From positions 1-54,067 of IMG/VR virus record IMGVR_UViG_3300032087_000618: DNA of 54,067 nucleotides, one strand, 5' to 3'. Position numbers and translations under genes: made by a program. The notes beneath the pieces are model-generated. The model was not told the origin of the DNA and searched no databases. It saw only the letters and a program-made list of their open reading frames with translations. Shown piece by piece: positions 1 to 54,067 of the stretch; position 1 is the stretch's first letter; every line of letters starts with the position of its first letter. Source of the stretch: a virus (Duplodnaviria > Caudoviricetes).

Positions 1-1023
1 TTCTAACGTCATTTTGTCTACTGAAATAGTATCCAAGCCTTCTTCGGCTAAGTGCTGCCTGTAGTCTTCGGTTAACCATGTTAACTTCTCTAGCTCCTTT
101 ATTGTATAGGATTGATTGTAGGAACAAGCAGTATGTACGCACAGCCAAAAGAACCCTCGGTCATCCATAGCTTTGGTGTCGTTAAACTCAAACAAACCCT
201 TGGCTAGATCAGATCCTTGGAAGTTCAGGAATGGTTCTGTGTAGTACACTCTACCTCTGTAGTCACACTCTACCGCTTGATAGAATGTATTGTCACTTAT
301 TGCTCTTGCTTTGTTGAGGATAAACTTCATCTCAATTCGTTTTGACCTAGCTTTGTCACTCTTATCTTTCATATCTATAAACTTAGTGACGTTATCCCTA
401 AGAGCCTTAACAAGATCCACGTTAAGGCGCCAAGCAGTCCCTTGTAGCTTATCTAAGGCTTTGACAAAGGGTTGGTCAAGGCACTGGCTAAAGTCCCTCT
501 CAGAGGTCATACGTTTGATATACGGCCTCTTAGTCACTGGGTTTCTTAGCCCAGTTATCTTCGGGAATCTTCGGAAGCTAGTACCAGTTAAGGTAGCCTT
601 CTCGAAATCCTCAGGGATATCCCCAAGTAACTCCCAGTTCTCTGTTAAAAATATAACATATGGCGCACGATATCCTTCGTACTCTCGTTCAATCTCTATG
701 AACTTAAGCTTAAGGAATGCTTCAATAAACAGATCACCTACTGCGAATAACTCTGTGTAAGAACTATTCTTGATACCCATTCGGGATAGTACTGCTAACC
801 CTATGGCCGTAGATGTAGCTGTTAGTTTGAAACTCTTACTGCTGTTGCGAGACCTTAGGAAGGTACTCTGAGCTGCTTGCACTGCACATATAGTCAGCTC
901 TTCATACTTTAAACCATAGTCCATATGCCGGTTCAAGAGTTCGATGCCCGAGTGATTCCTACCCCGGGCACCTTCTCTGTTACTTCTTATATACTCTGCT
1001 ACTGCATGTATAGCTCCAGCCAA
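1..1023 (-). CDS. T7-like single-subunit RNA polymerase, N-terminal part (runs off base 1; continues at the window end)
   Basis: Not in the ORF track; translated by hand. TTG start at 1023 follows AGGAG and the primase stop. The frame is open for 341 codons to base 1 and contains FYQAVECDYRGRVYYTEPFLNFQGSDLAKGLFEF (DxRGRxY motif). It ends ...VDKMTLE. Confidence 0.9.
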   Translation of the reverse strand, partial: MAGAIHAVAEYIRSNREGARGRNHSGIELLNRHMDYGLKYEELTICAVQAAQSTFLRSRNSSKSFKLTATSTAIGLAVLSRMGIKNSSYTELFAVGDLFIEAFLKLKFIEIEREYEGYRAPYVIFLTENWELLGDIPEDFEKATLTGTSFRRFPKITGLRNPVTKRPYIKRMTSERDFSQCLDQPFVKALDKLQGTAWRLNVDLVKALRDNVTKFIDMKDKSDKARSKRIEMKFILNKARAISDNTFYQAVECDYRGRVYYTEPFLNFQGSDLAKGLFEFNDTKAMDDRGFFWLCVHTACSYNQSYTIKELEKLTWLTEDYRQHLAEEGLDTISVDKMTLE

Positions 1024-1024
1024 T

Positions 1025-2647
1025 TTACACTCCTGCTTTGTAATCTAAGAAATCTACCTGACCTTTCAAACGTTTCGTCCGTTGATCATAATATGCTGAA
1101 CCACAATCACCAGTAAGCCCTGTGAATCTAGACTTCAGGACCCTTAGGTGTATCGTGTTTCTCTCGTCTTCATTCTGTGCTATCAAGTTACGTGCAAATG
1201 TAACAATATCAAAACTAATCTGTTTGATTGAGCCAGAACCTTTGATGTCATCTATGGAAGCTAGGTGTCCCTCTTCGAAGGACTTACCTTGAGACTTACG
1301 TAGGTGGGATATGATACCCAACCAAACATCGTGCTTCTTTACAACCTTAAGTAAGTCAGACATTACAGCGTCGATAGCCTCGTTACCACTTTTACCATCA
1401 GTACCTTCTGATACTGCAATAGTAATATGGTCAAGGACTAAGTACTTGCAACCTAATAAACACAAGTTCTCTATTTGGTCTATAAGAGAAGAATCAGATA
1501 CAGCACCGTTGTGATCAAGCAAGATGAGACGATTATCTCCAAATATGCCATCAAATGCATTTCTCTCCTGTTCTTCTGTTGCGTCTTCTGGTACAAACAT
1601 TTGAATAAACTTCTGGGCAGAGTCACCAATTGATTCTTCTAGTGACACCATACCAATGTTATCCTCAGTCTCTTCCTTCAACTGTAAAATAATTTCTTTA
1701 ATCATAGTAGACTTGCCTGACCCAGTACCAGAGGTGAACAATGTTATCTCACCATGTCGCATACCCTCTAGCTTATCATTCAAACCTTTGAGGCACGAAG
1801 GGTATGGTACAGATTGTACTGTCTTGCGCTTGACATACTCTTCCCAGATAGCTTCACCACGTACCACAGCGGCAGGGGTGTAGGGTTGAGCAGACCAGAA
1901 CGCACTAATCAGGGCTTGGTGCCCATGTTTAATTAAAGTCTCACATGGATCATTTTCAGGTAGGGATGCTACCTTTACTTTATCCCAACCAATAATCTTT
2001 GCAGCATTCTCAATAGCCTTCTCGCCAGCTTCATCCTGATCAAACATAAGGATAACTGTATCAAAGGACCGCACCCACTCACGATTACTAATGAGGGGAT
2101 TTAAGTTGCTAGATGATGGTAAGGATACTACGGGGTAGATCTTCCCCCCGTGGGATAGGTTTGCTTGTGCAACTGCCATTGCGTCTAACTCGCCCTCAGT
2201 GATAACCAAAGAGCGACCACCTTGTGTAAAGGATGATTGACCAAACAGTTCAATATCAGAGAAGTCACCCTTGACCCTAAAGTCCTTAGGTAACTGACGT
2301 ATCTTATAAGCTACAACTTTGTTCTTCTTAGTGTACGGGTAGTAGTGAGCTTCTATCGTACCGTCTTGATTGTACGCTACTCGCATACCATAGTGTGCCG
2401 CGACTTGCTTTGTGATACCACGCTCTTGTACGCCACGAGTATCGTATGCATCTATCGCTTCTAAACTTTCAGTTTGCTTTGGTTGATATGATTCCTGCAT
2501 TGTATTTTCTCTTTCATTTTCAAAGGTTACTTTATGACATACGAAACATTTACCTACTCCATTAGAGTACATACCCACTCCGTCTGACGAGCCACAATGT
2601 TTACATGGCATATGCTTTACAAATCTATCTTTCTTCATTAAGACCAC
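1025..2647 (-). CDS. T7 gp4-like primase-helicase
   Basis: Zn ribbon CKHCGSSD...CFVC, TOPRIM ITEGELDA and FDQD, Walker A SGTGSGKST, LDHI and IKGSGSI helicase motifs. True start is probably ATG 2638. Confidence 0.95.
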   Translation of the reverse strand: MVLMKKDRFVKHMPCKHCGSSDGVGMYSNGVGKCFVCHKVTFENERENTMQESYQPKQTESLEAIDAYDTRGVQERGITKQVAAHYGMRVAYNQDGTIEAHYYPYTKKNKVVAYKIRQLPKDFRVKGDFSDIELFGQSSFTQGGRSLVITEGELDAMAVAQANLSHGGKIYPVVSLPSSSNLNPLISNREWVRSFDTVILMFDQDEAGEKAIENAAKIIGWDKVKVASLPENDPCETLIKHGHQALISAFWSAQPYTPAAVVRGEAIWEEYVKRKTVQSVPYPSCLKGLNDKLEGMRHGEITLFTSGTGSGKSTMIKEIILQLKEETEDNIGMVSLEESIGDSAQKFIQMFVPEDATEEQERNAFDGIFGDNRLILLDHNGAVSDSSLIDQIENLCLLGCKYLVLDHITIAVSEGTDGKSGNEAIDAVMSDLLKVVKKHDVWLGIISHLRKSQGKSFEEGHLASIDDIKGSGSIKQISFDIVTFARNLIAQNEDERNTIHLRVLKSRFTGLTGDCGSAYYDQRTKRLKGQVDFLDYKAGV

Positions 2648-2784
2648 CGTTCTTCTTTAAGGTTCTTTATCGCTCTTCTCTTTTCCTGCGATTCCTTCTT
2701 CCTCTGAATCCGTGAGGCCTTCTTTGTCTTTCCACTCTTCTCGTATTCTATCGGAGATTGTGGACAGTCTTTCTTTTGTTTCAT
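2638..2784 (-). CDS. small basic hypothetical protein (48 aa) overlapping the 3' end of the upstream nuclease gene
   Basis: ATG at 2784 follows AAGGAAGAAG. Its TAA overlaps the primase ATG (TAATG). The product is Lys/Arg-rich. Confidence 0.5.
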   Translation of the reverse strand: MKQKKDCPQSPIEYEKSGKTKKASRIQRKKESQEKRRAIKNLKEERWS

Positions 2785-3196
2785 GGTTAACTTCTTCCTT
2801 AGGTATGAACTTAATTGCACCTATCTGTCTGTTGAGGAATACAGGTGTACCATCGGGATACTTCTCAGTAAGAACATCAAGCTCCCATTGTACCTTAACT
2901 TCCCCTGCAGACAACCCACCCCTAGTTTCAAATAACTGTAGCATCTCAAACTCAAAGTAATCCTTACCGAAGTCTTCTATAAGCTTGTTGATATGCTTAG
3001 AAGAACTACTGTATGTCTTCCAGTTAGACACTACTCTATCCTTACCCTTGCGATACTGATGGAATTGTTTACGCCCAATGTATCGTTTAGGTTCTTCAGG
3101 GTGTGTGCAAGTTATTAAATAAATAAATCCAAAGTATTCATCAGGGTCAAAGGGAGGACCGTAGTACTCCCAATGCCCTAAGTCTTGTTCACTCAT
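2657..3196 (-). CDS. GIY-YIG-like endonuclease
   Basis: GFIYLIT...RYIGRKQF...WKTYSSS...E pattern. Confidence 0.7.
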   Translation of the reverse strand: MSEQDLGHWEYYGPPFDPDEYFGFIYLITCTHPEEPKRYIGRKQFHQYRKGKDRVVSNWKTYSSSSKHINKLIEDFGKDYFEFEMLQLFETRGGLSAGEVKVQWELDVLTEKYPDGTPVFLNRQIGAIKFIPKEEVNHETKERLSTISDRIREEWKDKEGLTDSEEEGIAGKEKSDKEP

Positions 3197-3960
3197 CTTA
3201 GCGTACTCCCTTCAAAGACTTCATCAAGTTTCAAAGGTTCAAAGCCATCGAAGGATCTACGCATATAGATTAAGTTGAAGCATAAGTCCAGCTTCTCTTT
3301 CCATTCTCTAGGGTGTTTCTCTCTCCATGTGGATCTAACTACATCCATCATATCTGATTGATCTACACCATCTAGTATTTTCTCAGCAGTCTTGGGGCCT
3401 ATACCTTTCAAGCCTTGAATATTATCTGAAGAGTCACCAGTCAGTAGTTGCTTGCAGAGTAGATAGTGACCTGTCTCTTCATCAATGTGGTATAAGTTCT
3501 GCTTATTAAAGTTCCAATGCCATCCGGGAATCATGTCGATATCTTTATCAACGTGTGCGATTACCCATGAGTCTCCAGCTTCGGTAGCTTCAGTAGCCCA
3601 GATAGATACTAAGTCATCTGCCTCACAACCATCTGAGGGTACACAGTCAGTTGCCCAACAGTACTCATATAGGTTGTTAAGAATATCCTTAACCTTAGGG
3701 TCCATCTCGTACTTGTTACGATTAGCTTTGTAATCATTAGTGATATCATGCCTAAAGTTACCCTTGCCTTTTACAGCAACGTAACCCCTAGAACTATTAG
3801 TGTCTCGCATTACAGCTTTCAGGGCCAAGTCAAATGTACTTTGAGCCTGAGAGTCTGAGTTAGTTGTAGCTGCGATACGATATAACATTGAGTCTGCATC
3901 AATAAAACATTTGTCAAACTCTGGTTCTTCTTTGTACTCAGTATTAGTGAACGTCAGCAT
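3193..3960 (-). CDS. 5'-3' exonuclease (T7 gp6 / FEN-like)
   Basis: IDADS, YKANR, EADD, DKD and GDSSDNIQGLKGIGPKTA motifs. Start moved to ATG 3960, which follows GGAG. Confidence 0.92.
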   Translation of the reverse strand: MLTFTNTEYKEEPEFDKCFIDADSMLYRIAATTNSDSQAQSTFDLALKAVMRDTNSSRGYVAVKGKGNFRHDITNDYKANRNKYEMDPKVKDILNNLYEYCWATDCVPSDGCEADDLVSIWATEATEAGDSWVIAHVDKDIDMIPGWHWNFNKQNLYHIDEETGHYLLCKQLLTGDSSDNIQGLKGIGPKTAEKILDGVDQSDMMDVVRSTWREKHPREWKEKLDLCFNLIYMRRSFDGFEPLKLDEVFEGSTLR

Positions 3961-5776
3961 AGCTGTCTCCAATTTGTCCATCACCATCCATACACATTAC
4001 ACCTACAGATTTAGGTGCTTCTTTAAATGCCTCAACACAGATATCTTTTACAGCCTCTGCGTCAGACTCCTTTGCTACAAACACTACCTCATCATGGTAG
4101 AACAGCGTGGGGTAAGCCTCAAGCCCTTGCTCTTTTATCTTATTGTAAGCATATACTAATGCTGCTTTACAAGTGATACCTTCAAGAGTCTGGAGTAAGT
4201 AGTTCAAAGTCTGATGCTCTGACCCTACCATTACTCGTCTACCATCAGCACCAATGATAAAGCCTTGTCCAGTTCTCATTTGTGAGTGTCTGAACTCATC
4301 CTCTAAGCTATCTTTCAGAACCTTAAGTCCCGGAAGTGTAGCCTTGAATGTTTCATCAGCTTGCTTACCAATCTTGGCAGACTTCTTACCTGATACTGCT
4401 TCACCTAGTTTAGCATGTCCTGCACCAAACAGATAGGCATAGATGAAAGTCTTTGCTTGTGGTCGTGAGATCCCTAGGGTATCAGCATTACGTTGGTGTA
4501 CATCACCGTTGATTACCTCATCGGTAAACTTATCATCATTGATATAGTGGCACAACCCACGGAACTGATTACCTGCAGAGTCAGCACCAACAACCTTCAT
4601 GCCTTTCTCACAAGTCAGTAGACTTCGTAGTTCCTTCCCGTATGGGGCATAGACCCCTGGGATATTGACGATAACTCTGTGTCTACAGCGAAACGATGGA
4701 GTACCAATTGTAAACATAGAACCATGCAACCTACCATCATTATACTTTTCTTCATCTCTAACCTCTTCGATCCAGCCCTCTACAGTGGCTAGTCTGTTAC
4801 GTAACATGTAGTAATCACTGATGTATTCACCTAGTTTCCCAAGGGGCTTTAGTGAAGAGTCAGTTAGTTTAGGACTCTGTTTAATCCAAGTACCGTTAAT
4901 TTTCTTAACAGTCCAGTCGTCTGGCTTCCATCCTCTATCTAACAAGAACTTCTTAACCTCTGCCATCTGACCTAGTTCTACTGGCTTAAACTCTACCCTA
5001 GTATATGGGCCAGAGATGTTACCATCAGAAGCTTTGATGTCTTCATCTATCTCGAACCAATCTATTACACGCTTGTAGTAGGTACCGTCTTTCTTAACCA
5101 GTTGGTCTACCTCTTTGTTACCACGCATAACTGCAACCATACCTAGCTGAGGGTTTAACTCGTCTTCGATATGCTCCATCTTGTCTAAGATTTCTTCATA
5201 CAAAGCTTCAGCTCTGTCCATATCAAACACCCAACCCTTCTGGGTAATCTCTGCATTAACCTTAGCAAAGTCATGCTCAAGCTCAAGAGCCTGCATAAAC
5301 TTAGGGTTACTTTTGATTAGCACAGATGCTTCTTTAGATACTCTATTGTACACCTTCAGGTTAAGCTCTACGTCACGTATACAATACTCAAGCATCTCTT
5401 TACTGTAACAGCTCCAATCCTCATGGTCTCCCTTGGGGTATTCAAAGAACCCGCCCCAGCCCTTAAGCCCATGCAAGTGGCCCCTTTGGTACTTACATAG
5501 TTGAGACATAATAAAGGTATCCCAAACCCTAGTACCCTCGGAGGGCTCCCAGCCTAGTAGCTTCTTCATCACAGGCAAGTCAAACGATATGATGTTATGG
5601 CCTGCAATAATCTTAGCGTTAGACAGTCTATCCAAACCCTCTGCCATAGATGGTAGGTCACTGTCATAGTCTGAGTAGGAATATACCTCTTCTGTTGTGC
5701 AGTCTTGCATGACTAGCATCCAGATCTTATCAGGGAATAAACCATTTGTTTCTACATCGAATACATATTTGCTCAT
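3944..5776 (-). CDS. DNA polymerase family A (T7 gp5-like) with 3'-5' exonuclease
   Basis: ExoI FDVET, ExoII HNIISFD, ExoIII YCIRD; motif A GADSAGNQFR, motif B AKTFIYAYLFG, motif C YHDE. Confidence 0.95.
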   Translation of the reverse strand: MSKYVFDVETNGLFPDKIWMLVMQDCTTEEVYSYSDYDSDLPSMAEGLDRLSNAKIIAGHNIISFDLPVMKKLLGWEPSEGTRVWDTFIMSQLCKYQRGHLHGLKGWGGFFEYPKGDHEDWSCYSKEMLEYCIRDVELNLKVYNRVSKEASVLIKSNPKFMQALELEHDFAKVNAEITQKGWVFDMDRAEALYEEILDKMEHIEDELNPQLGMVAVMRGNKEVDQLVKKDGTYYKRVIDWFEIDEDIKASDGNISGPYTRVEFKPVELGQMAEVKKFLLDRGWKPDDWTVKKINGTWIKQSPKLTDSSLKPLGKLGEYISDYYMLRNRLATVEGWIEEVRDEEKYNDGRLHGSMFTIGTPSFRCRHRVIVNIPGVYAPYGKELRSLLTCEKGMKVVGADSAGNQFRGLCHYINDDKFTDEVINGDVHQRNADTLGISRPQAKTFIYAYLFGAGHAKLGEAVSGKKSAKIGKQADETFKATLPGLKVLKDSLEDEFRHSQMRTGQGFIIGADGRRVMVGSEHQTLNYLLQTLEGITCKAALVYAYNKIKEQGLEAYPTLFYHDEVVFVAKESDAEAVKDICVEAFKEAPKSVGVMCMDGDGQIGDSYADVH

Positions 5777-5830
5777 AATATTTCCTTTACGAGTAGTTTA
5801 ACGACTCTATACTCAGGTCTATTAATAATA

Positions 5831-7684
5831 TTAGAACGTTACTTCACACGCTCCACCAGCACAAGCCGCCTCACCACTGAGGTCAGTCTTGTCTTCTACT
5901 TCCTTCACTTGAGTTAGATCAATGTTTTGTAGGGCAGACTCCATAATCCTATAGCGTTCCTCTGAGATATCCTCAAAGGGTGCTTGAACATATGTGCCAC
6001 CATCATAAGGTAGTACAGCAATACCATTGAAAGTGTAGCGGTTCTTCCACATCCACTCACCTGCTAGCTCCCACTCATCTTCTTTGATAGAGATGGTGCA
6101 GGATACATTGTGAGAGTTTTGACCCTCGATGTGCCCCGGTGCTACCCATTCTACATTATACTTACGAACTCTGTCAAGTAATTCAACAGGGCTTTCTGTT
6201 CTAAGTATAGATCCCTTTGGTGCTTCTTGTGGTATTTCAATTACAGCTTGCTCCGTAGGGTTGAAGTACTCGTCTTCCACCAGCTCCGGATGGTTCTCAG
6301 CGAAGTACTGATATAGGGCTTCATTCTTTCCAACCCTCTGACGACGAATGTAGTAATCATTATGCCAAGCATGAATACCACTACTACTACCGAGTACACA
6401 AGAACTAGTGCCACTAGGCTTAACCGTAGTGCATCGTGCAGCTGAGTTGATTCCCAGTTGCTTAGCCACCCTTTTGTTTTCTTCGACAACTTCTCTTGCA
6501 GCTTCTTCCAAGTCATAGTTAAGTACCTTTCCTGATCCAATCCCTGTTTGTCCTACACCAATCAGTGCATCACGTTCACAGGTTTCCTGCCACTCAGGTC
6601 GTAAGTAGTGGAAGTCTGTGTACCCTGCTTGAAGTGTGCCGATTAAAGCTGCAGCCCTTGCTCTTTCGTTAAGGTCCTCTTGGGATACAACATTAGAAGC
6701 GTTAAGTTCTGTAAGGTTACACATCTGATAAGGACGTAAGCCAATCTCACAGCAAGGGTTAGTACCCCAGTCTTTATCATTAGTAAAGTATATACCCGGC
6801 TCACCAGAACCTGATAGCTCTACACGTTCCCATAGCTTTTCGAAAACATCTTTGGTAATACGATGGCGTACCATTACTGCAGAGTTATTAGACCTTGCAC
6901 GTTGCGGGTTGTTCTCCCACCATGATCCAGCCTTACATGCTAACATCTCTGCGTCATCCATTGAGAACAACGAGATCATAGCAGCTCTTCGGATACCACC
7001 AGTTAGTACAGCATCAGCAATGAAGCACATCATGTCATGTACCTCAAGGGTAGTAAGCTGTCGCCCTATAGCCTGATCAAAGATAGATCGTAAGTTATGA
7101 ATACAATCTTTCAAAGGCTGTGGGCCGGGAGCCTTACCACCTGTAGTGATTAGCATAGCACCCTTGGGTCGTATGTCACGGTAGTCAAACTCTACATCCA
7201 TTGTATTGTAGAAGTATGATTCACATAGAACCTTAACTGCATCTGCCCAACCTTCGATGTTATCAGATACTAGGAACCTACGCTTACGTTTCTTAGGACC
7301 TGCTACTTCAGGTAGCTTACGGGTGTGGTGTCGTTGCACTGAGTAACCTACACCGGTACCGCCTAACAATAAGAACATAGTTTCTGCAAAAGCTTCTACG
7401 CTTTCAACAGGTAAGTATGCACAGTTGTAGATACGGTTAGGTGCTAGTTCAATAGGTGCTCCACCAAACTGAAGGGCCCTCATAGAGGGTAGAACTTTCT
7501 TATCGTATACAAACTGATAAGCAGCTTCAATCTCTTCTGCAAACTTAGGGTACTTACGTTGGTGCATCTCTTTGTTGCGGGTAACTAATTCGTCCCAAGT
7601 TTCTCTACGCTCTAACTCTGGGATATATTTTGCATACTTGCTGAAGACTGTTATATCGGATAAGATTTGATTTGATGTGTTCAT
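5831..7684 (-). CDS. nrdJ: class II (adenosylcobalamin-dependent) ribonucleotide reductase
   Basis: PSMR, YNC, GGIRRAA, TNPCCEI, TVKPSGT and C-terminal CAGGAC. No nrdB small subunit is present. Confidence 0.92.
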   Translation of the reverse strand: MNTSNQILSDITVFSKYAKYIPELERRETWDELVTRNKEMHQRKYPKFAEEIEAAYQFVYDKKVLPSMRALQFGGAPIELAPNRIYNCAYLPVESVEAFAETMFLLLGGTGVGYSVQRHHTRKLPEVAGPKKRKRRFLVSDNIEGWADAVKVLCESYFYNTMDVEFDYRDIRPKGAMLITTGGKAPGPQPLKDCIHNLRSIFDQAIGRQLTTLEVHDMMCFIADAVLTGGIRRAAMISLFSMDDAEMLACKAGSWWENNPQRARSNNSAVMVRHRITKDVFEKLWERVELSGSGEPGIYFTNDKDWGTNPCCEIGLRPYQMCNLTELNASNVVSQEDLNERARAAALIGTLQAGYTDFHYLRPEWQETCERDALIGVGQTGIGSGKVLNYDLEEAAREVVEENKRVAKQLGINSAARCTTVKPSGTSSCVLGSSSGIHAWHNDYYIRRQRVGKNEALYQYFAENHPELVEDEYFNPTEQAVIEIPQEAPKGSILRTESPVELLDRVRKYNVEWVAPGHIEGQNSHNVSCTISIKEDEWELAGEWMWKNRYTFNGIAVLPYDGGTYVQAPFEDISEERYRIMESALQNIDLTQVKEVEDKTDLSGEAACAGGACEVTF

Positions 7685-8055
7685 TCTCTGCCCTTCTTTA
7701 AATAAGTTCTGATTCTATCTAGTGCACCGAAGTCATCCTTCAGCCCACCTAACGTCCTGTTGCATGAGTGGCATATCCACCCTCTAAATTTACTGGTTAA
7801 GTGATCATGGTCTAGTGCCCATGGTGATTTGTTTACACCCCCACAACCTGCAGCTTCTTCAGCATTCCTTAGGCATATGGGACATTGGTAATCATCAGGT
7901 GGCGGCTCTACCTCTTTACGTAACTGATCACGTACTTTTTGTACAGACCATATGCATAGCCTGCATGTAGTCTTACGGTACCCCCTACCACTTTCCATAG
8001 GGAACTCTTCTTCTGGTTTCTTTACTCTACACTTATTACAAGTCTTTAAACCCAT
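7681..8055 (-). CDS. recombination endonuclease VII family protein
   Basis: CPIC...LDHDH...FRGWICHSCNRTLG plus N-terminal CxxC pairs. Confidence 0.88.
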   Translation of the reverse strand: MGLKTCNKCRVKKPEEEFPMESGRGYRKTTCRLCIWSVQKVRDQLRKEVEPPPDDYQCPICLRNAEEAAGCGGVNKSPWALDHDHLTSKFRGWICHSCNRTLGGLKDDFGALDRIRTYLKKGRE

Positions 8056-8058
8056 TGG

Positions 8059-8229
8059 TTAATCTCCAGCGATTACAACTCCATCTTCTTTAGAAATAAA
8101 ATTAATGTAGCCTTCAGGTTCTCTGCTCATATACTCTGACTCTTCCTCGCTAAGTAATTCAACAGCCTGTCCTACAAGATTCGAGTACCACTTCTTACTA
8201 TCATTACAACTTTTTATATACACTAACAT
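8059..8229 (-). CDS. hypothetical protein (56 aa)
   Basis: Hand translation MLVYIKSCNDSKKWYSNLVG...; GGAGG upstream; fills the gap between thyX and endo VII. Confidence 0.7.
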   Translation of the reverse strand: MLVYIKSCNDSKKWYSNLVGQAVELLSEEESEYMSREPEGYINFISKEDGVVIAGD

Positions 8230-8861
8230 ATAAGTGCCTCCCAGCTTTCAGGGTACAATGGTTCAATAATATCCCCAACCAACCTAGCTAGTAGCTGTAT
8301 CTCTACCTGAGAGTTTTCCGCAATACGTTGTTTGTACATACGGGCCCAAGCAGCTAGAGATCCAGTAACATAATAGCTTGTTATCATAGACTGAGGCAGC
8401 ACCATTCTTGCTTGCTCAGGTGCTACCCCTTTCTTTAACATTGTCTTGTATAGGGCGAGACAATCATGCAAAACATAACGATACTCTCTGTTAAGAGTAA
8501 GTTGATCTGAGTGAGGCCCATCAGAACCTTGTTTGATACTACTGTTAGGACGGTTTCTCCATACAGGCGTATAGAATTTAGGCAAATCATCTACATACCT
8601 CCTACTAACTTCATTATAGGTAAAGCCTATCATATGTTTAAACCTTTGCCTTGCTACAAAGATAGGTACTTCTTCCCTTATAGTTATTTGAGGGTGACTA
8701 AAGGGAGTCCAATGATTGTGCTTCGCAAGATACTTAATTAACTTAACATCTTTATCTGGCAATTCATTTCCATCAAAGAAACTCTCTTTATCAAAACTAA
8801 CTCTAGCTGAATTAACAACAGTTAGGTCTGAACCCATGTGGTCTACATACTCTGCTTTCAT
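8223..8861 (-). CDS. thyX: flavin-dependent thymidylate synthase
   Basis: VNSARVSF, HWTPF, VARQRFKH, NEVSRRY, PEQARMVLPQ. Confidence 0.95.
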   Translation of the reverse strand: MKAEYVDHMGSDLTVVNSARVSFDKESFFDGNELPDKDVKLIKYLAKHNHWTPFSHPQITIREEVPIFVARQRFKHMIGFTYNEVSRRYVDDLPKFYTPVWRNRPNSSIKQGSDGPHSDQLTLNREYRYVLHDCLALYKTMLKKGVAPEQARMVLPQSMITSYYVTGSLAAWARMYKQRIAENSQVEIQLLARLVGDIIEPLYPESWEALIC

Positions 8862-9008
8862 TTAAGTCCTCTTTTCTTTTTCCTTATTAAGGCCGGAGGC
8901 CTTGGAATCTTTCTTAGTCTTTGACTTAGACCCAAAGATATTATCCCAAGCCTCATCGAACTTATTCCTATCAGGTATAGGTCTCGGTCTTGATCCTTTA
9001 CCAGACAT
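8862..9008 (-). CDS. small hypothetical protein (48 aa)
   Basis: Hand translation MSGKGSRPRPIPDRNKFDEAWDNIFG...; GGAGG RBS. Confidence 0.75.
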   Translation of the reverse strand: MSGKGSRPRPIPDRNKFDEAWDNIFGSKSKTKKDSKASGLNKEKEKRT

Positions 9009-9010
9009 AT

Positions 9011-9277
9011 CTAGTCCTCCAAAAGTTGTTCAACTAGTACAGCATAGCCTGCAATATCATGCCAGCTATCTGCGTATGTCGGGTCTCCATTAAGGATACG
9101 TGCTACCTTATGCTGTATCATTTCAAGAGATTCTCTTTGGTGTGGTTGTAGGTCATGCCATCCGGGGGTTACACGCATAACATATTTCAAATCTTGACTT
9201 AGTTTACTTTGAGTTTCAAAAGAACCGTAACGGTTTCCACGGGTCTCTAATGTTTCTTCTGTTTTAGTGGCTTGCAT
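9011..9277 (-). CDS. DUF6378-like protein (nucleotide-metabolism-associated alpha-helical family)
   Basis: RGNRYGSF...HKVARILNGDPTYADSWHDIAGYA. Confidence 0.75.
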   Translation of the reverse strand: MQATKTEETLETRGNRYGSFETQSKLSQDLKYVMRVTPGWHDLQPHQRESLEMIQHKVARILNGDPTYADSWHDIAGYAVLVEQLLED

Positions 9278-9440
9278 GTTTACTCGACTCCTCTAGTGAC
9301 TGTATGCAATCTAGAACATAAGCAGATAGTTGAAATGCTTTGCTTTCTTCATCTACTAACTCTAAAGAGTCAGACTCAAAGCTTACTGAAACTGAATCAT
9401 TCTCTTCTGTATCTTTTAAACGTATTGTATAGCTTGCCAT
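9264..9440 (-). CDS. hypothetical acidic protein (58 aa)
   Basis: Hand translation MASYTIRLKDTEEND...; GGAGG RBS. Confidence 0.7.
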   Translation of the reverse strand: MASYTIRLKDTEENDSVSVSFESDSLELVDEESKAFQLSAYVLDCIQSLEESSKHASH

Positions 9441-9441
9441 A

Positions 9442-9714
9442 TTAGTTACCTCCAGCGGTAATGAATCCTTTTATAGCGGCATCAGTATGATTAGCACCCC
9501 TCAGTACATCTCTTATAGTACCGGGAGCATCCTCTTTAATTAAGAGGGGTATTGATTTAATATTATATTGCATAGCAAACTCTTTACCTCTGTCAGTCCC
9601 TATGTCCATTAAGATTATGTCATCATAAAGTCCAAGTTTTTGTAGCCTATCTTTCATTTGGGTACATCCGGGGCATCCGGGGCCAGTTACTAATACTAGT
9701 CTATCCCTCTTCAT
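9442..9714 (-). CDS. thioredoxin/glutaredoxin-like protein
   Basis: CPGC active site and KSIP cis-Pro motif; same operon as nrdJ. Confidence 0.85.
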   Translation of the reverse strand: MKRDRLVLVTGPGCPGCTQMKDRLQKLGLYDDIILMDIGTDRGKEFAMQYNIKSIPLLIKEDAPGTIRDVLRGANHTDAAIKGFITAGGN

Positions 9715-9913
9715 GCTCTATCTCCATGTAGATATTACCCCAAGTTATTGTGAGTAATGGTAATAAAATAACTACCCCTTGGAAAGGGAATGCTTCTAAG
9801 GTACCATCTTCTGTATAGCCCCATACTGGCCTGCTATCACAGAACTCAATGTCGATACCTGTACCATTACGATACTCTGCTGTTAACAATTTTCCTAAAA
9901 ACTTAATGCTCAT
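9701..9913 (-). CDS. hypothetical protein
   Basis: 70-aa ORF with GAGG RBS. Confidence 0.7.
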   Translation of the reverse strand: MSIKFLGKLLTAEYRNGTGIDIEFCDSRPVWGYTEDGTLEAFPFQGVVILLPLLTITWGNIYMEIEHEEG

Positions 9914-9932
9914 TTGCGTGTGTCCTCACAGT

Positions 9933-9998
9933 TGTCGGTGCCCGAAAGCCCGTGTCGGTTGTCGGTGCCTGAAAAAAAATGCAAGTGTAGGTGTCGGT
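9933..9998 (-). repeat. four copies of ACCGACA (TGTCGGT on +)
   Basis: TGTCGGT at 9933, 9953, 9960 and 9992 in an intergenic region. Confidence 0.8.
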
Positions 9999-10006
9999 GT
10001 TGCAAT

Positions 10007-10033
10007 AAAAAGAGGGGCATCAAAGCCCCTTCT
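10007..10033 (-). terminator. intrinsic terminator downstream of terS
   Basis: Minus strand AGGGGC-TTTGAT-GCCCCT followed by CTTTTT. Confidence 0.8.
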
Positions 10034-10179
10034 AAAAAGTGAGGGTTTTATTATTTAAGGACGGATAACCCACAACCATGTCCTCGGGTAACACCTTTAC
10101 CGTCACGGACATGACCTTATTAAAGGTAGTGTGCAATCATGTTTCCATGTACCCTGTTGCAATACTCCGAATCCATTTC

Positions 10180-10614
10180 TTATCCACCACTTAATCTATC
10201 TATCTCAGCTTGTAACTCTTCATCAGTTAGATCAGTATAGTCAAAGTTAGTATTAACATTCTCTGATCTTTGTAACTTAGGTTGTTCATACTCAGCTACA
10301 ATTGATGCTAGTCTAGATGCTTCAACCATATCGTCTTCCGATATAGACTTTAGCATGGCTAGCTTCATAACCGTAAGACCCTTAGGTATAGAATCCATCA
10401 GGCTATCTGATAAGTTGTTTACTAGATTAAGAACATCTTTCATTTGTTCTTTCATTTGCTCATTTTTAATCCTAGCTTCAGTAGCTTTCTGACTCATCAT
10501 TGCCATATGCTCTTTGTCGTGCCTTGGCTTTAGATTAGCTAATGAATTAGGGTGTATCTTTTTCTTACCTTCCTTCACATCATCTTGAGTGAAGATCTTT
10601 TCTTGAGTTGACAT
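10180..10614 (-). CDS. probable terminase small subunit
   Basis: HPNSLANLKP N-terminal motif, helical core, EYEQPKLQR...DLTDEEL tail typical of TerS. Shares a promoter motif with terL. Start moved to ATG 10614 after GGAGG. Confidence 0.6.
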   Translation of the reverse strand: MSTQEKIFTQDDVKEGKKKIHPNSLANLKPRHDKEHMAMMSQKATEARIKNEQMKEQMKDVLNLVNNLSDSLMDSIPKGLTVMKLAMLKSISEDDMVEASRLASIVAEYEQPKLQRSENVNTNFDYTDLTDEELQAEIDRLSGG

Positions 10615-10633
10615 TATATCCTCCATTCTAGGG

Positions 10634-10655
10634 CTCCCTCTATAAGGTACTATAA
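10634..10655 (-). promoter_or_regulatory. putative phage RNAP (late) promoter TTATAGTACCTTATA/GAGGGAG
   Basis: 21 of 22 bases identical to 19796-19817(+). T7-like TATA/G start, predicted +1 at 10640, just upstream of the terS RBS. Confidence 0.75.
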
Positions 10656-10905
10656 ACCCTAGACTAACATATAAGCCTTCTCTATTGCGTTCTAAGCGAG
10701 TTAAAAGAAACCCTACCTAACCTATTAAAGATCAGATAGGGCCTCTTAGGTTGTAAACTATGCGGTCCTATGGCTTTTGATCATACATACTAAGCCATAA
10801 TAAGAACAACATAAAACATGCAAAAAGAATAATAGTGAATCCCTTACTCTTTATTCCCACTTAGGAAGTTAGTTCACGTTATTAGAACGATAAACTATTA
10901 GCATG

Positions 10906-11373
10906 TTAGAACTCAGAGGAATCAACCGCTGAATCGTCTACGTCAAAGTCAACTGAACCAGTGTACTCAATTAGATCAGTGATCTGAATTGCAGTAAGGA
11001 TGGTTGAGATACCTTGACGACCAGCAACATCGTACTCTCTACGGTAAACTTTTACGTTACCCTTAGAGCCATTGCCGATCTTAATCTTAGGATCAATTGG
11101 TTGCTTCTTCCCATCGACTAAACCAACTGGATCATTTGCATCACCATCTTTCCGTACAGCTTTACGCTTTAGGTTGATAGCAACACGACTTGGATCATCC
11201 TTTACTGGACGTACACTGCCGTAACCTTCCAATTCTTCTGCACGATCTGAAGGCACAACGATTTGACACTCCCATTGCAGGGTTCCGAATGGATCTGTGG
11301 GGTTATCAGGGTCAACTTTAACGTAGTTGAGTGTAACATCACGGATGATTGAAGTTCCAAGAACTGCTGACAT
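10906..11373 (-). CDS. ssb: single-stranded DNA-binding protein (T7 gp2.5-like)
   Basis: IGNGSKGNVKV...LTAIQITDLIEY; acidic tail ending in F. Confidence 0.85.
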   Translation of the reverse strand: MSAVLGTSIIRDVTLNYVKVDPDNPTDPFGTLQWECQIVVPSDRAEELEGYGSVRPVKDDPSRVAINLKRKAVRKDGDANDPVGLVDGKKQPIDPKIKIGNGSKGNVKVYRREYDVAGRQGISTILTAIQITDLIEYTGSVDFDVDDSAVDSSEF

Positions 11374-11441
11374 AAATATATACCTTTAAATAATTAATTA
11401 AATATTTGTTTCTCTATGATTTATACTGCTCTATGCTGTTA

Positions 11442-11666
11442 TCAAGTCATGGTGTCCTCCAGTTGGTCAGTTATTTCCCAAGCAAAGTTATCCAATACCC
11501 AATGCTCAACGCAGTCAAGCACATTAACATCTCTGTGCTCTGACTTTGCTAGCTTGTAGTATGGTTCCCATTCATCAATGAGTATGCCAAGATCCGAAAT
11601 AACCGTTATGTTGCTCCGTATTTCACCGTTAACATACTCAGGTACTGCATAAGCGTACATTCTCAT
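11442..11666 (-). CDS. hypothetical protein
   Basis: 74-aa ORF coupled by ATGA overlap. Confidence 0.65.
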   Translation of the reverse strand: MRMYAYAVPEYVNGEIRSNITVISDLGILIDEWEPYYKLAKSEHRDVNVLDCVEHWVLDNFAWEITDQLEDTMT

Positions 11667-12067
11667 AGAAGATCCTTTAGTTTTACCACCTCACGATCAG
11701 ACCAATCTCCAGATTCAATCCTAGGATAATCATTGTATCCACCATCACGCAAGGTATAGGTCATTGCATTACCATAGGGAGTACTGATTACCTCCCTGTC
11801 GTAAAAGTTACTCTCACCTATACCACGGTATCCCTCCAGTCTATCGAGGCGAGAGAGGGTATCTGAGTCCACCTCGTAGACTTCTACTTTAATACTAGTA
11901 GATCCACCAGTGATACCCGGAAACCCTCCAAGTGAGAACATTTCAAACTTAGGTAACGTAAAACCTTCACCAAGAAACTTAGAGTTAGATAGCAAGACAT
12001 TGTTGCCGTTACCTTTCCTAAGTGTACCATATACTGCTACTTTATACAACTCATTTGAACCATTCAT
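11663..12067 (-). CDS. gamma-glutamylcyclotransferase (AIG2-like)
   Basis: AVYGTLRKG...EVYEV...LDRLEGY...YDR. Confidence 0.9.
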   Translation of the reverse strand: MNGSNELYKVAVYGTLRKGNGNNVLLSNSKFLGEGFTLPKFEMFSLGGFPGITGGSTSIKVEVYEVDSDTLSRLDRLEGYRGIGESNFYDREVISTPYGNAMTYTLRDGGYNDYPRIESGDWSDREVVKLKDLL

Positions 12068-12069
12068 AA

Positions 12070-13335
12070 TTAACTCCGAAACACTAGTGTAGTTGGTATC
12101 TCGACTTCAAGGTGGAATGCTAGCTCCATATCAAGACCAGGTATTACTTTAATCTTACACTTGGTTCCGTCTGCAGATACATGAAACAATTCATAAACAA
12201 GGGATTGATTTACATCTTGATTATAGTAATGAGCTAAAGCATTGAGACCTTGGATGCTAGAGAACGTATTACTTTCGTCTGAAGCTAAGTCCATAAGTGT
12301 ATCAATTACAACACTATTTATATAAATGTCTCTACTACCTACTGGCTGAGGGTTATAAAGCAATGACCATCCTCTAACATGTTCAATCATTTCCTCACTA
12401 GCTGAACTAATAAAATCCCTTCCTTTAATTTCAAGCAATCTTTCAACTCTATTAGTTACTAAGGATCTTTCTTCATTACTTAGAATTGATTGTAGAGTTT
12501 CAGGTATGCTATCATTCCATACAGTTACTGGACTAGAATCCATTAAAGACTTTAACGCATGGTAGTATCTATCTCTACTAGTTTCACTATGTAATCCACA
12601 AGCAGTATTAACTTCAATAACTGTAGCAAGCTGGCGTCTTTCATTCCATATTACATCAACAGCACCAAAGTCTAAACCTAAAGCTTTTACAGCATTAACA
12701 GCATTAGATAACACTGATGGATCTGGATCAAGGTTTTGAATAGCAAATATAAAACCATTGTTTCTATTTCTAATTTGGTAATTAGCTACACCATTCATAG
12801 AAGAATCAACAGCTTTACGTTGAACAAAGATAGCTTCACCGTTGCACACATGAACACGATACTCATCACGCTTCTTCATGTACTTAGTATACAAAGGTGC
12901 TTTTGGTATAGCTTGATCAGCCCTACTATCTTCACAGTAAGGTATCAACTCAAGACCATTACCTGAATGACTTTGAACAGTATGTCTAACTACTACATCA
13001 AAGCCATCGTTGAACCATTGCCTTGCAGTACGAACACTCGTAGTCCAGTCAGGTATATTAACTTTAACCGAAGCACGTTCGTTATGATCTTCAATTGCTT
13101 GGAAGAACTTAGTCTTATGAGAAGCTAACTTGACATTCTCAGGTTTGTTAAAGACTTTAGCACTCGGTAGGTGAGACAGATCAACAGTTGAATTACCCCA
13201 ATTGATTAAGGTAAGGTCATCTCTGTCTCTTACATTTGAGTTTTCTAGTCTCATTCGTTTACAGTTAAACATATCCGCTACAACTTTAGCAGATTCACTT
13301 GCACTACTATAAGGTACTACTAATACTTTACTCAT
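12070..13335 (-). CDS. ATP-grasp peptide ligase with C-terminal extension
   Basis: INWGN, EYRVHV, LGLDFGAVDVI, IEVNTACG. Confidence 0.88.
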   Translation of the reverse strand: MSKVLVVPYSSASESAKVVADMFNCKRMRLENSNVRDRDDLTLINWGNSTVDLSHLPSAKVFNKPENVKLASHKTKFFQAIEDHNERASVKVNIPDWTTSVRTARQWFNDGFDVVVRHTVQSHSGNGLELIPYCEDSRADQAIPKAPLYTKYMKKRDEYRVHVCNGEAIFVQRKAVDSSMNGVANYQIRNRNNGFIFAIQNLDPDPSVLSNAVNAVKALGLDFGAVDVIWNERRQLATVIEVNTACGLHSETSRDRYYHALKSLMDSSPVTVWNDSIPETLQSILSNEERSLVTNRVERLLEIKGRDFISSASEEMIEHVRGWSLLYNPQPVGSRDIYINSVVIDTLMDLASDESNTFSSIQGLNALAHYYNQDVNQSLVYELFHVSADGTKCKIKVIPGLDMELAFHLEVEIPTTLVFRS

Positions 13336-14511
13336 CTAGAACATCCTTTGGGTTTCTGAGGCTAATAAAACGGAATCTTTCTTTAACAGTTTGTCAACAA
13401 CTTCTTTACGGTGCTCATTATTAACATCTGTTTCTATGACTTCGGACAGCCAAGGTTCTGATACAATCAGAGTAGGCTCACCGTTTTCATATATTAAAGT
13501 TTGAACAAGGGCAGTGTAGTAACCAGCAAGAGAATCCATAGGCTGATTGTAACACTTGATATTAACTACAGGTTTAACGTCAGTAGTTGTACCTGTCATT
13601 GTACCAACTTTATTACTAGGTTTTGCATCTGGTAAACCATGGGAGTAAAACTCAATCTCTTCATGGCTCTTAAGATTATAGTCATGCAACTTTTTATGAC
13701 CAACCTTGGTAGTTGTAGCAACTCCCTTACCCTTAGGTATAGGTGCAGATTTATAATCATAAGTATTCCAGTTGTTGTACCCGTAGTTAGCTTGGTACTT
13801 TGGCTTTGGCTTTGGTGCTAGCTTTACCTTAGTTTGTTTCATCTTAGAGGTAGCGCCCTTCAAATCAAAGGATACCATTTGACCTACAGGTAACTCATGC
13901 AGTTCATACTTTACACCATTACGTTGAAGAACTAGGTGTAGCATGTGCTCTTCGGAAGCGTAATAGTATATATCCTTATCCTTTTGCTTTGCAATAAACA
14001 TAGGTCGTTCATCATTACGAACTATATAATACTTCATTTCGTAATCATTGTACCATGTCAGAGCAAATGCACCGATGAGTTTACTAATAACATCTTTAGG
14101 ATTATCAGCAAGACCCATAGCATATGCAATATTCTCACTGTCAACAACAAAGTCTTTATGATCAGGTAGTGTTGTCTGATCTGCAAGAGTACCGTTGTGA
14201 CATAACGTTACGTTACCGTAAGTAAACGGGTGAGCGTTCGCATCATTGACTGCACCTTGAGTAGCATATCTGTTATGACCCATCAAGAAGTCAGACTTCA
14301 AGTCAGATATCATATCACTCGTAGTTGTCAGTTGAAGAAAGTCAGTAGCATTTAAAGCTCGTTTGTATGTAGTCACGACATTGTTATGATCGTTACGTGC
14401 AATACCTGTACTATGAGAACCACGTAATGCATCCACATACAGTAACTGTTTAAATACTTTGTTGCTTACATAGGTAATATCTTTACCCACAACACCTACT
14501 AATCCACACAT
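13336..14511 (-). CDS. class II (Ntn) glutamine amidotransferase
   Basis: N-terminal MCGLVG, RGSHSTG, GHNRYATQG, NAHPF, HNGT, VDSE. Confidence 0.93.
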   Translation of the reverse strand: MCGLVGVVGKDITYVSNKVFKQLLYVDALRGSHSTGIARNDHNNVVTTYKRALNATDFLQLTTTSDMISDLKSDFLMGHNRYATQGAVNDANAHPFTYGNVTLCHNGTLADQTTLPDHKDFVVDSENIAYAMGLADNPKDVISKLIGAFALTWYNDYEMKYYIVRNDERPMFIAKQKDKDIYYYASEEHMLHLVLQRNGVKYELHELPVGQMVSFDLKGATSKMKQTKVKLAPKPKPKYQANYGYNNWNTYDYKSAPIPKGKGVATTTKVGHKKLHDYNLKSHEEIEFYSHGLPDAKPSNKVGTMTGTTTDVKPVVNIKCYNQPMDSLAGYYTALVQTLIYENGEPTLIVSEPWLSEVIETDVNNEHRKEVVDKLLKKDSVLLASETQRMF

Positions 14512-15413
14512 AAATTATCCTTAAGTTTTTCCAATTGGGTTTGACCTTGGTAGTTTTCATATATCTCAGAGTGGGCTTCTCTGAAACGTGTAGTGAATAA
14601 CAAGTCCTCGCCAATGCACACACCATCGTATATCTTTTTGCGTACACGGTTAGCACTCTTTATATTCTTTACAATAAGCTTATCACTAAAGACATGCCTA
14701 AGCATTGCGATGTGCCCATCAGTACTTAGTATCTTTGGTAGATCATGTAAAGATTTAGAAGGATCTAATACAAACATCTTTAGAGATAACAAATGATTAA
14801 TCCAGTTTATTATCTCACGCTTATCACCACTACCCTTATGACCACGGAACTCAAGAGAACCAAAGGATCTTAGGGATAGAAGATTAAGAGCAGCATATTT
14901 ACTAAAGTGTCTTTCATTTACACCGCTAGGGCCAGAGTGAATAAGATCAAACAAGTTATCAATCTGATTCTTACCACGGTATAGTGACAATGAATAGATA
15001 CCTTCTTCTCTCTCTTGTCCACATATACTGAACAGGTAAGGCTCTACCATAGCATACAATATAACAAGAGATATTACTTGATCCCAGCTTAAGTCTCTTA
15101 CATCCACATGCACATGCAAGGAAGTCCTTTCGGAAAACCTTTTATCAGGTACACTTTCAAGATACTTATGCAAAGAATCAATACGTTTACAGGCAGCACT
15201 GCCACCTATAGGTCCACTGAAAACATATTCAACACCGTTATTTCTCAACGACCCATCACTTGTCATTCTCCATCCGGGTACATGGGCTGGGTTGTACATG
15301 TTTTCTATTTCAACTTCGAGACCTACCTTAGTATTAGATAGAAGCTCTCCGTTTTTAAGCTGAGGTTTAGAGTCCTCTCTGTGATTCCACAATGATTGAA
15401 CTGTGATATCCAT
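14499..15413 (-). CDS. putative amidoligase (COOH-NH2 ligase)
   Basis: GLEVE, DGSLR, EYV, LHVHVD, KYAALN, LEFRGH. Confidence 0.88.
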   Translation of the reverse strand: MDITVQSLWNHREDSKPQLKNGELLSNTKVGLEVEIENMYNPAHVPGWRMTSDGSLRNNGVEYVFSGPIGGSAACKRIDSLHKYLESVPDKRFSERTSLHVHVDVRDLSWDQVISLVILYAMVEPYLFSICGQEREEGIYSLSLYRGKNQIDNLFDLIHSGPSGVNERHFSKYAALNLLSLRSFGSLEFRGHKGSGDKREIINWINHLLSLKMFVLDPSKSLHDLPKILSTDGHIAMLRHVFSDKLIVKNIKSANRVRKKIYDGVCIGEDLLFTTRFREAHSEIYENYQGQTQLEKLKDNLCVD

Positions 15414-16029
15414 TTGGTATAATCCTCTTTAGACTAGGTATTACATGAATTAATTTATCACTGATAGATACTGATGTACCTTTAACTACACCAACTGCAT
15501 TGTTACGATACATCAACAATGGTTTGGAGCAGAATGCAAAGTTACTAATACAGAAGTCAGATGATACAGCTCTTGCGATTTTCTCACCAGCGTCTACTAA
15601 TTCAATAGCTTCAAAGAAATCAGTATACTTTGGGTTGAATATATCATACTCCAACTTACTGCTATAATACCTAGTAGACGGGCTTAGTTGTTCAATTAGC
15701 TCATCATCGTAGGTAGTTATATGTAAATTTTGAAGTCGAAGTCCCTTCTTCCATTGCCTTGCTGCACGTCTTGAGGTATAGCACACATGATCCTTTACAT
15801 TTATCATGCCTAATGCAGGGAAGGACATCTTGAAATCGATACGTTTATTCCACAAAGGAAGTCTTATAACGTCTTGATTAGACTTCTTTACATAAGCGTA
15901 CCCATCGCAAACTTCTAACAACCTTGCTGGGTAAAACCCTTCATCATCAGGCGACTTAACTTGGATAACAGTACCCTCGTAACTTGCAGAAATGTCACGC
16001 ATGGTCATGTCACTGAAGATATTACTCAT
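15367..16029 (-). CDS. hypothetical protein in ligase cluster
   Basis: 220-aa ORF tightly coupled to its neighbours. Confidence 0.7.
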   Translation of the reverse strand: MSNIFSDMTMRDISASYEGTVIQVKSPDDEGFYPARLLEVCDGYAYVKKSNQDVIRLPLWNKRIDFKMSFPALGMINVKDHVCYTSRRAARQWKKGLRLQNLHITTYDDELIEQLSPSTRYYSSKLEYDIFNPKYTDFFEAIELVDAGEKIARAVSSDFCISNFAFCSKPLLMYRNNAVGVVKGTSVSISDKLIHVIPSLKRIIPNGYHSSIIVESQRGL

Positions 16030-16835
16030 TAACTAGGTACCTCCAATTTAAGTTCATCAATAATATGCCATGCTAAACCCTGATCACTTTTGTTAATAGC
16101 TTTCTGGACAAGCTTAGGATCACATACTTTTATGTAATCTTTCAGTTTATCTAGGTTGCTAGTGGACCATAGGGTTGTATCATAGACCCAAGACATAAGC
16201 TCATCTGAGTTTAACCAGAAGTTACTTAGTGCTCGGTACTCTACACCGTATTCTTTCGGGCGCATTGTACCTGCTTTGCCATACAACTTACGTCTCTTCG
16301 CATCGGTATCTAACAGGATCGAAGGGACACCAAGGGTATAGTCCAACATCTTGACAAGAGACTCAGCACTTCCCAAGCATGGGTCATCATACCCAACATG
16401 AACATGACCACCAGCAGTCCTCAAGTTAACCTTAGACCCGTTAGGCCTCGGCATCTCACGGCCAGTCCAAGCGTTCCACTCAGAGCTGCAACCAAATTCC
16501 ATAGCGTTAGGTCCATAACTCTCAAGCATACCTTTGTCAAAGACATAACTAGGAATGATGACTGGTTGTAAGTCATTGTTTTCTAACACATTTTTCAGAG
16601 AGGTCATAACAGCATTCATGTTCTCTACAAAATCGAAGCATGTATTAGCAGGGTTAATGTTAAATTCTGCCAGCACATTGTCTTCTTGTAGGCCACCATG
16701 AGACACTGGTCTCGGTCTCTCTTTACTACCACCAACTTTACCGATAGCAGATGTGATGTTACCTGATAGGTCTGCTACAAAAACCTCAGGGTCTGCACCC
16801 ACTGTAACGTTTTCCAACTTAGATTCGTATAACAT
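16029..16835 (-). CDS. phiEco32-like COOH-NH2 ligase type 2
   Basis: GADPEVF, QEDNVLAEFN, FGC, RTAGGHVHVG, RRKLYGKAG, YGVEYRALSNFW. Confidence 0.92.
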   Translation of the reverse strand: MLYESKLENVTVGADPEVFVADLSGNITSAIGKVGGSKERPRPVSHGGLQEDNVLAEFNINPANTCFDFVENMNAVMTSLKNVLENNDLQPVIIPSYVFDKGMLESYGPNAMEFGCSSEWNAWTGREMPRPNGSKVNLRTAGGHVHVGYDDPCLGSAESLVKMLDYTLGVPSILLDTDAKRRKLYGKAGTMRPKEYGVEYRALSNFWLNSDELMSWVYDTTLWSTSNLDKLKDYIKVCDPKLVQKAINKSDQGLAWHIIDELKLEVPS

Positions 16836-16845
16836 AGAGTAGTCC

Positions 16846-17802
16846 TCAGTTCTCTATAAGTGAAATGATTTGTTGCATTTGATCAGAAGTTATATGGCGA
16901 TTAGGTAAACTAATATAACGTAAGTCACCGAACCTGTATACACTTTCTAGCCCTAGTATATCTTTAGCTACAGTTAGCATAAAGTTACCACGACGATAAG
17001 CACTAGCACCCTTCTTGGCAAAGAACCTACCCAAACATTCTGGGTTAGACTTTGGAGCACGATGGTACTTGTTAGTATCCCGGAACAATCCTTGTATACC
17101 CTTGAACAATTTGTCATCATACTCTTCATTGACTAAACGATTCAACAGGATCTTAAGGGTTCGTACTGTGGTATACTCAGGGTACAGTACGGTACTTTCG
17201 GCACAGCTAATAGGGTTAAACATATCTAGACGATAAGCTGTATCCTTTTCCTCTGAGCCTCTAAGTTCTGGATCAGAGGTAGCTTCACCGGACTCATAGT
17301 TGTGACTTAAGGTATTGTTAAGGCCCAACGCTAATACAAATGCAGTATCCTTCTGGGCTTTATGGTATCTAACGAGACGATCCCATTGCCTAACTATACC
17401 AGCTTGAAACTGTGGTAGTCTCAACAAGAATAGAACCAACATCATTCTATCTGCAGGTACATCAGACTTAACCCTGAACCCAGACTTGTAAGCCACTATG
17501 TTATTGGGCTTCCTGCTGTCCAATATACAATCACTAATGAACGGAAGACTCATTAGATAAGACCACCACCTAGATGCTGTAGACCAGTTCATCAATGGAG
17601 ATAACCTTATATCTTCGATGTAGCATTCTGAATCTTCGCAGAATTGTTCACCAAAGAAAGGCTTGTACTTTATGTTATGAATCCGAATACCATACTCACG
17701 GTCTCTATGATCAAGTATGTTATTGATATGAGCAAAGCAAGCTCTATCATTAAACTTGAGAGTCCTTGAGTTATTAGTTACAACTTCAAATGATACACTC
17801 AT
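16846..17802 (-). CDS. hypothetical protein
   Basis: 318-aa ORF with GAGG RBS; no motif recognised. Confidence 0.75.
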   Translation of the reverse strand: MSVSFEVVTNNSRTLKFNDRACFAHINNILDHRDREYGIRIHNIKYKPFFGEQFCEDSECYIEDIRLSPLMNWSTASRWWSYLMSLPFISDCILDSRKPNNIVAYKSGFRVKSDVPADRMMLVLFLLRLPQFQAGIVRQWDRLVRYHKAQKDTAFVLALGLNNTLSHNYESGEATSDPELRGSEEKDTAYRLDMFNPISCAESTVLYPEYTTVRTLKILLNRLVNEEYDDKLFKGIQGLFRDTNKYHRAPKSNPECLGRFFAKKGASAYRRGNFMLTVAKDILGLESVYRFGDLRYISLPNRHITSDQMQQIISLIEN

Positions 17803-17875
17803 TCTTTGTCCTCTTGGTTAAGTTCATTACACTTAATATAAATTGAAACGATTACTGCACCTATAAACAATAATA

Positions 17876-18058
17876 TTATATCGCCCATTTGTCCATCACC
17901 TTTTCAACACGTAAAAAGAATTTAACAATATGAACACGTATCCTATCAAGGTCTTCGGCACTAGCTCTGCCTTGGTATCCATTGATGTGGTGTACGTAAC
18001 GTGCAATAGCTGCACCTCTCAACTTGTTATCATCTATATCAGCAAAGTTAAACTCCAT
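17876..18058 (-). CDS. hypothetical protein
   Basis: 60-aa ORF with GGAGG RBS. Confidence 0.65.
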   Translation of the reverse strand: MEFNFADIDDNKLRGAAIARYVHHINGYQGRASAEDLDRIRVHIVKFFLRVEKVMDKWAI

Positions 18059-18347
18059 CGTTATAGTCCTCCGAGATATCCTTAAGGTCTACATAGACTG
18101 GGTTACGCTTTCCATCGGGAGACACTAGGGCTACAGTCTTATGCCCTTTGACCTTGAAGATACCGTTGGCTACTAAGGTTTCACCGTAAGGCAGTGAACG
18201 TTTACCTAGGTAGATACCACCAGATATACGTTGACCCTTAGGGTACCATGCAGTTACAACTTTCATCTCATTCTCATTGGTGCTGTGTATTACAGACCAA
18301 GTCTTCTCAACAACATTACTTGCTTTTACTCTTGTACCGTATTGCAT
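18048..18347 (-). CDS. hypothetical protein (first gene of the putative middle block)
   Basis: 99-aa ORF with GAGG RBS. Confidence 0.7.
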   Translation of the reverse strand: MQYGTRVKASNVVEKTWSVIHSTNENEMKVVTAWYPKGQRISGGIYLGKRSLPYGETLVANGIFKVKGHKTVALVSPDGKRNPVYVDLKDISEDYNDGV

Positions 18348-18394
18348 TATGCTATCCTCGGTTTGCTTGTGGAGTCCATGGGGAGCCCATGGGG

Positions 18395-18446
18395 TGTCGG
18401 TTGCTTGTAAAAAACACCGGGCAATTATGCCCGTGTGTGTGTCGGT
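18395..18446 (-). repeat. two copies of ACCGACA flanking a hairpin plus T-tract
   Basis: TGTCGGT at 18395 and 18440; CGGGCA-ATTA-TGCCCG hairpin at 18418-18433. Confidence 0.75.
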
Positions 18447-18455
18447 TATTACAAT

Positions 18456-18496
18456 AAAAAAGAGGGCGATCTCTCCGATTAGGAAAGACCACCCTC
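18456..18496 (-). terminator. strong intrinsic terminator closing the early region
   Basis: Minus-strand 15-bp stem GAGGGTGGTCTTTCC/GGAGAGATCGCCCTC with 3 G.U pairs that form only in minus-strand RNA, 5-nt loop, then T6. Confidence 0.85.
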
Positions 18497-18551
18497 AACG
18501 GGGGAAACTGGAGGTACGCACCCTGAACTAGCAGTACGCACCACAGACCGT

Positions 18552-19040
18552 TTAGAACGGTGAGTCAGAAGCCGTAGCAGGCTCGGACTCGATGTTGAGC
18601 TCGAGGAGCTTCGCAGTAAGTGCGTCTTGCTTAGACTGTTTAAGGTCAAAGCTAACCGCACGAACAGCAACAATCCGCGCATTAGTACCAGCTTTATATT
18701 TGGTACCATCTTTGCGCTGACCTGCAGGATAGTCACGAAGCTCAAATAATAAATGAGCAACGGCACCATTCTCCAAATCATCCTCGATATCATTACCCTC
18801 TGCGTCCTGAATAGACACAGGTGGTACATCGACATCCATTGCGCCATACTTGGCATTGGTGCTATACCAGAAGCCACCATCGTTGGCAGTCTTTAGACCT
18901 ATTTCAGCCAGACCTTCACCACTAAGATGAGCTCCGTACTGCAGGCCAAACTTACCACGATATGCTCTACGAAGCTTGCACGCAGAGATAGTGACATTAG
19001 GTATAGCAACGGTTCTGACTTTAACTTTATCATTTGACAT
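18552..19040 (-). CDS. second SSB-like protein (gp2.5-like OB fold), early gene
   Basis: Resembles 10906-11373 by eye (LENGAVAHLLFELRDY...ARIVAVRAVSF). C-terminus ...SDSPF is like the bacterial SSB acidic PF tail. Confidence 0.6.
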   Translation of the reverse strand: MSNDKVKVRTVAIPNVTISACKLRRAYRGKFGLQYGAHLSGEGLAEIGLKTANDGGFWYSTNAKYGAMDVDVPPVSIQDAEGNDIEDDLENGAVAHLLFELRDYPAGQRKDGTKYKAGTNARIVAVRAVSFDLKQSKQDALTAKLLELNIESEPATASDSPF

Positions 19041-19119
19041 GATAGATTCCTCTTGGTTGAATTACACTAGGTTAGTGTATCCAAGAAGGATGCCAGACTC
19101 GCAGGCACCCCCAAGGATA

Positions 19120-19141
19120 CCTTATACCAGCCGAAGGCTGG
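19120..19141 (-). promoter_or_regulatory. candidate virion-RNAP hairpin promoter (template = + strand)
   Basis: Perfect CCAGCC-GAA-GGCTGG at 19127-19141 with a C-GNA-G triloop as in N4 early promoters, preceded by CC-TTATA; upstream of the early SSB gene. Confidence 0.55.
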
Positions 19142-19174
19142 CTGTTACAACAACAAAATACGCTGTAACTATAA

Positions 19175-19200
19175 TAGCCCCTGAAAGGATCCAAGGGCTA
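19175..19200 (-). terminator. stem-loop after the first early gene (weak terminator or processing site)
   Basis: Minus strand TAGCCCTTG...CAGGGGCTA followed by TTATAGTT. Confidence 0.5.
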
Positions 19201-19205
19201 CGAAC

Positions 19206-19484
19206 TTACAACATAGATGATACAATGTGACCAGCTAAGGATACGATGAACAGTATCGACAAAGCAAGAAACACGTGACACTTTACCCGAGCACGCCTGT
19301 ACCTTGACACATCTTCGGAGTATTGAAGGTCAAGTAACTTCGAGATTGGAGTAGCACCTCGACGTTTAGGCTTGAGATAATTAGAAAGAATCTCGAGAAT
19401 ACCAAACACGGCAACAGACCCAATGATGCCGAGAGCTGAGGCAGTTAATAAGATGCCCCACGGGTCAGATAATAGATGTTCCAT
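19206..19484 (-). CDS. small two-TM membrane protein, first early gene
   Basis: Two hydrophobic segments separated by a basic loop; GGAG RBS. Confidence 0.7.
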   Translation of the reverse strand: MEHLLSDPWGILLTASALGIIGSVAVFGILEILSNYLKPKRRGATPISKLLDLQYSEDVSRYRRARVKCHVFLALSILFIVSLAGHIVSSML

Positions 19485-19651
19485 AACAGTGCTCCATGCC
19501 CCCTAAGGGACTCTAATAAGTATGTGTACCCGCAGACTACTTCCGGATTCGAAAGGGTCTTACGGGCTCTCAGGGAGACCTAAGGCTAGTATGCCCTCGG
19601 TGCCCCTAGGACCCCCCGCTCTACCAGATATCTGGGAGATCTCTAGGGAAT

Positions 19652-19673
19652 CCCATAAGGATCCGAAGGAGCC
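19652..19673 (-). promoter_or_regulatory. second candidate hairpin promoter
   Basis: GGATCC-GAA-GGAGCC (one mismatch). Same CCGAAGG core and same CC spacing as 19120-19141; upstream of the first early gene. Confidence 0.4.
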
Positions 19674-19795
19674 TCCATCTACAGGGTGCCACACAGGAAC
19701 CTCGGGGGATCTCTGAGGGGGGTATGGATTGTATATAGGGTACTGTATATCTGGGGGGTTATACTATGTACTCCCTAAAGACCCATTAGTCACCA

Positions 19796-19817
19796 TTATA
19801 GTACCTTATAGAGAGAG
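19796..19817 (+). promoter_or_regulatory. putative phage RNAP (late) promoter TTATAGTACCTTATA/GAGAGAG
   Basis: 21 of 22 bases identical to 10634-10655(-); points into terL and the virion operon. Confidence 0.75.
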
Positions 19818-20132
19818 AGTATACGTAGGAAACACTTTAGCAGGTGTAAGCTTACCCGACAGTAGCTTATGAGCTCCTTTATGGAGTTAGATTGGTATCC
19901 TTAAGGTACCCACAAGATATGGTAGCTTAAGGTACGAGGGGGCCTTAAGACTTTAGGGACCCTTGAGGTCCTTATCGACAATACAGATATCTATGTGTAG
20001 AGGTATTAGCCCCTCCCCCTAAGGGGCTATGGGGATCCTCGACACGGTAGGAACCCTTAGAGGTAATACTATAGATTATATTCCTATGGTACTACTCTCT
20101 CTGGTAAACTTTAAGGTCTGGGAGGACTACAA

Positions 20133-21770
20133 ATGGATAACAAGAGGAAGCTAGCGTTAGCTAAAGAAGCCCAAAGGCGTAAGAAGCTGACGGAGTACCA
20201 AGAGAACTTTGAGCTATTCTCTAAAGATCAGATTAAGATATTGACTAAAGATAGCTCTAAGGGTTTTGTACCCTTCGAGTTCAATGATGCTCAGAAGATA
20301 GTTAATAAAAAGATTAATAAGCAACTTGAGGAAACAGGCCGTGTCAGGGCCATAGTCCTTAAGGGCAGACAGATGGGACTATCGACCTTTGCGACTGCAA
20401 GGGTTTTCTGGAAGTCCTACTTCAATGCGTACAATAAATCAGTTGTTATGGCCCATGACTCAGCCACATCTGATGCACTCTTCACTATGTCAAGGAATAC
20501 TATTTCTAACATGCCCGAAGAGTTTAGACCAGTGTTTAAGAAGTCTAATGCCAAAGAGATTCTATTCGATCACAATGATTCCGGATACAGACTCTACACG
20601 GCAGGATCCCCTGAAGCTGGTCGAGGTACTACTCCAACCATTGCACACCTATCTGAGGTGGCATTCTGGACCCATGATGAAAAGATCCTTGCAGGTCTCT
20701 TTCAGGGTATATCAGAAGCAGATGGTACGGAAGTAATACTTGAGTCTACCGCTAATGGCGTTGGTAACGAGTTCCATAGATTATGGAAAGGTGCAGTAAA
20801 TGGAGAGAATGACTACCTCCCTATATTTGTACCGTGGTTCTTGATGCCGGAATATAGACGAACAGTCTTAGAACCCGAAGCATTCTCAGAGACCCTCACA
20901 GAAGATGAAGTTAAGATACAAGAACAATATGATCTTGACTTAGAACAAATCTACTGGAGAAGGCTCAAGATAGCAGAAGGTGGCCTTAGTAAGTTCCGAC
21001 AAGAATACCCATTGAGCCCTGAGGAAGCCTTTCAGACTTCTGGTGCCAATGTGTTTAATGTGGAAAAACTACAATCCCTAGTACCTTCAGCGGTACTTAA
21101 AAGACAAATATTCTCCCATGATTCCTCTACTTTTGAGGACTTTAGTGAGGGAGACTTAGAGATCTTTAAGTATCCTAAGTTCGATGAGAACTTTGTAATA
21201 GGTGCTGACTGTGCTTTAGGAGTTGGACAAGACTCCTCTGCATGTGTTGTTATGGACTCACATAACGAGGTTGTAGCTTTATATAGAAATAATAGAATAG
21301 ATCCTACTCAATACGGGGACCTACTATTCTATCTTGGAAGATATTACAACAATGCTTTACTAGCTGTTGAATCTAATTCCTTAGGTATAGCAACACTGAA
21401 TCGTCTCAAGCAGATGAATTATGTCAACCTATACCATCAAACCAAAGTAGCTAATGTGTCTAATGAGGAAGGCACTCGCCTTGGTTGGCGAACAACTCAA
21501 GCTACTAAACCCATGATCATAGCGCATCTTAAGAACGCAATTGAGAACGATGACGTTAACCTTGCGTCCCCGCGAATCATCCAGGAATGTATGGATTACG
21601 TGGCTGATGCGAATGGTCGTACCAATGCTATTATAGGCTCACACGATGATACTGTAATCGCTACAGCTATAGCCCTTGAGGTCCTACGTACTCACAGAGA
21701 TCGTTTAGTAAATACGAAAGTAGGATTTCAGAACCAGCAGTTCCTTGAGGATAGTACTAGCTGGCTATAG
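20133..21770 (+). CDS. terL: terminase large subunit
   Basis: LKGRQMGLST Walker A, HLSEVAFW Walker B, ESTANG coupling motif; nuclease IGAD, AVESN, HDD. Confidence 0.95.
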   Translation: MDNKRKLALAKEAQRRKKLTEYQENFELFSKDQIKILTKDSSKGFVPFEFNDAQKIVNKKINKQLEETGRVRAIVLKGRQMGLSTFATARVFWKSYFNAYNKSVVMAHDSATSDALFTMSRNTISNMPEEFRPVFKKSNAKEILFDHNDSGYRLYTAGSPEAGRGTTPTIAHLSEVAFWTHDEKILAGLFQGISEADGTEVILESTANGVGNEFHRLWKGAVNGENDYLPIFVPWFLMPEYRRTVLEPEAFSETLTEDEVKIQEQYDLDLEQIYWRRLKIAEGGLSKFRQEYPLSPEEAFQTSGANVFNVEKLQSLVPSAVLKRQIFSHDSSTFEDFSEGDLEIFKYPKFDENFVIGADCALGVGQDSSACVVMDSHNEVVALYRNNRIDPTQYGDLLFYLGRYYNNALLAVESNSLGIATLNRLKQMNYVNLYHQTKVANVSNEEGTRLGWRTTQATKPMIIAHLKNAIENDDVNLASPRIIQECMDYVADANGRTNAIIGSHDDTVIATAIALEVLRTHRDRLVNTKVGFQNQQFLEDSTSWL

Positions 21771-21915
21771 GCTGGAAAAGTTTCCCCATTAGTCCTCCAG
21801 CTAACGTTGTGGTTTTCGGTGACATTCACGTTTCGGGAAAGAATAGAATAGGAACCCTATTTAATTTAATGATTGAATGATGGATTGTGTTAATCCAATA
21901 CAGAGGAACTTTAAA

Positions 21916-24132
21916 ATGCAAGAACCCGATGGATACATGGAAGCAGTAACTGATGAGGAATTGATGAACATCATTCACTCTGAAGTAGCTAACTCTCAAG
22001 GTAATTTCCTTGATAGCTCTGAGTTATCAGATGAGCGCGAGAAAGCTACATTCGAATATGCGATGCAGCCCCGAGGACACTTAGCTCCCCAAGGTGTATC
22101 AAAGATCGTGTCCTCGGACACCGTAGAGGCTATTGAGGGGTACTCAGCTGTACTTTCCGAGCTACTACTAAATAATAAAAAATTAGCAAAATTTATACCA
22201 TACTCTAATACTGCAAAAGGTGTACACGAAGCTCGAGTAGCTTCTGACGTTGTAAACTACTGCCTGTTCAAAAAGAACAAAGGCTGGGACCTTATCAACA
22301 CTTGGATGAAGTCAGCACTTCTTTGGAAGAATGCTGCAGTAGTCTGGGAGTACGTAGAGGATTACGACTGTACCTTTGAAGAGTATGAAGAGATCACACC
22401 CGAAGCTTTGGATGTATTACTAGCCGATAACGAAGTGGAAGTAGTAGGTGATCTATTTGTAAATGGGGTAGGTGTGTACGAAGATGTACGTATCAAGCGT
22501 ACCCATAATAAAAGTGGCATAAAGATCCGTAACATTGAACCGGAGTCTTTTATAATAAGCCAAGGTGCGTCTTCTATCCACGAAGCATCCTTCGTAGGTA
22601 TTAGAACAGAAATGACCCGATCAGAGATCCGTAAACAGTATCCTGATCATGCAATGAACATTGATTGGGACAACACAGCTCACGACAGCTATACGTTTGC
22701 CCAAGCTATTAATAATGAAAAAGCTGCCCGAAGGTCTGCTGTAGGACTGAGTAATATTAACTTTAACCCAGTTCAAGCATCAGAAGCAAACCAACTAGCT
22801 ACTGTCTTAGAGTGCTGGATGAGTGTTGACCGGGATGGCGATGGTATCGCAGAGCTTAAAAGATTTATCACAGTCGGAGATCATGTGCTCTTTGAAGAAG
22901 ATGTTGACTGTGTTCAAATCGCAGAACTTAAGGCTTTTGATATCCCACACGAGTGGGCTGGTCTATCTATGGCAGATATGACTCGACCTGCTACTCTGGC
23001 ATCTACAGCTATACTGCGTGGTTTTGTTGAGAATACTTACTTAACTAACTACTCCCCTAAGTTAGCTGATCCAAATGTGGTAGACTTTTCTGCATTGCAA
23101 AATATGAAGCCAAAACAAATTGTACCTACCAACGGAAACCCAGCAATGGCTATTAAGAACATGCCACCTGAGTCTCTGTCTACAGGTACAGTGCCTCTGC
23201 TTGAGTTCTTGCAGAAGCACAAAGAACAAGCCAATGGACTGTCAAAAGCAGCCCAAGGTCTTAATGATACTCTCTATGTGTCTGGGAACTCAGAACAGAA
23301 AGTATCTTCTGTGCAATCAGCAGCACAAACTCGCATTCAACATATCGCCCGAAGATTCATGGAAACCGGCTTAGCTGAACTCTGTGAAGGTGTGTATAAG
23401 ACGATGAAGATGGAAATGCGAACACAATCAGTTGGTTACTATGATCGTAATAACTTCTACAGTACAGTTGACATGAAAGATCTTCCAGATGAGATGATGT
23501 TACAAGTCGAGGCTGACGTAGGTGATGCAAGTAACAAAACTGTGTTAGGTAAAATGGCAATGATCGGAGACAAGGTATTACCTGCTCTAATGAAAGCAGG
23601 ATATCAGGGAGCAATAGATCCCACAGCTCCAGCATCAATTGCCTATAGAACCATTGAGGCATTAGGTGAAGATCCCTTAGACTACTTAGTAGACTACACT
23701 TCCGAAGAGTATAAGAAAACTTCAATGGAAGCCAAGAAGAAGCAAATGGCGCAAACTGAAAAGGCTAAAGAAGTAGCTGATCGAACTCAGCAGGCTAAGC
23801 TAGCTTTAGACCAAGCAAACGTAGATTATACGAATGTTCAGTCTCAGAACGCAATACAAGATAACCTTAAACAACTTGTAGTTGCTTTGGATAAATCATA
23901 TCAAGAATGGGCTAAGTTAAGTGTAACAGCACAAAAAGAAGGACTTGAAGTTCCACAACAACCTGATGTACAGGAAATGTACAAGATGGCTACGGAACTT
24001 GTTAATCAAACTATGACCCAGCCTAATGGAGGAAAACCTTCTACACCATCTCCGGAACAAGCTCAAAACCAACAGCTTACCCCAGAGATGATCCAAGGAT
24101 TCCTAAACCAGACAGGTGGAGGTATGATGTAA
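21916..24132 (+). CDS. portal protein (P22-like)
   Basis: Position after terL, size, DRDGDGIAEL segment, C-terminal helical barrel. Start moved to ATG 21916 after GAGG. Confidence 0.88.
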   Translation: MQEPDGYMEAVTDEELMNIIHSEVANSQGNFLDSSELSDEREKATFEYAMQPRGHLAPQGVSKIVSSDTVEAIEGYSAVLSELLLNNKKLAKFIPYSNTAKGVHEARVASDVVNYCLFKKNKGWDLINTWMKSALLWKNAAVVWEYVEDYDCTFEEYEEITPEALDVLLADNEVEVVGDLFVNGVGVYEDVRIKRTHNKSGIKIRNIEPESFIISQGASSIHEASFVGIRTEMTRSEIRKQYPDHAMNIDWDNTAHDSYTFAQAINNEKAARRSAVGLSNINFNPVQASEANQLATVLECWMSVDRDGDGIAELKRFITVGDHVLFEEDVDCVQIAELKAFDIPHEWAGLSMADMTRPATLASTAILRGFVENTYLTNYSPKLADPNVVDFSALQNMKPKQIVPTNGNPAMAIKNMPPESLSTGTVPLLEFLQKHKEQANGLSKAAQGLNDTLYVSGNSEQKVSSVQSAAQTRIQHIARRFMETGLAELCEGVYKTMKMEMRTQSVGYYDRNNFYSTVDMKDLPDEMMLQVEADVGDASNKTVLGKMAMIGDKVLPALMKAGYQGAIDPTAPASIAYRTIEALGEDPLDYLVDYTSEEYKKTSMEAKKKQMAQTEKAKEVADRTQQAKLALDQANVDYTNVQSQNAIQDNLKQLVVALDKSYQEWAKLSVTAQKEGLEVPQQPDVQEMYKMATELVNQTMTQPNGGKPSTPSPEQAQNQQLTPEMIQGFLNQTGGGMM

Positions 24133-24151
24133 GGGGGTGATCCCATCTAAT

Positions 24152-24174
24152 GAGGGGCCCACTACGGGCCCTTC
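24152..24174 (+). other. stem-loop after portal
   Basis: GAGGGGCCC-ACTAC-GGGCCCTTC with no U-tract. Confidence 0.45.
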
Positions 24175-24203
24175 AACTTACGACACTAACCAGAGGAGAT
24201 ATA

Positions 24204-24557
24204 GTGGATAAGTATAAAAGCGGGGCTAAACGAAAGTTTAAACCCAAAATGGACCAACAAACCGGAGAGTACAAAGCTAATCCCTTTGGAGACTCCCAAA
24301 AAGCACTAACTACAGCAATGTTTGCTAAGAAAGAGAGAGATGAGTTCTTTACTGAAGCTTACTCTGATATCTTAGTAGATTTGTTTAGTCAGTGGTTAAT
24401 GACAGAACCTCATTGCTTAAAAGAACGTGAGTACTTATACCACGTAGCTATGGGCTTAGGGTCTGTTAAAGAACGTCTAATTAACGTAGAAACATTTGGG
24501 TTTAACCAAGAGTTAATAGACCATAATAAATCTCAAGAAGGAGATATAGATGGATAG
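24204..24557 (+). CDS. hypothetical head-region protein
   Basis: GTG start after AGGAG. Confidence 0.75.
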   Translation: MDKYKSGAKRKFKPKMDQQTGEYKANPFGDSQKALTTAMFAKKERDEFFTEAYSDILVDLFSQWLMTEPHCLKEREYLYHVAMGLGSVKERLINVETFGFNQELIDHNKSQEGDIDG

Positions 24558-24753
24558 TGCAATACTAGATAAAGCTATCACTGCTACAGAAAATACAGTG
24601 ACTGCTATGATTAAAGAACTAGCTGCAGGTCCGGGTAAAGCCCGTTACCATGCAGAAACTTTCGTACATGCGTGTAATGCTTTAGATAGACTGAAGACGC
24701 TAAAGAAAGATACCCGAGCCCCTAAGAAGAAGGCGGCTGATAAACAGGACTAA
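24550..24753 (+). CDS. hypothetical protein
   Basis: AAGGAG RBS; overlaps the upstream ORF. Confidence 0.7.
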   Translation: MDSAILDKAITATENTVTAMIKELAAGPGKARYHAETFVHACNALDRLKTLKKDTRAPKKKAADKQD

Positions 24754-24769
24754 AATAGGATAACAAATT

Positions 24770-25882
24770 ATGAGCAATGAAAACACTACAGCCTCTACCC
24801 AATCGGATGACGCTGGTTTTTACGCTGGTCAAGATGGTCAATCTATCGATGACATTCCAGTACCTTTGGGACCAATGGGCAAGTTACTTGGCATTGAAGC
24901 TGAAGGGGAATCTCTACCAAATGATGATGAATCTGATCTTGACCCGGAAGATTCTGTGGAAGAAGAAGATGTGCCCGAAATTGAAGACGCCACAGATGAA
25001 GACGATACCGATGATTATGAGGAAGACGCTGAAGACGATGAAGAGTATGAGGATGATGACGATGAGGATTCTACCCAAGATGACGATTTACCGGATGAAG
25101 AGGAAGTAGACTGGGACTATAAAGTACCCGTCAAGATTGATGGAGAAACAGAATATGTATCTTTGTCAGAACTTCGTAAAGGTTTTGCTACTGATCAACA
25201 CTTGTCTAAGAAGGGTAGAGAAGTTAGTGAGCTTGAAAAAGAATTAAAAGAGGAATACTCCGAAAAGACTAATCAAGCTATAGAACTAGGTAGTGTGTTA
25301 GCTATGCAACTCCAACAAGAAGAGGATGCGCTAGCTAAGAACTACCATGACTTAGAAGCTAAAATTGAGAAAGCTCGTGAAGATGGTGACAACTATGAGC
25401 TCAATGATCTCAAGGATAAACGTGAGACTGCCCAAAAGAAATATTGGGCTGCACGTAACAAACGTGAGACTGTACTTTCAACCTTGCAAGAAAAACAGCA
25501 AGAACAGTTCCAAGCACAAGTAGACGAACTGATGGAAAAGTTTGAGGAAGATATTAAAGTTATCTTACCAGACTTTGACGCAGAAGCTGTACGGCAGTTT
25601 GCATTGGATGAGGGTGTGCCTCAAGAGTTCCTTGATATCATTATGGATGCTAACGTTGTTAAGTTTGTAGATGATTATCGAAGACTTAAGCAGAAAACCA
25701 CAAAAGGATCTGCTAAACGTAAGACAGCACGAAAAGCAAAGGGTGTCCCAACTAAACGTAAAACTACAGCTTCCCAGCGGAAAGCACGAGATCAAGCCGC
25801 ATTACGACAAAAGGTTTTATCTGGTGAATCTTCGGAGGAAGGTGAATTAGAGTTTCTAAAGTCATTAAGTAAGTTCCGCTAA
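24770..25882 (+). CDS. capsid scaffolding protein
   Basis: Very acidic N-half, VKIDGETEYVSLSELRKG, coiled coil, basic C-terminus; directly before the capsid gene. Confidence 0.85.
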   Translation: MSNENTTASTQSDDAGFYAGQDGQSIDDIPVPLGPMGKLLGIEAEGESLPNDDESDLDPEDSVEEEDVPEIEDATDEDDTDDYEEDAEDDEEYEDDDDEDSTQDDDLPDEEEVDWDYKVPVKIDGETEYVSLSELRKGFATDQHLSKKGREVSELEKELKEEYSEKTNQAIELGSVLAMQLQQEEDALAKNYHDLEAKIEKAREDGDNYELNDLKDKRETAQKKYWAARNKRETVLSTLQEKQQEQFQAQVDELMEKFEEDIKVILPDFDAEAVRQFALDEGVPQEFLDIIMDANVVKFVDDYRRLKQKTTKGSAKRKTARKAKGVPTKRKTTASQRKARDQAALRQKVLSGESSEEGELEFLKSLSKFR

Positions 25883-25921
25883 TTATAGATTCAATCAAAT
25901 TATAATATAAGGAAATTAAAA

Positions 25922-26953
25922 ATGGCTGCAACAATTTTTGTAACTACTGGTACTCTTTCTGAGAAGGAAGATCTGGCGAACTTTATCTCCATGATCTCTC
26001 GTGAAGAGACTCCATTCTTGTCATCTATTGGCAAAACCACAGCTAAGGCTATCTATCACGAGTGGCAAACTGATGAGCTAGTAGCTCCCGGTTCTGGTGC
26101 TGTTGCTGAAGGTTCTACCTTTGCAACTGTAGCTGCTGCACAAGCTGCTGGCGGTGACCGTACTCGTCTTGGTAACTACACTCAGATCAACTCTAAAACT
26201 GTACAGGTCTCTGGATCTAAGCGTGCTGTTGATCAGGCTGGCGTTGCTGACGAATATGCATACCAGCTGAAGAAGCGTGGTACTGAGCTTCGTCGTGACC
26301 TCGAGCACGATGCTATCCACAGCTTCCACAGCAAGAACGGTTCTGGAACTCGTACTATGGGTGGCTATCAGGCTTACTGTAACGATGCCTCTCTCGTAGT
26401 AAACGGTGGTGAAACTGGTGCTTACACTGCTCCAGGTACTACTGGCGTAGGTACTGCTGGTACTATTAACCGTGGTGCTTCAGATGCTAACCTTAACGAC
26501 ATTGAGCTAAGCCAAGTTGATGACGTTATGCAAGCTATCTACGAAGCTGGCGGTAAAGCATCTACTTTGATGACTTCACCTCTAAACAAGCGTACCTTGT
26601 CTTCTAAAGCTCACGCTACTGGAAACAACACTGTACGTAACGTAGACGACACCGGTAAGATCCGTCAGAGCATTGAGTTGTTCGACAGTGACTTCGGTGA
26701 GATCCGCATTGTACCTAACTACATTATGGGTCTTGCACACAACACTGGAGCAGACGCTACTACTAACTCTGCTAACTACTGTGCGCTAGTATATGATCCC
26801 TCGTTCTTCAAGGTTGCTACTCTGCGTCCTCTTCAGGAAACTGAAGTTGGTCAGCAAGGCGATAGCACTATTGGACAGATCGTGGAAGAGTGTACTCTTG
26901 CAGTAACCAACCCTAAAGGTTGTGGCATGATCGTAGGTCTAGGCGGTAGCTAA
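25922..26953 (+). CDS. major capsid protein (DUF5309/SU10-type HK97 fold)
   Basis: EDL...I...ETPF, HEWQTDEL, NYTQI, ELRRDLE, SDFG; strong codon bias; terminator downstream. Confidence 0.92.
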   Translation: MAATIFVTTGTLSEKEDLANFISMISREETPFLSSIGKTTAKAIYHEWQTDELVAPGSGAVAEGSTFATVAAAQAAGGDRTRLGNYTQINSKTVQVSGSKRAVDQAGVADEYAYQLKKRGTELRRDLEHDAIHSFHSKNGSGTRTMGGYQAYCNDASLVVNGGETGAYTAPGTTGVGTAGTINRGASDANLNDIELSQVDDVMQAIYEAGGKASTLMTSPLNKRTLSSKAHATGNNTVRNVDDTGKIRQSIELFDSDFGEIRIVPNYIMGLAHNTGADATTNSANYCALVYDPSFFKVATLRPLQETEVGQQGDSTIGQIVEECTLAVTNPKGCGMIVGLGGS

Positions 26954-26960
26954 GACTATT

Positions 26961-26989
26961 GGGGTCCCTTAGTGGGGCCCCTTCTTTTT
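26961..26989 (+). terminator. intrinsic terminator after the capsid gene
   Basis: GGGGTCCC-TTAGT-GGGGCCCC-TTCTTTTT. Confidence 0.85.
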
Positions 26990-27005
26990 ACCTGTTGGAG
27001 GGAAA

Positions 27006-27314
27006 ATGGATAATAAATTAATGAAGGCTAATGCTTCTGAGAAGAAGTTTCAAGTCCATCAAGATGTAACTGAGTATTTAAACTATGCTAAAGAATCACG
27101 TGATAAGCAAGCCCTAAGGGGCGATGCATCTCACTATAGGTCTTTTGCAATTATACCCGATGTTGTTGCACTTGAGATATTAACTAAACATGGTTTAAAC
27201 TTACATGAATCAGAGTTTATGAGCAACAAGGAAGACGTTGCTAAATTAAAAAGAATTATAAAATCAGAGTACCCGAATCTCTTAACATCTAATGTAACTA
27301 GAGGTCGTGGTTAA
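27006..27314 (+). CDS. hypothetical virion-region protein
   Basis: GGAGG RBS; FAIIPDVVA. Confidence 0.75.
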   Translation: MDNKLMKANASEKKFQVHQDVTEYLNYAKESRDKQALRGDASHYRSFAIIPDVVALEILTKHGLNLHESEFMSNKEDVAKLKRIIKSEYPNLLTSNVTRGRG

Positions 27315-27331
27315 AACAAAGGAGACAATAC

Positions 27332-28093
27332 ATGTCAACTCCATTATACGATGCCTTAGTTACTAAAGTGAGATCATGGGTTAACCGGGATTCTAATATA
27401 TTAACAGATTCTCTCGTAGCTGATTTCTTAGATTATTCAGCAGACTTGTGCTATAGAAAGCTAAGAGTACCCCCATTAGAGTATACTTACACATACTCAG
27501 CTGTTGATAGCAATGGCGTAGGGGAAACTAGTTTAACTCTTCCTACAGATTTATCAGAAATCATACAGATTAGAAAAATAGATTCTGAAGGTAACAGTTA
27601 TGTATTTGACGAAAAGTTATCCCTGCTGTCTATGCAAGATGATGACTATACCCACCTTCAAGAGTCCTATGCCCGTAAAGGCCCTGCAGTAATCTTTTAC
27701 CCCGCTGCTAAGCTAGGTGATGTGTACGAAATACACTACTATAGAAGGCTTACTGACTTAGACGCTAGGTACCTAGTTAACCAAGCTAACATAGACGCAG
27801 GGTTAGCAACAGCTTCTACTATTGATGCTGAAGGTGCTGTAGAGTTCCCTGCATCAAGTGGTAACTATTATGTAGGAGCAGAGGTACCTAACTGGCTTAG
27901 AGATAGCAATGAAAGAGTTTTGCTATGGGGTGCTATAGGTCATGCATTTGATTACGTTGGTGAAGATGAGAGATCAGCTAAGTACGTTGCTCAGCAACTA
28001 CAAGGTATACAAGAATTAAATCAGGAAGAAATTCAAAGAAAAGCAAGAGGTGGGTCTCACATACAGACTTACTCTAATACTGCTCAACTTTAA
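27332..28093 (+). CDS. head-tail adaptor / tail tubular protein A-like
   Basis: Position and size; NWL...LLWGA segment. Confidence 0.65.
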   Translation: MSTPLYDALVTKVRSWVNRDSNILTDSLVADFLDYSADLCYRKLRVPPLEYTYTYSAVDSNGVGETSLTLPTDLSEIIQIRKIDSEGNSYVFDEKLSLLSMQDDDYTHLQESYARKGPAVIFYPAAKLGDVYEIHYYRRLTDLDARYLVNQANIDAGLATASTIDAEGAVEFPASSGNYYVGAEVPNWLRDSNERVLLWGAIGHAFDYVGEDERSAKYVAQQLQGIQELNQEEIQRKARGGSHIQTYSNTAQL

Positions 28094-28105
28094 GGAGATA
28101 AGATA

Positions 28106-31100
28106 ATGGCTATTGAATATACACCAGAATCTAGCTTAGTGGCAGATCCTGCAGAGGGTGGGAGCTTTAGTGCTTCCAATGATGCAGAACTTGCTGGTGC
28201 TCAGTCATTTGCAGCTAAAGCAAAGTTAGCACAAATTGCTGCAGAACAGGCAGAAACCAATGCAGAAAACAGTGCTACTTCAGCTAGTGGTGCAGCATCA
28301 ACAGCCAGTACTTTTGCGACTAATGCAGCTAACAGTGCAACTGCTTCAGCTAACTCAGCTACAGCATCTGCTACATCTGCGACTAATGCAGCTAACAGTG
28401 CTACAGCAGCATCTGGCAGTGCCACAGATTCAGCAAACAGTGCTACAGCATCTGCAGGTTCAGCTACAGATTCAGCAAATAGCGCTACAGCATCCGCTTC
28501 GAGTGCTACAGCTTCAGCGGGTAGTGCTACAGACTCTGCCAATTCAGCAACAGCTTCAGCAAGTAGTGCTACAGATTCAGCTAACAGTGCCACAGCATCT
28601 GCAGGTTCAGCTACAGCAGCAGCTGGCAGTGCTACAGCAGCAGCTGGCAGTGCTACCTCAGCTTCTAATAGTGCCACAGATTCAGCAAACAGTGCTACAG
28701 CATCAGCTTCGAGTGCAACTGACTCAGCTAACTCTGCGACAGCTTCAGCTAACTCTGCAACTGCAGCAGCTGGTAGTGCAACTGCAGCATCTAATTCTGC
28801 AACTGCAGCATCTGGTAGTGCGACTGATGCAGCTAACAGTGCTACAGCAGCTGCTAACTCTGCGACTGCTTCTGCAGGCAGTGCCACTAGTTCATCTAAT
28901 AGCGCTACCTCAGCAGCAACTGCACAGACTGCCGCAGAAGCTGCAAGGGATGCAGCACTAGCAGCTTTTGATTCTTTTGATGACAGATACTTAGGTCAAA
29001 AATCCAGTGACCCCTCAACGGATAATGATGGCGATGCTCTTGTTGCAGGTACTTTATATTTTAATACCACAACAGATGCTATGATGGTTTATGAGGGAAG
29101 CTCATGGGTAGCTGCTTACGCTTCTTTATCAGGAGCATTAATTGCTAATAACAACCTGTCAGACTTAAACAATGCAGCTACAGCAAGAACTAACTTAGGT
29201 TTAGGCACAATTGCTACAGCAGCTGCTACAGATTATGTACCTGTAACTGGTGGTACTTTTACTGGTAACGTAGAGTCTCCAGAGTTTATAGGTACGCTTC
29301 AAGGTGAAGTAGTGTTCAAAGCTAAAGCTGGTGAAGCTATTACGAAAGGTGATGCTGTATACGTATCAGGTATTAGCGGGAACACTCCATTGGTATCTAA
29401 AGCAGATGCTGATGATGCAGCTAAGATGCCTGCTTTTGGATTATCTGCAGATACTGTTTCTGCAAACGCTGCTATGGAAGTTGTTATTTTAGGACAACTA
29501 AATAACATAGATACAAGCGGCTATGCCTTAGGAGATATTCTTTATGTATCGAATACCCCGGGAGCTCTTTCAGCTACTAAACCATCTGGAGAGTCTTCTC
29601 AGTTACAAAACATTGGCAAGGTAGAAAGGGTTCATGCAAGTACAGGTTCTATTCTGGTTTCAGGCTCAGGCCGTTCTGCTGCTACTCCAAACCTAAATGA
29701 TGGTCAATTCTTTTTAGGCAACGTATCAAATCAAGCAGTCAGCACTGACTTTACTACTTCTGTACTTGGAGAAATAAGTGCAGGCACTGGTATTGGTATA
29801 TCTGGCGGTGGGGTTATATCTAATAGCGCACCTGATCAGACTGTATCTTTAACAGGTACTGGGGCTACATCCGTTACAGGGACATACCCTAACTTTACTA
29901 TTGACAGCAGTGATAATAACACAACCTACACTGCATCAAACGGGATTACTCTCAGCGGCACAGACTTTCAGCTAACTGATACTAATGCAAAGCTAAACCT
30001 CACTGGCGGTACTATAACTAGTGGTGGGAACATCGGCCTTAAAGTAAGCCACGATGACTTCCAAGAAGGGATTATTAGCTACCGCAACCATGCTACATTT
30101 TCACCTAGTTATGTTTTTGAAAACGCTAGTGGTAGGACAGGTACTCTATATACACAAAATGATTTCCCAATGTGGCGTGATGGCACTACAAGCAATTCAT
30201 ACAAAGTGTGGACACAGGGCAACGATGGCTCAGGCTCAGGCTTAGATGCTGACCAGCTAGATGGTGTTGAAGCTACTGGTTTTGGTAGGTTTTATAACAA
30301 TGCAGTAATCACAGCTACAACTACAGCCGATCTAATAACGCAGTTGAGCAATAACTACGGAGCTTTTAATAATAACTATGTCACAGTTAAAGTTCAATGG
30401 TCTTATGCGGGTAGTGGTGATCTTGTAACAGGACATTCTACTATTGGTACTATTGAATTAGCGGGATGCCTTATTGAAACATGGGGTGGCACCTATAAGC
30501 ATATGCGTATAACAAGGCCAACAACAGGTACAGGTTTAACCAAGATTTGCGTATATAACGATCAAGGTAGCAGCTATAGCCCTGGTTGGAGAGAAATAAT
30601 ACAGGCTGATGGTACCGGTAAGATTGGTATTGGAACAAGCAGCCCCACAGCCCCTTTACATATTGATTCAGATACTAATCCAATGATTACTTTGGATAAC
30701 AATACTACAGGGGTTATTCCTCAGTTCCGAATATATAACGCTAATACTGCAAATGGTTATTTTGGAATAAACACTTTTGGTAATACAGGTAGGTTTACAC
30801 AAAACAGCAGTACAGGTACCCCAGGGTCTTTTACTTGGGAGCAAGGCTCACTTGGTGAAAAGATGAGGCTTAATAACCTAGGTAGATTAGGTATAGGGAC
30901 TACAGGCCCTGCCGCAGCTTTACACGTTGTAGGCTCTATTGTAGCTACTGGTAATATTACAGCTTACTACTCTGATGAACGTCTTAAAGATTTAAAGGGT
31001 ACTATTGAAAACCCCTTAGAAAAACTTAATACCTTAAACGGATACTACTACACCCCCAATGAAGAAGCAATCTTAGAGGGTGCGGAGTGGAATGGTTTAG

Positions 31101-31285
31101 AAGTTGGTGTATCAGCTCAAGAAGTTGAAAAAGTATTACCAGAAGTTATTAGGCCTTCTGCTATAGGTAAAGACTACAAAACTGTAGCCTATGAGAAGCT
31201 AACACCGTTACTTATCGAAGCTGTAAAAGAGCTATCAGAAAAAGTAGATAAACTTGAATCACGACTATATGAATTGGAGAAATAA
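28106..31285 (+). CDS. tail fibre with Ala/Ser/Thr coiled-coil repeats and C-terminal peptidase S74 chaperone
   Basis: SATDSANSATASA repeats, NDGSGSGLDADQLDG, GIGTxxP repeats, YSDERLK...GVSAQEVEKVLPE...VAYEKL. Confidence 0.9.
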   Translation: MAIEYTPESSLVADPAEGGSFSASNDAELAGAQSFAAKAKLAQIAAEQAETNAENSATSASGAASTASTFATNAANSATASANSATASATSATNAANSATAASGSATDSANSATASAGSATDSANSATASASSATASAGSATDSANSATASASSATDSANSATASAGSATAAAGSATAAAGSATSASNSATDSANSATASASSATDSANSATASANSATAAAGSATAASNSATAASGSATDAANSATAAANSATASAGSATSSSNSATSAATAQTAAEAARDAALAAFDSFDDRYLGQKSSDPSTDNDGDALVAGTLYFNTTTDAMMVYEGSSWVAAYASLSGALIANNNLSDLNNAATARTNLGLGTIATAAATDYVPVTGGTFTGNVESPEFIGTLQGEVVFKAKAGEAITKGDAVYVSGISGNTPLVSKADADDAAKMPAFGLSADTVSANAAMEVVILGQLNNIDTSGYALGDILYVSNTPGALSATKPSGESSQLQNIGKVERVHASTGSILVSGSGRSAATPNLNDGQFFLGNVSNQAVSTDFTTSVLGEISAGTGIGISGGGVISNSAPDQTVSLTGTGATSVTGTYPNFTIDSSDNNTTYTASNGITLSGTDFQLTDTNAKLNLTGGTITSGGNIGLKVSHDDFQEGIISYRNHATFSPSYVFENASGRTGTLYTQNDFPMWRDGTTSNSYKVWTQGNDGSGSGLDADQLDGVEATGFGRFYNNAVITATTTADLITQLSNNYGAFNNNYVTVKVQWSYAGSGDLVTGHSTIGTIELAGCLIETWGGTYKHMRITRPTTGTGLTKICVYNDQGSSYSPGWREIIQADGTGKIGIGTSSPTAPLHIDSDTNPMITLDNNTTGVIPQFRIYNANTANGYFGINTFGNTGRFTQNSSTGTPGSFTWEQGSLGEKMRLNNLGRLGIGTTGPAAALHVVGSIVATGNITAYYSDERLKDLKGTIENPLEKLNTLNGYYYTPNEEAILEGAEWNGLEVGVSAQEVEKVLPEVIRPSAIGKDYKTVAYEKLTPLLIEAVKELSEKVDKLESRLYELEK
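28270..28930 (+). repeat. degenerate 21/42-bp coding tandem repeat (heptads SATxxAx)
   Basis: About 30 heptads visible in the translation and DNA. Confidence 0.85.
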
Positions 31286-31287
31286 AA

Positions 31288-31635
31288 ATGCAATTTAATT
31301 GGAGAATAGATAGTTTAGATACTGATATAAATACTGGACTCATTCGTGCTGCCCATTGGGAGCTTTCTGCTTTTGAATGGGTAGACCTCGAAGGGGGTAA
31401 CGAGAATGATAAAATTTTACACAGAGAAAGGCTTTACGGTATATTAGATTTTTGGGATGCTACATCTGAGTCTGAAAGTTTTATAGATTGGGAAAGTGTA
31501 ACAGAAGAGAAAGTTATAGGTTGGGTTAAGGATTCTTTAGGAGAAGAAGAAGTTCTTAAATTAGAGGAATCTGTAGTTAACAATTTAAATCTTAAAATAA
31601 ACCCTGAAACTAAAACTAATTTACCTTGGGAGTAA
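31288..31635 (+). CDS. tail-fibre-associated protein
   Basis: FIDWESVTEEKVIGWV...LPW type that commonly follows fibres. Confidence 0.6.
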   Translation: MQFNWRIDSLDTDINTGLIRAAHWELSAFEWVDLEGGNENDKILHRERLYGILDFWDATSESESFIDWESVTEEKVIGWVKDSLGEEEVLKLEESVVNNLNLKINPETKTNLPWE

Positions 31636-31641
31636 TAATGT

Positions 31642-32235
31642 ATGGCGTTACAAAGCTCAGGTCAAATTTCTTTTAGTGATATTGCTGTTGAAGCGCTGGG
31701 TGTTGCTTACGGCACTGACCAGAATCTTGACTTTAATGATTCAAGGTTAAGAAGTCTAGCAAATAGAGCATACCCTTTATCTATTGGTACTAATAATTTT
31801 TATGGTAAAGTAGGTGGTAAAGATCAGCAAATTATTACCGTAGGTAGTACTTGGCTTAACACTAATGATGGGGGTGCATATGGTTACAGAAACTTTTACC
31901 CAGCGGGTTCGTATATCGGGACTATTAATGACGGGACTGTAGACTTTAGAAATAATGCGTCATTTATCTCTTGCTATTACACCACTGGTAGCAAACAGAT
32001 TGTATTAATCCTTTCAGGATACTCTTACGGAAATTCGGGATTTACCACTATAGAAATTAGGCCACAATACTTAACGGGTTCTGGATCAACAACCCCTGTC
32101 TTTTTTAATTATCGGTCCAGTGCAACGTATTCCGCTGGAAGTTACTATAACTATACAAAATGGGTTTGGACGGGTATTAACAGCAACCCTTTTGGTAGTA
32201 CTACACAAGATAAAAAGCTAGTCATTTTAAGGTAG
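31642..32235 (+). CDS. putative tail/receptor-binding accessory protein
   Basis: MALQSSGQISFSDI...NFYGK N-terminus; G/Y/T-rich beta domain. Confidence 0.6.
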   Translation: MALQSSGQISFSDIAVEALGVAYGTDQNLDFNDSRLRSLANRAYPLSIGTNNFYGKVGGKDQQIITVGSTWLNTNDGGAYGYRNFYPAGSYIGTINDGTVDFRNNASFISCYYTTGSKQIVLILSGYSYGNSGFTTIEIRPQYLTGSGSTTPVFFNYRSSATYSAGSYYNYTKWVWTGINSNPFGSTTQDKKLVILR

Positions 32236-32242
32236 GTATGCT

Positions 32243-32395
32243 ATGGAATATACAGTAAGAGAAGAACCAAAAGCAAAGTGGGCTTGCTTTTCAAAAGATA
32301 ATATTGTGTACGAAGTAAATATTATTGATGTCCCTGATGACGAAGTACAAGAAGCTTTGTTAAATGCAATAGAACTGTTTAATGAAGAGGAGTAG
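32243..32395 (+). CDS. hypothetical protein (50 aa)
   Basis: Hand translation MEYTVREEPKAKWACF...EEE; AGGT upstream. Confidence 0.65.
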   Translation: MEYTVREEPKAKWACFSKDNIVYEVNIIDVPDDEVQEALLNAIELFNEEE

Positions 32396-32399
32396 TACT

Positions 32400-33311
32400 T
32401 TGAGATTTTATATTTTAACATCTAATGATCAACCGGCATTGGCTAGGTTTTTTGATCCTAAGTATAGTAACTTAGACCCTGAAGATGCTGTAGTAGTTAT
32501 TAACACTTTAAATGATTACCATAAAAGACTAGCTAAAAGTTTCTGTGAAAAGAACAATATAGAGTACCATGTAACTGAAAGTGATGGTACTCCGGCAACT
32601 GGTAAAAACTCTTTACTTGATATATTTTTAAAGTCTGAAGATAACTACTGTTGTTTAGCAGATGGGGACGATCTCTTAACACCCCATGGTGTTTGGTTTT
32701 ATAAAAACTTAGAGTCCTTAGAAAAAGTACCTGATGCTTTATTTCTTTTAAATCAAAAAAGTGTAAAACTTAAACCAGAGAATACTTTATTATCTCAGCC
32801 ATTCACTGTTAATTACGATAAACTTTTAAACTTTGATTATACTAAATTCTTTATTGAAGAGCATGGATTAGAGGAGGATAGAGCTGAGTTTTACCATAAC
32901 CTACATACAGAGTATTACAATCAATCTAAAAAATATTCTGAAGGATCTGAGGCTCACTCACGAGTAACATGGTTTAGTCGTAAAGCAGCAGAGTTTAAAT
33001 TCCCTAACAGTGTAGTAGTTGGTGAAGATACTTTGCAAATGTATATGTTAAAAGATCAAGCAGTGTTAGGTAATTTAGATGTAAGAACTACTGATGAAAA
33101 GCCTGCTACTTATCTTTATGACCAGACAAAACCGGGAACAGTAGCAATGGTGTCTGAGGGAAATAGTAATTACGACTGGATGCAGTTTTATTTAATACAG
33201 CTAAAACAAATGGAAGATGATAATAAACTTCATAAAGGTGTTACTCTTCCTAAATTAATAATGGAGTACCCCGAAGATTACTCATTGGGTGATTATGGAA
33301 TAACAAGGTGA
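32400..33311 (+). CDS. putative GT-A fold glycosyltransferase
   Basis: ESDGTPATGKN, LADGDDLL (DxD), GED. TTG start at 32400 after GAGGAG. Confidence 0.55.
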   Translation: MRFYILTSNDQPALARFFDPKYSNLDPEDAVVVINTLNDYHKRLAKSFCEKNNIEYHVTESDGTPATGKNSLLDIFLKSEDNYCCLADGDDLLTPHGVWFYKNLESLEKVPDALFLLNQKSVKLKPENTLLSQPFTVNYDKLLNFDYTKFFIEEHGLEEDRAEFYHNLHTEYYNQSKKYSEGSEAHSRVTWFSRKAAEFKFPNSVVVGEDTLQMYMLKDQAVLGNLDVRTTDEKPATYLYDQTKPGTVAMVSEGNSNYDWMQFYLIQLKQMEDDNKLHKGVTLPKLIMEYPEDYSLGDYGITR

Positions 33312-33327
33312 TACAAGGAGAGCAAAG

Positions 33328-33765
33328 ATGCTAGCTGAACTCGCTGCTGCTAATGCAGCTTTTGCAGTTATTAAAAAGACAATAGCTAATGGACAAGAGT
33401 TAGCAAGTGTGGCACAGCAGGCTAGTTCATACTTTAATTCCAAAAGTTCTATAGCTAAGAAAGCTAATAAAAATGGAAACAAATCAGACATGGAAGCATT
33501 CATGGCCTTAGAAGCCCTCAAGCAACAAGAGGAGGAGCTAAGGGAAATAATGATATATGCAGGTAGAGCCAATATGTATGACGATTGGTTACAGTTTCAG
33601 TCTGATTGTAAAAGAAAAAGAAAGGAAGAAGAGAACGCGATACTTCGCAAGAAAGCTAAAAACAAAAAACTTATTGTTGAAATATTTACTGGCGTAATTG
33701 TAGCTTTAGTTGCTATACCGTCTATCGTGGGGTTAACCTACACAATAGTAAACTTTTTCAAGTAA
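33328..33765 (+). CDS. hypothetical protein with C-terminal TM helix
   Basis: Coiled coil plus one TM; AGGAG RBS. Confidence 0.75.
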   Translation: MLAELAAANAAFAVIKKTIANGQELASVAQQASSYFNSKSSIAKKANKNGNKSDMEAFMALEALKQQEEELREIMIYAGRANMYDDWLQFQSDCKRKRKEEENAILRKKAKNKKLIVEIFTGVIVALVAIPSIVGLTYTIVNFFK

Positions 33766-33778
33766 AGGAGGACACATT

Positions 33779-33961
33779 GTGCAACTCAGTGATATCGAGG
33801 AAGAGACCAAACAAGTTATGGATATAGCAGCCGCAAGTACAGGAGTACTAAGCCTTGTTGCTTGGTTACCACCCGTAGCTTCATTATTGACAATTATATG
33901 GTTAGGTATTCGTATCTATGAATCTGAAACTATCCAAAAGTTAATACATAAGGATAAATAA
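33779..33961 (+). CDS. holin-like small membrane protein
   Basis: Hydrophobic core and charged C-terminus; AGGAGG RBS. Confidence 0.55.
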   Translation: MQLSDIEEETKQVMDIAAASTGVLSLVAWLPPVASLLTIIWLGIRIYESETIQKLIHKDK

Positions 33962-33963
33962 CT

Positions 33964-34251
33964 ATGCCACTAAAAGACCCAAGACTCAAAAGAGCAGGGG
34001 TCTCTGGGTACAATAAACCTAAGAGGACCCCTAACCACCCTACGAAGTCACACATTGTTGTGGCTAAGCAAGGTGATACAATCAAGACTATTCGCTTTGG
34101 AGAACAAGGTGCATCTACTGCAGGGAAACCTAAGGCAGGTGAGTCTGCTAAAATGAAAGCTAAACGTAAAAGCTTTAAGGCTAGGCACCGTAGGAACATT
34201 GCTAAGGGGCCCCTGTCTGCTGCTTACTGGGCTAATAAGGTGAAATGGTAA
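33964..34251 (+). CDS. small basic hypothetical protein
   Basis: RFGEQG...SFKARH...SAAYWANKVKW. Confidence 0.75.
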   Translation: MPLKDPRLKRAGVSGYNKPKRTPNHPTKSHIVVAKQGDTIKTIRFGEQGASTAGKPKAGESAKMKAKRKSFKARHRRNIAKGPLSAAYWANKVKW

Positions 34252-34448
34252 TGGCTAAAGGTGTAATGCATTATACAAAAGACGGTACTCCACATAAGGG
34301 TGCTACTCATAAGATGCCGAATGGTGAAGTTCACTCAGGTGCTACTCATAGCCCTTTGTCTGCAAAACTTTTTCATTTCGAAGAACTATCAAGTAAAGCA
34401 AAGGAGAAAGCTATGAGCTACGGTAAAGGTAAAAAGAAAGGTAAATAA
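34251..34448 (+). CDS. small His/Lys-rich protein
   Basis: HKMPNGEVHSGATH; TAATG coupling. Confidence 0.7.
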   Translation: MAKGVMHYTKDGTPHKGATHKMPNGEVHSGATHSPLSAKLFHFEELSSKAKEKAMSYGKGKKKGK

Positions 34449-34450
34449 CT

Positions 34451-34864
34451 ATGGCTAGGTCAAACGAAGCATTATGGAAACGTATTGTTGCTAGTGTTAA
34501 AGCTGGTAGTAAGGGTGGTAAACCCGGACAGTGGAGTGCTCGTAAAGCCCAGTTAGCTGGACAGAGGTACCGTAAAGCTGGCGGTAAATACTCAGGTAAA
34601 AAGACTAAAGCCCAGAAGTCCATGACTAAGTGGACTAAAGAAAAGTGGGGTACTAAGTCAGGTAAACCTAGCACACAGGGCAAGAAAGCTACTGGTGAAC
34701 GGTACTTACCTAAGAAAGCTAGAGGTGCCCTATCAGCTAAAGAGTATGCGGCTACTAGTAAGAAAAAGAGGGAGGACACTCGTAAGGGTAAGCAGTTCTC
34801 TAAACAACCAAAGAAGATTGCAAAGAAAACTGCAAGGTATCGTAAAGGACCTTTGAGTAAATAG
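34451..34864 (+). CDS. highly basic DUF5872-like protein
   Basis: GGKPGQWSARKAQL...KWTKEKW...RYLPKKA. Confidence 0.75.
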   Translation: MARSNEALWKRIVASVKAGSKGGKPGQWSARKAQLAGQRYRKAGGKYSGKKTKAQKSMTKWTKEKWGTKSGKPSTQGKKATGERYLPKKARGALSAKEYAATSKKKREDTRKGKQFSKQPKKIAKKTARYRKGPLSK

Positions 34865-34873
34865 GAGATAACA

Positions 34874-35272
34874 ATGCTATCACAATTAATCGGACCTGTT
34901 ACAGGATTACTAGACAAATTTATAGAGGACAAAGACAAAAAGAATGCTATCGCTTTTGAACTTTCTACGATGGCTGAGAAACATGCTCAGGAACTTGCTA
35001 AGGCACAAATCGAAGTTAACAAAGCTGAAGCAGCTCATAAGAGTTTGTTTGTCGCAGGTTGGCGTCCGGCTGTTGGCTGGGTATGCGTGGCTGGGATGGC
35101 AGGTAACTTTATTATTATACCGCTGGCAAACTTTACGCTTGCTCTTGCCGGTTCTGCAGTCAGTATTCCCCTTGTAGCTCTTTCGGAAATGATGCCTGTC
35201 CTTATGGGTATGCTGGGCTTAGGCGCTATGCGTACCGTAGAAAAAACTAAAGGCGTACAAAGAGAAAAATAA
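34874..35272 (+). CDS. holin (GTA 3TM holin family)
   Basis: EAAHKSLFVAGWRPAVGW...GMLGLGAMRTVEK. Confidence 0.82.
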   Translation: MLSQLIGPVTGLLDKFIEDKDKKNAIAFELSTMAEKHAQELAKAQIEVNKAEAAHKSLFVAGWRPAVGWVCVAGMAGNFIIIPLANFTLALAGSAVSIPLVALSEMMPVLMGMLGLGAMRTVEKTKGVQREK

Positions 35273-35287
35273 AAAGGAGAATTACTA

Positions 35288-35851
35288 ATGGCTAGTCAGA
35301 TTAATGACAGTAACCCAACAACGGGTTCACCGACAACCCAATCTGTGAGAGATAACTTCACTGAAGCTAAAAATGAAATTAATGGGATATTAAGATCCTC
35401 GCTTGATGTAGTATCTACTACTGGTTCAAGTACAGCTTATTCTGCTAACTTTTCTAATAATGTTGTTAAAGCAGAAGGTGCCCGAATCATAGTAAAGGCA
35501 CACCAAGCTAATACTGGCAGTGCTACTTTAAACGTAGATGCAACTGGTGCTGCTACTATAAAAAACTTAGATGGTAGTTCTTTATCTTCAGGTCAAATTG
35601 GAGGAACTTCTCATTACTTAGATTTAATATATAATAGTTCTAATAACACATGGGTACTTTTAAACCCTGTTCACCATGCCCTTGCTATCTCAGATGTATC
35701 TGGATTACAGACTGCACTTAATGGTAAGCTTGGGACAGGTGATAATGCTGTAAGCGCAACTACTGCAACTAACGCTACTAAGTGGGATAACTACAGCGTA
35801 TCGACAAGTGCTACGGGAACAAACAGTACTACAATTTATTTCAGGACTTAA
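35288..35851 (+). CDS. tail spike/fibre-like protein
   Basis: RDNFxxAKNE anchor, ANTGSATLNV, ISDVSGLQTAL. Confidence 0.6.
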   Translation: MASQINDSNPTTGSPTTQSVRDNFTEAKNEINGILRSSLDVVSTTGSSTAYSANFSNNVVKAEGARIIVKAHQANTGSATLNVDATGAATIKNLDGSSLSSGQIGGTSHYLDLIYNSSNNTWVLLNPVHHALAISDVSGLQTALNGKLGTGDNAVSATTATNATKWDNYSVSTSATGTNSTTIYFRT

Positions 35852-35854
35852 ACT

Positions 35855-36838
35855 ATGGATATCTATATTGGTGCAAATAAAATAAATGAAATATACATTG
35901 GTACCTCTCAGATAAGTGAAGTTTGGATTGGATCAAATCAAGTTTGGGCAAGAACATTTTATTTACCAGAAACAGGCTTTAATAATTACAGTGATAGTGG
36001 ATTTAATAACGAAGGTAGTAATTTAACTAACGGCATTACTATCACTAGAGATGTTACTTTAAAGGTAGAGGTTTCAGGCAGCGTTGGGTCTTCTGCTCAT
36101 TTTTCTCTTGAAAGGAAAACTAACTCTTCCTCTAACTGGCCTACTGCAGGTACATCTTATAGCACTAAATGGTCTAGTGGGTCTTACACTAATAACGCAA
36201 AAACCTTAAGTTGCATAGTTGGAAATGTATTAAGATTTAATGGATATCTAGCTGCTCAATCTACAGATATCGATGTAACTGTAGTTGTAAAAAATAATGC
36301 AGACAATCAAGTATTAGATACTTTTACTTACTTTGTTGAAGATTTATTTAATTACACTGGCGGTGGTGGTGGAAGCTATGGTTGTTTCCCCGGAGACTCT
36401 TGGGTTTCTATGGAAGACCTTAGCACTAAACGAATATCAGAGATAGAAGCAGGGGATAAAGTTATAGGTGATAACGGAATAGTAAACGAAGTTATTGAGC
36501 TTCGTACTATCGAAGAAGGTGAAAGACCTATCTTTAAAATTAATCATCTTAAGACAACTCCAGCTCACCCAATAAAAACATCAGAAGGCTGGAAGGCTAT
36601 AGACCCCGAAGCTGCAATGTATGTACACCCTGAAATGACAATAACTGAATTAAAAGTAGGGGACATGATAGTACGGGTAAATGATGAGGGTAATGAGTAT
36701 CAGGAAGAAGTCACTAGTATCGACTTAGAAGTTACTACAGATCCTGTATACAATCTAAACGTATCTGGAAGTGACACACCAGAGATAAATGGTAATGATA
36801 CCTATGTCGTAGATGGTGTTGTAGTACACAACAAATAG
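35855..36838 (+). CDS. tail protein with C-terminal Hint (intein-like) domain
   Basis: GGGGGSYG/CFPGDSWV (block A), TPAHP (block B), VYNLNV...TYVVDGVVVHN-K-stop (blocks F/G). Confidence 0.85.
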   Translation: MDIYIGANKINEIYIGTSQISEVWIGSNQVWARTFYLPETGFNNYSDSGFNNEGSNLTNGITITRDVTLKVEVSGSVGSSAHFSLERKTNSSSNWPTAGTSYSTKWSSGSYTNNAKTLSCIVGNVLRFNGYLAAQSTDIDVTVVVKNNADNQVLDTFTYFVEDLFNYTGGGGGSYGCFPGDSWVSMEDLSTKRISEIEAGDKVIGDNGIVNEVIELRTIEEGERPIFKINHLKTTPAHPIKTSEGWKAIDPEAAMYVHPEMTITELKVGDMIVRVNDEGNEYQEEVTSIDLEVTTDPVYNLNVSGSDTPEINGNDTYVVDGVVVHNK

Positions 36839-36848
36839 GAGATAAAGT

Positions 36849-38630
36849 ATGGCAACTTCCCCGAGAACACCTAGGAACTTTTTTCCTGCAGACTTAACAC
36901 CTCTGTTATTGTCTGGGTGGCAAACAAATAAATTTGATAAAAGCATTCCTTTCTGGGCTGAAGTTGATGGGTTACAGTTTACAGATACGTCTATTAGGCG
37001 TAAGCCCGGTAAATCTTTAATAGGTAACTTTAGCTCACAACCTATACGTGGGATGATAGCTATTAATGAATATGACACTAAGGTTCTTTACCTAGGTGAT
37101 CTTAATAAAATTTATAGATGGAAACTAGATGAGCCCCTTGTTTTAAATACAGAAGTGGGTACAGGTTATAGCTTAGTAGAAACCGCAGGTGCTAGTGTTT
37201 GGGATATAGCAGATGGAGGCTCTACTTGGGTTGAAGACAATGGAGCTGTTTCTGTCTGGGATGAAGGCATTGTTGTTGCTACTGCATGGTCATTTACTAA
37301 CTTTGGTACTTGGGTATTAGCAGCAGATAACGTTGGCCCTATCAAGATTAAAAAGAATAATGAAACATTTGCTGAACTAAGTGCTGGTAAAGTATCAGGT
37401 GCTAGTATTTCTTTAGGTGGAAATAATCATGCTGTAGGGGATAATATAACCTTTTCTGGAGGATCTGGTAGTAGTTTTGCTGGAACTGTAACAGCAGTTA
37501 GTGCAGGGTCTGTAACAAGATTCAAGGTAACTAACTACGGATCTGGCTATGCTAATGGCAACACTATAAGCCAAGCGTCTACTTCAGGTTCTGGGACAGG
37601 TTTACAGTTATCACTAACAGTGTCTGATTGCCCTTTTACTAGAGTATCAGCTTTAGATAAATCTGGACCTCATATCTTAGCTATTAACTATGATAAAGAT
37701 AATTCAGAACATCCTTATGATGTTGCGTGGTGTGATACAGACAACCCAGATACATGGGTAGCTGCAGCGAATAATGCTGCGGGTAGTCTTACGCTACGAG
37801 AAGCATCATCACCTTTAAAAGCTATAGTACCCCTAGGGGATGCTAAGGCTATTTACACAGAAGATCAGATGTTTATCTTGCAGTACACTGGTGCCCCATA
37901 TTACTTTGGGTACTCTACTGCTTTTGCTTCTGGTGCTGGTGCAGTATCTTCTAAGTCTGTAGTAGCTGTAGATTCAACTAACTATGGCCTTTCAAAGAGA
38001 GGGTTATTTGTTACTGATGGTAACTCTGTTCAAGCTATAGGAGATGTAGAAGGTATTAACAAATACATTCGAGATAATATTGCAGAATCAGAATATCCTC
38101 AGGTAGTCGCTTATCATAACAAAGTAAACAATGAGGTTATTTGGTCCTTGCCTATTATGGATACTAAGCCTAACACTCAGATTACTTATAACTATTCTAA
38201 CAAAACATTTAGTATAGAATCAGTAGGTTCTAGCGCAACTCAAATATCTGGCGTATTTAACCATGATATTACATCTGATCCTACAGGTAATGTATATTTT
38301 GAAGATGGGTCTACTTCTAGTCATTCTACTTATGGTATTACAAAAGCCCACGATCTTGATGACCCTTACTCTATTAAAGAAATAACAAGTATAAGGGTTG
38401 GTAAGATAGGTGCTGGTACTCCATTAGTTGAAATAGGATTTGCTGAGAACATTAACGATGAGCCTACCTTTAACCCTGAACATAGTTTTTATGTAAACGG
38501 GTCTTATGCTGATTATAAAGTTAGGGTCTCTGGTAGATACCTATTCCTAAAGATATCTTCAAACAATAATGCAGATACTTGGGAAATAACTAATATGGAA
38601 ATTAAAGGTAGAGTAAGAGGGTTTAGATAA
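36849..38630 (+). CDS. tail hub / DNA stabilisation protein (P22 gp10 / tubular B-like)
   Basis: Beta-propeller-like composition, AWCDTDNPDTW, RVSGRY C-terminus, position. Confidence 0.7.
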   Translation: MATSPRTPRNFFPADLTPLLLSGWQTNKFDKSIPFWAEVDGLQFTDTSIRRKPGKSLIGNFSSQPIRGMIAINEYDTKVLYLGDLNKIYRWKLDEPLVLNTEVGTGYSLVETAGASVWDIADGGSTWVEDNGAVSVWDEGIVVATAWSFTNFGTWVLAADNVGPIKIKKNNETFAELSAGKVSGASISLGGNNHAVGDNITFSGGSGSSFAGTVTAVSAGSVTRFKVTNYGSGYANGNTISQASTSGSGTGLQLSLTVSDCPFTRVSALDKSGPHILAINYDKDNSEHPYDVAWCDTDNPDTWVAAANNAAGSLTLREASSPLKAIVPLGDAKAIYTEDQMFILQYTGAPYYFGYSTAFASGAGAVSSKSVVAVDSTNYGLSKRGLFVTDGNSVQAIGDVEGINKYIRDNIAESEYPQVVAYHNKVNNEVIWSLPIMDTKPNTQITYNYSNKTFSIESVGSSATQISGVFNHDITSDPTGNVYFEDGSTSSHSTYGITKAHDLDDPYSIKEITSIRVGKIGAGTPLVEIGFAENINDEPTFNPEHSFYVNGSYADYKVRVSGRYLFLKISSNNNADTWEITNMEIKGRVRGFR

Positions 38631-38860
38631 TGCTTCCTGTAAACTATGACGCTAGGTCAGTTCAACAAGAAATTAATAAAACTAATGAGAGTGTAAGAAC
38701 TCTCTCTCAATTTATACCTATGATCCCCCTGAGCTACCCGCCAGTTGATGCCTTAACAGGGTACCTTGCTATGAGCGATGGAACTGGTGGGGGCTTTAAC
38801 GGGTCTAGTGGTGCTGGCTTGTACAGGTACACTGGGTCTACTTGGGCATTCGTAGGTTAA
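38630..38860 (+). CDS. small tail protein
   Basis: TAATG coupling; GLYRYTGSTW. Confidence 0.6.
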   Translation: MLPVNYDARSVQQEINKTNESVRTLSQFIPMIPLSYPPVDALTGYLAMSDGTGGGFNGSSGAGLYRYTGSTWAFVG

Positions 38861-38872
38861 CCGGAGGACTAT

Positions 38873-39325
38873 ATGCTTTGCATGTGGACAAAAGAACATT
38901 TTAAAGATTTACCCGTTGCTTGTTTAGAGCACATAGAGTCTGCCCTAGAGTATGGGCAGGGTGAACGTAAACTAAAACACATAGCTCAAGACCTTATAGA
39001 TGGCACTAAGCAGCTATGGGTAGGCACCCTTGATGACAAGTTTGTAGCTACAGTTATAACTCATGTCATTGACTACCCCAGTAAACGAACTTGTGAAGTA
39101 TGTTACTTGGGTGGTGAAACGGGGGAAGGTGTCCTCGATGCACTAGATCATGTTAAATTAATTGAAGATTGGGCGATCACTAACAACTGTGATGACATAC
39201 AAGTCTTCGGTAGGAGGGGTTGGTTAAGGCCTCTAAAAGAACACGGATTCTCTGAGAGATATACCATAGCTGGTAAATCCTTAAAGAACCCCTCAGATAA
39301 TAAAGGACTTTTAAATGAAACTTAA
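38873..39325 (+). CDS. GNAT-like virion assembly protein
   Basis: YLGG...WAITNNCDDIQVFGRRGWLR; position before the ejection genes. Confidence 0.55.
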   Translation: MLCMWTKEHFKDLPVACLEHIESALEYGQGERKLKHIAQDLIDGTKQLWVGTLDDKFVATVITHVIDYPSKRTCEVCYLGGETGEGVLDALDHVKLIEDWAITNNCDDIQVFGRRGWLRPLKEHGFSERYTIAGKSLKNPSDNKGLLNET

Positions 39326-40124
39326 AGGTAAAAGAACTACTTTTCAAAGTAGCTACGATTCAGAACTAGGTTGTTTTACAGATAGCTATATGCTTCAATG
39401 TAAAGGCGGTGGTGGTACAAGTACTACAACTGTTGAGCCTTCCCCAGAGCAAAGGGCTATACTAAACCAACAGTTAGGTTATGCTAGAGATATGGAAGCA
39501 TTAGGCCCTATGGAGTTCTATGGGGGCGACACAACAGCAGGTATGTCTTCTGACACTGAAGCAGGTCTTGCGGCCCAGCTAGATGCTGCAGGAAGCACAG
39601 GAGCACTTAGCGATACTGCTATGGCTAGGTTCCAAGATGCTATGGCTTATGATCCCTTAAAGGATCCCGGAACGCAAGATTATTTAGATGCTATTACTAA
39701 ACCACTAGTATCTAACTATGAGACAACTATTGCCCCTAAGTTAACTACTGCCGCTGTACAAGGTGGAGCATTTGGTGGCGATAGAGCTGCTATCCAACAA
39801 GAGCGTGCTATTTCTAATTTAACAGGTCAAGTAACAGATGCAAGGACTAAAGCTCTCCAAGGTATTGTAGACTCTAATAGACGACAACAGCTTGGTATGA
39901 TGCAACAGTTACCTCAACTACAAGATTCAGCTTTGCTTCAGTCTCAAATTATTCAAGACGTTGGTGCTGCTAAGGAAGGTTACACTCAAGCTGAAATTGA
40001 TGCAGCAAGAGAAAGATTTGAGTTTGGACAGACTGCACCTCGTCAAAACATACGAGATGCTGCGGCTATGCTTAGCGGTCTTGATTTTGGCAGTATTCAA
40101 ACAACAAAGGGAGGAGGTAAGTAA
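39315..40124 (+). CDS. DNA ejection/pilot protein
   Basis: Leader then KGGGGTSTTT, GAFGGDR; Q/A-rich helices. Confidence 0.65.
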   Translation: MKLKGKRTTFQSSYDSELGCFTDSYMLQCKGGGGTSTTTVEPSPEQRAILNQQLGYARDMEALGPMEFYGGDTTAGMSSDTEAGLAAQLDAAGSTGALSDTAMARFQDAMAYDPLKDPGTQDYLDAITKPLVSNYETTIAPKLTTAAVQGGAFGGDRAAIQQERAISNLTGQVTDARTKALQGIVDSNRRQQLGMMQQLPQLQDSALLQSQIIQDVGAAKEGYTQAEIDAARERFEFGQTAPRQNIRDAAAMLSGLDFGSIQTTKGGGK

Positions 40125-40705
40125 TGTTACCATTGTTAGCAATGTCATTAGGTGGAGCAGCATTAGGTGCTTTAGCTAATCCAAAAGACAGAAAGAAAGG
40201 TGCTCTTATGGGTCTTGGATTAGGTTTACTAGGCCCAGCTATGGGTGCAGCAGGTATTGGTTCTGGAGGTGTATTAGGTACTTCTCTTGGAGCTGGCGGG
40301 ACTGCTGCTACTACAGGAGCTGCTACTACAGGAGCTGCTGCCACTGTACCCGGAGCTGTAGCCAGTGCAGCCCCTGTTGTTGAATTAGGGATGTCTACTT
40401 CTGCTATAAACGCTAACGCTGCTAAACTAGCTGCTGAGCAAGCGGCTAAAAAGGCAGCAGGTGATATAGCAGGTAGCACTTTAGGTAGCCAGTTGGCTTC
40501 TGGTGCTGGTAAAGCTGCTGTTGCTTCTGCGCCTGTAGCTTTAGATATCTTAACTAGAGAACAACCTCGGAGTACAACTCAGACCCGTAGCATGTCAATA
40601 GATAATCAAGCTGTTGGGGCTCCAGTTGATCTTTATCAACAAGCAGCTCTTAATAGACAACAAAGAATGAAACGAGGCTTACCCGGACGGAGACTACGGG
40701 GATAA
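40124..40705 (+). CDS. Gly/Ala-rich ejection protein
   Basis: Hydrophobic G/A-rich N-terminus; TAATG coupling. Confidence 0.6.
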   Translation: MLPLLAMSLGGAALGALANPKDRKKGALMGLGLGLLGPAMGAAGIGSGGVLGTSLGAGGTAATTGAATTGAAATVPGAVASAAPVVELGMSTSAINANAAKLAAEQAAKKAAGDIAGSTLGSQLASGAGKAAVASAPVALDILTREQPRSTTQTRSMSIDNQAVGAPVDLYQQAALNRQQRMKRGLPGRRLRG

Positions 40706-40717
40706 AGGAGAACAGTA

Positions 40718-43345
40718 ATGGCTAACGATTTAAAAACAATGTCTGACTTGTTCATGGGTTTAATGCACGACATTGATGACGATGAAGACAAAAAGAAAGG
40801 TCTTATACCCGGAACTAACATTCCGTTGCCAGACCCTAACAGCGTAGTCCCACCTGTTCTAGATCAGTTCCAAACACCTCCACCTAAAGCACCCTACCAG
40901 GATGCAGGGGAGTACATGCGGAATTATTTTGCTAGCAATCAAGAAGCTTTAGCTAACAGGGAGCCTATACCCAGAAAAGATATGTTAAGGGCTGATGGTA
41001 CCACTAAATCTGCTCAAGGATTCTTAGGTCCATTCCCAGACCAGTATGGCAAGATGATGACAGAGCAAACCATTGGAGTTGAAATAGACGGTAAGGAAGT
41101 ACAAATGCCAGCTATAGTTCCAACTACTACTCCAGATGAAATAGAGCTACTGGCTTCTGGTAATGTTAACTGGCAAAGCCCACGGGGTCAATTGATCCAA
41201 GATAAAGCCGTAGCTAACTACAGAGATCGAGTTAGTAGAGGCTTAAGCCCTTACTATCAGGATGGTGAAGGTGATGTACCTTCAGTACAAGAAGTGCCTA
41301 AACCAGCTGAAGTAGGTGGACCAGCTTATAGCTATGGTAACTTAGGTGTTAAGCCAGTTAGTACTGTGCTAGACTTAAATGATCCTAATCTGTATGATCC
41401 TTCTACAGGTAATTTAAAACCTGAGTATCAAAAACAAGCTGAAGCTCAATTTGACCCAAATAACTTAGTAGAAGTAGGTGGACCAGCTTATAGCTATGGT
41501 AACTTAGGTGTTAAACCTCAACGTGAGGTCCCTGAATTACCATTTAGTTATAACGTAGAAGATATTCTAAACAAAACCGCTTCAGATTACATACCTAAAC
41601 CTGAACCTACTTTTGGTCAACAAACTGATTTACCTACTTGGCTTACTAGTCCAATTGATGCTATGCGTGCAAGTCTAATGCCGGCAGCTATGGCTAATGA
41701 TCAAGCTAGGATTGACTTTTTAAAAGAACAAGTAGCTAAGGGTAACATGGATCCTGCGGCTCTTAAAGAGGTTGAACGTTTAGAGGAACGAATTAAAAAT
41801 AGTCAAAAGACAATTGATACCTACGAAGCAGAAAAACTTGCAGATAAAACGTACAAGGTTCAAAGGTTACTTGATGCAGGTCTTGTTGTTGAAGCTAGAA
41901 AGTTAGCTGACGAGTTAGGTGTAGACTTTAATACAATTGATAGCGGTACGAAATTAACTATCCCTGATAGCCCTATGATTGGATTAGGTGGTGTACCTAA
42001 GCCTGAGCCTGAACCTGAGGTAAGACCTCCATTAAGGGTTGTAACCACAGAAGAAACAGAAGCTTCAGGTGAACTTATTGGTAGCGACACTTCTAAGCAA
42101 GTTGATGAAAGCCTCAAGGTCTCAGGTGTACAACCTGGGGGTAAGGTTGTTACAACAACTAATACAGAAACAGAGGAAGAGGAAGTAGTAGTCGTTGACG
42201 AAAACGGTGATGAAAAACCCGGATTCCTTAAAAGCCTATGGAACGGCATTAAAGACATTGCTAAAGAAGGGTTTGAAGATCCGTCTTTACGTAGAGCTTT
42301 ATTTGCTTACACTGCCTCAAGAGTCTTAGGCTATGATGGAGTAACCCTAGCTTCTGCTGTTCTTGAGAATGAATGGCAAAAGCAAGCTGCTCAGGCTAAA
42401 GCTGATCGTGAATTAGAAAAACTTTATGGTGAAAAGCAAGCCAAACTAATTCTAGATAAAAGGGTAGACCCTACTAAAGTGTTTACTGTGTATGATAGTC
42501 AAACTAAAACTAACCTTACAGGCTCAACTAGTAAAGATGGTACATTGTTTTACCCAGATAATCCATCAGTCTTTGGGATCGAAGCAGGGTCACCTGTTGA
42601 CTTATCTAAGCTAAGAACTTTTGATGATGGTAGGTTTGAACCTCAAGCTGGTAAAACTATGGCTGAACTCCAAGGTGAGTACCTCGAGTTTGCAGGAAAC
42701 AAAGCTAAGGCTATTATAGCTCAAATAAAACAACGTAACTCCTCTATGGAGTCTACGCAGTTGGATGATTTAGTTTCACAGATGCAAGCTGCAACTAATG
42801 AAAATATTTTATCAGAACCTTTGATGGCGTTCTTATCAACCTTACCAGCAGGTGTAGATCCTAATGATAAGTTTGTTAGGGAAGCAGCTGTTAATGGTAT
42901 CAGAGAGTGGCTTAAATCCTTTGAAAGTGGTCAGACTGTCGATAGTAAAGACTTAGTTGGATTCCTTGATGCTCAACGTATGAAGCTTGATTTAACATCA
43001 AACGGAATACCTCAGGATTACTTTAAGATACCTGCAGATGAAAAGGGAGAAGCGCAAGTTGGTAACAATGCTATTTCTGTAATAATGAATGGTATTGAAA
43101 ACAGCCCTTATGCTAAAGACTTAGGATTAAGTACCCCAATTATTTTATCTAAGATGGCTGACATCTATGGCAAGAAAGTCATTAATGAAAAAGGCTTCCA
43201 AGGCAGAATGAATGGTTACTCTAAAGATTCATTTAGCGAAGGTGATAAGTCTAAGTTTGTATCTCCGTTCTTTGCTTTTGTTCAAAAATCATTTGCTTCA
43301 GACAATGAAGACATAGCAGAGTTAATGGCTGAACTTAAAAAATAA
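40718..43345 (+). CDS. internal virion/ejection protein
   Basis: Size and position; Pro-rich linkers. Confidence 0.65.
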   Translation: MANDLKTMSDLFMGLMHDIDDDEDKKKGLIPGTNIPLPDPNSVVPPVLDQFQTPPPKAPYQDAGEYMRNYFASNQEALANREPIPRKDMLRADGTTKSAQGFLGPFPDQYGKMMTEQTIGVEIDGKEVQMPAIVPTTTPDEIELLASGNVNWQSPRGQLIQDKAVANYRDRVSRGLSPYYQDGEGDVPSVQEVPKPAEVGGPAYSYGNLGVKPVSTVLDLNDPNLYDPSTGNLKPEYQKQAEAQFDPNNLVEVGGPAYSYGNLGVKPQREVPELPFSYNVEDILNKTASDYIPKPEPTFGQQTDLPTWLTSPIDAMRASLMPAAMANDQARIDFLKEQVAKGNMDPAALKEVERLEERIKNSQKTIDTYEAEKLADKTYKVQRLLDAGLVVEARKLADELGVDFNTIDSGTKLTIPDSPMIGLGGVPKPEPEPEVRPPLRVVTTEETEASGELIGSDTSKQVDESLKVSGVQPGGKVVTTTNTETEEEEVVVVDENGDEKPGFLKSLWNGIKDIAKEGFEDPSLRRALFAYTASRVLGYDGVTLASAVLENEWQKQAAQAKADRELEKLYGEKQAKLILDKRVDPTKVFTVYDSQTKTNLTGSTSKDGTLFYPDNPSVFGIEAGSPVDLSKLRTFDDGRFEPQAGKTMAELQGEYLEFAGNKAKAIIAQIKQRNSSMESTQLDDLVSQMQAATNENILSEPLMAFLSTLPAGVDPNDKFVREAAVNGIREWLKSFESGQTVDSKDLVGFLDAQRMKLDLTSNGIPQDYFKIPADEKGEAQVGNNAISVIMNGIENSPYAKDLGLSTPIILSKMADIYGKKVINEKGFQGRMNGYSKDSFSEGDKSKFVSPFFAFVQKSFASDNEDIAELMAELKK
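41309..41514 (+). repeat. perfect 44-bp direct repeat (41309-41352, 41471-41514)
   Basis: GAAGTAGGTGGACCAGCTTATAGCTATGGTAACTTAGGTGTTAA twice, in frame (EVGGPAYSYGNLGVK). Confidence 0.95.
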
Positions 43346-43371
43346 ATATGTTAATAGGAGAGTAGTCGGTT

Positions 43372-46300
43372 ATGAGCTACATTATAAATCAAAACCAAGA
43401 AGAAGAAGAGTTGGAGCCTATAGAAGGATCTCAAGCCGACTTAACCCCAGAGGCCCCATCGGAAGAAAAGAAAGTCTACCACGGGGCTCAGGCTGTAGAG
43501 CAGGTCTCTCAAAACATTGGAAGACCTTTGACTTATGCTGAGCAAAGAGTTGTAGAAGAGGAGGGGTACGTTGCTACTCCATACTTGGACACTAAAGGTA
43601 TTCTAACTCAAGGGGTAGGTCAGACTGGTGAGTGGATTGAAAAAGGCTTTGAGGCTGCTTTCCAGCATCATGTTGAAAGAACTGAACGTAGAATACCTAA
43701 CCTTAAAGAGTTGCCTGATACATTGCAAGCTGAGTTAATTCAAGCAGAATACAGGGGAGACTTAGGTCAATCCCCTACATTCTTAAAATTGTTTAACCAA
43801 GGTTTTTATCACACAGCTGCCGAAGAGTTCTTAGACCACAAGGAGTACAGAGAGTCTAAAGAAAAGGGCAGTGGTGTGCATAAGCGCATGAAAAGGGTAT
43901 CAGATGCGGTAGCTATGTTTGCTTCTGGAGAAACAGTAAAGGGTGAAGCAGTACCTGAGGCTGCTCGCTTTGAAACCGATTACAATATCGGAACCTCAGG
44001 CTTTGTTACAGTAGATGGAGATACATTTAAAAACAAAGAAACTGGAGTAAAGATCCGTTTAGGTGGAATTGATCTAGCTGAGACTAATAAAGTTGTTGCT
44101 GACAAAGGTTTTATTCGAGGAGAGGGTGGGGGTGACGTAACTAAAGTTATAGTCTCTGCTCTTTTTAATAAATATGGCTTTACAAACCCAGTAATAACTG
44201 ATGAAAAAGATAGCTATGGTAGAAATATTGGTGATATGGTAGATGATCAGGGTAATTCTGGTACGGATTTCCTTATTGCTTCCGGCATTGCTACTCCAAC
44301 GTTTATTGGTAATACAAAAGAAACTATGTCTGACGAGGAATACTCTCGTTATGTCTATAATATGGGACAAAGGGCTATCAGAGACCCTAAAAAACCTAAG
44401 ACTGACATAGAATTAGCTGCTGAACTGATAAGAACTGCAGAATATGCACCCACTAACGGGCAATTTGTAGCAAAACAGCTAGCTTTTAACGAAGCAGAGT
44501 TTGCTTTGATGCCTGAGTTGTTCTCAGGTGTGGTATTACGTAACAAAAATGCTACATTTGATAACAGATCTAAGACACCTTACTCTCAATCCTTTGATAA
44601 TGCTTTAGAAATGGTTAGAAACTCTTTCTTCCAGATAGCTTCTATGGGATTAGACGTAGCTGGCTTTGATGAAGCTGAAGCTTACATGCAAGGTCGGGTT
44701 GATTATAGTAAAAGCAGACTGAAAGACATGCCTAAGGTACGTTTAGACTATAAAGATGTAGATTGGACTAACTTAGACCAAATAGGGGAGTACTTAGGTG
44801 CTAACCTTGCAATGTCCTTACCCTTTATGGGTGTAACTGCAGCTTCACTGTTGCTAGCAGGCCCAACCGGAGGTGCTAGTTTATCTGCACCTGTTATGAT
44901 GTACACTGGTCTTATTATTGACGAAATGCCGGGAGAGCTTGAAGATAAAAGCTATACTTCTGCTGTCGTAGGTGGGTCAATAGCTGCTGCTTTAGATGTC
45001 TTTGGTCTTAGAGGAGCTTTAGGTCTTCTTAAACCTTCTCAGTTTATGACTGGAGAAGCTAAAGAGGCTGCTATCGAGGCTGTTCAAAATGCTAAAGGTG
45101 AATCACTACAACGTATCATATCTGTACTAGGTAAGGAAGCAGGTGATTCAGCTACTACAGGCGTACTAACTAGAGAACAAGCTGAGCTTGCCCTTGCAAG
45201 AAGCAGTAAGCGTCAGATTGCAGCATTGTCTGCAGGTGTTAAGGAAAAAGTAGACCAACAACTACGTAAAAGCGTATTGTTAAAACAGTTTACTAAGGAC
45301 CTTACAGCTGGTGCAGCTTTTGAGGGCAGTACGGAAATGCTTCAAGAGCTTACCCAGTATACTGCAGTAGTTATAGGATCAGATGAAGTATGGAACTTCG
45401 ATAAACTCCAAGACAGACTGGCTAATGCTTTAGTTGCTGGTGGGCTTATGGGTGCTGGTTTTGCTGCACCCGGATCTGTTTGGGAAGCTGGTGCATGGAA
45501 AGATGCTAGCGTAGCTATGGCCGAGTATGATAAAAGATACGATGAGGCTGCTACAACTTGGAAAGAAGAAGAAGTTGAACAGTTTGGTAAGGTAAGAGAC
45601 CTTGATGAAGCACTTGATGCTGAGTGGGATGAAGTTTCACAGAGAGAAGGTAAGCCCCTAGTAAAGAAAGGTGCTAAGCTTCCTGAAAACTTCGATCAAT
45701 TGTCCTTAGAAGAGCAGGCTGATATCCTTATGGGATCTGGTGGTCCTGTGATTAGGCTTGAAGAGTATGCTGATAAAGGTGAAGAACGTAGGAGTGCAAC
45801 ACCTAGGTCTGATAAACTAGTTGATATGTTTAAAGACCCTGTAGCTGCCCTACGTACTGCATTAGATACTCGGATGACTGTTGACTTACTTAATCAAAGT
45901 CCTTCTGCTAGGTTGATTTATTCCATGTTAGGTGGAAGAAAGAACCAAGTGCAAGCTGGATTAGACTTTACTTCAGATAAGGTTGCAAGTTACACAGGCT
46001 TTGAAGGTATGCTTCGTGGTGGTACTATACAAAACATACTTAATACTTTCCAGACAGAAGGTAAAAGGTATGGTAGGCAACGTACAGAAGTGTCTGCACT
46101 TATCTACGATTTCTATGGTACAGTTATCAGGCCTATTACTCAGCCTAAAGGTAAGAAAAGTAGCAACAAAGAGCGTCTAACAGGACCTGAAGTTATTGCA
46201 GCTATTGATTGGGATAATTTACCAACTAGGTTTCAAAAGAACTCTCAGGCTCTAAAGGATATTGTAACAGACTTGTATGCTGTCGATAATGCTATGTGGA

Positions 46301-48111
46301 AAAACATAACTGCTAGGCAGAGTCAAACATCTGAGCCGTTAATAGGTAAGCTACAGGATCACATCTTTAGAAGTAAGGCTTTCTTGAAAGAGAAAATAGC
46401 TAAGGATAAAGATACTTTTATTAAGTTACTTATGCAGGAGAAAGGTCTTAGCAAGGAAAATGCAGAGGCTGTTACAGATACTATACTAGATAACCCAGAT
46501 GCTAACTCATTAGAGGATGCATTTGATTTGACTAGAGGTGGTCTATACCCTGCAGGATTCAAGCGTAGATCATTAGACATTGCAGATAGTAAGGCTTTTG
46601 ATGGGTTCTTGCAGAACAATATCTTTGATAACCTTGAGCAGAACATGAAAAGCTCTGCACGATACATGACATCTTTGAAGTTCTTAGGTAAGAATAATAA
46701 ACTAATGGATCAGTTGCTAACTAAAGTTCACGATGAGTTAGTTGATAAGGGTAACCCTGATGCTGATGAGATAGTGCAAGACCTAGCTATGCACATAAGG
46801 GACCTTGTAAACGCTGACTCAGGTAACTACAGACGTATTGAAAGCGAAGCTGTACGTGGTGCTCAGAAGTTTATGACAGTAGTTGGTGTACTAACCATGC
46901 TACCCCTTGCTGCCCCTATGTCCTTAGTGGAGTTTGCACTAGCCCCTATGAATGTAAACATCCAAGCATTGAACAAAAACATTGGTTCTCTGGGTATGAT
47001 ACTTGGTAGAGAAATGTTTGAGTACTTTGCTGAGATAGGTAGGATCATGGGTGTGGCACCTAAGCGTAGTAACTTTGATACTGCTATTAAAGCTCGTAAG
47101 GAAAGAATGGGTGATGATCCAAGATACGTAGGTATCGAAGATCCCCGAGGACTTCTTAAGCGCATAGGTATGCTACAGCAGAAAACTGGTCAGGCTACCC
47201 TGGTTGGTGTATCTGAGACAAGTGAGTTTACTAAGGCTTTGATGGATAACTTCTTCAAGATTATTGGTTTGACTAGTGTAACTAATGCTACTCGTACATT
47301 GCGTGCTGCATTCTTTAACGACTTCTTAATCAGTAACTTGGATAAAATCCATTCAGCTGGTCTTTTGCAAACCAATGAAGTTGTTGAAGCTCGTCAGATG
47401 CTTGAAGAGTTTGGTATACCTGTAGACACTATGATTGATTTATCTATAGCAGTTAAGGCTGACCCAGATAACCCCCAGCTTAGAGCACAGTGGGAACGTC
47501 AGTTTGATAATGGATTGTTAAACTTTGTCAATGGTGCAGTACCTATGCCTCAGGCTATGACACGACCATTGGTATACAGTGATCCACACTTTGCTATGTT
47601 TATGCAGTTTCAAGGGTTTATTTCTCAGTTCACAGCGGTACATATTCCAAGGATTTGGAAGACAATCAATAAAGCTACCCCCGGCATGAAGTACTCTATG
47701 TTTGCTTCTTTAGCATCCATGTTAATGCTAGGGTATGCTGCTCAGTATCTCAAGGATCTTATTAAGTTTGGTGAAGGATCTCCATACTTATCAGATAATG
47801 AGAAATACTTACGTGCTCTGTATAGCTCAGGTTTACTTGGTACGACTGAAAGGATAATTAGTAATAACTTTTTATTTCCTTTATACGAAGATAGAAGCAG
47901 GTCACTTGTAGAAGCTACTTGGAACTTAGTAGCCGGAGAAGCCCCTGCATCTAATATTGTTGAGAACATATATGGATTAGGACAAGGTGCATTGGATGAT
48001 AACTCAAGAAAGATAGTTAAGTCTGGTCTTTCTTTGACACCTTTCTCACCTTTAAAACATAGAATATACGATGAACTAGTCCAAAACAATTGGATAACAG
48101 GAGATGAATAA
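43372..48111 (+). CDS. large internal virion protein with N-terminal T4-type lysozyme and staphylococcal-nuclease-like domains
   Basis: EGYVATPYLDTKGILTQGVG (E-x8-D-x5-T); VDGDT...IRLGGIDLAE...DSYGR...LIASGIA. Confidence 0.8.
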   Translation: MSYIINQNQEEEELEPIEGSQADLTPEAPSEEKKVYHGAQAVEQVSQNIGRPLTYAEQRVVEEEGYVATPYLDTKGILTQGVGQTGEWIEKGFEAAFQHHVERTERRIPNLKELPDTLQAELIQAEYRGDLGQSPTFLKLFNQGFYHTAAEEFLDHKEYRESKEKGSGVHKRMKRVSDAVAMFASGETVKGEAVPEAARFETDYNIGTSGFVTVDGDTFKNKETGVKIRLGGIDLAETNKVVADKGFIRGEGGGDVTKVIVSALFNKYGFTNPVITDEKDSYGRNIGDMVDDQGNSGTDFLIASGIATPTFIGNTKETMSDEEYSRYVYNMGQRAIRDPKKPKTDIELAAELIRTAEYAPTNGQFVAKQLAFNEAEFALMPELFSGVVLRNKNATFDNRSKTPYSQSFDNALEMVRNSFFQIASMGLDVAGFDEAEAYMQGRVDYSKSRLKDMPKVRLDYKDVDWTNLDQIGEYLGANLAMSLPFMGVTAASLLLAGPTGGASLSAPVMMYTGLIIDEMPGELEDKSYTSAVVGGSIAAALDVFGLRGALGLLKPSQFMTGEAKEAAIEAVQNAKGESLQRIISVLGKEAGDSATTGVLTREQAELALARSSKRQIAALSAGVKEKVDQQLRKSVLLKQFTKDLTAGAAFEGSTEMLQELTQYTAVVIGSDEVWNFDKLQDRLANALVAGGLMGAGFAAPGSVWEAGAWKDASVAMAEYDKRYDEAATTWKEEEVEQFGKVRDLDEALDAEWDEVSQREGKPLVKKGAKLPENFDQLSLEEQADILMGSGGPVIRLEEYADKGEERRSATPRSDKLVDMFKDPVAALRTALDTRMTVDLLNQSPSARLIYSMLGGRKNQVQAGLDFTSDKVASYTGFEGMLRGGTIQNILNTFQTEGKRYGRQRTEVSALIYDFYGTVIRPITQPKGKKSSNKERLTGPEVIAAIDWDNLPTRFQKNSQALKDIVTDLYAVDNAMWKNITARQSQTSEPLIGKLQDHIFRSKAFLKEKIAKDKDTFIKLLMQEKGLSKENAEAVTDTILDNPDANSLEDAFDLTRGGLYPAGFKRRSLDIADSKAFDGFLQNNIFDNLEQNMKSSARYMTSLKFLGKNNKLMDQLLTKVHDELVDKGNPDADEIVQDLAMHIRDLVNADSGNYRRIESEAVRGAQKFMTVVGVLTMLPLAAPMSLVEFALAPMNVNIQALNKNIGSLGMILGREMFEYFAEIGRIMGVAPKRSNFDTAIKARKERMGDDPRYVGIEDPRGLLKRIGMLQQKTGQATLVGVSETSEFTKALMDNFFKIIGLTSVTNATRTLRAAFFNDFLISNLDKIHSAGLLQTNEVVEARQMLEEFGIPVDTMIDLSIAVKADPDNPQLRAQWERQFDNGLLNFVNGAVPMPQAMTRPLVYSDPHFAMFMQFQGFISQFTAVHIPRIWKTINKATPGMKYSMFASLASMLMLGYAAQYLKDLIKFGEGSPYLSDNEKYLRALYSSGLLGTTERIISNNFLFPLYEDRSRSLVEATWNLVAGEAPASNIVENIYGLGQGALDDNSRKIVKSGLSLTPFSPLKHRIYDELVQNNWITGDE

Positions 48112-51100
48112 TGGCTAAAGGTCGAAGACTATCAGGTCAAGTAGCGCCACTTACAGAGGAAGAAAAAGCAGCAGCTCGAGAAGCAGAGGTAGCTAAGATC
48201 AAAGCAGGTTTACTAGACCAAGCAAATACAGCTGGTACTTTAGGATTAGAGGGACAAGATACAGGGCCACAGGAAGGCCCACCTATTGCACTTCCATCTG
48301 AAACTATTGCAGAAGATCTTAGAAATGTACAGGTTACTCCTCAGGAATCTCAGTTAGCTACGCAAGTAGAGACTGAGGCTACCCCTGAGGCTACACCTCA
48401 ACCTCAGCAAACCCCTATAGCCCAAGCGGTTTCACAAGCAAACCAAGAAAAGTTTGGTCTAACCCCTGAGCAACAAATAGAACGTGAGAATATTAGAGTC
48501 CCCTCTGTCATGGAAGCAGCAGGGGTCGCTAGGGATCGTCTAAACTTACGTAATCAGATTGGAGATAATAATGCTGATCGATTTGATTTAATGGCAGAAA
48601 AGTCTGACTACACCCACCCTGTTACTATGAGCGTTACAGACGCAATTCAGTTTGACCCTGTGCTAGAAGTATCAGATCCTGGGTTTCAGGAAGGACTTGA
48701 GGTACTAGATAAAGAAGCTTTTGAGGTAGAAGATAAAGGTAAAAGACCCTTGCGTGTAAATACTCAAGGTGCCCCTTTAAGACTTAATAGATCTAACATA
48801 CTACTATCAAATAAAGTTCTTGGTATTGGTATAAAGAATCCTAACTTTGATCCCACTGCTATTAAACTTAATGATAAAGGTGGCGTGGCTAACTATGAGG
48901 GAGCTAACCAACAGCCTTTTATACTGGATACTCGTTATATACCTACAATAGCTGCTGTAATTGAAGACATGCTTGTTAAGACTCAAAGAGATATCGAGTT
49001 TGAATCTGGGGCTAACTTAGACCAACCCCCTCTAGATATCGAAATGGATTCTGTTGACCCTACAGCTGCTGAAGTTTATAGGGAACAAGCTGGAAGGGCT
49101 GCACTGGGTAGATCTTTATTCCAAGCAATACGAAGAGAGAAAGCATACTTTGCTGGTGAGCCAACAGACACTTACATGGATGACTTTAAGAATACTACAC
49201 CAGAAACTTTTGAAGCTATTGGTGAAATGTTCTTAGATTATTATGCTACAGTTGCTCCACATATGGTCACTGTTACAAAAGGAACTTATAACACTGGAAC
49301 AGGTGAAGCTACTCAAAGGTCTTATGCTTTATCACCTGAAGCTTATATTGAGTTACAAGAATCTCGTGTAAAAGTACCAGACTTTAAGGCTAAGTTTCTT
49401 ACAATGAAACCTGAACTTGGCACTATACCCTTCGAAGGTATGCTGTTGAAGACAGAGACAGGTGTTATACCTACACCTAAGTCACAACCATTAGTTGAAG
49501 CTAAGATTAATGCTAGTCAAGTTACTAATGTTATTGATGGTAGAAGAGGTTCACTGGCTTTAATGCTTGGTGTACATGCATATGCTACTGCGGTAAAGAA
49601 ACCAGAGGCTAATATAGAATCCGCTAACTTTACTCTTAATGCTATGGATATGGGTCCTGCCCGTATGAATAAGATTAGAAGTATCTATGCTACTCAAAAA
49701 CTTAAGCGTGATATTGCTGACGAAAAGATAAAAGAAATAGACAGGAAGTCTGAACTTAGCGTTGGTGACTCAATACGCAGACAGCAGCTGGAAGCAGAAA
49801 AGCTTTTTAGAGAAGACTTGATGAAGAAGTATGAGTTAGGGAAACCTCTTGATGAAACAGGAACTAATGAGCTACAGGCTTTGTATTATCAACATGCTAA
49901 TAAAAACTTAGAGACCCTTAACTTCATTGCTAGGAATGGTGATGCACCTTTCTATCACACATTTGTAACCCAGAAAGGTAGCCAGCGTTTAACTACAGCT
50001 CAGTACTTATCTTTCCAGAATAGCCACTTGATGCGTAACGTCATTGGCTCTGGTGCTAAGGTTGAGATTAAACCGCTAAGAGGTGGTGAGATAGAGGATA
50101 ACTTCTTATGGTCTGCTAGTACTATCTTCTTTGGTGGTGGTGGTAAACTAAAAGAAGCGGCAATTAGTGATGCTTTGTTTAACATAAAAGAAAAGACACC
50201 TACTTACCAGAACGTTGTTAAGCTAGGTGGTAGGTTAAAAGAGTACTTAGGGATGTTTGATAAAGAGGGTGCGGTTAACTCCTTGAAGAACCTAAAGACT
50301 ACCCCTCAGGGTATCTCAGGTCTTAATGGGTTGAATGGTACATTACCACAGCCTATGCTTCAGGATAAAGAGCTAATGACTTTCTTAGAAGCCTTAAGTA
50401 ACTCTAAGGATTCTCACAAGCATATGATACAGCATCTCGATTATATGATGGCAATGGCTGAGTATGACCAAGCTATGAAGGATGGTACATCTTTCCACAC
50501 TTCTGTTAATGGGGTGGAGATTGACGGTATCTCTAACGGTCTTGCTAGTTTCTTTGTTATGCTAGGTCAGTACAATAAACTGCCTCGTATAGGTGTCACT
50601 AGGGCTGAAGGTTCTGAAGAAGTACTTGGTATGTGGAAAGACTTACCAAATGTTTTGACTGTACCAGAGGCATACGCAGGTGATATTAGGGAAACTTTGG
50701 CTGAAACTCTTCGTTTAAACATGGGCAACGAGGTATCCTCTCTTGCTATGTTTGACAGAAACATAATGGAAGAGTTTGGTTATAGTGAGCAAGACATACC
50801 TAAGCTTCGTAAGATATTAGAGATAGCACTTAAGAAAGAAAACAAAGCAACTTTCCTTAAAGCCCCTATACTTACTTTCCCTTATGGGCAAGAAACTAAA
50901 AATCTAATTGGTTCTATCTACGAAACTATTGTAGCAGATCCAGAGTTATACAAAGAAATTGAATCTTTCTTTGGTAATTTACCTACGGGTGCTAGGTTCT
51001 TAGATATGATTAGGATGCAGGCTCTTAGGTCTACTTTAGGTTATGATGTAATGTTATTCTCTAATCTAGCAAAAGCTGCTGTTGACTTTTCAAGTATCTA

Positions 51101-52097
51101 TAACAGGTACATGTCTGTGACAAACCCAGCAGGCGGTGAGTCTATGTTTGTAGGTAAAGAAACAAAACGTACAGAACGTACAGTTGACCTTAAAGCTACA
51201 TCCAGAAGAGACAAGAAGACAGGTAGAGCAAAACCTTTGATAGCTGCTATGGAAAGACAAAAAGCTAAAGCTGAAGCTGCAGGTGATCTTGAGTCAGCTA
51301 CTAAGTACTCTCAACTTATCAAGGAAACTAAGTCCCCTAGACCCATGGAGATTGCTAAGAAGAAATCATTCCTTAGCCCTTTGACTGCACGTAGAGGTAT
51401 TAGTGGGGGTGTTGCTCATGGTTCTGTATTACCTAACATTGCTCAAGGACTTGACGGTGCTACGGTAATTAAGACTTTTAGTGGCCCTGCTTGGAATGCT
51501 CTAAGTAAAACAGCTGACGGTGAACCTTGGGTTCTTCCTGTATATGATGCTTTCATTACAGATCTTAGATCAATGGGTAAGATGACAAGCATTATAAACT
51601 CTCAGTGGTTTAACATGACATCTGAAACTACTATCATTGATGAAATGGTACAAGGGTTGGATAGGAATGTTAAGCAAGGGAGGAAGATATTTAGTAAGCT
51701 AGCGCAGGAAGGTGGTGTGATTGATGAGGCAGAGCATGGAGCTCTTGCAGATCATGTAGTAAACATGCTGACTTATGCTAAACTTTCAGAGGAAGAAAGA
51801 GGTGAAGCCCAGTCTCTTATTCAGGCGTTAACTGGTGAGTATGTTAGCGGTGGTGTTCAAACAAAACAATCAAGGAACTATCAGAATCTTTATAGTGCCC
51901 AGTTGTTTTTAGAGCAGACTGTCTTTTTCAATACACAAAGAGATATTACTAGATTAGCTCAGAAGTCTAAAGAAGGCAGAGCAAAGATAAGAAGTAAAGT
52001 TAAAGCTGACAAAGAAGGTTATGGACATGAAGTCCTGCAGTATGCTATGGATGACATAGGCCTTGATAAGTCTGCAATGGCATTATTAGATACATAA
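48111..52097 (+). CDS. putative virion-encapsidated single-subunit RNA polymerase (N4 vRNAP-like, compact)
   Basis: Motifs in the correct order: FYHTFVTQKGSQRL..LSFQ, motif A EIDGISNG, motif B LKAPILTFPYG, PNIAQGLDG, motif C VLPVYDAF. Last gene of the ejection cluster. Confidence 0.8.
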   Translation: MAKGRRLSGQVAPLTEEEKAAAREAEVAKIKAGLLDQANTAGTLGLEGQDTGPQEGPPIALPSETIAEDLRNVQVTPQESQLATQVETEATPEATPQPQQTPIAQAVSQANQEKFGLTPEQQIERENIRVPSVMEAAGVARDRLNLRNQIGDNNADRFDLMAEKSDYTHPVTMSVTDAIQFDPVLEVSDPGFQEGLEVLDKEAFEVEDKGKRPLRVNTQGAPLRLNRSNILLSNKVLGIGIKNPNFDPTAIKLNDKGGVANYEGANQQPFILDTRYIPTIAAVIEDMLVKTQRDIEFESGANLDQPPLDIEMDSVDPTAAEVYREQAGRAALGRSLFQAIRREKAYFAGEPTDTYMDDFKNTTPETFEAIGEMFLDYYATVAPHMVTVTKGTYNTGTGEATQRSYALSPEAYIELQESRVKVPDFKAKFLTMKPELGTIPFEGMLLKTETGVIPTPKSQPLVEAKINASQVTNVIDGRRGSLALMLGVHAYATAVKKPEANIESANFTLNAMDMGPARMNKIRSIYATQKLKRDIADEKIKEIDRKSELSVGDSIRRQQLEAEKLFREDLMKKYELGKPLDETGTNELQALYYQHANKNLETLNFIARNGDAPFYHTFVTQKGSQRLTTAQYLSFQNSHLMRNVIGSGAKVEIKPLRGGEIEDNFLWSASTIFFGGGGKLKEAAISDALFNIKEKTPTYQNVVKLGGRLKEYLGMFDKEGAVNSLKNLKTTPQGISGLNGLNGTLPQPMLQDKELMTFLEALSNSKDSHKHMIQHLDYMMAMAEYDQAMKDGTSFHTSVNGVEIDGISNGLASFFVMLGQYNKLPRIGVTRAEGSEEVLGMWKDLPNVLTVPEAYAGDIRETLAETLRLNMGNEVSSLAMFDRNIMEEFGYSEQDIPKLRKILEIALKKENKATFLKAPILTFPYGQETKNLIGSIYETIVADPELYKEIESFFGNLPTGARFLDMIRMQALRSTLGYDVMLFSNLAKAAVDFSSIYNRYMSVTNPAGGESMFVGKETKRTERTVDLKATSRRDKKTGRAKPLIAAMERQKAKAEAAGDLESATKYSQLIKETKSPRPMEIAKKKSFLSPLTARRGISGGVAHGSVLPNIAQGLDGATVIKTFSGPAWNALSKTADGEPWVLPVYDAFITDLRSMGKMTSIINSQWFNMTSETTIIDEMVQGLDRNVKQGRKIFSKLAQEGGVIDEAEHGALADHVVNMLTYAKLSEEERGEAQSLIQALTGEYVSGGVQTKQSRNYQNLYSAQLFLEQTVFFNTQRDITRLAQKSKEGRAKIRSKVKADKEGYGHEVLQYAMDDIGLDKSAMALLDT

Positions 52098-52098
52098 T

Positions 52099-52129
52099 AA
52101 AAAAAAAGAGGAGCCCGTTAAGGCCCCTC
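52099..52129 (-). terminator. terminator of the minus-strand arm
   Basis: Minus strand GAGGGGCC-TTAACG-GGCTCCTC then T9. Confidence 0.85.
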
Positions 52130-52150
52130 AGGAATCATGGAAGATTCATT

Positions 52151-52178
52151 GGACCCCTTAATTGGGGTCCTTTTTTTT
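52151..52178 (+). terminator. terminator of the virion operon
   Basis: GGACCCC-TTAATT-GGGGTCC then T8. Confidence 0.88.
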
Positions 52179-52455
52179 AATAACCTTTCTTCTCAAGGTT
52201 TGGTAAAGCTTCTGCAACGTTCGCTTTAGCGTACGCAATCATCTTATCTGTAAGAGCCCTAGCTTCCTCGGGGCTTTTACCGTCTGCAAGATAGAATGCA
52301 TAGTTCTCTGTTGCAATGCTTTGTATAATTGCATCATTGATCGCAGGTGTATAGGCTACACTAGGATCTAACTCTAACTCTGATACATAATCCATATCAT
52401 CTACACCTTCATGGCGCATGATGTTATAGGATTTATTTTTCTTTTCTTCACTCAT
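52177..52455 (-). CDS. hypothetical protein
   Basis: 92-aa ORF with AAGGA RBS. Confidence 0.7.
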   Translation of the reverse strand: MSEEKKNKSYNIMRHEGVDDMDYVSELELDPSVAYTPAINDAIIQSIATENYAFYLADGKSPEEARALTDKMIAYAKANVAEALPNLEKKGY

Positions 52456-52457
52456 AA

Positions 52458-52790
52458 TTATTCATCCTTAACGAATATGCCATCAACCATTCGTCCAGTT
52501 CGTTTACTGATAACCTCATAAGCTTGATCGAGGCACTCGTATAAATTAGTATTCCACAGGCGTGTCTGCATGATAAGAGTAACAAGTATGTCACCAATGG
52601 CATCTACCGCCTCCTCTCTGTTGTTACTGGCAATAGCATCGGCTAGCTCCTTAACTTCCTCTTCGGTCTTTACTAACTGCTTAGACCGTATGAATGTATC
52701 TGGAGCATTGGTTGTAAGTATCCCTCGGCTATAGCCCCAGTCAACTACCTTATTCTCCAGCTCTTCCATTATCTCGTACTTACTCATCAT
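52458..52790 (-). CDS. MazG-like nucleotide pyrophosphohydrolase
   Basis: KTEEEVKEL...DAIGDILVTL...AYEVISKRTGRMVDGIFVK. Confidence 0.85.
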   Translation of the reverse strand: MMSKYEIMEELENKVVDWGYSRGILTTNAPDTFIRSKQLVKTEEEVKELADAIASNNREEAVDAIGDILVTLIMQTRLWNTNLYECLDQAYEVISKRTGRMVDGIFVKDE

Positions 52791-52998
52791 TATCTCCTAT
52801 AGACCCTAAGCTTACCATTGTTGCGATTAAATTAAGAGAGCCGATCATAGCAACATTGGATATCCTACCACTGTACTTTTCAAGTACTTCCCCAATATCA
52901 CCTACCAAAGCCTCCTCTACTGCTAGGTGTGCATCCGTTAGGATAGGTTCATCTGTGTTGTGAACTCCCGGCATCTTTACTACTTTATCATCACTCAT
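52780..52998 (-). CDS. hypothetical protein
   Basis: 72-aa ORF with AAGGA RBS. Confidence 0.7.
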   Translation of the reverse strand: MSDDKVVKMPGVHNTDEPILTDAHLAVEEALVGDIGEVLEKYSGRISNVAMIGSLNLIATMVSLGSIGDNDE

Positions 52999-53013
52999 TT
53001 TATATCCTTTATG

Positions 53014-54066
53014 TTAGCTAAAGAAGTAGTCAGAACTAATGACTTCCTCTATCTTAAGATCACCCAGCTCTGGTTGCTTAACTGAGTAACCCTTACGGTC
53101 TTCTAGGATTAAAGATTCTATCTTATCAAAGAAGTTTTCTACATTGTACATCATAGCAAACTGCCACTTAGTATGCTCTAGTAGTTTGTCTACATCACAA
53201 GCATGGGTTGAGAACGAATCATGTACTGCCCCAAAGCTCCCAGGGAATGATTCGATAACCTTAGCCATATGTGATGCATCCATAGAGTGTACAAAGTTAG
53301 GCGAACAGCCTGATGCAAACGACCTTCGGCAGGGTATAGCATTACCTTCTTTATTTATTACAGGTATCTTTATGCTATGACCTATCTGCCCTAGGCCACC
53401 TATGGTACTGCGTAGTGTCAAGTTCTTTTGTTTCCATACTTCGTATAGCACAGGGAAACCTGACGGTGTAGTCCACTGAAGGCATGTCTCTCCACTTTCA
53501 AGAACATAGTCTGTTATTTTCTGGAGAAACTTCATGGTCTTTAGGGGACCTACACAGGTATCATTAATGGCTAGTATAAGGTTCTTTGCCAGAACATCAC
53601 AGTCTTCCTTTGTGATCTTATACTTCCTATGATAACCCTCTGTCTTACAATCGTAAAACATATTCTCTGCAATCTTTCTTTGACCTGCAGAGTACGCCCT
53701 TGTCATTGAGCCACGTTTAGCTATGCCCTTTCTGATAGCTTTCATAGGCATATTTCTTTGCTCAAACCACTCAGGCATTCTATCAATCAAACGTTTCGCA
53801 ACCTTTACATAGAAGTCTTTTTGTATACTCTGAGGAACAATTGAGACTAACTTACCAGCCTGACTGTCCTTAGACATCGCAGCCAGATGCTGCCAGCCAT
53901 TGTTACTTCCATCTACAGGTATAGGTAGTCTCGAATGATAGACTCCCTCGGACTCTACGTAGCCTTTGAGATCAAGACAACATGCCAGTAGGGACACTGG
54001 CTTTTCTGCTTCCATCCTGAACTTCATCTCTTTTGCATCCTGTATCAGTTCTTTCTGATTGTGGAT
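53014..54066 (-). CDS. T7-like single-subunit RNA polymerase, C-terminal part
   Basis: Motif A PVDGSNNGWQH, motif B RKGIAKRGSMTRAYS, WTTPSGF, PNFVHSMDA, motif C VHDSF, YFFS end; frame open to the window edge. Confidence 0.95.
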   Translation of the reverse strand: MHNQKELIQDAKEMKFRMEAEKPVSLLACCLDLKGYVESEGVYHSRLPIPVDGSNNGWQHLAAMSKDSQAGKLVSIVPQSIQKDFYVKVAKRLIDRMPEWFEQRNMPMKAIRKGIAKRGSMTRAYSAGQRKIAENMFYDCKTEGYHRKYKITKEDCDVLAKNLILAINDTCVGPLKTMKFLQKITDYVLESGETCLQWTTPSGFPVLYEVWKQKNLTLRSTIGGLGQIGHSIKIPVINKEGNAIPCRRSFASGCSPNFVHSMDASHMAKVIESFPGSFGAVHDSFSTHACDVDKLLEHTKWQFAMMYNVENFFDKIESLILEDRKGYSVKQPELGDLKIEEVISSDYFFS

Positions 54067-54067
54067 T

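Follow-up and report, generated by a model that had tools for sequence, protein, structure and literature searches.

The window (the entire 54,067-nucleotide stretch of DNA analyzed here) comes from a marine phage whose DNA-ejection gene cluster closes with an ATG-initiated open reading frame encoding a 1328-aa protein (Table 1). The start codon of this gene overlaps the stop codon of the gene for a 1579-aa T7 gp16-like protein, which matches phrog_37474 (7.9e-41), phrog_6958 (‘virion structural protein’, 5.5e-21) and phrog_7 (endolysin, 2e-5), as well as PF00959 at 9e-4, under the cut-off of that family. The 193-aa and 875-aa products of the two preceding genes are without a family match and appear to correspond to T7 gp14 and gp15. 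The opposing arm encodes a T7-like RNA polymerase (RNAP) of the phrog_414 family, whose two parts are contiguous in relatives and together make up a cysteine-rich protein of ~698 aa. The original prediction had placed a second RNAP of the phage at the end of the ejection cluster; both the position after the gp14-, gp15- and gp16-like genes and the presence of a separate, genuine phrog_414 enzyme bear this out, and the reading frame and its listed motifs lie within a few codons of the predicted positions.

Table 1. Coordinates of the polymerase gene, its domains and motifs, and the associated genes and elements in the window.
Feature	Positions	Strand	Basis
T7-like RNAP, N-terminal part	1..1023	-	phrog_414 7e-27
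ACCGACA(A/C) motif cluster after terminator, ahead of replication genes and T7-like RNAP gene	9939..9998	-	
T7-type promoter-like 21-mer, second copy	10634..10654	-	
Two AACCGACAC motifs directly after terminator; second promoter-like class	18394..18447	-	
T7-type promoter-like 21-mer, head of late arm ending with polymerase gene	19797..19817	+	
193-aa protein, 0 Cys, putatively T7 gp14-like	40124..40705	+	Position and size
875-aa protein, 0 Cys, putatively T7 gp15-like	40718..43345	+	Position and size; conserved upstream in relatives
1579-aa IVP-D/gp16-like ejection protein, 0 Cys, N-terminal lysozyme-like domain	43372..48111	+	PHROG matches
GGAG ribosome-binding site and TAATG overlap (IVP-D stop/polymerase start)	48100..48113	+	Sequence read
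Single-subunit RNAP homologue, 1328 aa, 0 Cys	48111..52097	+	ORF, AF2 model, Foldseek and VIA
N-terminal ~150 residues, low-complexity, outside RNAP fold	48111..48560	+	VIA alignments begin at model ~21 (protein ~150)
N-terminal domain equivalent, residues ~150-425	48558..49385	+	VIA: model 21-296 on T7 RNAP 66-266
Polymerase domain (thumb, palm, fingers), residues ~426-1312	49386..52046	+	VIA to T7 and N4 mini-vRNAP
T/DxxGR-equivalent region, P613-R642, invariant R626 and R642	49947..50036	+	hhalign to N4
Motif A, EIDGISNG, residues 803-810, catalytic D805	50517..50540	+	Aligned to T7 D537, N4 D559
Motif B, K917-x7-Y925-G926	50859..50888	+	Aligned to T7 K631/Y639/G640, N4 K670/Y678/G679
Pre-motif C, PNIAQGLDG, residues 1108-1116 (D1115)	51432..51458	+	Aligned to T7 PNFVHSQDG 780-788
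Motif C, VYDAF, residues 1144-1148, catalytic D1146	51540..51554	+	Aligned to T7 H811-D812, N4 ‘KIFDG’ stretch
Pair of convergent terminator-like hairpins ending late arm and opposing arm	52108..52170	.	
T7-like RNAP, C-terminal part, Cys-containing, gene cut by the ends of the record	53014..54067	-	phrog_414 2.2e-77

The AF2 model of the 1328-aa protein, which spans residues 130-1328 (the first 129 residues were left out), is large and mostly alpha-helical (pLDDT 71.4, pTM 0.60). A Foldseek search of the PDB with this model yielded 71 matches at E<=1e-3 (best E 3.6e-9; N4 entry 3c3l_A at 1.6e-8), and among the matches listed all are T7, mitochondrial or N4 virion RNAPs; single-subunit RNAPs of these three kinds likewise account for 50 of the 50 entries in the VIA table. 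The functionally named entries among the 45 BFVD matches (E<=1e-3) are segments of N4-like virion RNAPs (vRNAPs) or T7-like RNAPs. In the VIA comparison, residues 297-1183 of the model align with residues 267-883 of T7 RNAP (Z 20.8, 521 residues, rmsd 5.8 Å) and residues 298-1185 with residues 302-1063 of N4 mini-vRNAP (Z 19.1, 552 residues, rmsd 4.9 Å), so that, judged by its predicted fold, the protein is equally close to the two enzymes. The equivalent of the N-terminal domain also aligns with N4 mini-vRNAP, from model residue 154 and N4 residue 158 onward. The preceding ~150 residues contain conserved blocks in the homologue alignment and could be a packaging or ejection segment.

The catalytic motifs follow each other in the order and with the spacing seen in T7 RNAP and N4 mini-vRNAP, in both profile and fold alignments, and motifs A, B, pre-C and C correspond to those of T7 RNAP residue for residue. 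In the model, motif A is part of a beta strand (residues 675-677; block pLDDT 74) and motif C occupies the turn between strands 1012-1015 and 1018-1022 (block pLDDT 76); motif B (pLDDT 43-45) and the T/DxxGR loop (below 50 at model 490-504) are weakly modeled. Within the T/DxxGR-equivalent region, the stretch FYHTFVTQKGSQRL...SFQ (residues 614-636) ends in the counterpart of the N4/T7 NPQ; hhalign places KGSQR opposite TRVGR and SFQNSH opposite NPQSAK of N4, and the consensus of the wider family reads xxGR...FNPQ. Among 12 homologues with 32-75% identity, D805, G806, S808, N809, G810, K917, Y925, G926, D1146, A1147, Q621, R626 and D1115 are invariant. In 42 distant homologues (17-32% identity), R626, D805, G806 and G810 remain invariant, as do K917, Y925 and G926 of motif B (42/42), and D1115, D1146 and A1147 are retained in at least 90%. 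Because of this conservation at both distances, and of the T7/N4-like order and spacing, the motifs are more than chance resemblances. The identification of the protein as a single-subunit RNAP of the T7/N4 type is thus well supported, and both catalytic aspartates named in the original prediction find their place, D805 and D1146 aligning with T7 D537 and D812.

At the level of sequence, the protein matches phrog_2206 (‘virion RNA polymerase’) at 1.4e-4 over motif A, whereas neither Pfam in general, PF00940 included, nor phrog_414 is matched, and HMM searches of PDB sequences with the single protein, a 12-sequence profile or a 42-sequence profile retrieved no RNAP. Profile-profile alignments of the family with N4 (E 0.0094) and T7 (E 0.15) are colinear and not significant; the control alignment of N4 with T7 is equally weak (E 0.048). 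In agreement with the fold matches, PF00940 sets account for 25 of the 30 clusters closest to the protein by ESM Atlas features. The family comprises 251 marine clusters of about 1100-1350 aa and carries no functional name in the databases examined. When 38 diverse relatives were compared with PHROG, 16 matched phrog_414 (T7-like) and three phrog_2206 (vRNAP), with a best value of 4e-10 and no other PHROG hit; one of the 38 matched PF00940, at a noise-level 0.0057.

The genomic context of the family is highly consistent. A convergent T7-like RNAP gene follows the polymerase gene in all 77 testable related loci; upstream of it, all 53 loci testable for this feature have an IVP-D-like gene in the same orientation. 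The RNAP and the three ejection proteins upstream contain no cysteine in 3975 residues, compared with 0.6-2.3 per 100 residues in the enzymes of the phage. Cysteine is likewise absent from all 19 close relatives and, among the 122 family representatives with a length of 1000 aa or more, from 113, the other nine having one each. In contrast, T7 RNAP, which is ~450 aa shorter, has 12 cysteines, and the T7-like RNAPs of the clade have 13-16. Gene position, translational coupling and the lack of cysteine suggest that the virus particle probably contains the RNAP and injects it to initiate infection. Compared with T7, the enzyme directly continues a similar gp14/gp15/gp16-like series, sharing with the internal virion proteins its large size, mostly alpha-helical build and lack of cysteine, but as a fourth, extra protein whose fold is that of a polymerase and not of a channel former; its gene lies in the structural/ejection arm, whereas the RNAPs of Autographiviridae are found among early or replication genes.

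The resemblance to phage N4 (Schitoviridae) is more extensive. The N4 gp50, of which residues 998-2103 constitute the mini-vRNAP, shares with the marine phage enzyme the single-subunit RNAP fold, a very similar motif A (VEADGVTNG compared to VEIDGISNG) and the complete absence of cysteine. In both phages, the polymerase gene comes last in the ejection cassette, after gp14-like and gp15-like genes, and, as the last gene of its strand in N4 too, converges on the opposite arm; each phage has, in addition, a second, small T7-like RNAP. In N4, gp52 is the gp14-like protein, gp51 the gp15-like protein and gp50 the vRNAP, which is reportedly expelled last (PMC13434306); internal virion proteins are described as capable of carrying cytoplasm-destined domains, such as the N4 vRNAP within an IVP-D homologue (Hardies et al., PMC4819975). 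However, the marine phage enzyme, at 1328 aa against 3500, is without the N- and C-terminal domains of gp50, and the gp16-like function resides in the separate upstream 1579-aa protein, which has no BLAST similarity to gp50. Sequence similarity between the two polymerases is marginal, and none of 36 window proteins matched N4 bases 20000-60000, which encode the DNA polymerase, coat protein, 94-kDa protein and vRNAP (tblastn, E 1e-3), in line with the earlier view that the capsid and replisome are not N4-like. The comparison of structures with N4 mini-vRNAP and T7 RNAP, proposed along with that view, gave matches to both. Hence the label ‘N4-like’ holds in part: the N4 fold match and phrog_2206 speak for it, but T7 RNAP is just as close, phrog_414 matches prevail among the relatives and the terminal domains of gp50 are missing.

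The nearest cultured relative found is the Roseobacter phage CRP-7 (TerL 56%, portal 51%, MCP 50%). Its gp33 (MK613349, 1235 aa, annotated as ‘hypothetical protein’) also closes the structural arm, converges with a T7-like RNAP gene, lacks cysteine and contains QKGTTR, R-x7-YG, QGGDST and IHDA motifs in the RNAP order, but differs in an altered motif A (EADARQSNAG). Membership of gp33 in the family is unproven because neither BLASTP nor hhalign gives significant homology to the 1328-aa protein, the family HMM scores 7-16 bits at the best stretch, the fold prediction has a pLDDT of 37 and motif A is altered.

The T7-type promoter-like 21-mer occurs exactly twice in the window, compared to 0.01 copies expected, in a block conserved in four phages, and is distinct from the second promoter-like class. 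Two such classes, together with the fold and catalytic motifs, would fit an active second RNAP that stays unpackaged in the cytoplasm and serves promoters not read by the T7-like enzyme, such as those of very late genes or replication priming. This appears unlikely given that translation of the gene, which closes the structural arm, is coupled to that of its gp16-like neighbor, that the lack of cysteine is common to the ejection proteins and N4 vRNAP and foreign to the cytoplasmic RNAPs of the clade, and that early genes are out of reach for an enzyme synthesized only late unless the particle carries it in.

Similarly improbable is a packaged and ejected RNAP with a mainly mechanical or non-transcriptional role (a DNA-pulling motor or anchor, or a source of primers), with early expression left to the host RNAP. 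A TTGTAA-N18-TATAAG element precedes an early ORF at a site where contigs from RNA libraries (three runs, two studies) end; this sigma70-like element might serve as a promoter of the host type, which would allow host RNAP to initiate the infection. In T7-type phages, genome entry is driven by transcription, which is also compatible with such a role, as is the faster divergence of the RNAP relative to its neighbors (30-43% identity, against 75-90% for the T7-like RNAP). However, the NTP-binding and catalytic residues, including Y925 (T7 Y639), are invariant across ~250 clusters, which argues for real RNA synthesis, and drawing DNA in by transcription is transcription too. A third alternative, a relic with a polymerase fold that is no longer active and persists solely as a structural component inside the virion, would agree with the missing Pfam match, rapid divergence and low model confidence at motif B. 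It is highly improbable because a relic would have lost the metal-binding aspartates and the motif B K/Y/G, all of which stay invariant or almost invariant at identities as low as 17%.

The explanation that we favor, with moderate confidence, is a catalytically competent compact polymerase that would be made late, as the final product of the ejection-protein operon, and enclosed in the capsid together with the internal proteins that resemble gp14, gp15 and gp16. It would be expelled last through the channel formed by these proteins and would cross the envelope unfolded, which would explain the lack of cysteine. After refolding in the cytoplasm, it would transcribe whichever portion of the genome enters first and assist DNA uptake; the cytoplasmic T7-like RNAP would then take over, using its T7-type promoters. 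The presence of that enzyme counts against this proposal, since a second RNAP is not obviously required, and no N4-style hairpin promoter was identified. Delivery of a polymerase with the DNA to start transcription is also the strategy of the virion RNAPs of crAss-like and phiKZ-like jumbo phages and of the tape-measure-fused RNAP of Thermus phages, but these are two-barrel or multisubunit-type enzymes, unlike the right-hand T7/N4 fold found here. The proposed route is that of N4, with the difference that the polymerase is free-standing beside the gp16-like protein instead of being embedded in a 3500-aa polypeptide. The 1328-aa RNAP is accordingly a new form of N4-type virion RNAP, compact and unfused and putatively packaged and injected, in a phage of the CRP-7-like podophage clade.

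Judging from its predicted structure, the 1328-aa protein encoded at the end of the plus-strand arm is almost certainly a single-subunit RNA polymerase (RNAP), an identification as secure as prediction allows. The open reading frame (ORF) and the polymerase motifs that the original prediction listed in it are present, with coordinates correct to within a few codons, and the motif residues are invariant among 12 homologues (32-75% identity). Among 42 remoter homologues (17-32% identity), R626, D805, G806, G810, K917, Y925 and G926 are invariant, and D1115, D1146 and A1147 are retained in at least 90% of the sequences; these two sets include both aspartates for which a catalytic role had been claimed, D805 and D1146, and the lysine, tyrosine and glycine of motif B. 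The equivalent residues of T7 RNAP and of the N4 virion RNAP (vRNAP), numbered by counting along the retrieved sequences, are the known catalytic ones. The residue mapping comes from local profile-profile alignments (hhalign) of 19 family sequences with 10 N4-like polymerase domains and with 12 T7-like RNAPs, which are colinear over 874 and 598 columns, respectively, with the catalytic residues paired; because their scores are non-significant (E 0.0094 against N4 and 0.15 against T7, with 0.048 for the control alignment of N4 with T7), these alignments serve for residue mapping only and not as evidence of homology. The arginine found four residues before the motif B lysine in T7 RNAP (R627) is not retained at that place, and at the candidate T/DxxGR site, where the invariant R626 is located, the consensus of the broader family is xxGR...FNPQ.

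Residue correspondence between the 1328-aa protein, T7 RNAP and the N4 mini-vRNAP
1328-aa protein	T7 RNAP	N4 mini-vRNAP
KGSQR...SFQ	motif not paired	TRVGR...NPQ
D805	D537	D559
K917	K631	K670
Y925	Y639	Y678
G926	G640	G679
PNIAQGLDG (1108-1116)	PNFVHSQDG (780-788)	not paired
D1146	D812	Asp in 'KIFDG'

A chance match to the polymerase motifs is ruled out by the fold. When a model of residues 130-1328, built from a 14-sequence alignment (mean pLDDT 71.4, pTM 0.60), was compared with the PDB using Foldseek, the single-subunit RNAP fold was recovered in accord with the original prediction: there are 71 matches with E≤1e-3, and all those among the rows listed are T7, mitochondrial or N4 RNAPs (the best, 3e3j_B, at 3.6e-9; N4 3c3l_A at 1.6e-8, with a query TM-score of 0.36). 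Alignment of the Foldseek list with VIA-align gave Z of at least 8 for 73 of the 721 chains aligned, and the 50 entries listed are all single-subunit RNAPs. T7 RNAP (8dh5_E) aligns with Z 20.8 over 521 residues at an rmsd of 5.8 A (model 297-1183 vs T7 267-883), and the N4 mini-vRNAP (3c46_A) with Z 19.1 over 552 residues at 4.9 A (model 298-1185 vs 302-1063); the range for mini-vRNAP structures is Z 18.4-19.1 over 552-575 residues, and mitochondrial RNAPs reach Z 16-18. The N-terminal domain is covered by other alignments, which start from model residue 21 opposite T7 66 and from model residue 154 opposite N4 158, and only ~150 residues of the protein lie outside the RNAP fold. In BFVD, 45 matches with E≤1e-3 were found, of which those with a functional name are segments of N4-like vRNAPs or T7-like RNAPs, several others being nameless or uninformative, and in an independent language-model search 25 of the 30 nearest clusters belong to PF00940 sets. 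The pLDDT is moderate for the blocks that hold motif A (mean 74) and motif C (mean 76), and falls below 50 over model 781-797, where motif B lies, and over the T/DxxGR loop (model 490-504). DSSP assigns D805 to a strand (model 675-677), and D1146 to a turn between strands 1012-1015 and 1018-1022, a placement that, in the predicted model, is as expected for the palm.

A Pfam search with the 1328-aa sequence found no family at E≤1, and PF00940 was detected in one of 38 diverse relatives, with an E value (0.0057) that unrelated matches also reach; given that no PF00940 match rises above the cut-off, Pfam membership is not shown by sequence, and the relation is placed at the superfamily or fold level. 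Among PDB sequences, there were no matches with the protein alone (phmmer), and profiles of 12 and 42 sequences (hmmsearch) retrieved no RNAP, only unrelated matches above E 0.3; hhalign of the family against a single N4 mini-vRNAP sequence gave nothing. A tblastn search of GenBank phages with the 1328-aa protein was likewise negative. The one annotation lead is phrog_2206, 'virion RNA polymerase' (E 1.4e-4, residues 759-822, motif A included). Across the 38 diverse family members, phrog_414 is matched by 16 (best 1.8e-6), phrog_2206 by three (best 4e-10), and no other PHROG at E≤0.01. The family profile also matches a divergent N4-like sequence at 18.5 bits.

The family itself was delineated with an 11-sequence profile that covers residues 426-1328, searched against 1.84 billion cluster representatives, and comprises 251 clusters at 50% identity with E≤1e-3, including 204 at E≤1e-10 and 60 at E≤1e-30. 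Most of the proteins in the 150 clusters listed are 1,100-1,350 aa long (1062-1681 overall, fragments aside); no listed protein comes close to 3,500 aa. The names attached to ten clusters that were looked up are 'hypothetical protein' and Tara gene labels only, and the sources consulted contain no functional name for the family. Three family members (P0001, P0086 and P0026) had no tblastn match in 50,697 GenBank phage records, and a search of IMG/VR with exact peptide patterns of P0086 was also negative. The polymerase diverges far more rapidly than the proteins encoded around it: in related loci (L001-L023) it is 30-43% identical, compared with 75-90% for the T7-like RNAP, 80-92% for the primase/helicase and 52-64% for the gp16-like ejection protein encoded directly upstream.

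The 54,067-bp viral record (CheckV completeness of 96%) is a circular permutation with the break inside the gene for the T7-like RNAP, the two parts of which are contiguous in relatives and together make ~698 aa, well below the 883 aa of T7 RNAP. Along the minus-strand arm lie small early ORFs, the amidoligase/amidotransferase operon and genes for ribonucleotide reductase, DNA polymerase A, an exonuclease, an HNH endonuclease, the primase/helicase, the T7-like RNAP and a MazG-like protein. The plus-strand arm, from position 20133, encodes the large terminase, portal, scaffold, major capsid protein, tail fibre and virion proteins, and continues with a phrog_4287 'DNA ejection protein' of 269 aa, followed by the 193-, 875- and 1579-aa proteins, the polymerase ORF being the final one. 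The labels gp14-like (193 aa) and gp15-like (875 aa) are based only on the size and position of these two proteins and the absence of cysteine from them; the gp16-like 1579-aa protein contains an N-terminal lysozyme-like part and matches phrog_37474, phrog_6958 and phrog_7. Its stop codon overlaps the ATG of the polymerase ORF in TAATG, with GGAG 7 nt upstream, and two convergent terminator-like hairpins lie downstream of that ORF. At least four studies (2020-2025) include seawater or marine metagenome runs with near-identical DNA, and the record itself may derive from some of these.

Coordinates of features in the window
Feature	Position	Strand	Remark
T7-like RNAP, N-terminal part	1-1023	-	phrog_414; weaker match to 'N4-like RNA polymerase' PHROG phrog_2166
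Homing-type HNH endonuclease	2657-3196	-	between exonuclease and primase/helicase genes
Endonuclease VII	7681-8055	-	9 Cys in 124 aa
AACCGACA(A/C) elements	9939-9998	-	directly after terminator
T7-type promoter-like 21-mer TATAGTACCTTATAGAG(A/G)GAG	10634-10654	-	second exact copy
Amidoligase operon	12070-17802	-	with glutamine amidotransferase and RimK/ATP-grasp-like genes
AACCGACA(A/C) elements	18394-18447	-	directly after terminator
TTGTAA-N18-TATAAG element with RNA-contig ends (19097-19105)	19097-19150	-	embedded CCAGCC-TTCG-GGCTGG hairpin in the element
Minus-strand arm	19484 down across the record's ends to 52177	-	early and replication genes
Non-coding region between the arms	19485-20132		648 bp
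T7-type promoter-like 21-mer TATAGTACCTTATAGAG(A/G)GAG	19797-19817	+	heads late arm; exact copy
Repeats in tail-fibre gene (1059 aa)	28295-28924		Ala/Ser-rich unit of 21 nt (7 aa), repeated ~20 times in tandem
47-nt direct repeat in 875-aa gp15-like gene	41309-41355 and 41471-41517		98% identical
1328-aa polymerase ORF	48111-52097	+	last ORF of plus-strand arm
MazG-like pyrophosphatase	52458-52790	-	just downstream of T7-like RNAP; same place in relatives
T7-like RNAP, C-terminal part	53014-54067	-	phrog_414

An operon comparable to the amidoligase operon is described in PMC4819975 for phage phiRIO-1, with a role in forming gamma-glutamyl or unusual peptide bonds. The direct repeat in the gp15-like gene suggests an internal duplication.

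The best reading of the polymerase, which we consider reasonably probable, is that it is delivered with the virion and acts in early transcription. The case for its being carried in the virion is circumstantial, and rests on position, coupling, synteny, the lack of cysteine and the parallel with N4. Synteny was assessed in 88 IMG/VR loci with relatives of the polymerase at 22-75% identity, some of which are near-duplicates, so that not all are independent: the gp16-like gene is on the same strand in all 53 loci with at least 5 kb of upstream sequence, and a convergent T7-like RNAP gene is present in all 77 loci with at least 3.5 kb downstream. The 193-, 875-, 1579- and 1328-aa proteins contain no cysteine in 3,975 residues; the enzymes of the phage have 0.6-2.3 per 100 residues, and endonuclease VII 7.3. 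Cysteine is also absent from 19 of 19 close family members, and among the 122 representatives listed with a length of 1000 aa or more, 113 have none and the other nine have one each; the T7-like RNAPs of the clade contain 13-16 cysteines and T7 RNAP 12. At the enzyme frequency of ~1.5%, the computed chance of finding no cysteine in 1,328 residues is ~2e-9. The lack of cysteine as a criterion for a virion RNAP is our own; PMC10747016 also mentions it in this connection, and proposes, without fold evidence, a vRNAP identity for large ORFs that lack cysteine in StenR_269 and some Zobellviridae.

The ejection cassette of N4 consists of gp52 (gp14-like), gp51 (with a gp15-like fold) and gp50, and PMC13434306 proposes that the vRNAP is expelled last. 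In the N4 genome, the vRNAP gene is the final one of its strand, convergent with the opposite arm. The original prediction presented the protein as a minimal N4-like vRNAP in a phage with a capsid and replisome that are not N4-like. The latter statement agrees with the finding that none of 36 window proteins matches N4 bases 20000-60000 (tblastn, E 1e-3), whereas the former stands only in part. As in N4 gp50, the RNAP domain is structurally homologous to the mini-vRNAP, with weak sequence support; as in the gp52-gp51-gp50 cassette, the polymerase is encoded after gp14- and gp15-like genes; and, like the N4 vRNAP (none in 3,500 residues), it has no cysteine. However, gp50 is a polypeptide of ~3500 aa with N-terminal, RNAP and C-terminal domains, and the 1328-aa protein is not of that giant three-domain build. 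The 1579-aa gp16-like protein was considered as a homologue of full-length N4 gp50, for which BLASTP finds nothing. Because it lacks both the giant gp50 polypeptide and a Pfam RNA_pol match, the polymerase is set outside both named families: it is classed as a new compact, unfused virion-RNAP variant within the single-subunit RNAP superfamily that belongs to neither.

A conserved hairpin promoter of the N4 style was not found; instead, counts of 8- and 9-mers in intergenic DNA revealed two classes of linear promoter-like motifs. The promoter search by generic repeat finding and by 10-mer counts yielded nothing, and a 20-nt degenerate pattern for the second class matched one site, being too strict. 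The T7-type 21-mer is present in exactly two copies in the window, compared with 0.01 expected, and the block that contains it is perfectly conserved; four phages share this block, one of them with a duplicate. The AACCGACA(A/C) element always lies just past a terminator and T-run, oriented with the early/replication arm, at two position-conserved sites 7-8 kb apart; there are 13 matches in five records (the window and its relatives G001-G004), confined to one strand per record (13 to 0), and four with the reversed control. In relatives, the element extends to ~23 nt ending in ACATGCAAA, and in our own reading its conserved positions do not fit the -35/-10 spacing of sigma70 promoters. The presence of two phage motif classes beside two phage RNAPs is suggestive of a putative pairing of enzymes and promoters.

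Against a purely phage-driven start stands the TTGTAA-N18-TATAAG element, which precedes ORF 18552-19040: just downstream of this element, at 19097-19105, RNA-library contigs from three runs (two studies) all end, which weakly hints at a host-type early promoter, or at an early transcription start. Because all the runs consist of contigs, no ends of molecules can be read from them; stretches devoid of RNA-contig cover are not evidence of silence. A sigma70 scan of 7500-20400 gave 29 sites, fewer than in shuffled sequences (33.5). The non-coding region between the arms shows 67-82% nucleotide identity in relatives with polymerases that are 30-35% identical; it is dense in short palindromes of the CCCTAAGGG/CCTTAAGG type, contains several perfectly conserved blocks, and may contain an origin, a regulatory hub or the ends of the genome.

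The nearest cultured relative, Roseobacter phage CRP-7 (MK613349), is clearly related to the window phage (TerL 56%, portal 51%, MCP 50%, primase 46%) and has the same layout, with gp33 (1235 aa) in the place of the polymerase; its gp34 is a homologue of the gp16-like protein, with 28% identity to the C-terminal part. The products of gp33, gp34 and gp35 (1235, 1368 and 1223 aa; MK613349 7860-19368) are all annotated as 'hypothetical proteins' and contain no cysteine, and gp33 displays motifs similar to those of the polymerase, with the order kept. Homology of gp33 to the polymerase is non-significant by BLASTP and hhalign, BLASTP against the listed representatives finds none, and a fold predicted from a 6-sequence alignment has a pLDDT of 37. 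In the available text of PMC6918029, ORF30 is the only one named as an RNAP in CRP-7, and CRP-7-type phages are described as ubiquitous and abundant in marine viromes. In the abstracts and passages searched, compact or free-standing virion RNAPs of the N4 type are not described, nor is a second RNAP for phages of the CRP-7 type.

A joint scenario can be offered tentatively, as a possible but rather unlikely one. An abundant clade of CRP-7-like marine podophages would run an N4-style programme independent of the host RNAP, with a free-standing, minimal injected RNAP; this enzyme would read the ~23-nt AACCGACA... elements located after the terminators of the early/replication arm, the T7-like RNAP gene would thereby be turned on, and the T7-like RNAP would read TATAGTACCTTATAGAG. 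The family would then represent the unfused state, N4 gp50 having arisen by fusion of a gp16-like protein with a polymerase.

To our knowledge, injected polymerases of the T7/N4 type have been treated as a hallmark of Schitoviridae alone, and always as giants of ~3500 residues. The protein described here is a stand-alone version of ~1300 residues, about as large as the engineered 'mini-vRNAP' of N4, and belongs to a large marine-phage family (251 clusters) found in phages whose genomes carry, in addition, an ordinary T7-like RNAP gene. If it is packaged, the N4 infection strategy would be far more common than has been assumed, it would become possible to test whether N4 gp50 originated when an ejection protein fused with a polymerase, and a naturally minimal polymerase, built for unfolding, threading through the tail and refolding, would be open to study and use. 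The CRP-7-type phage group gains a concrete, testable gene function.
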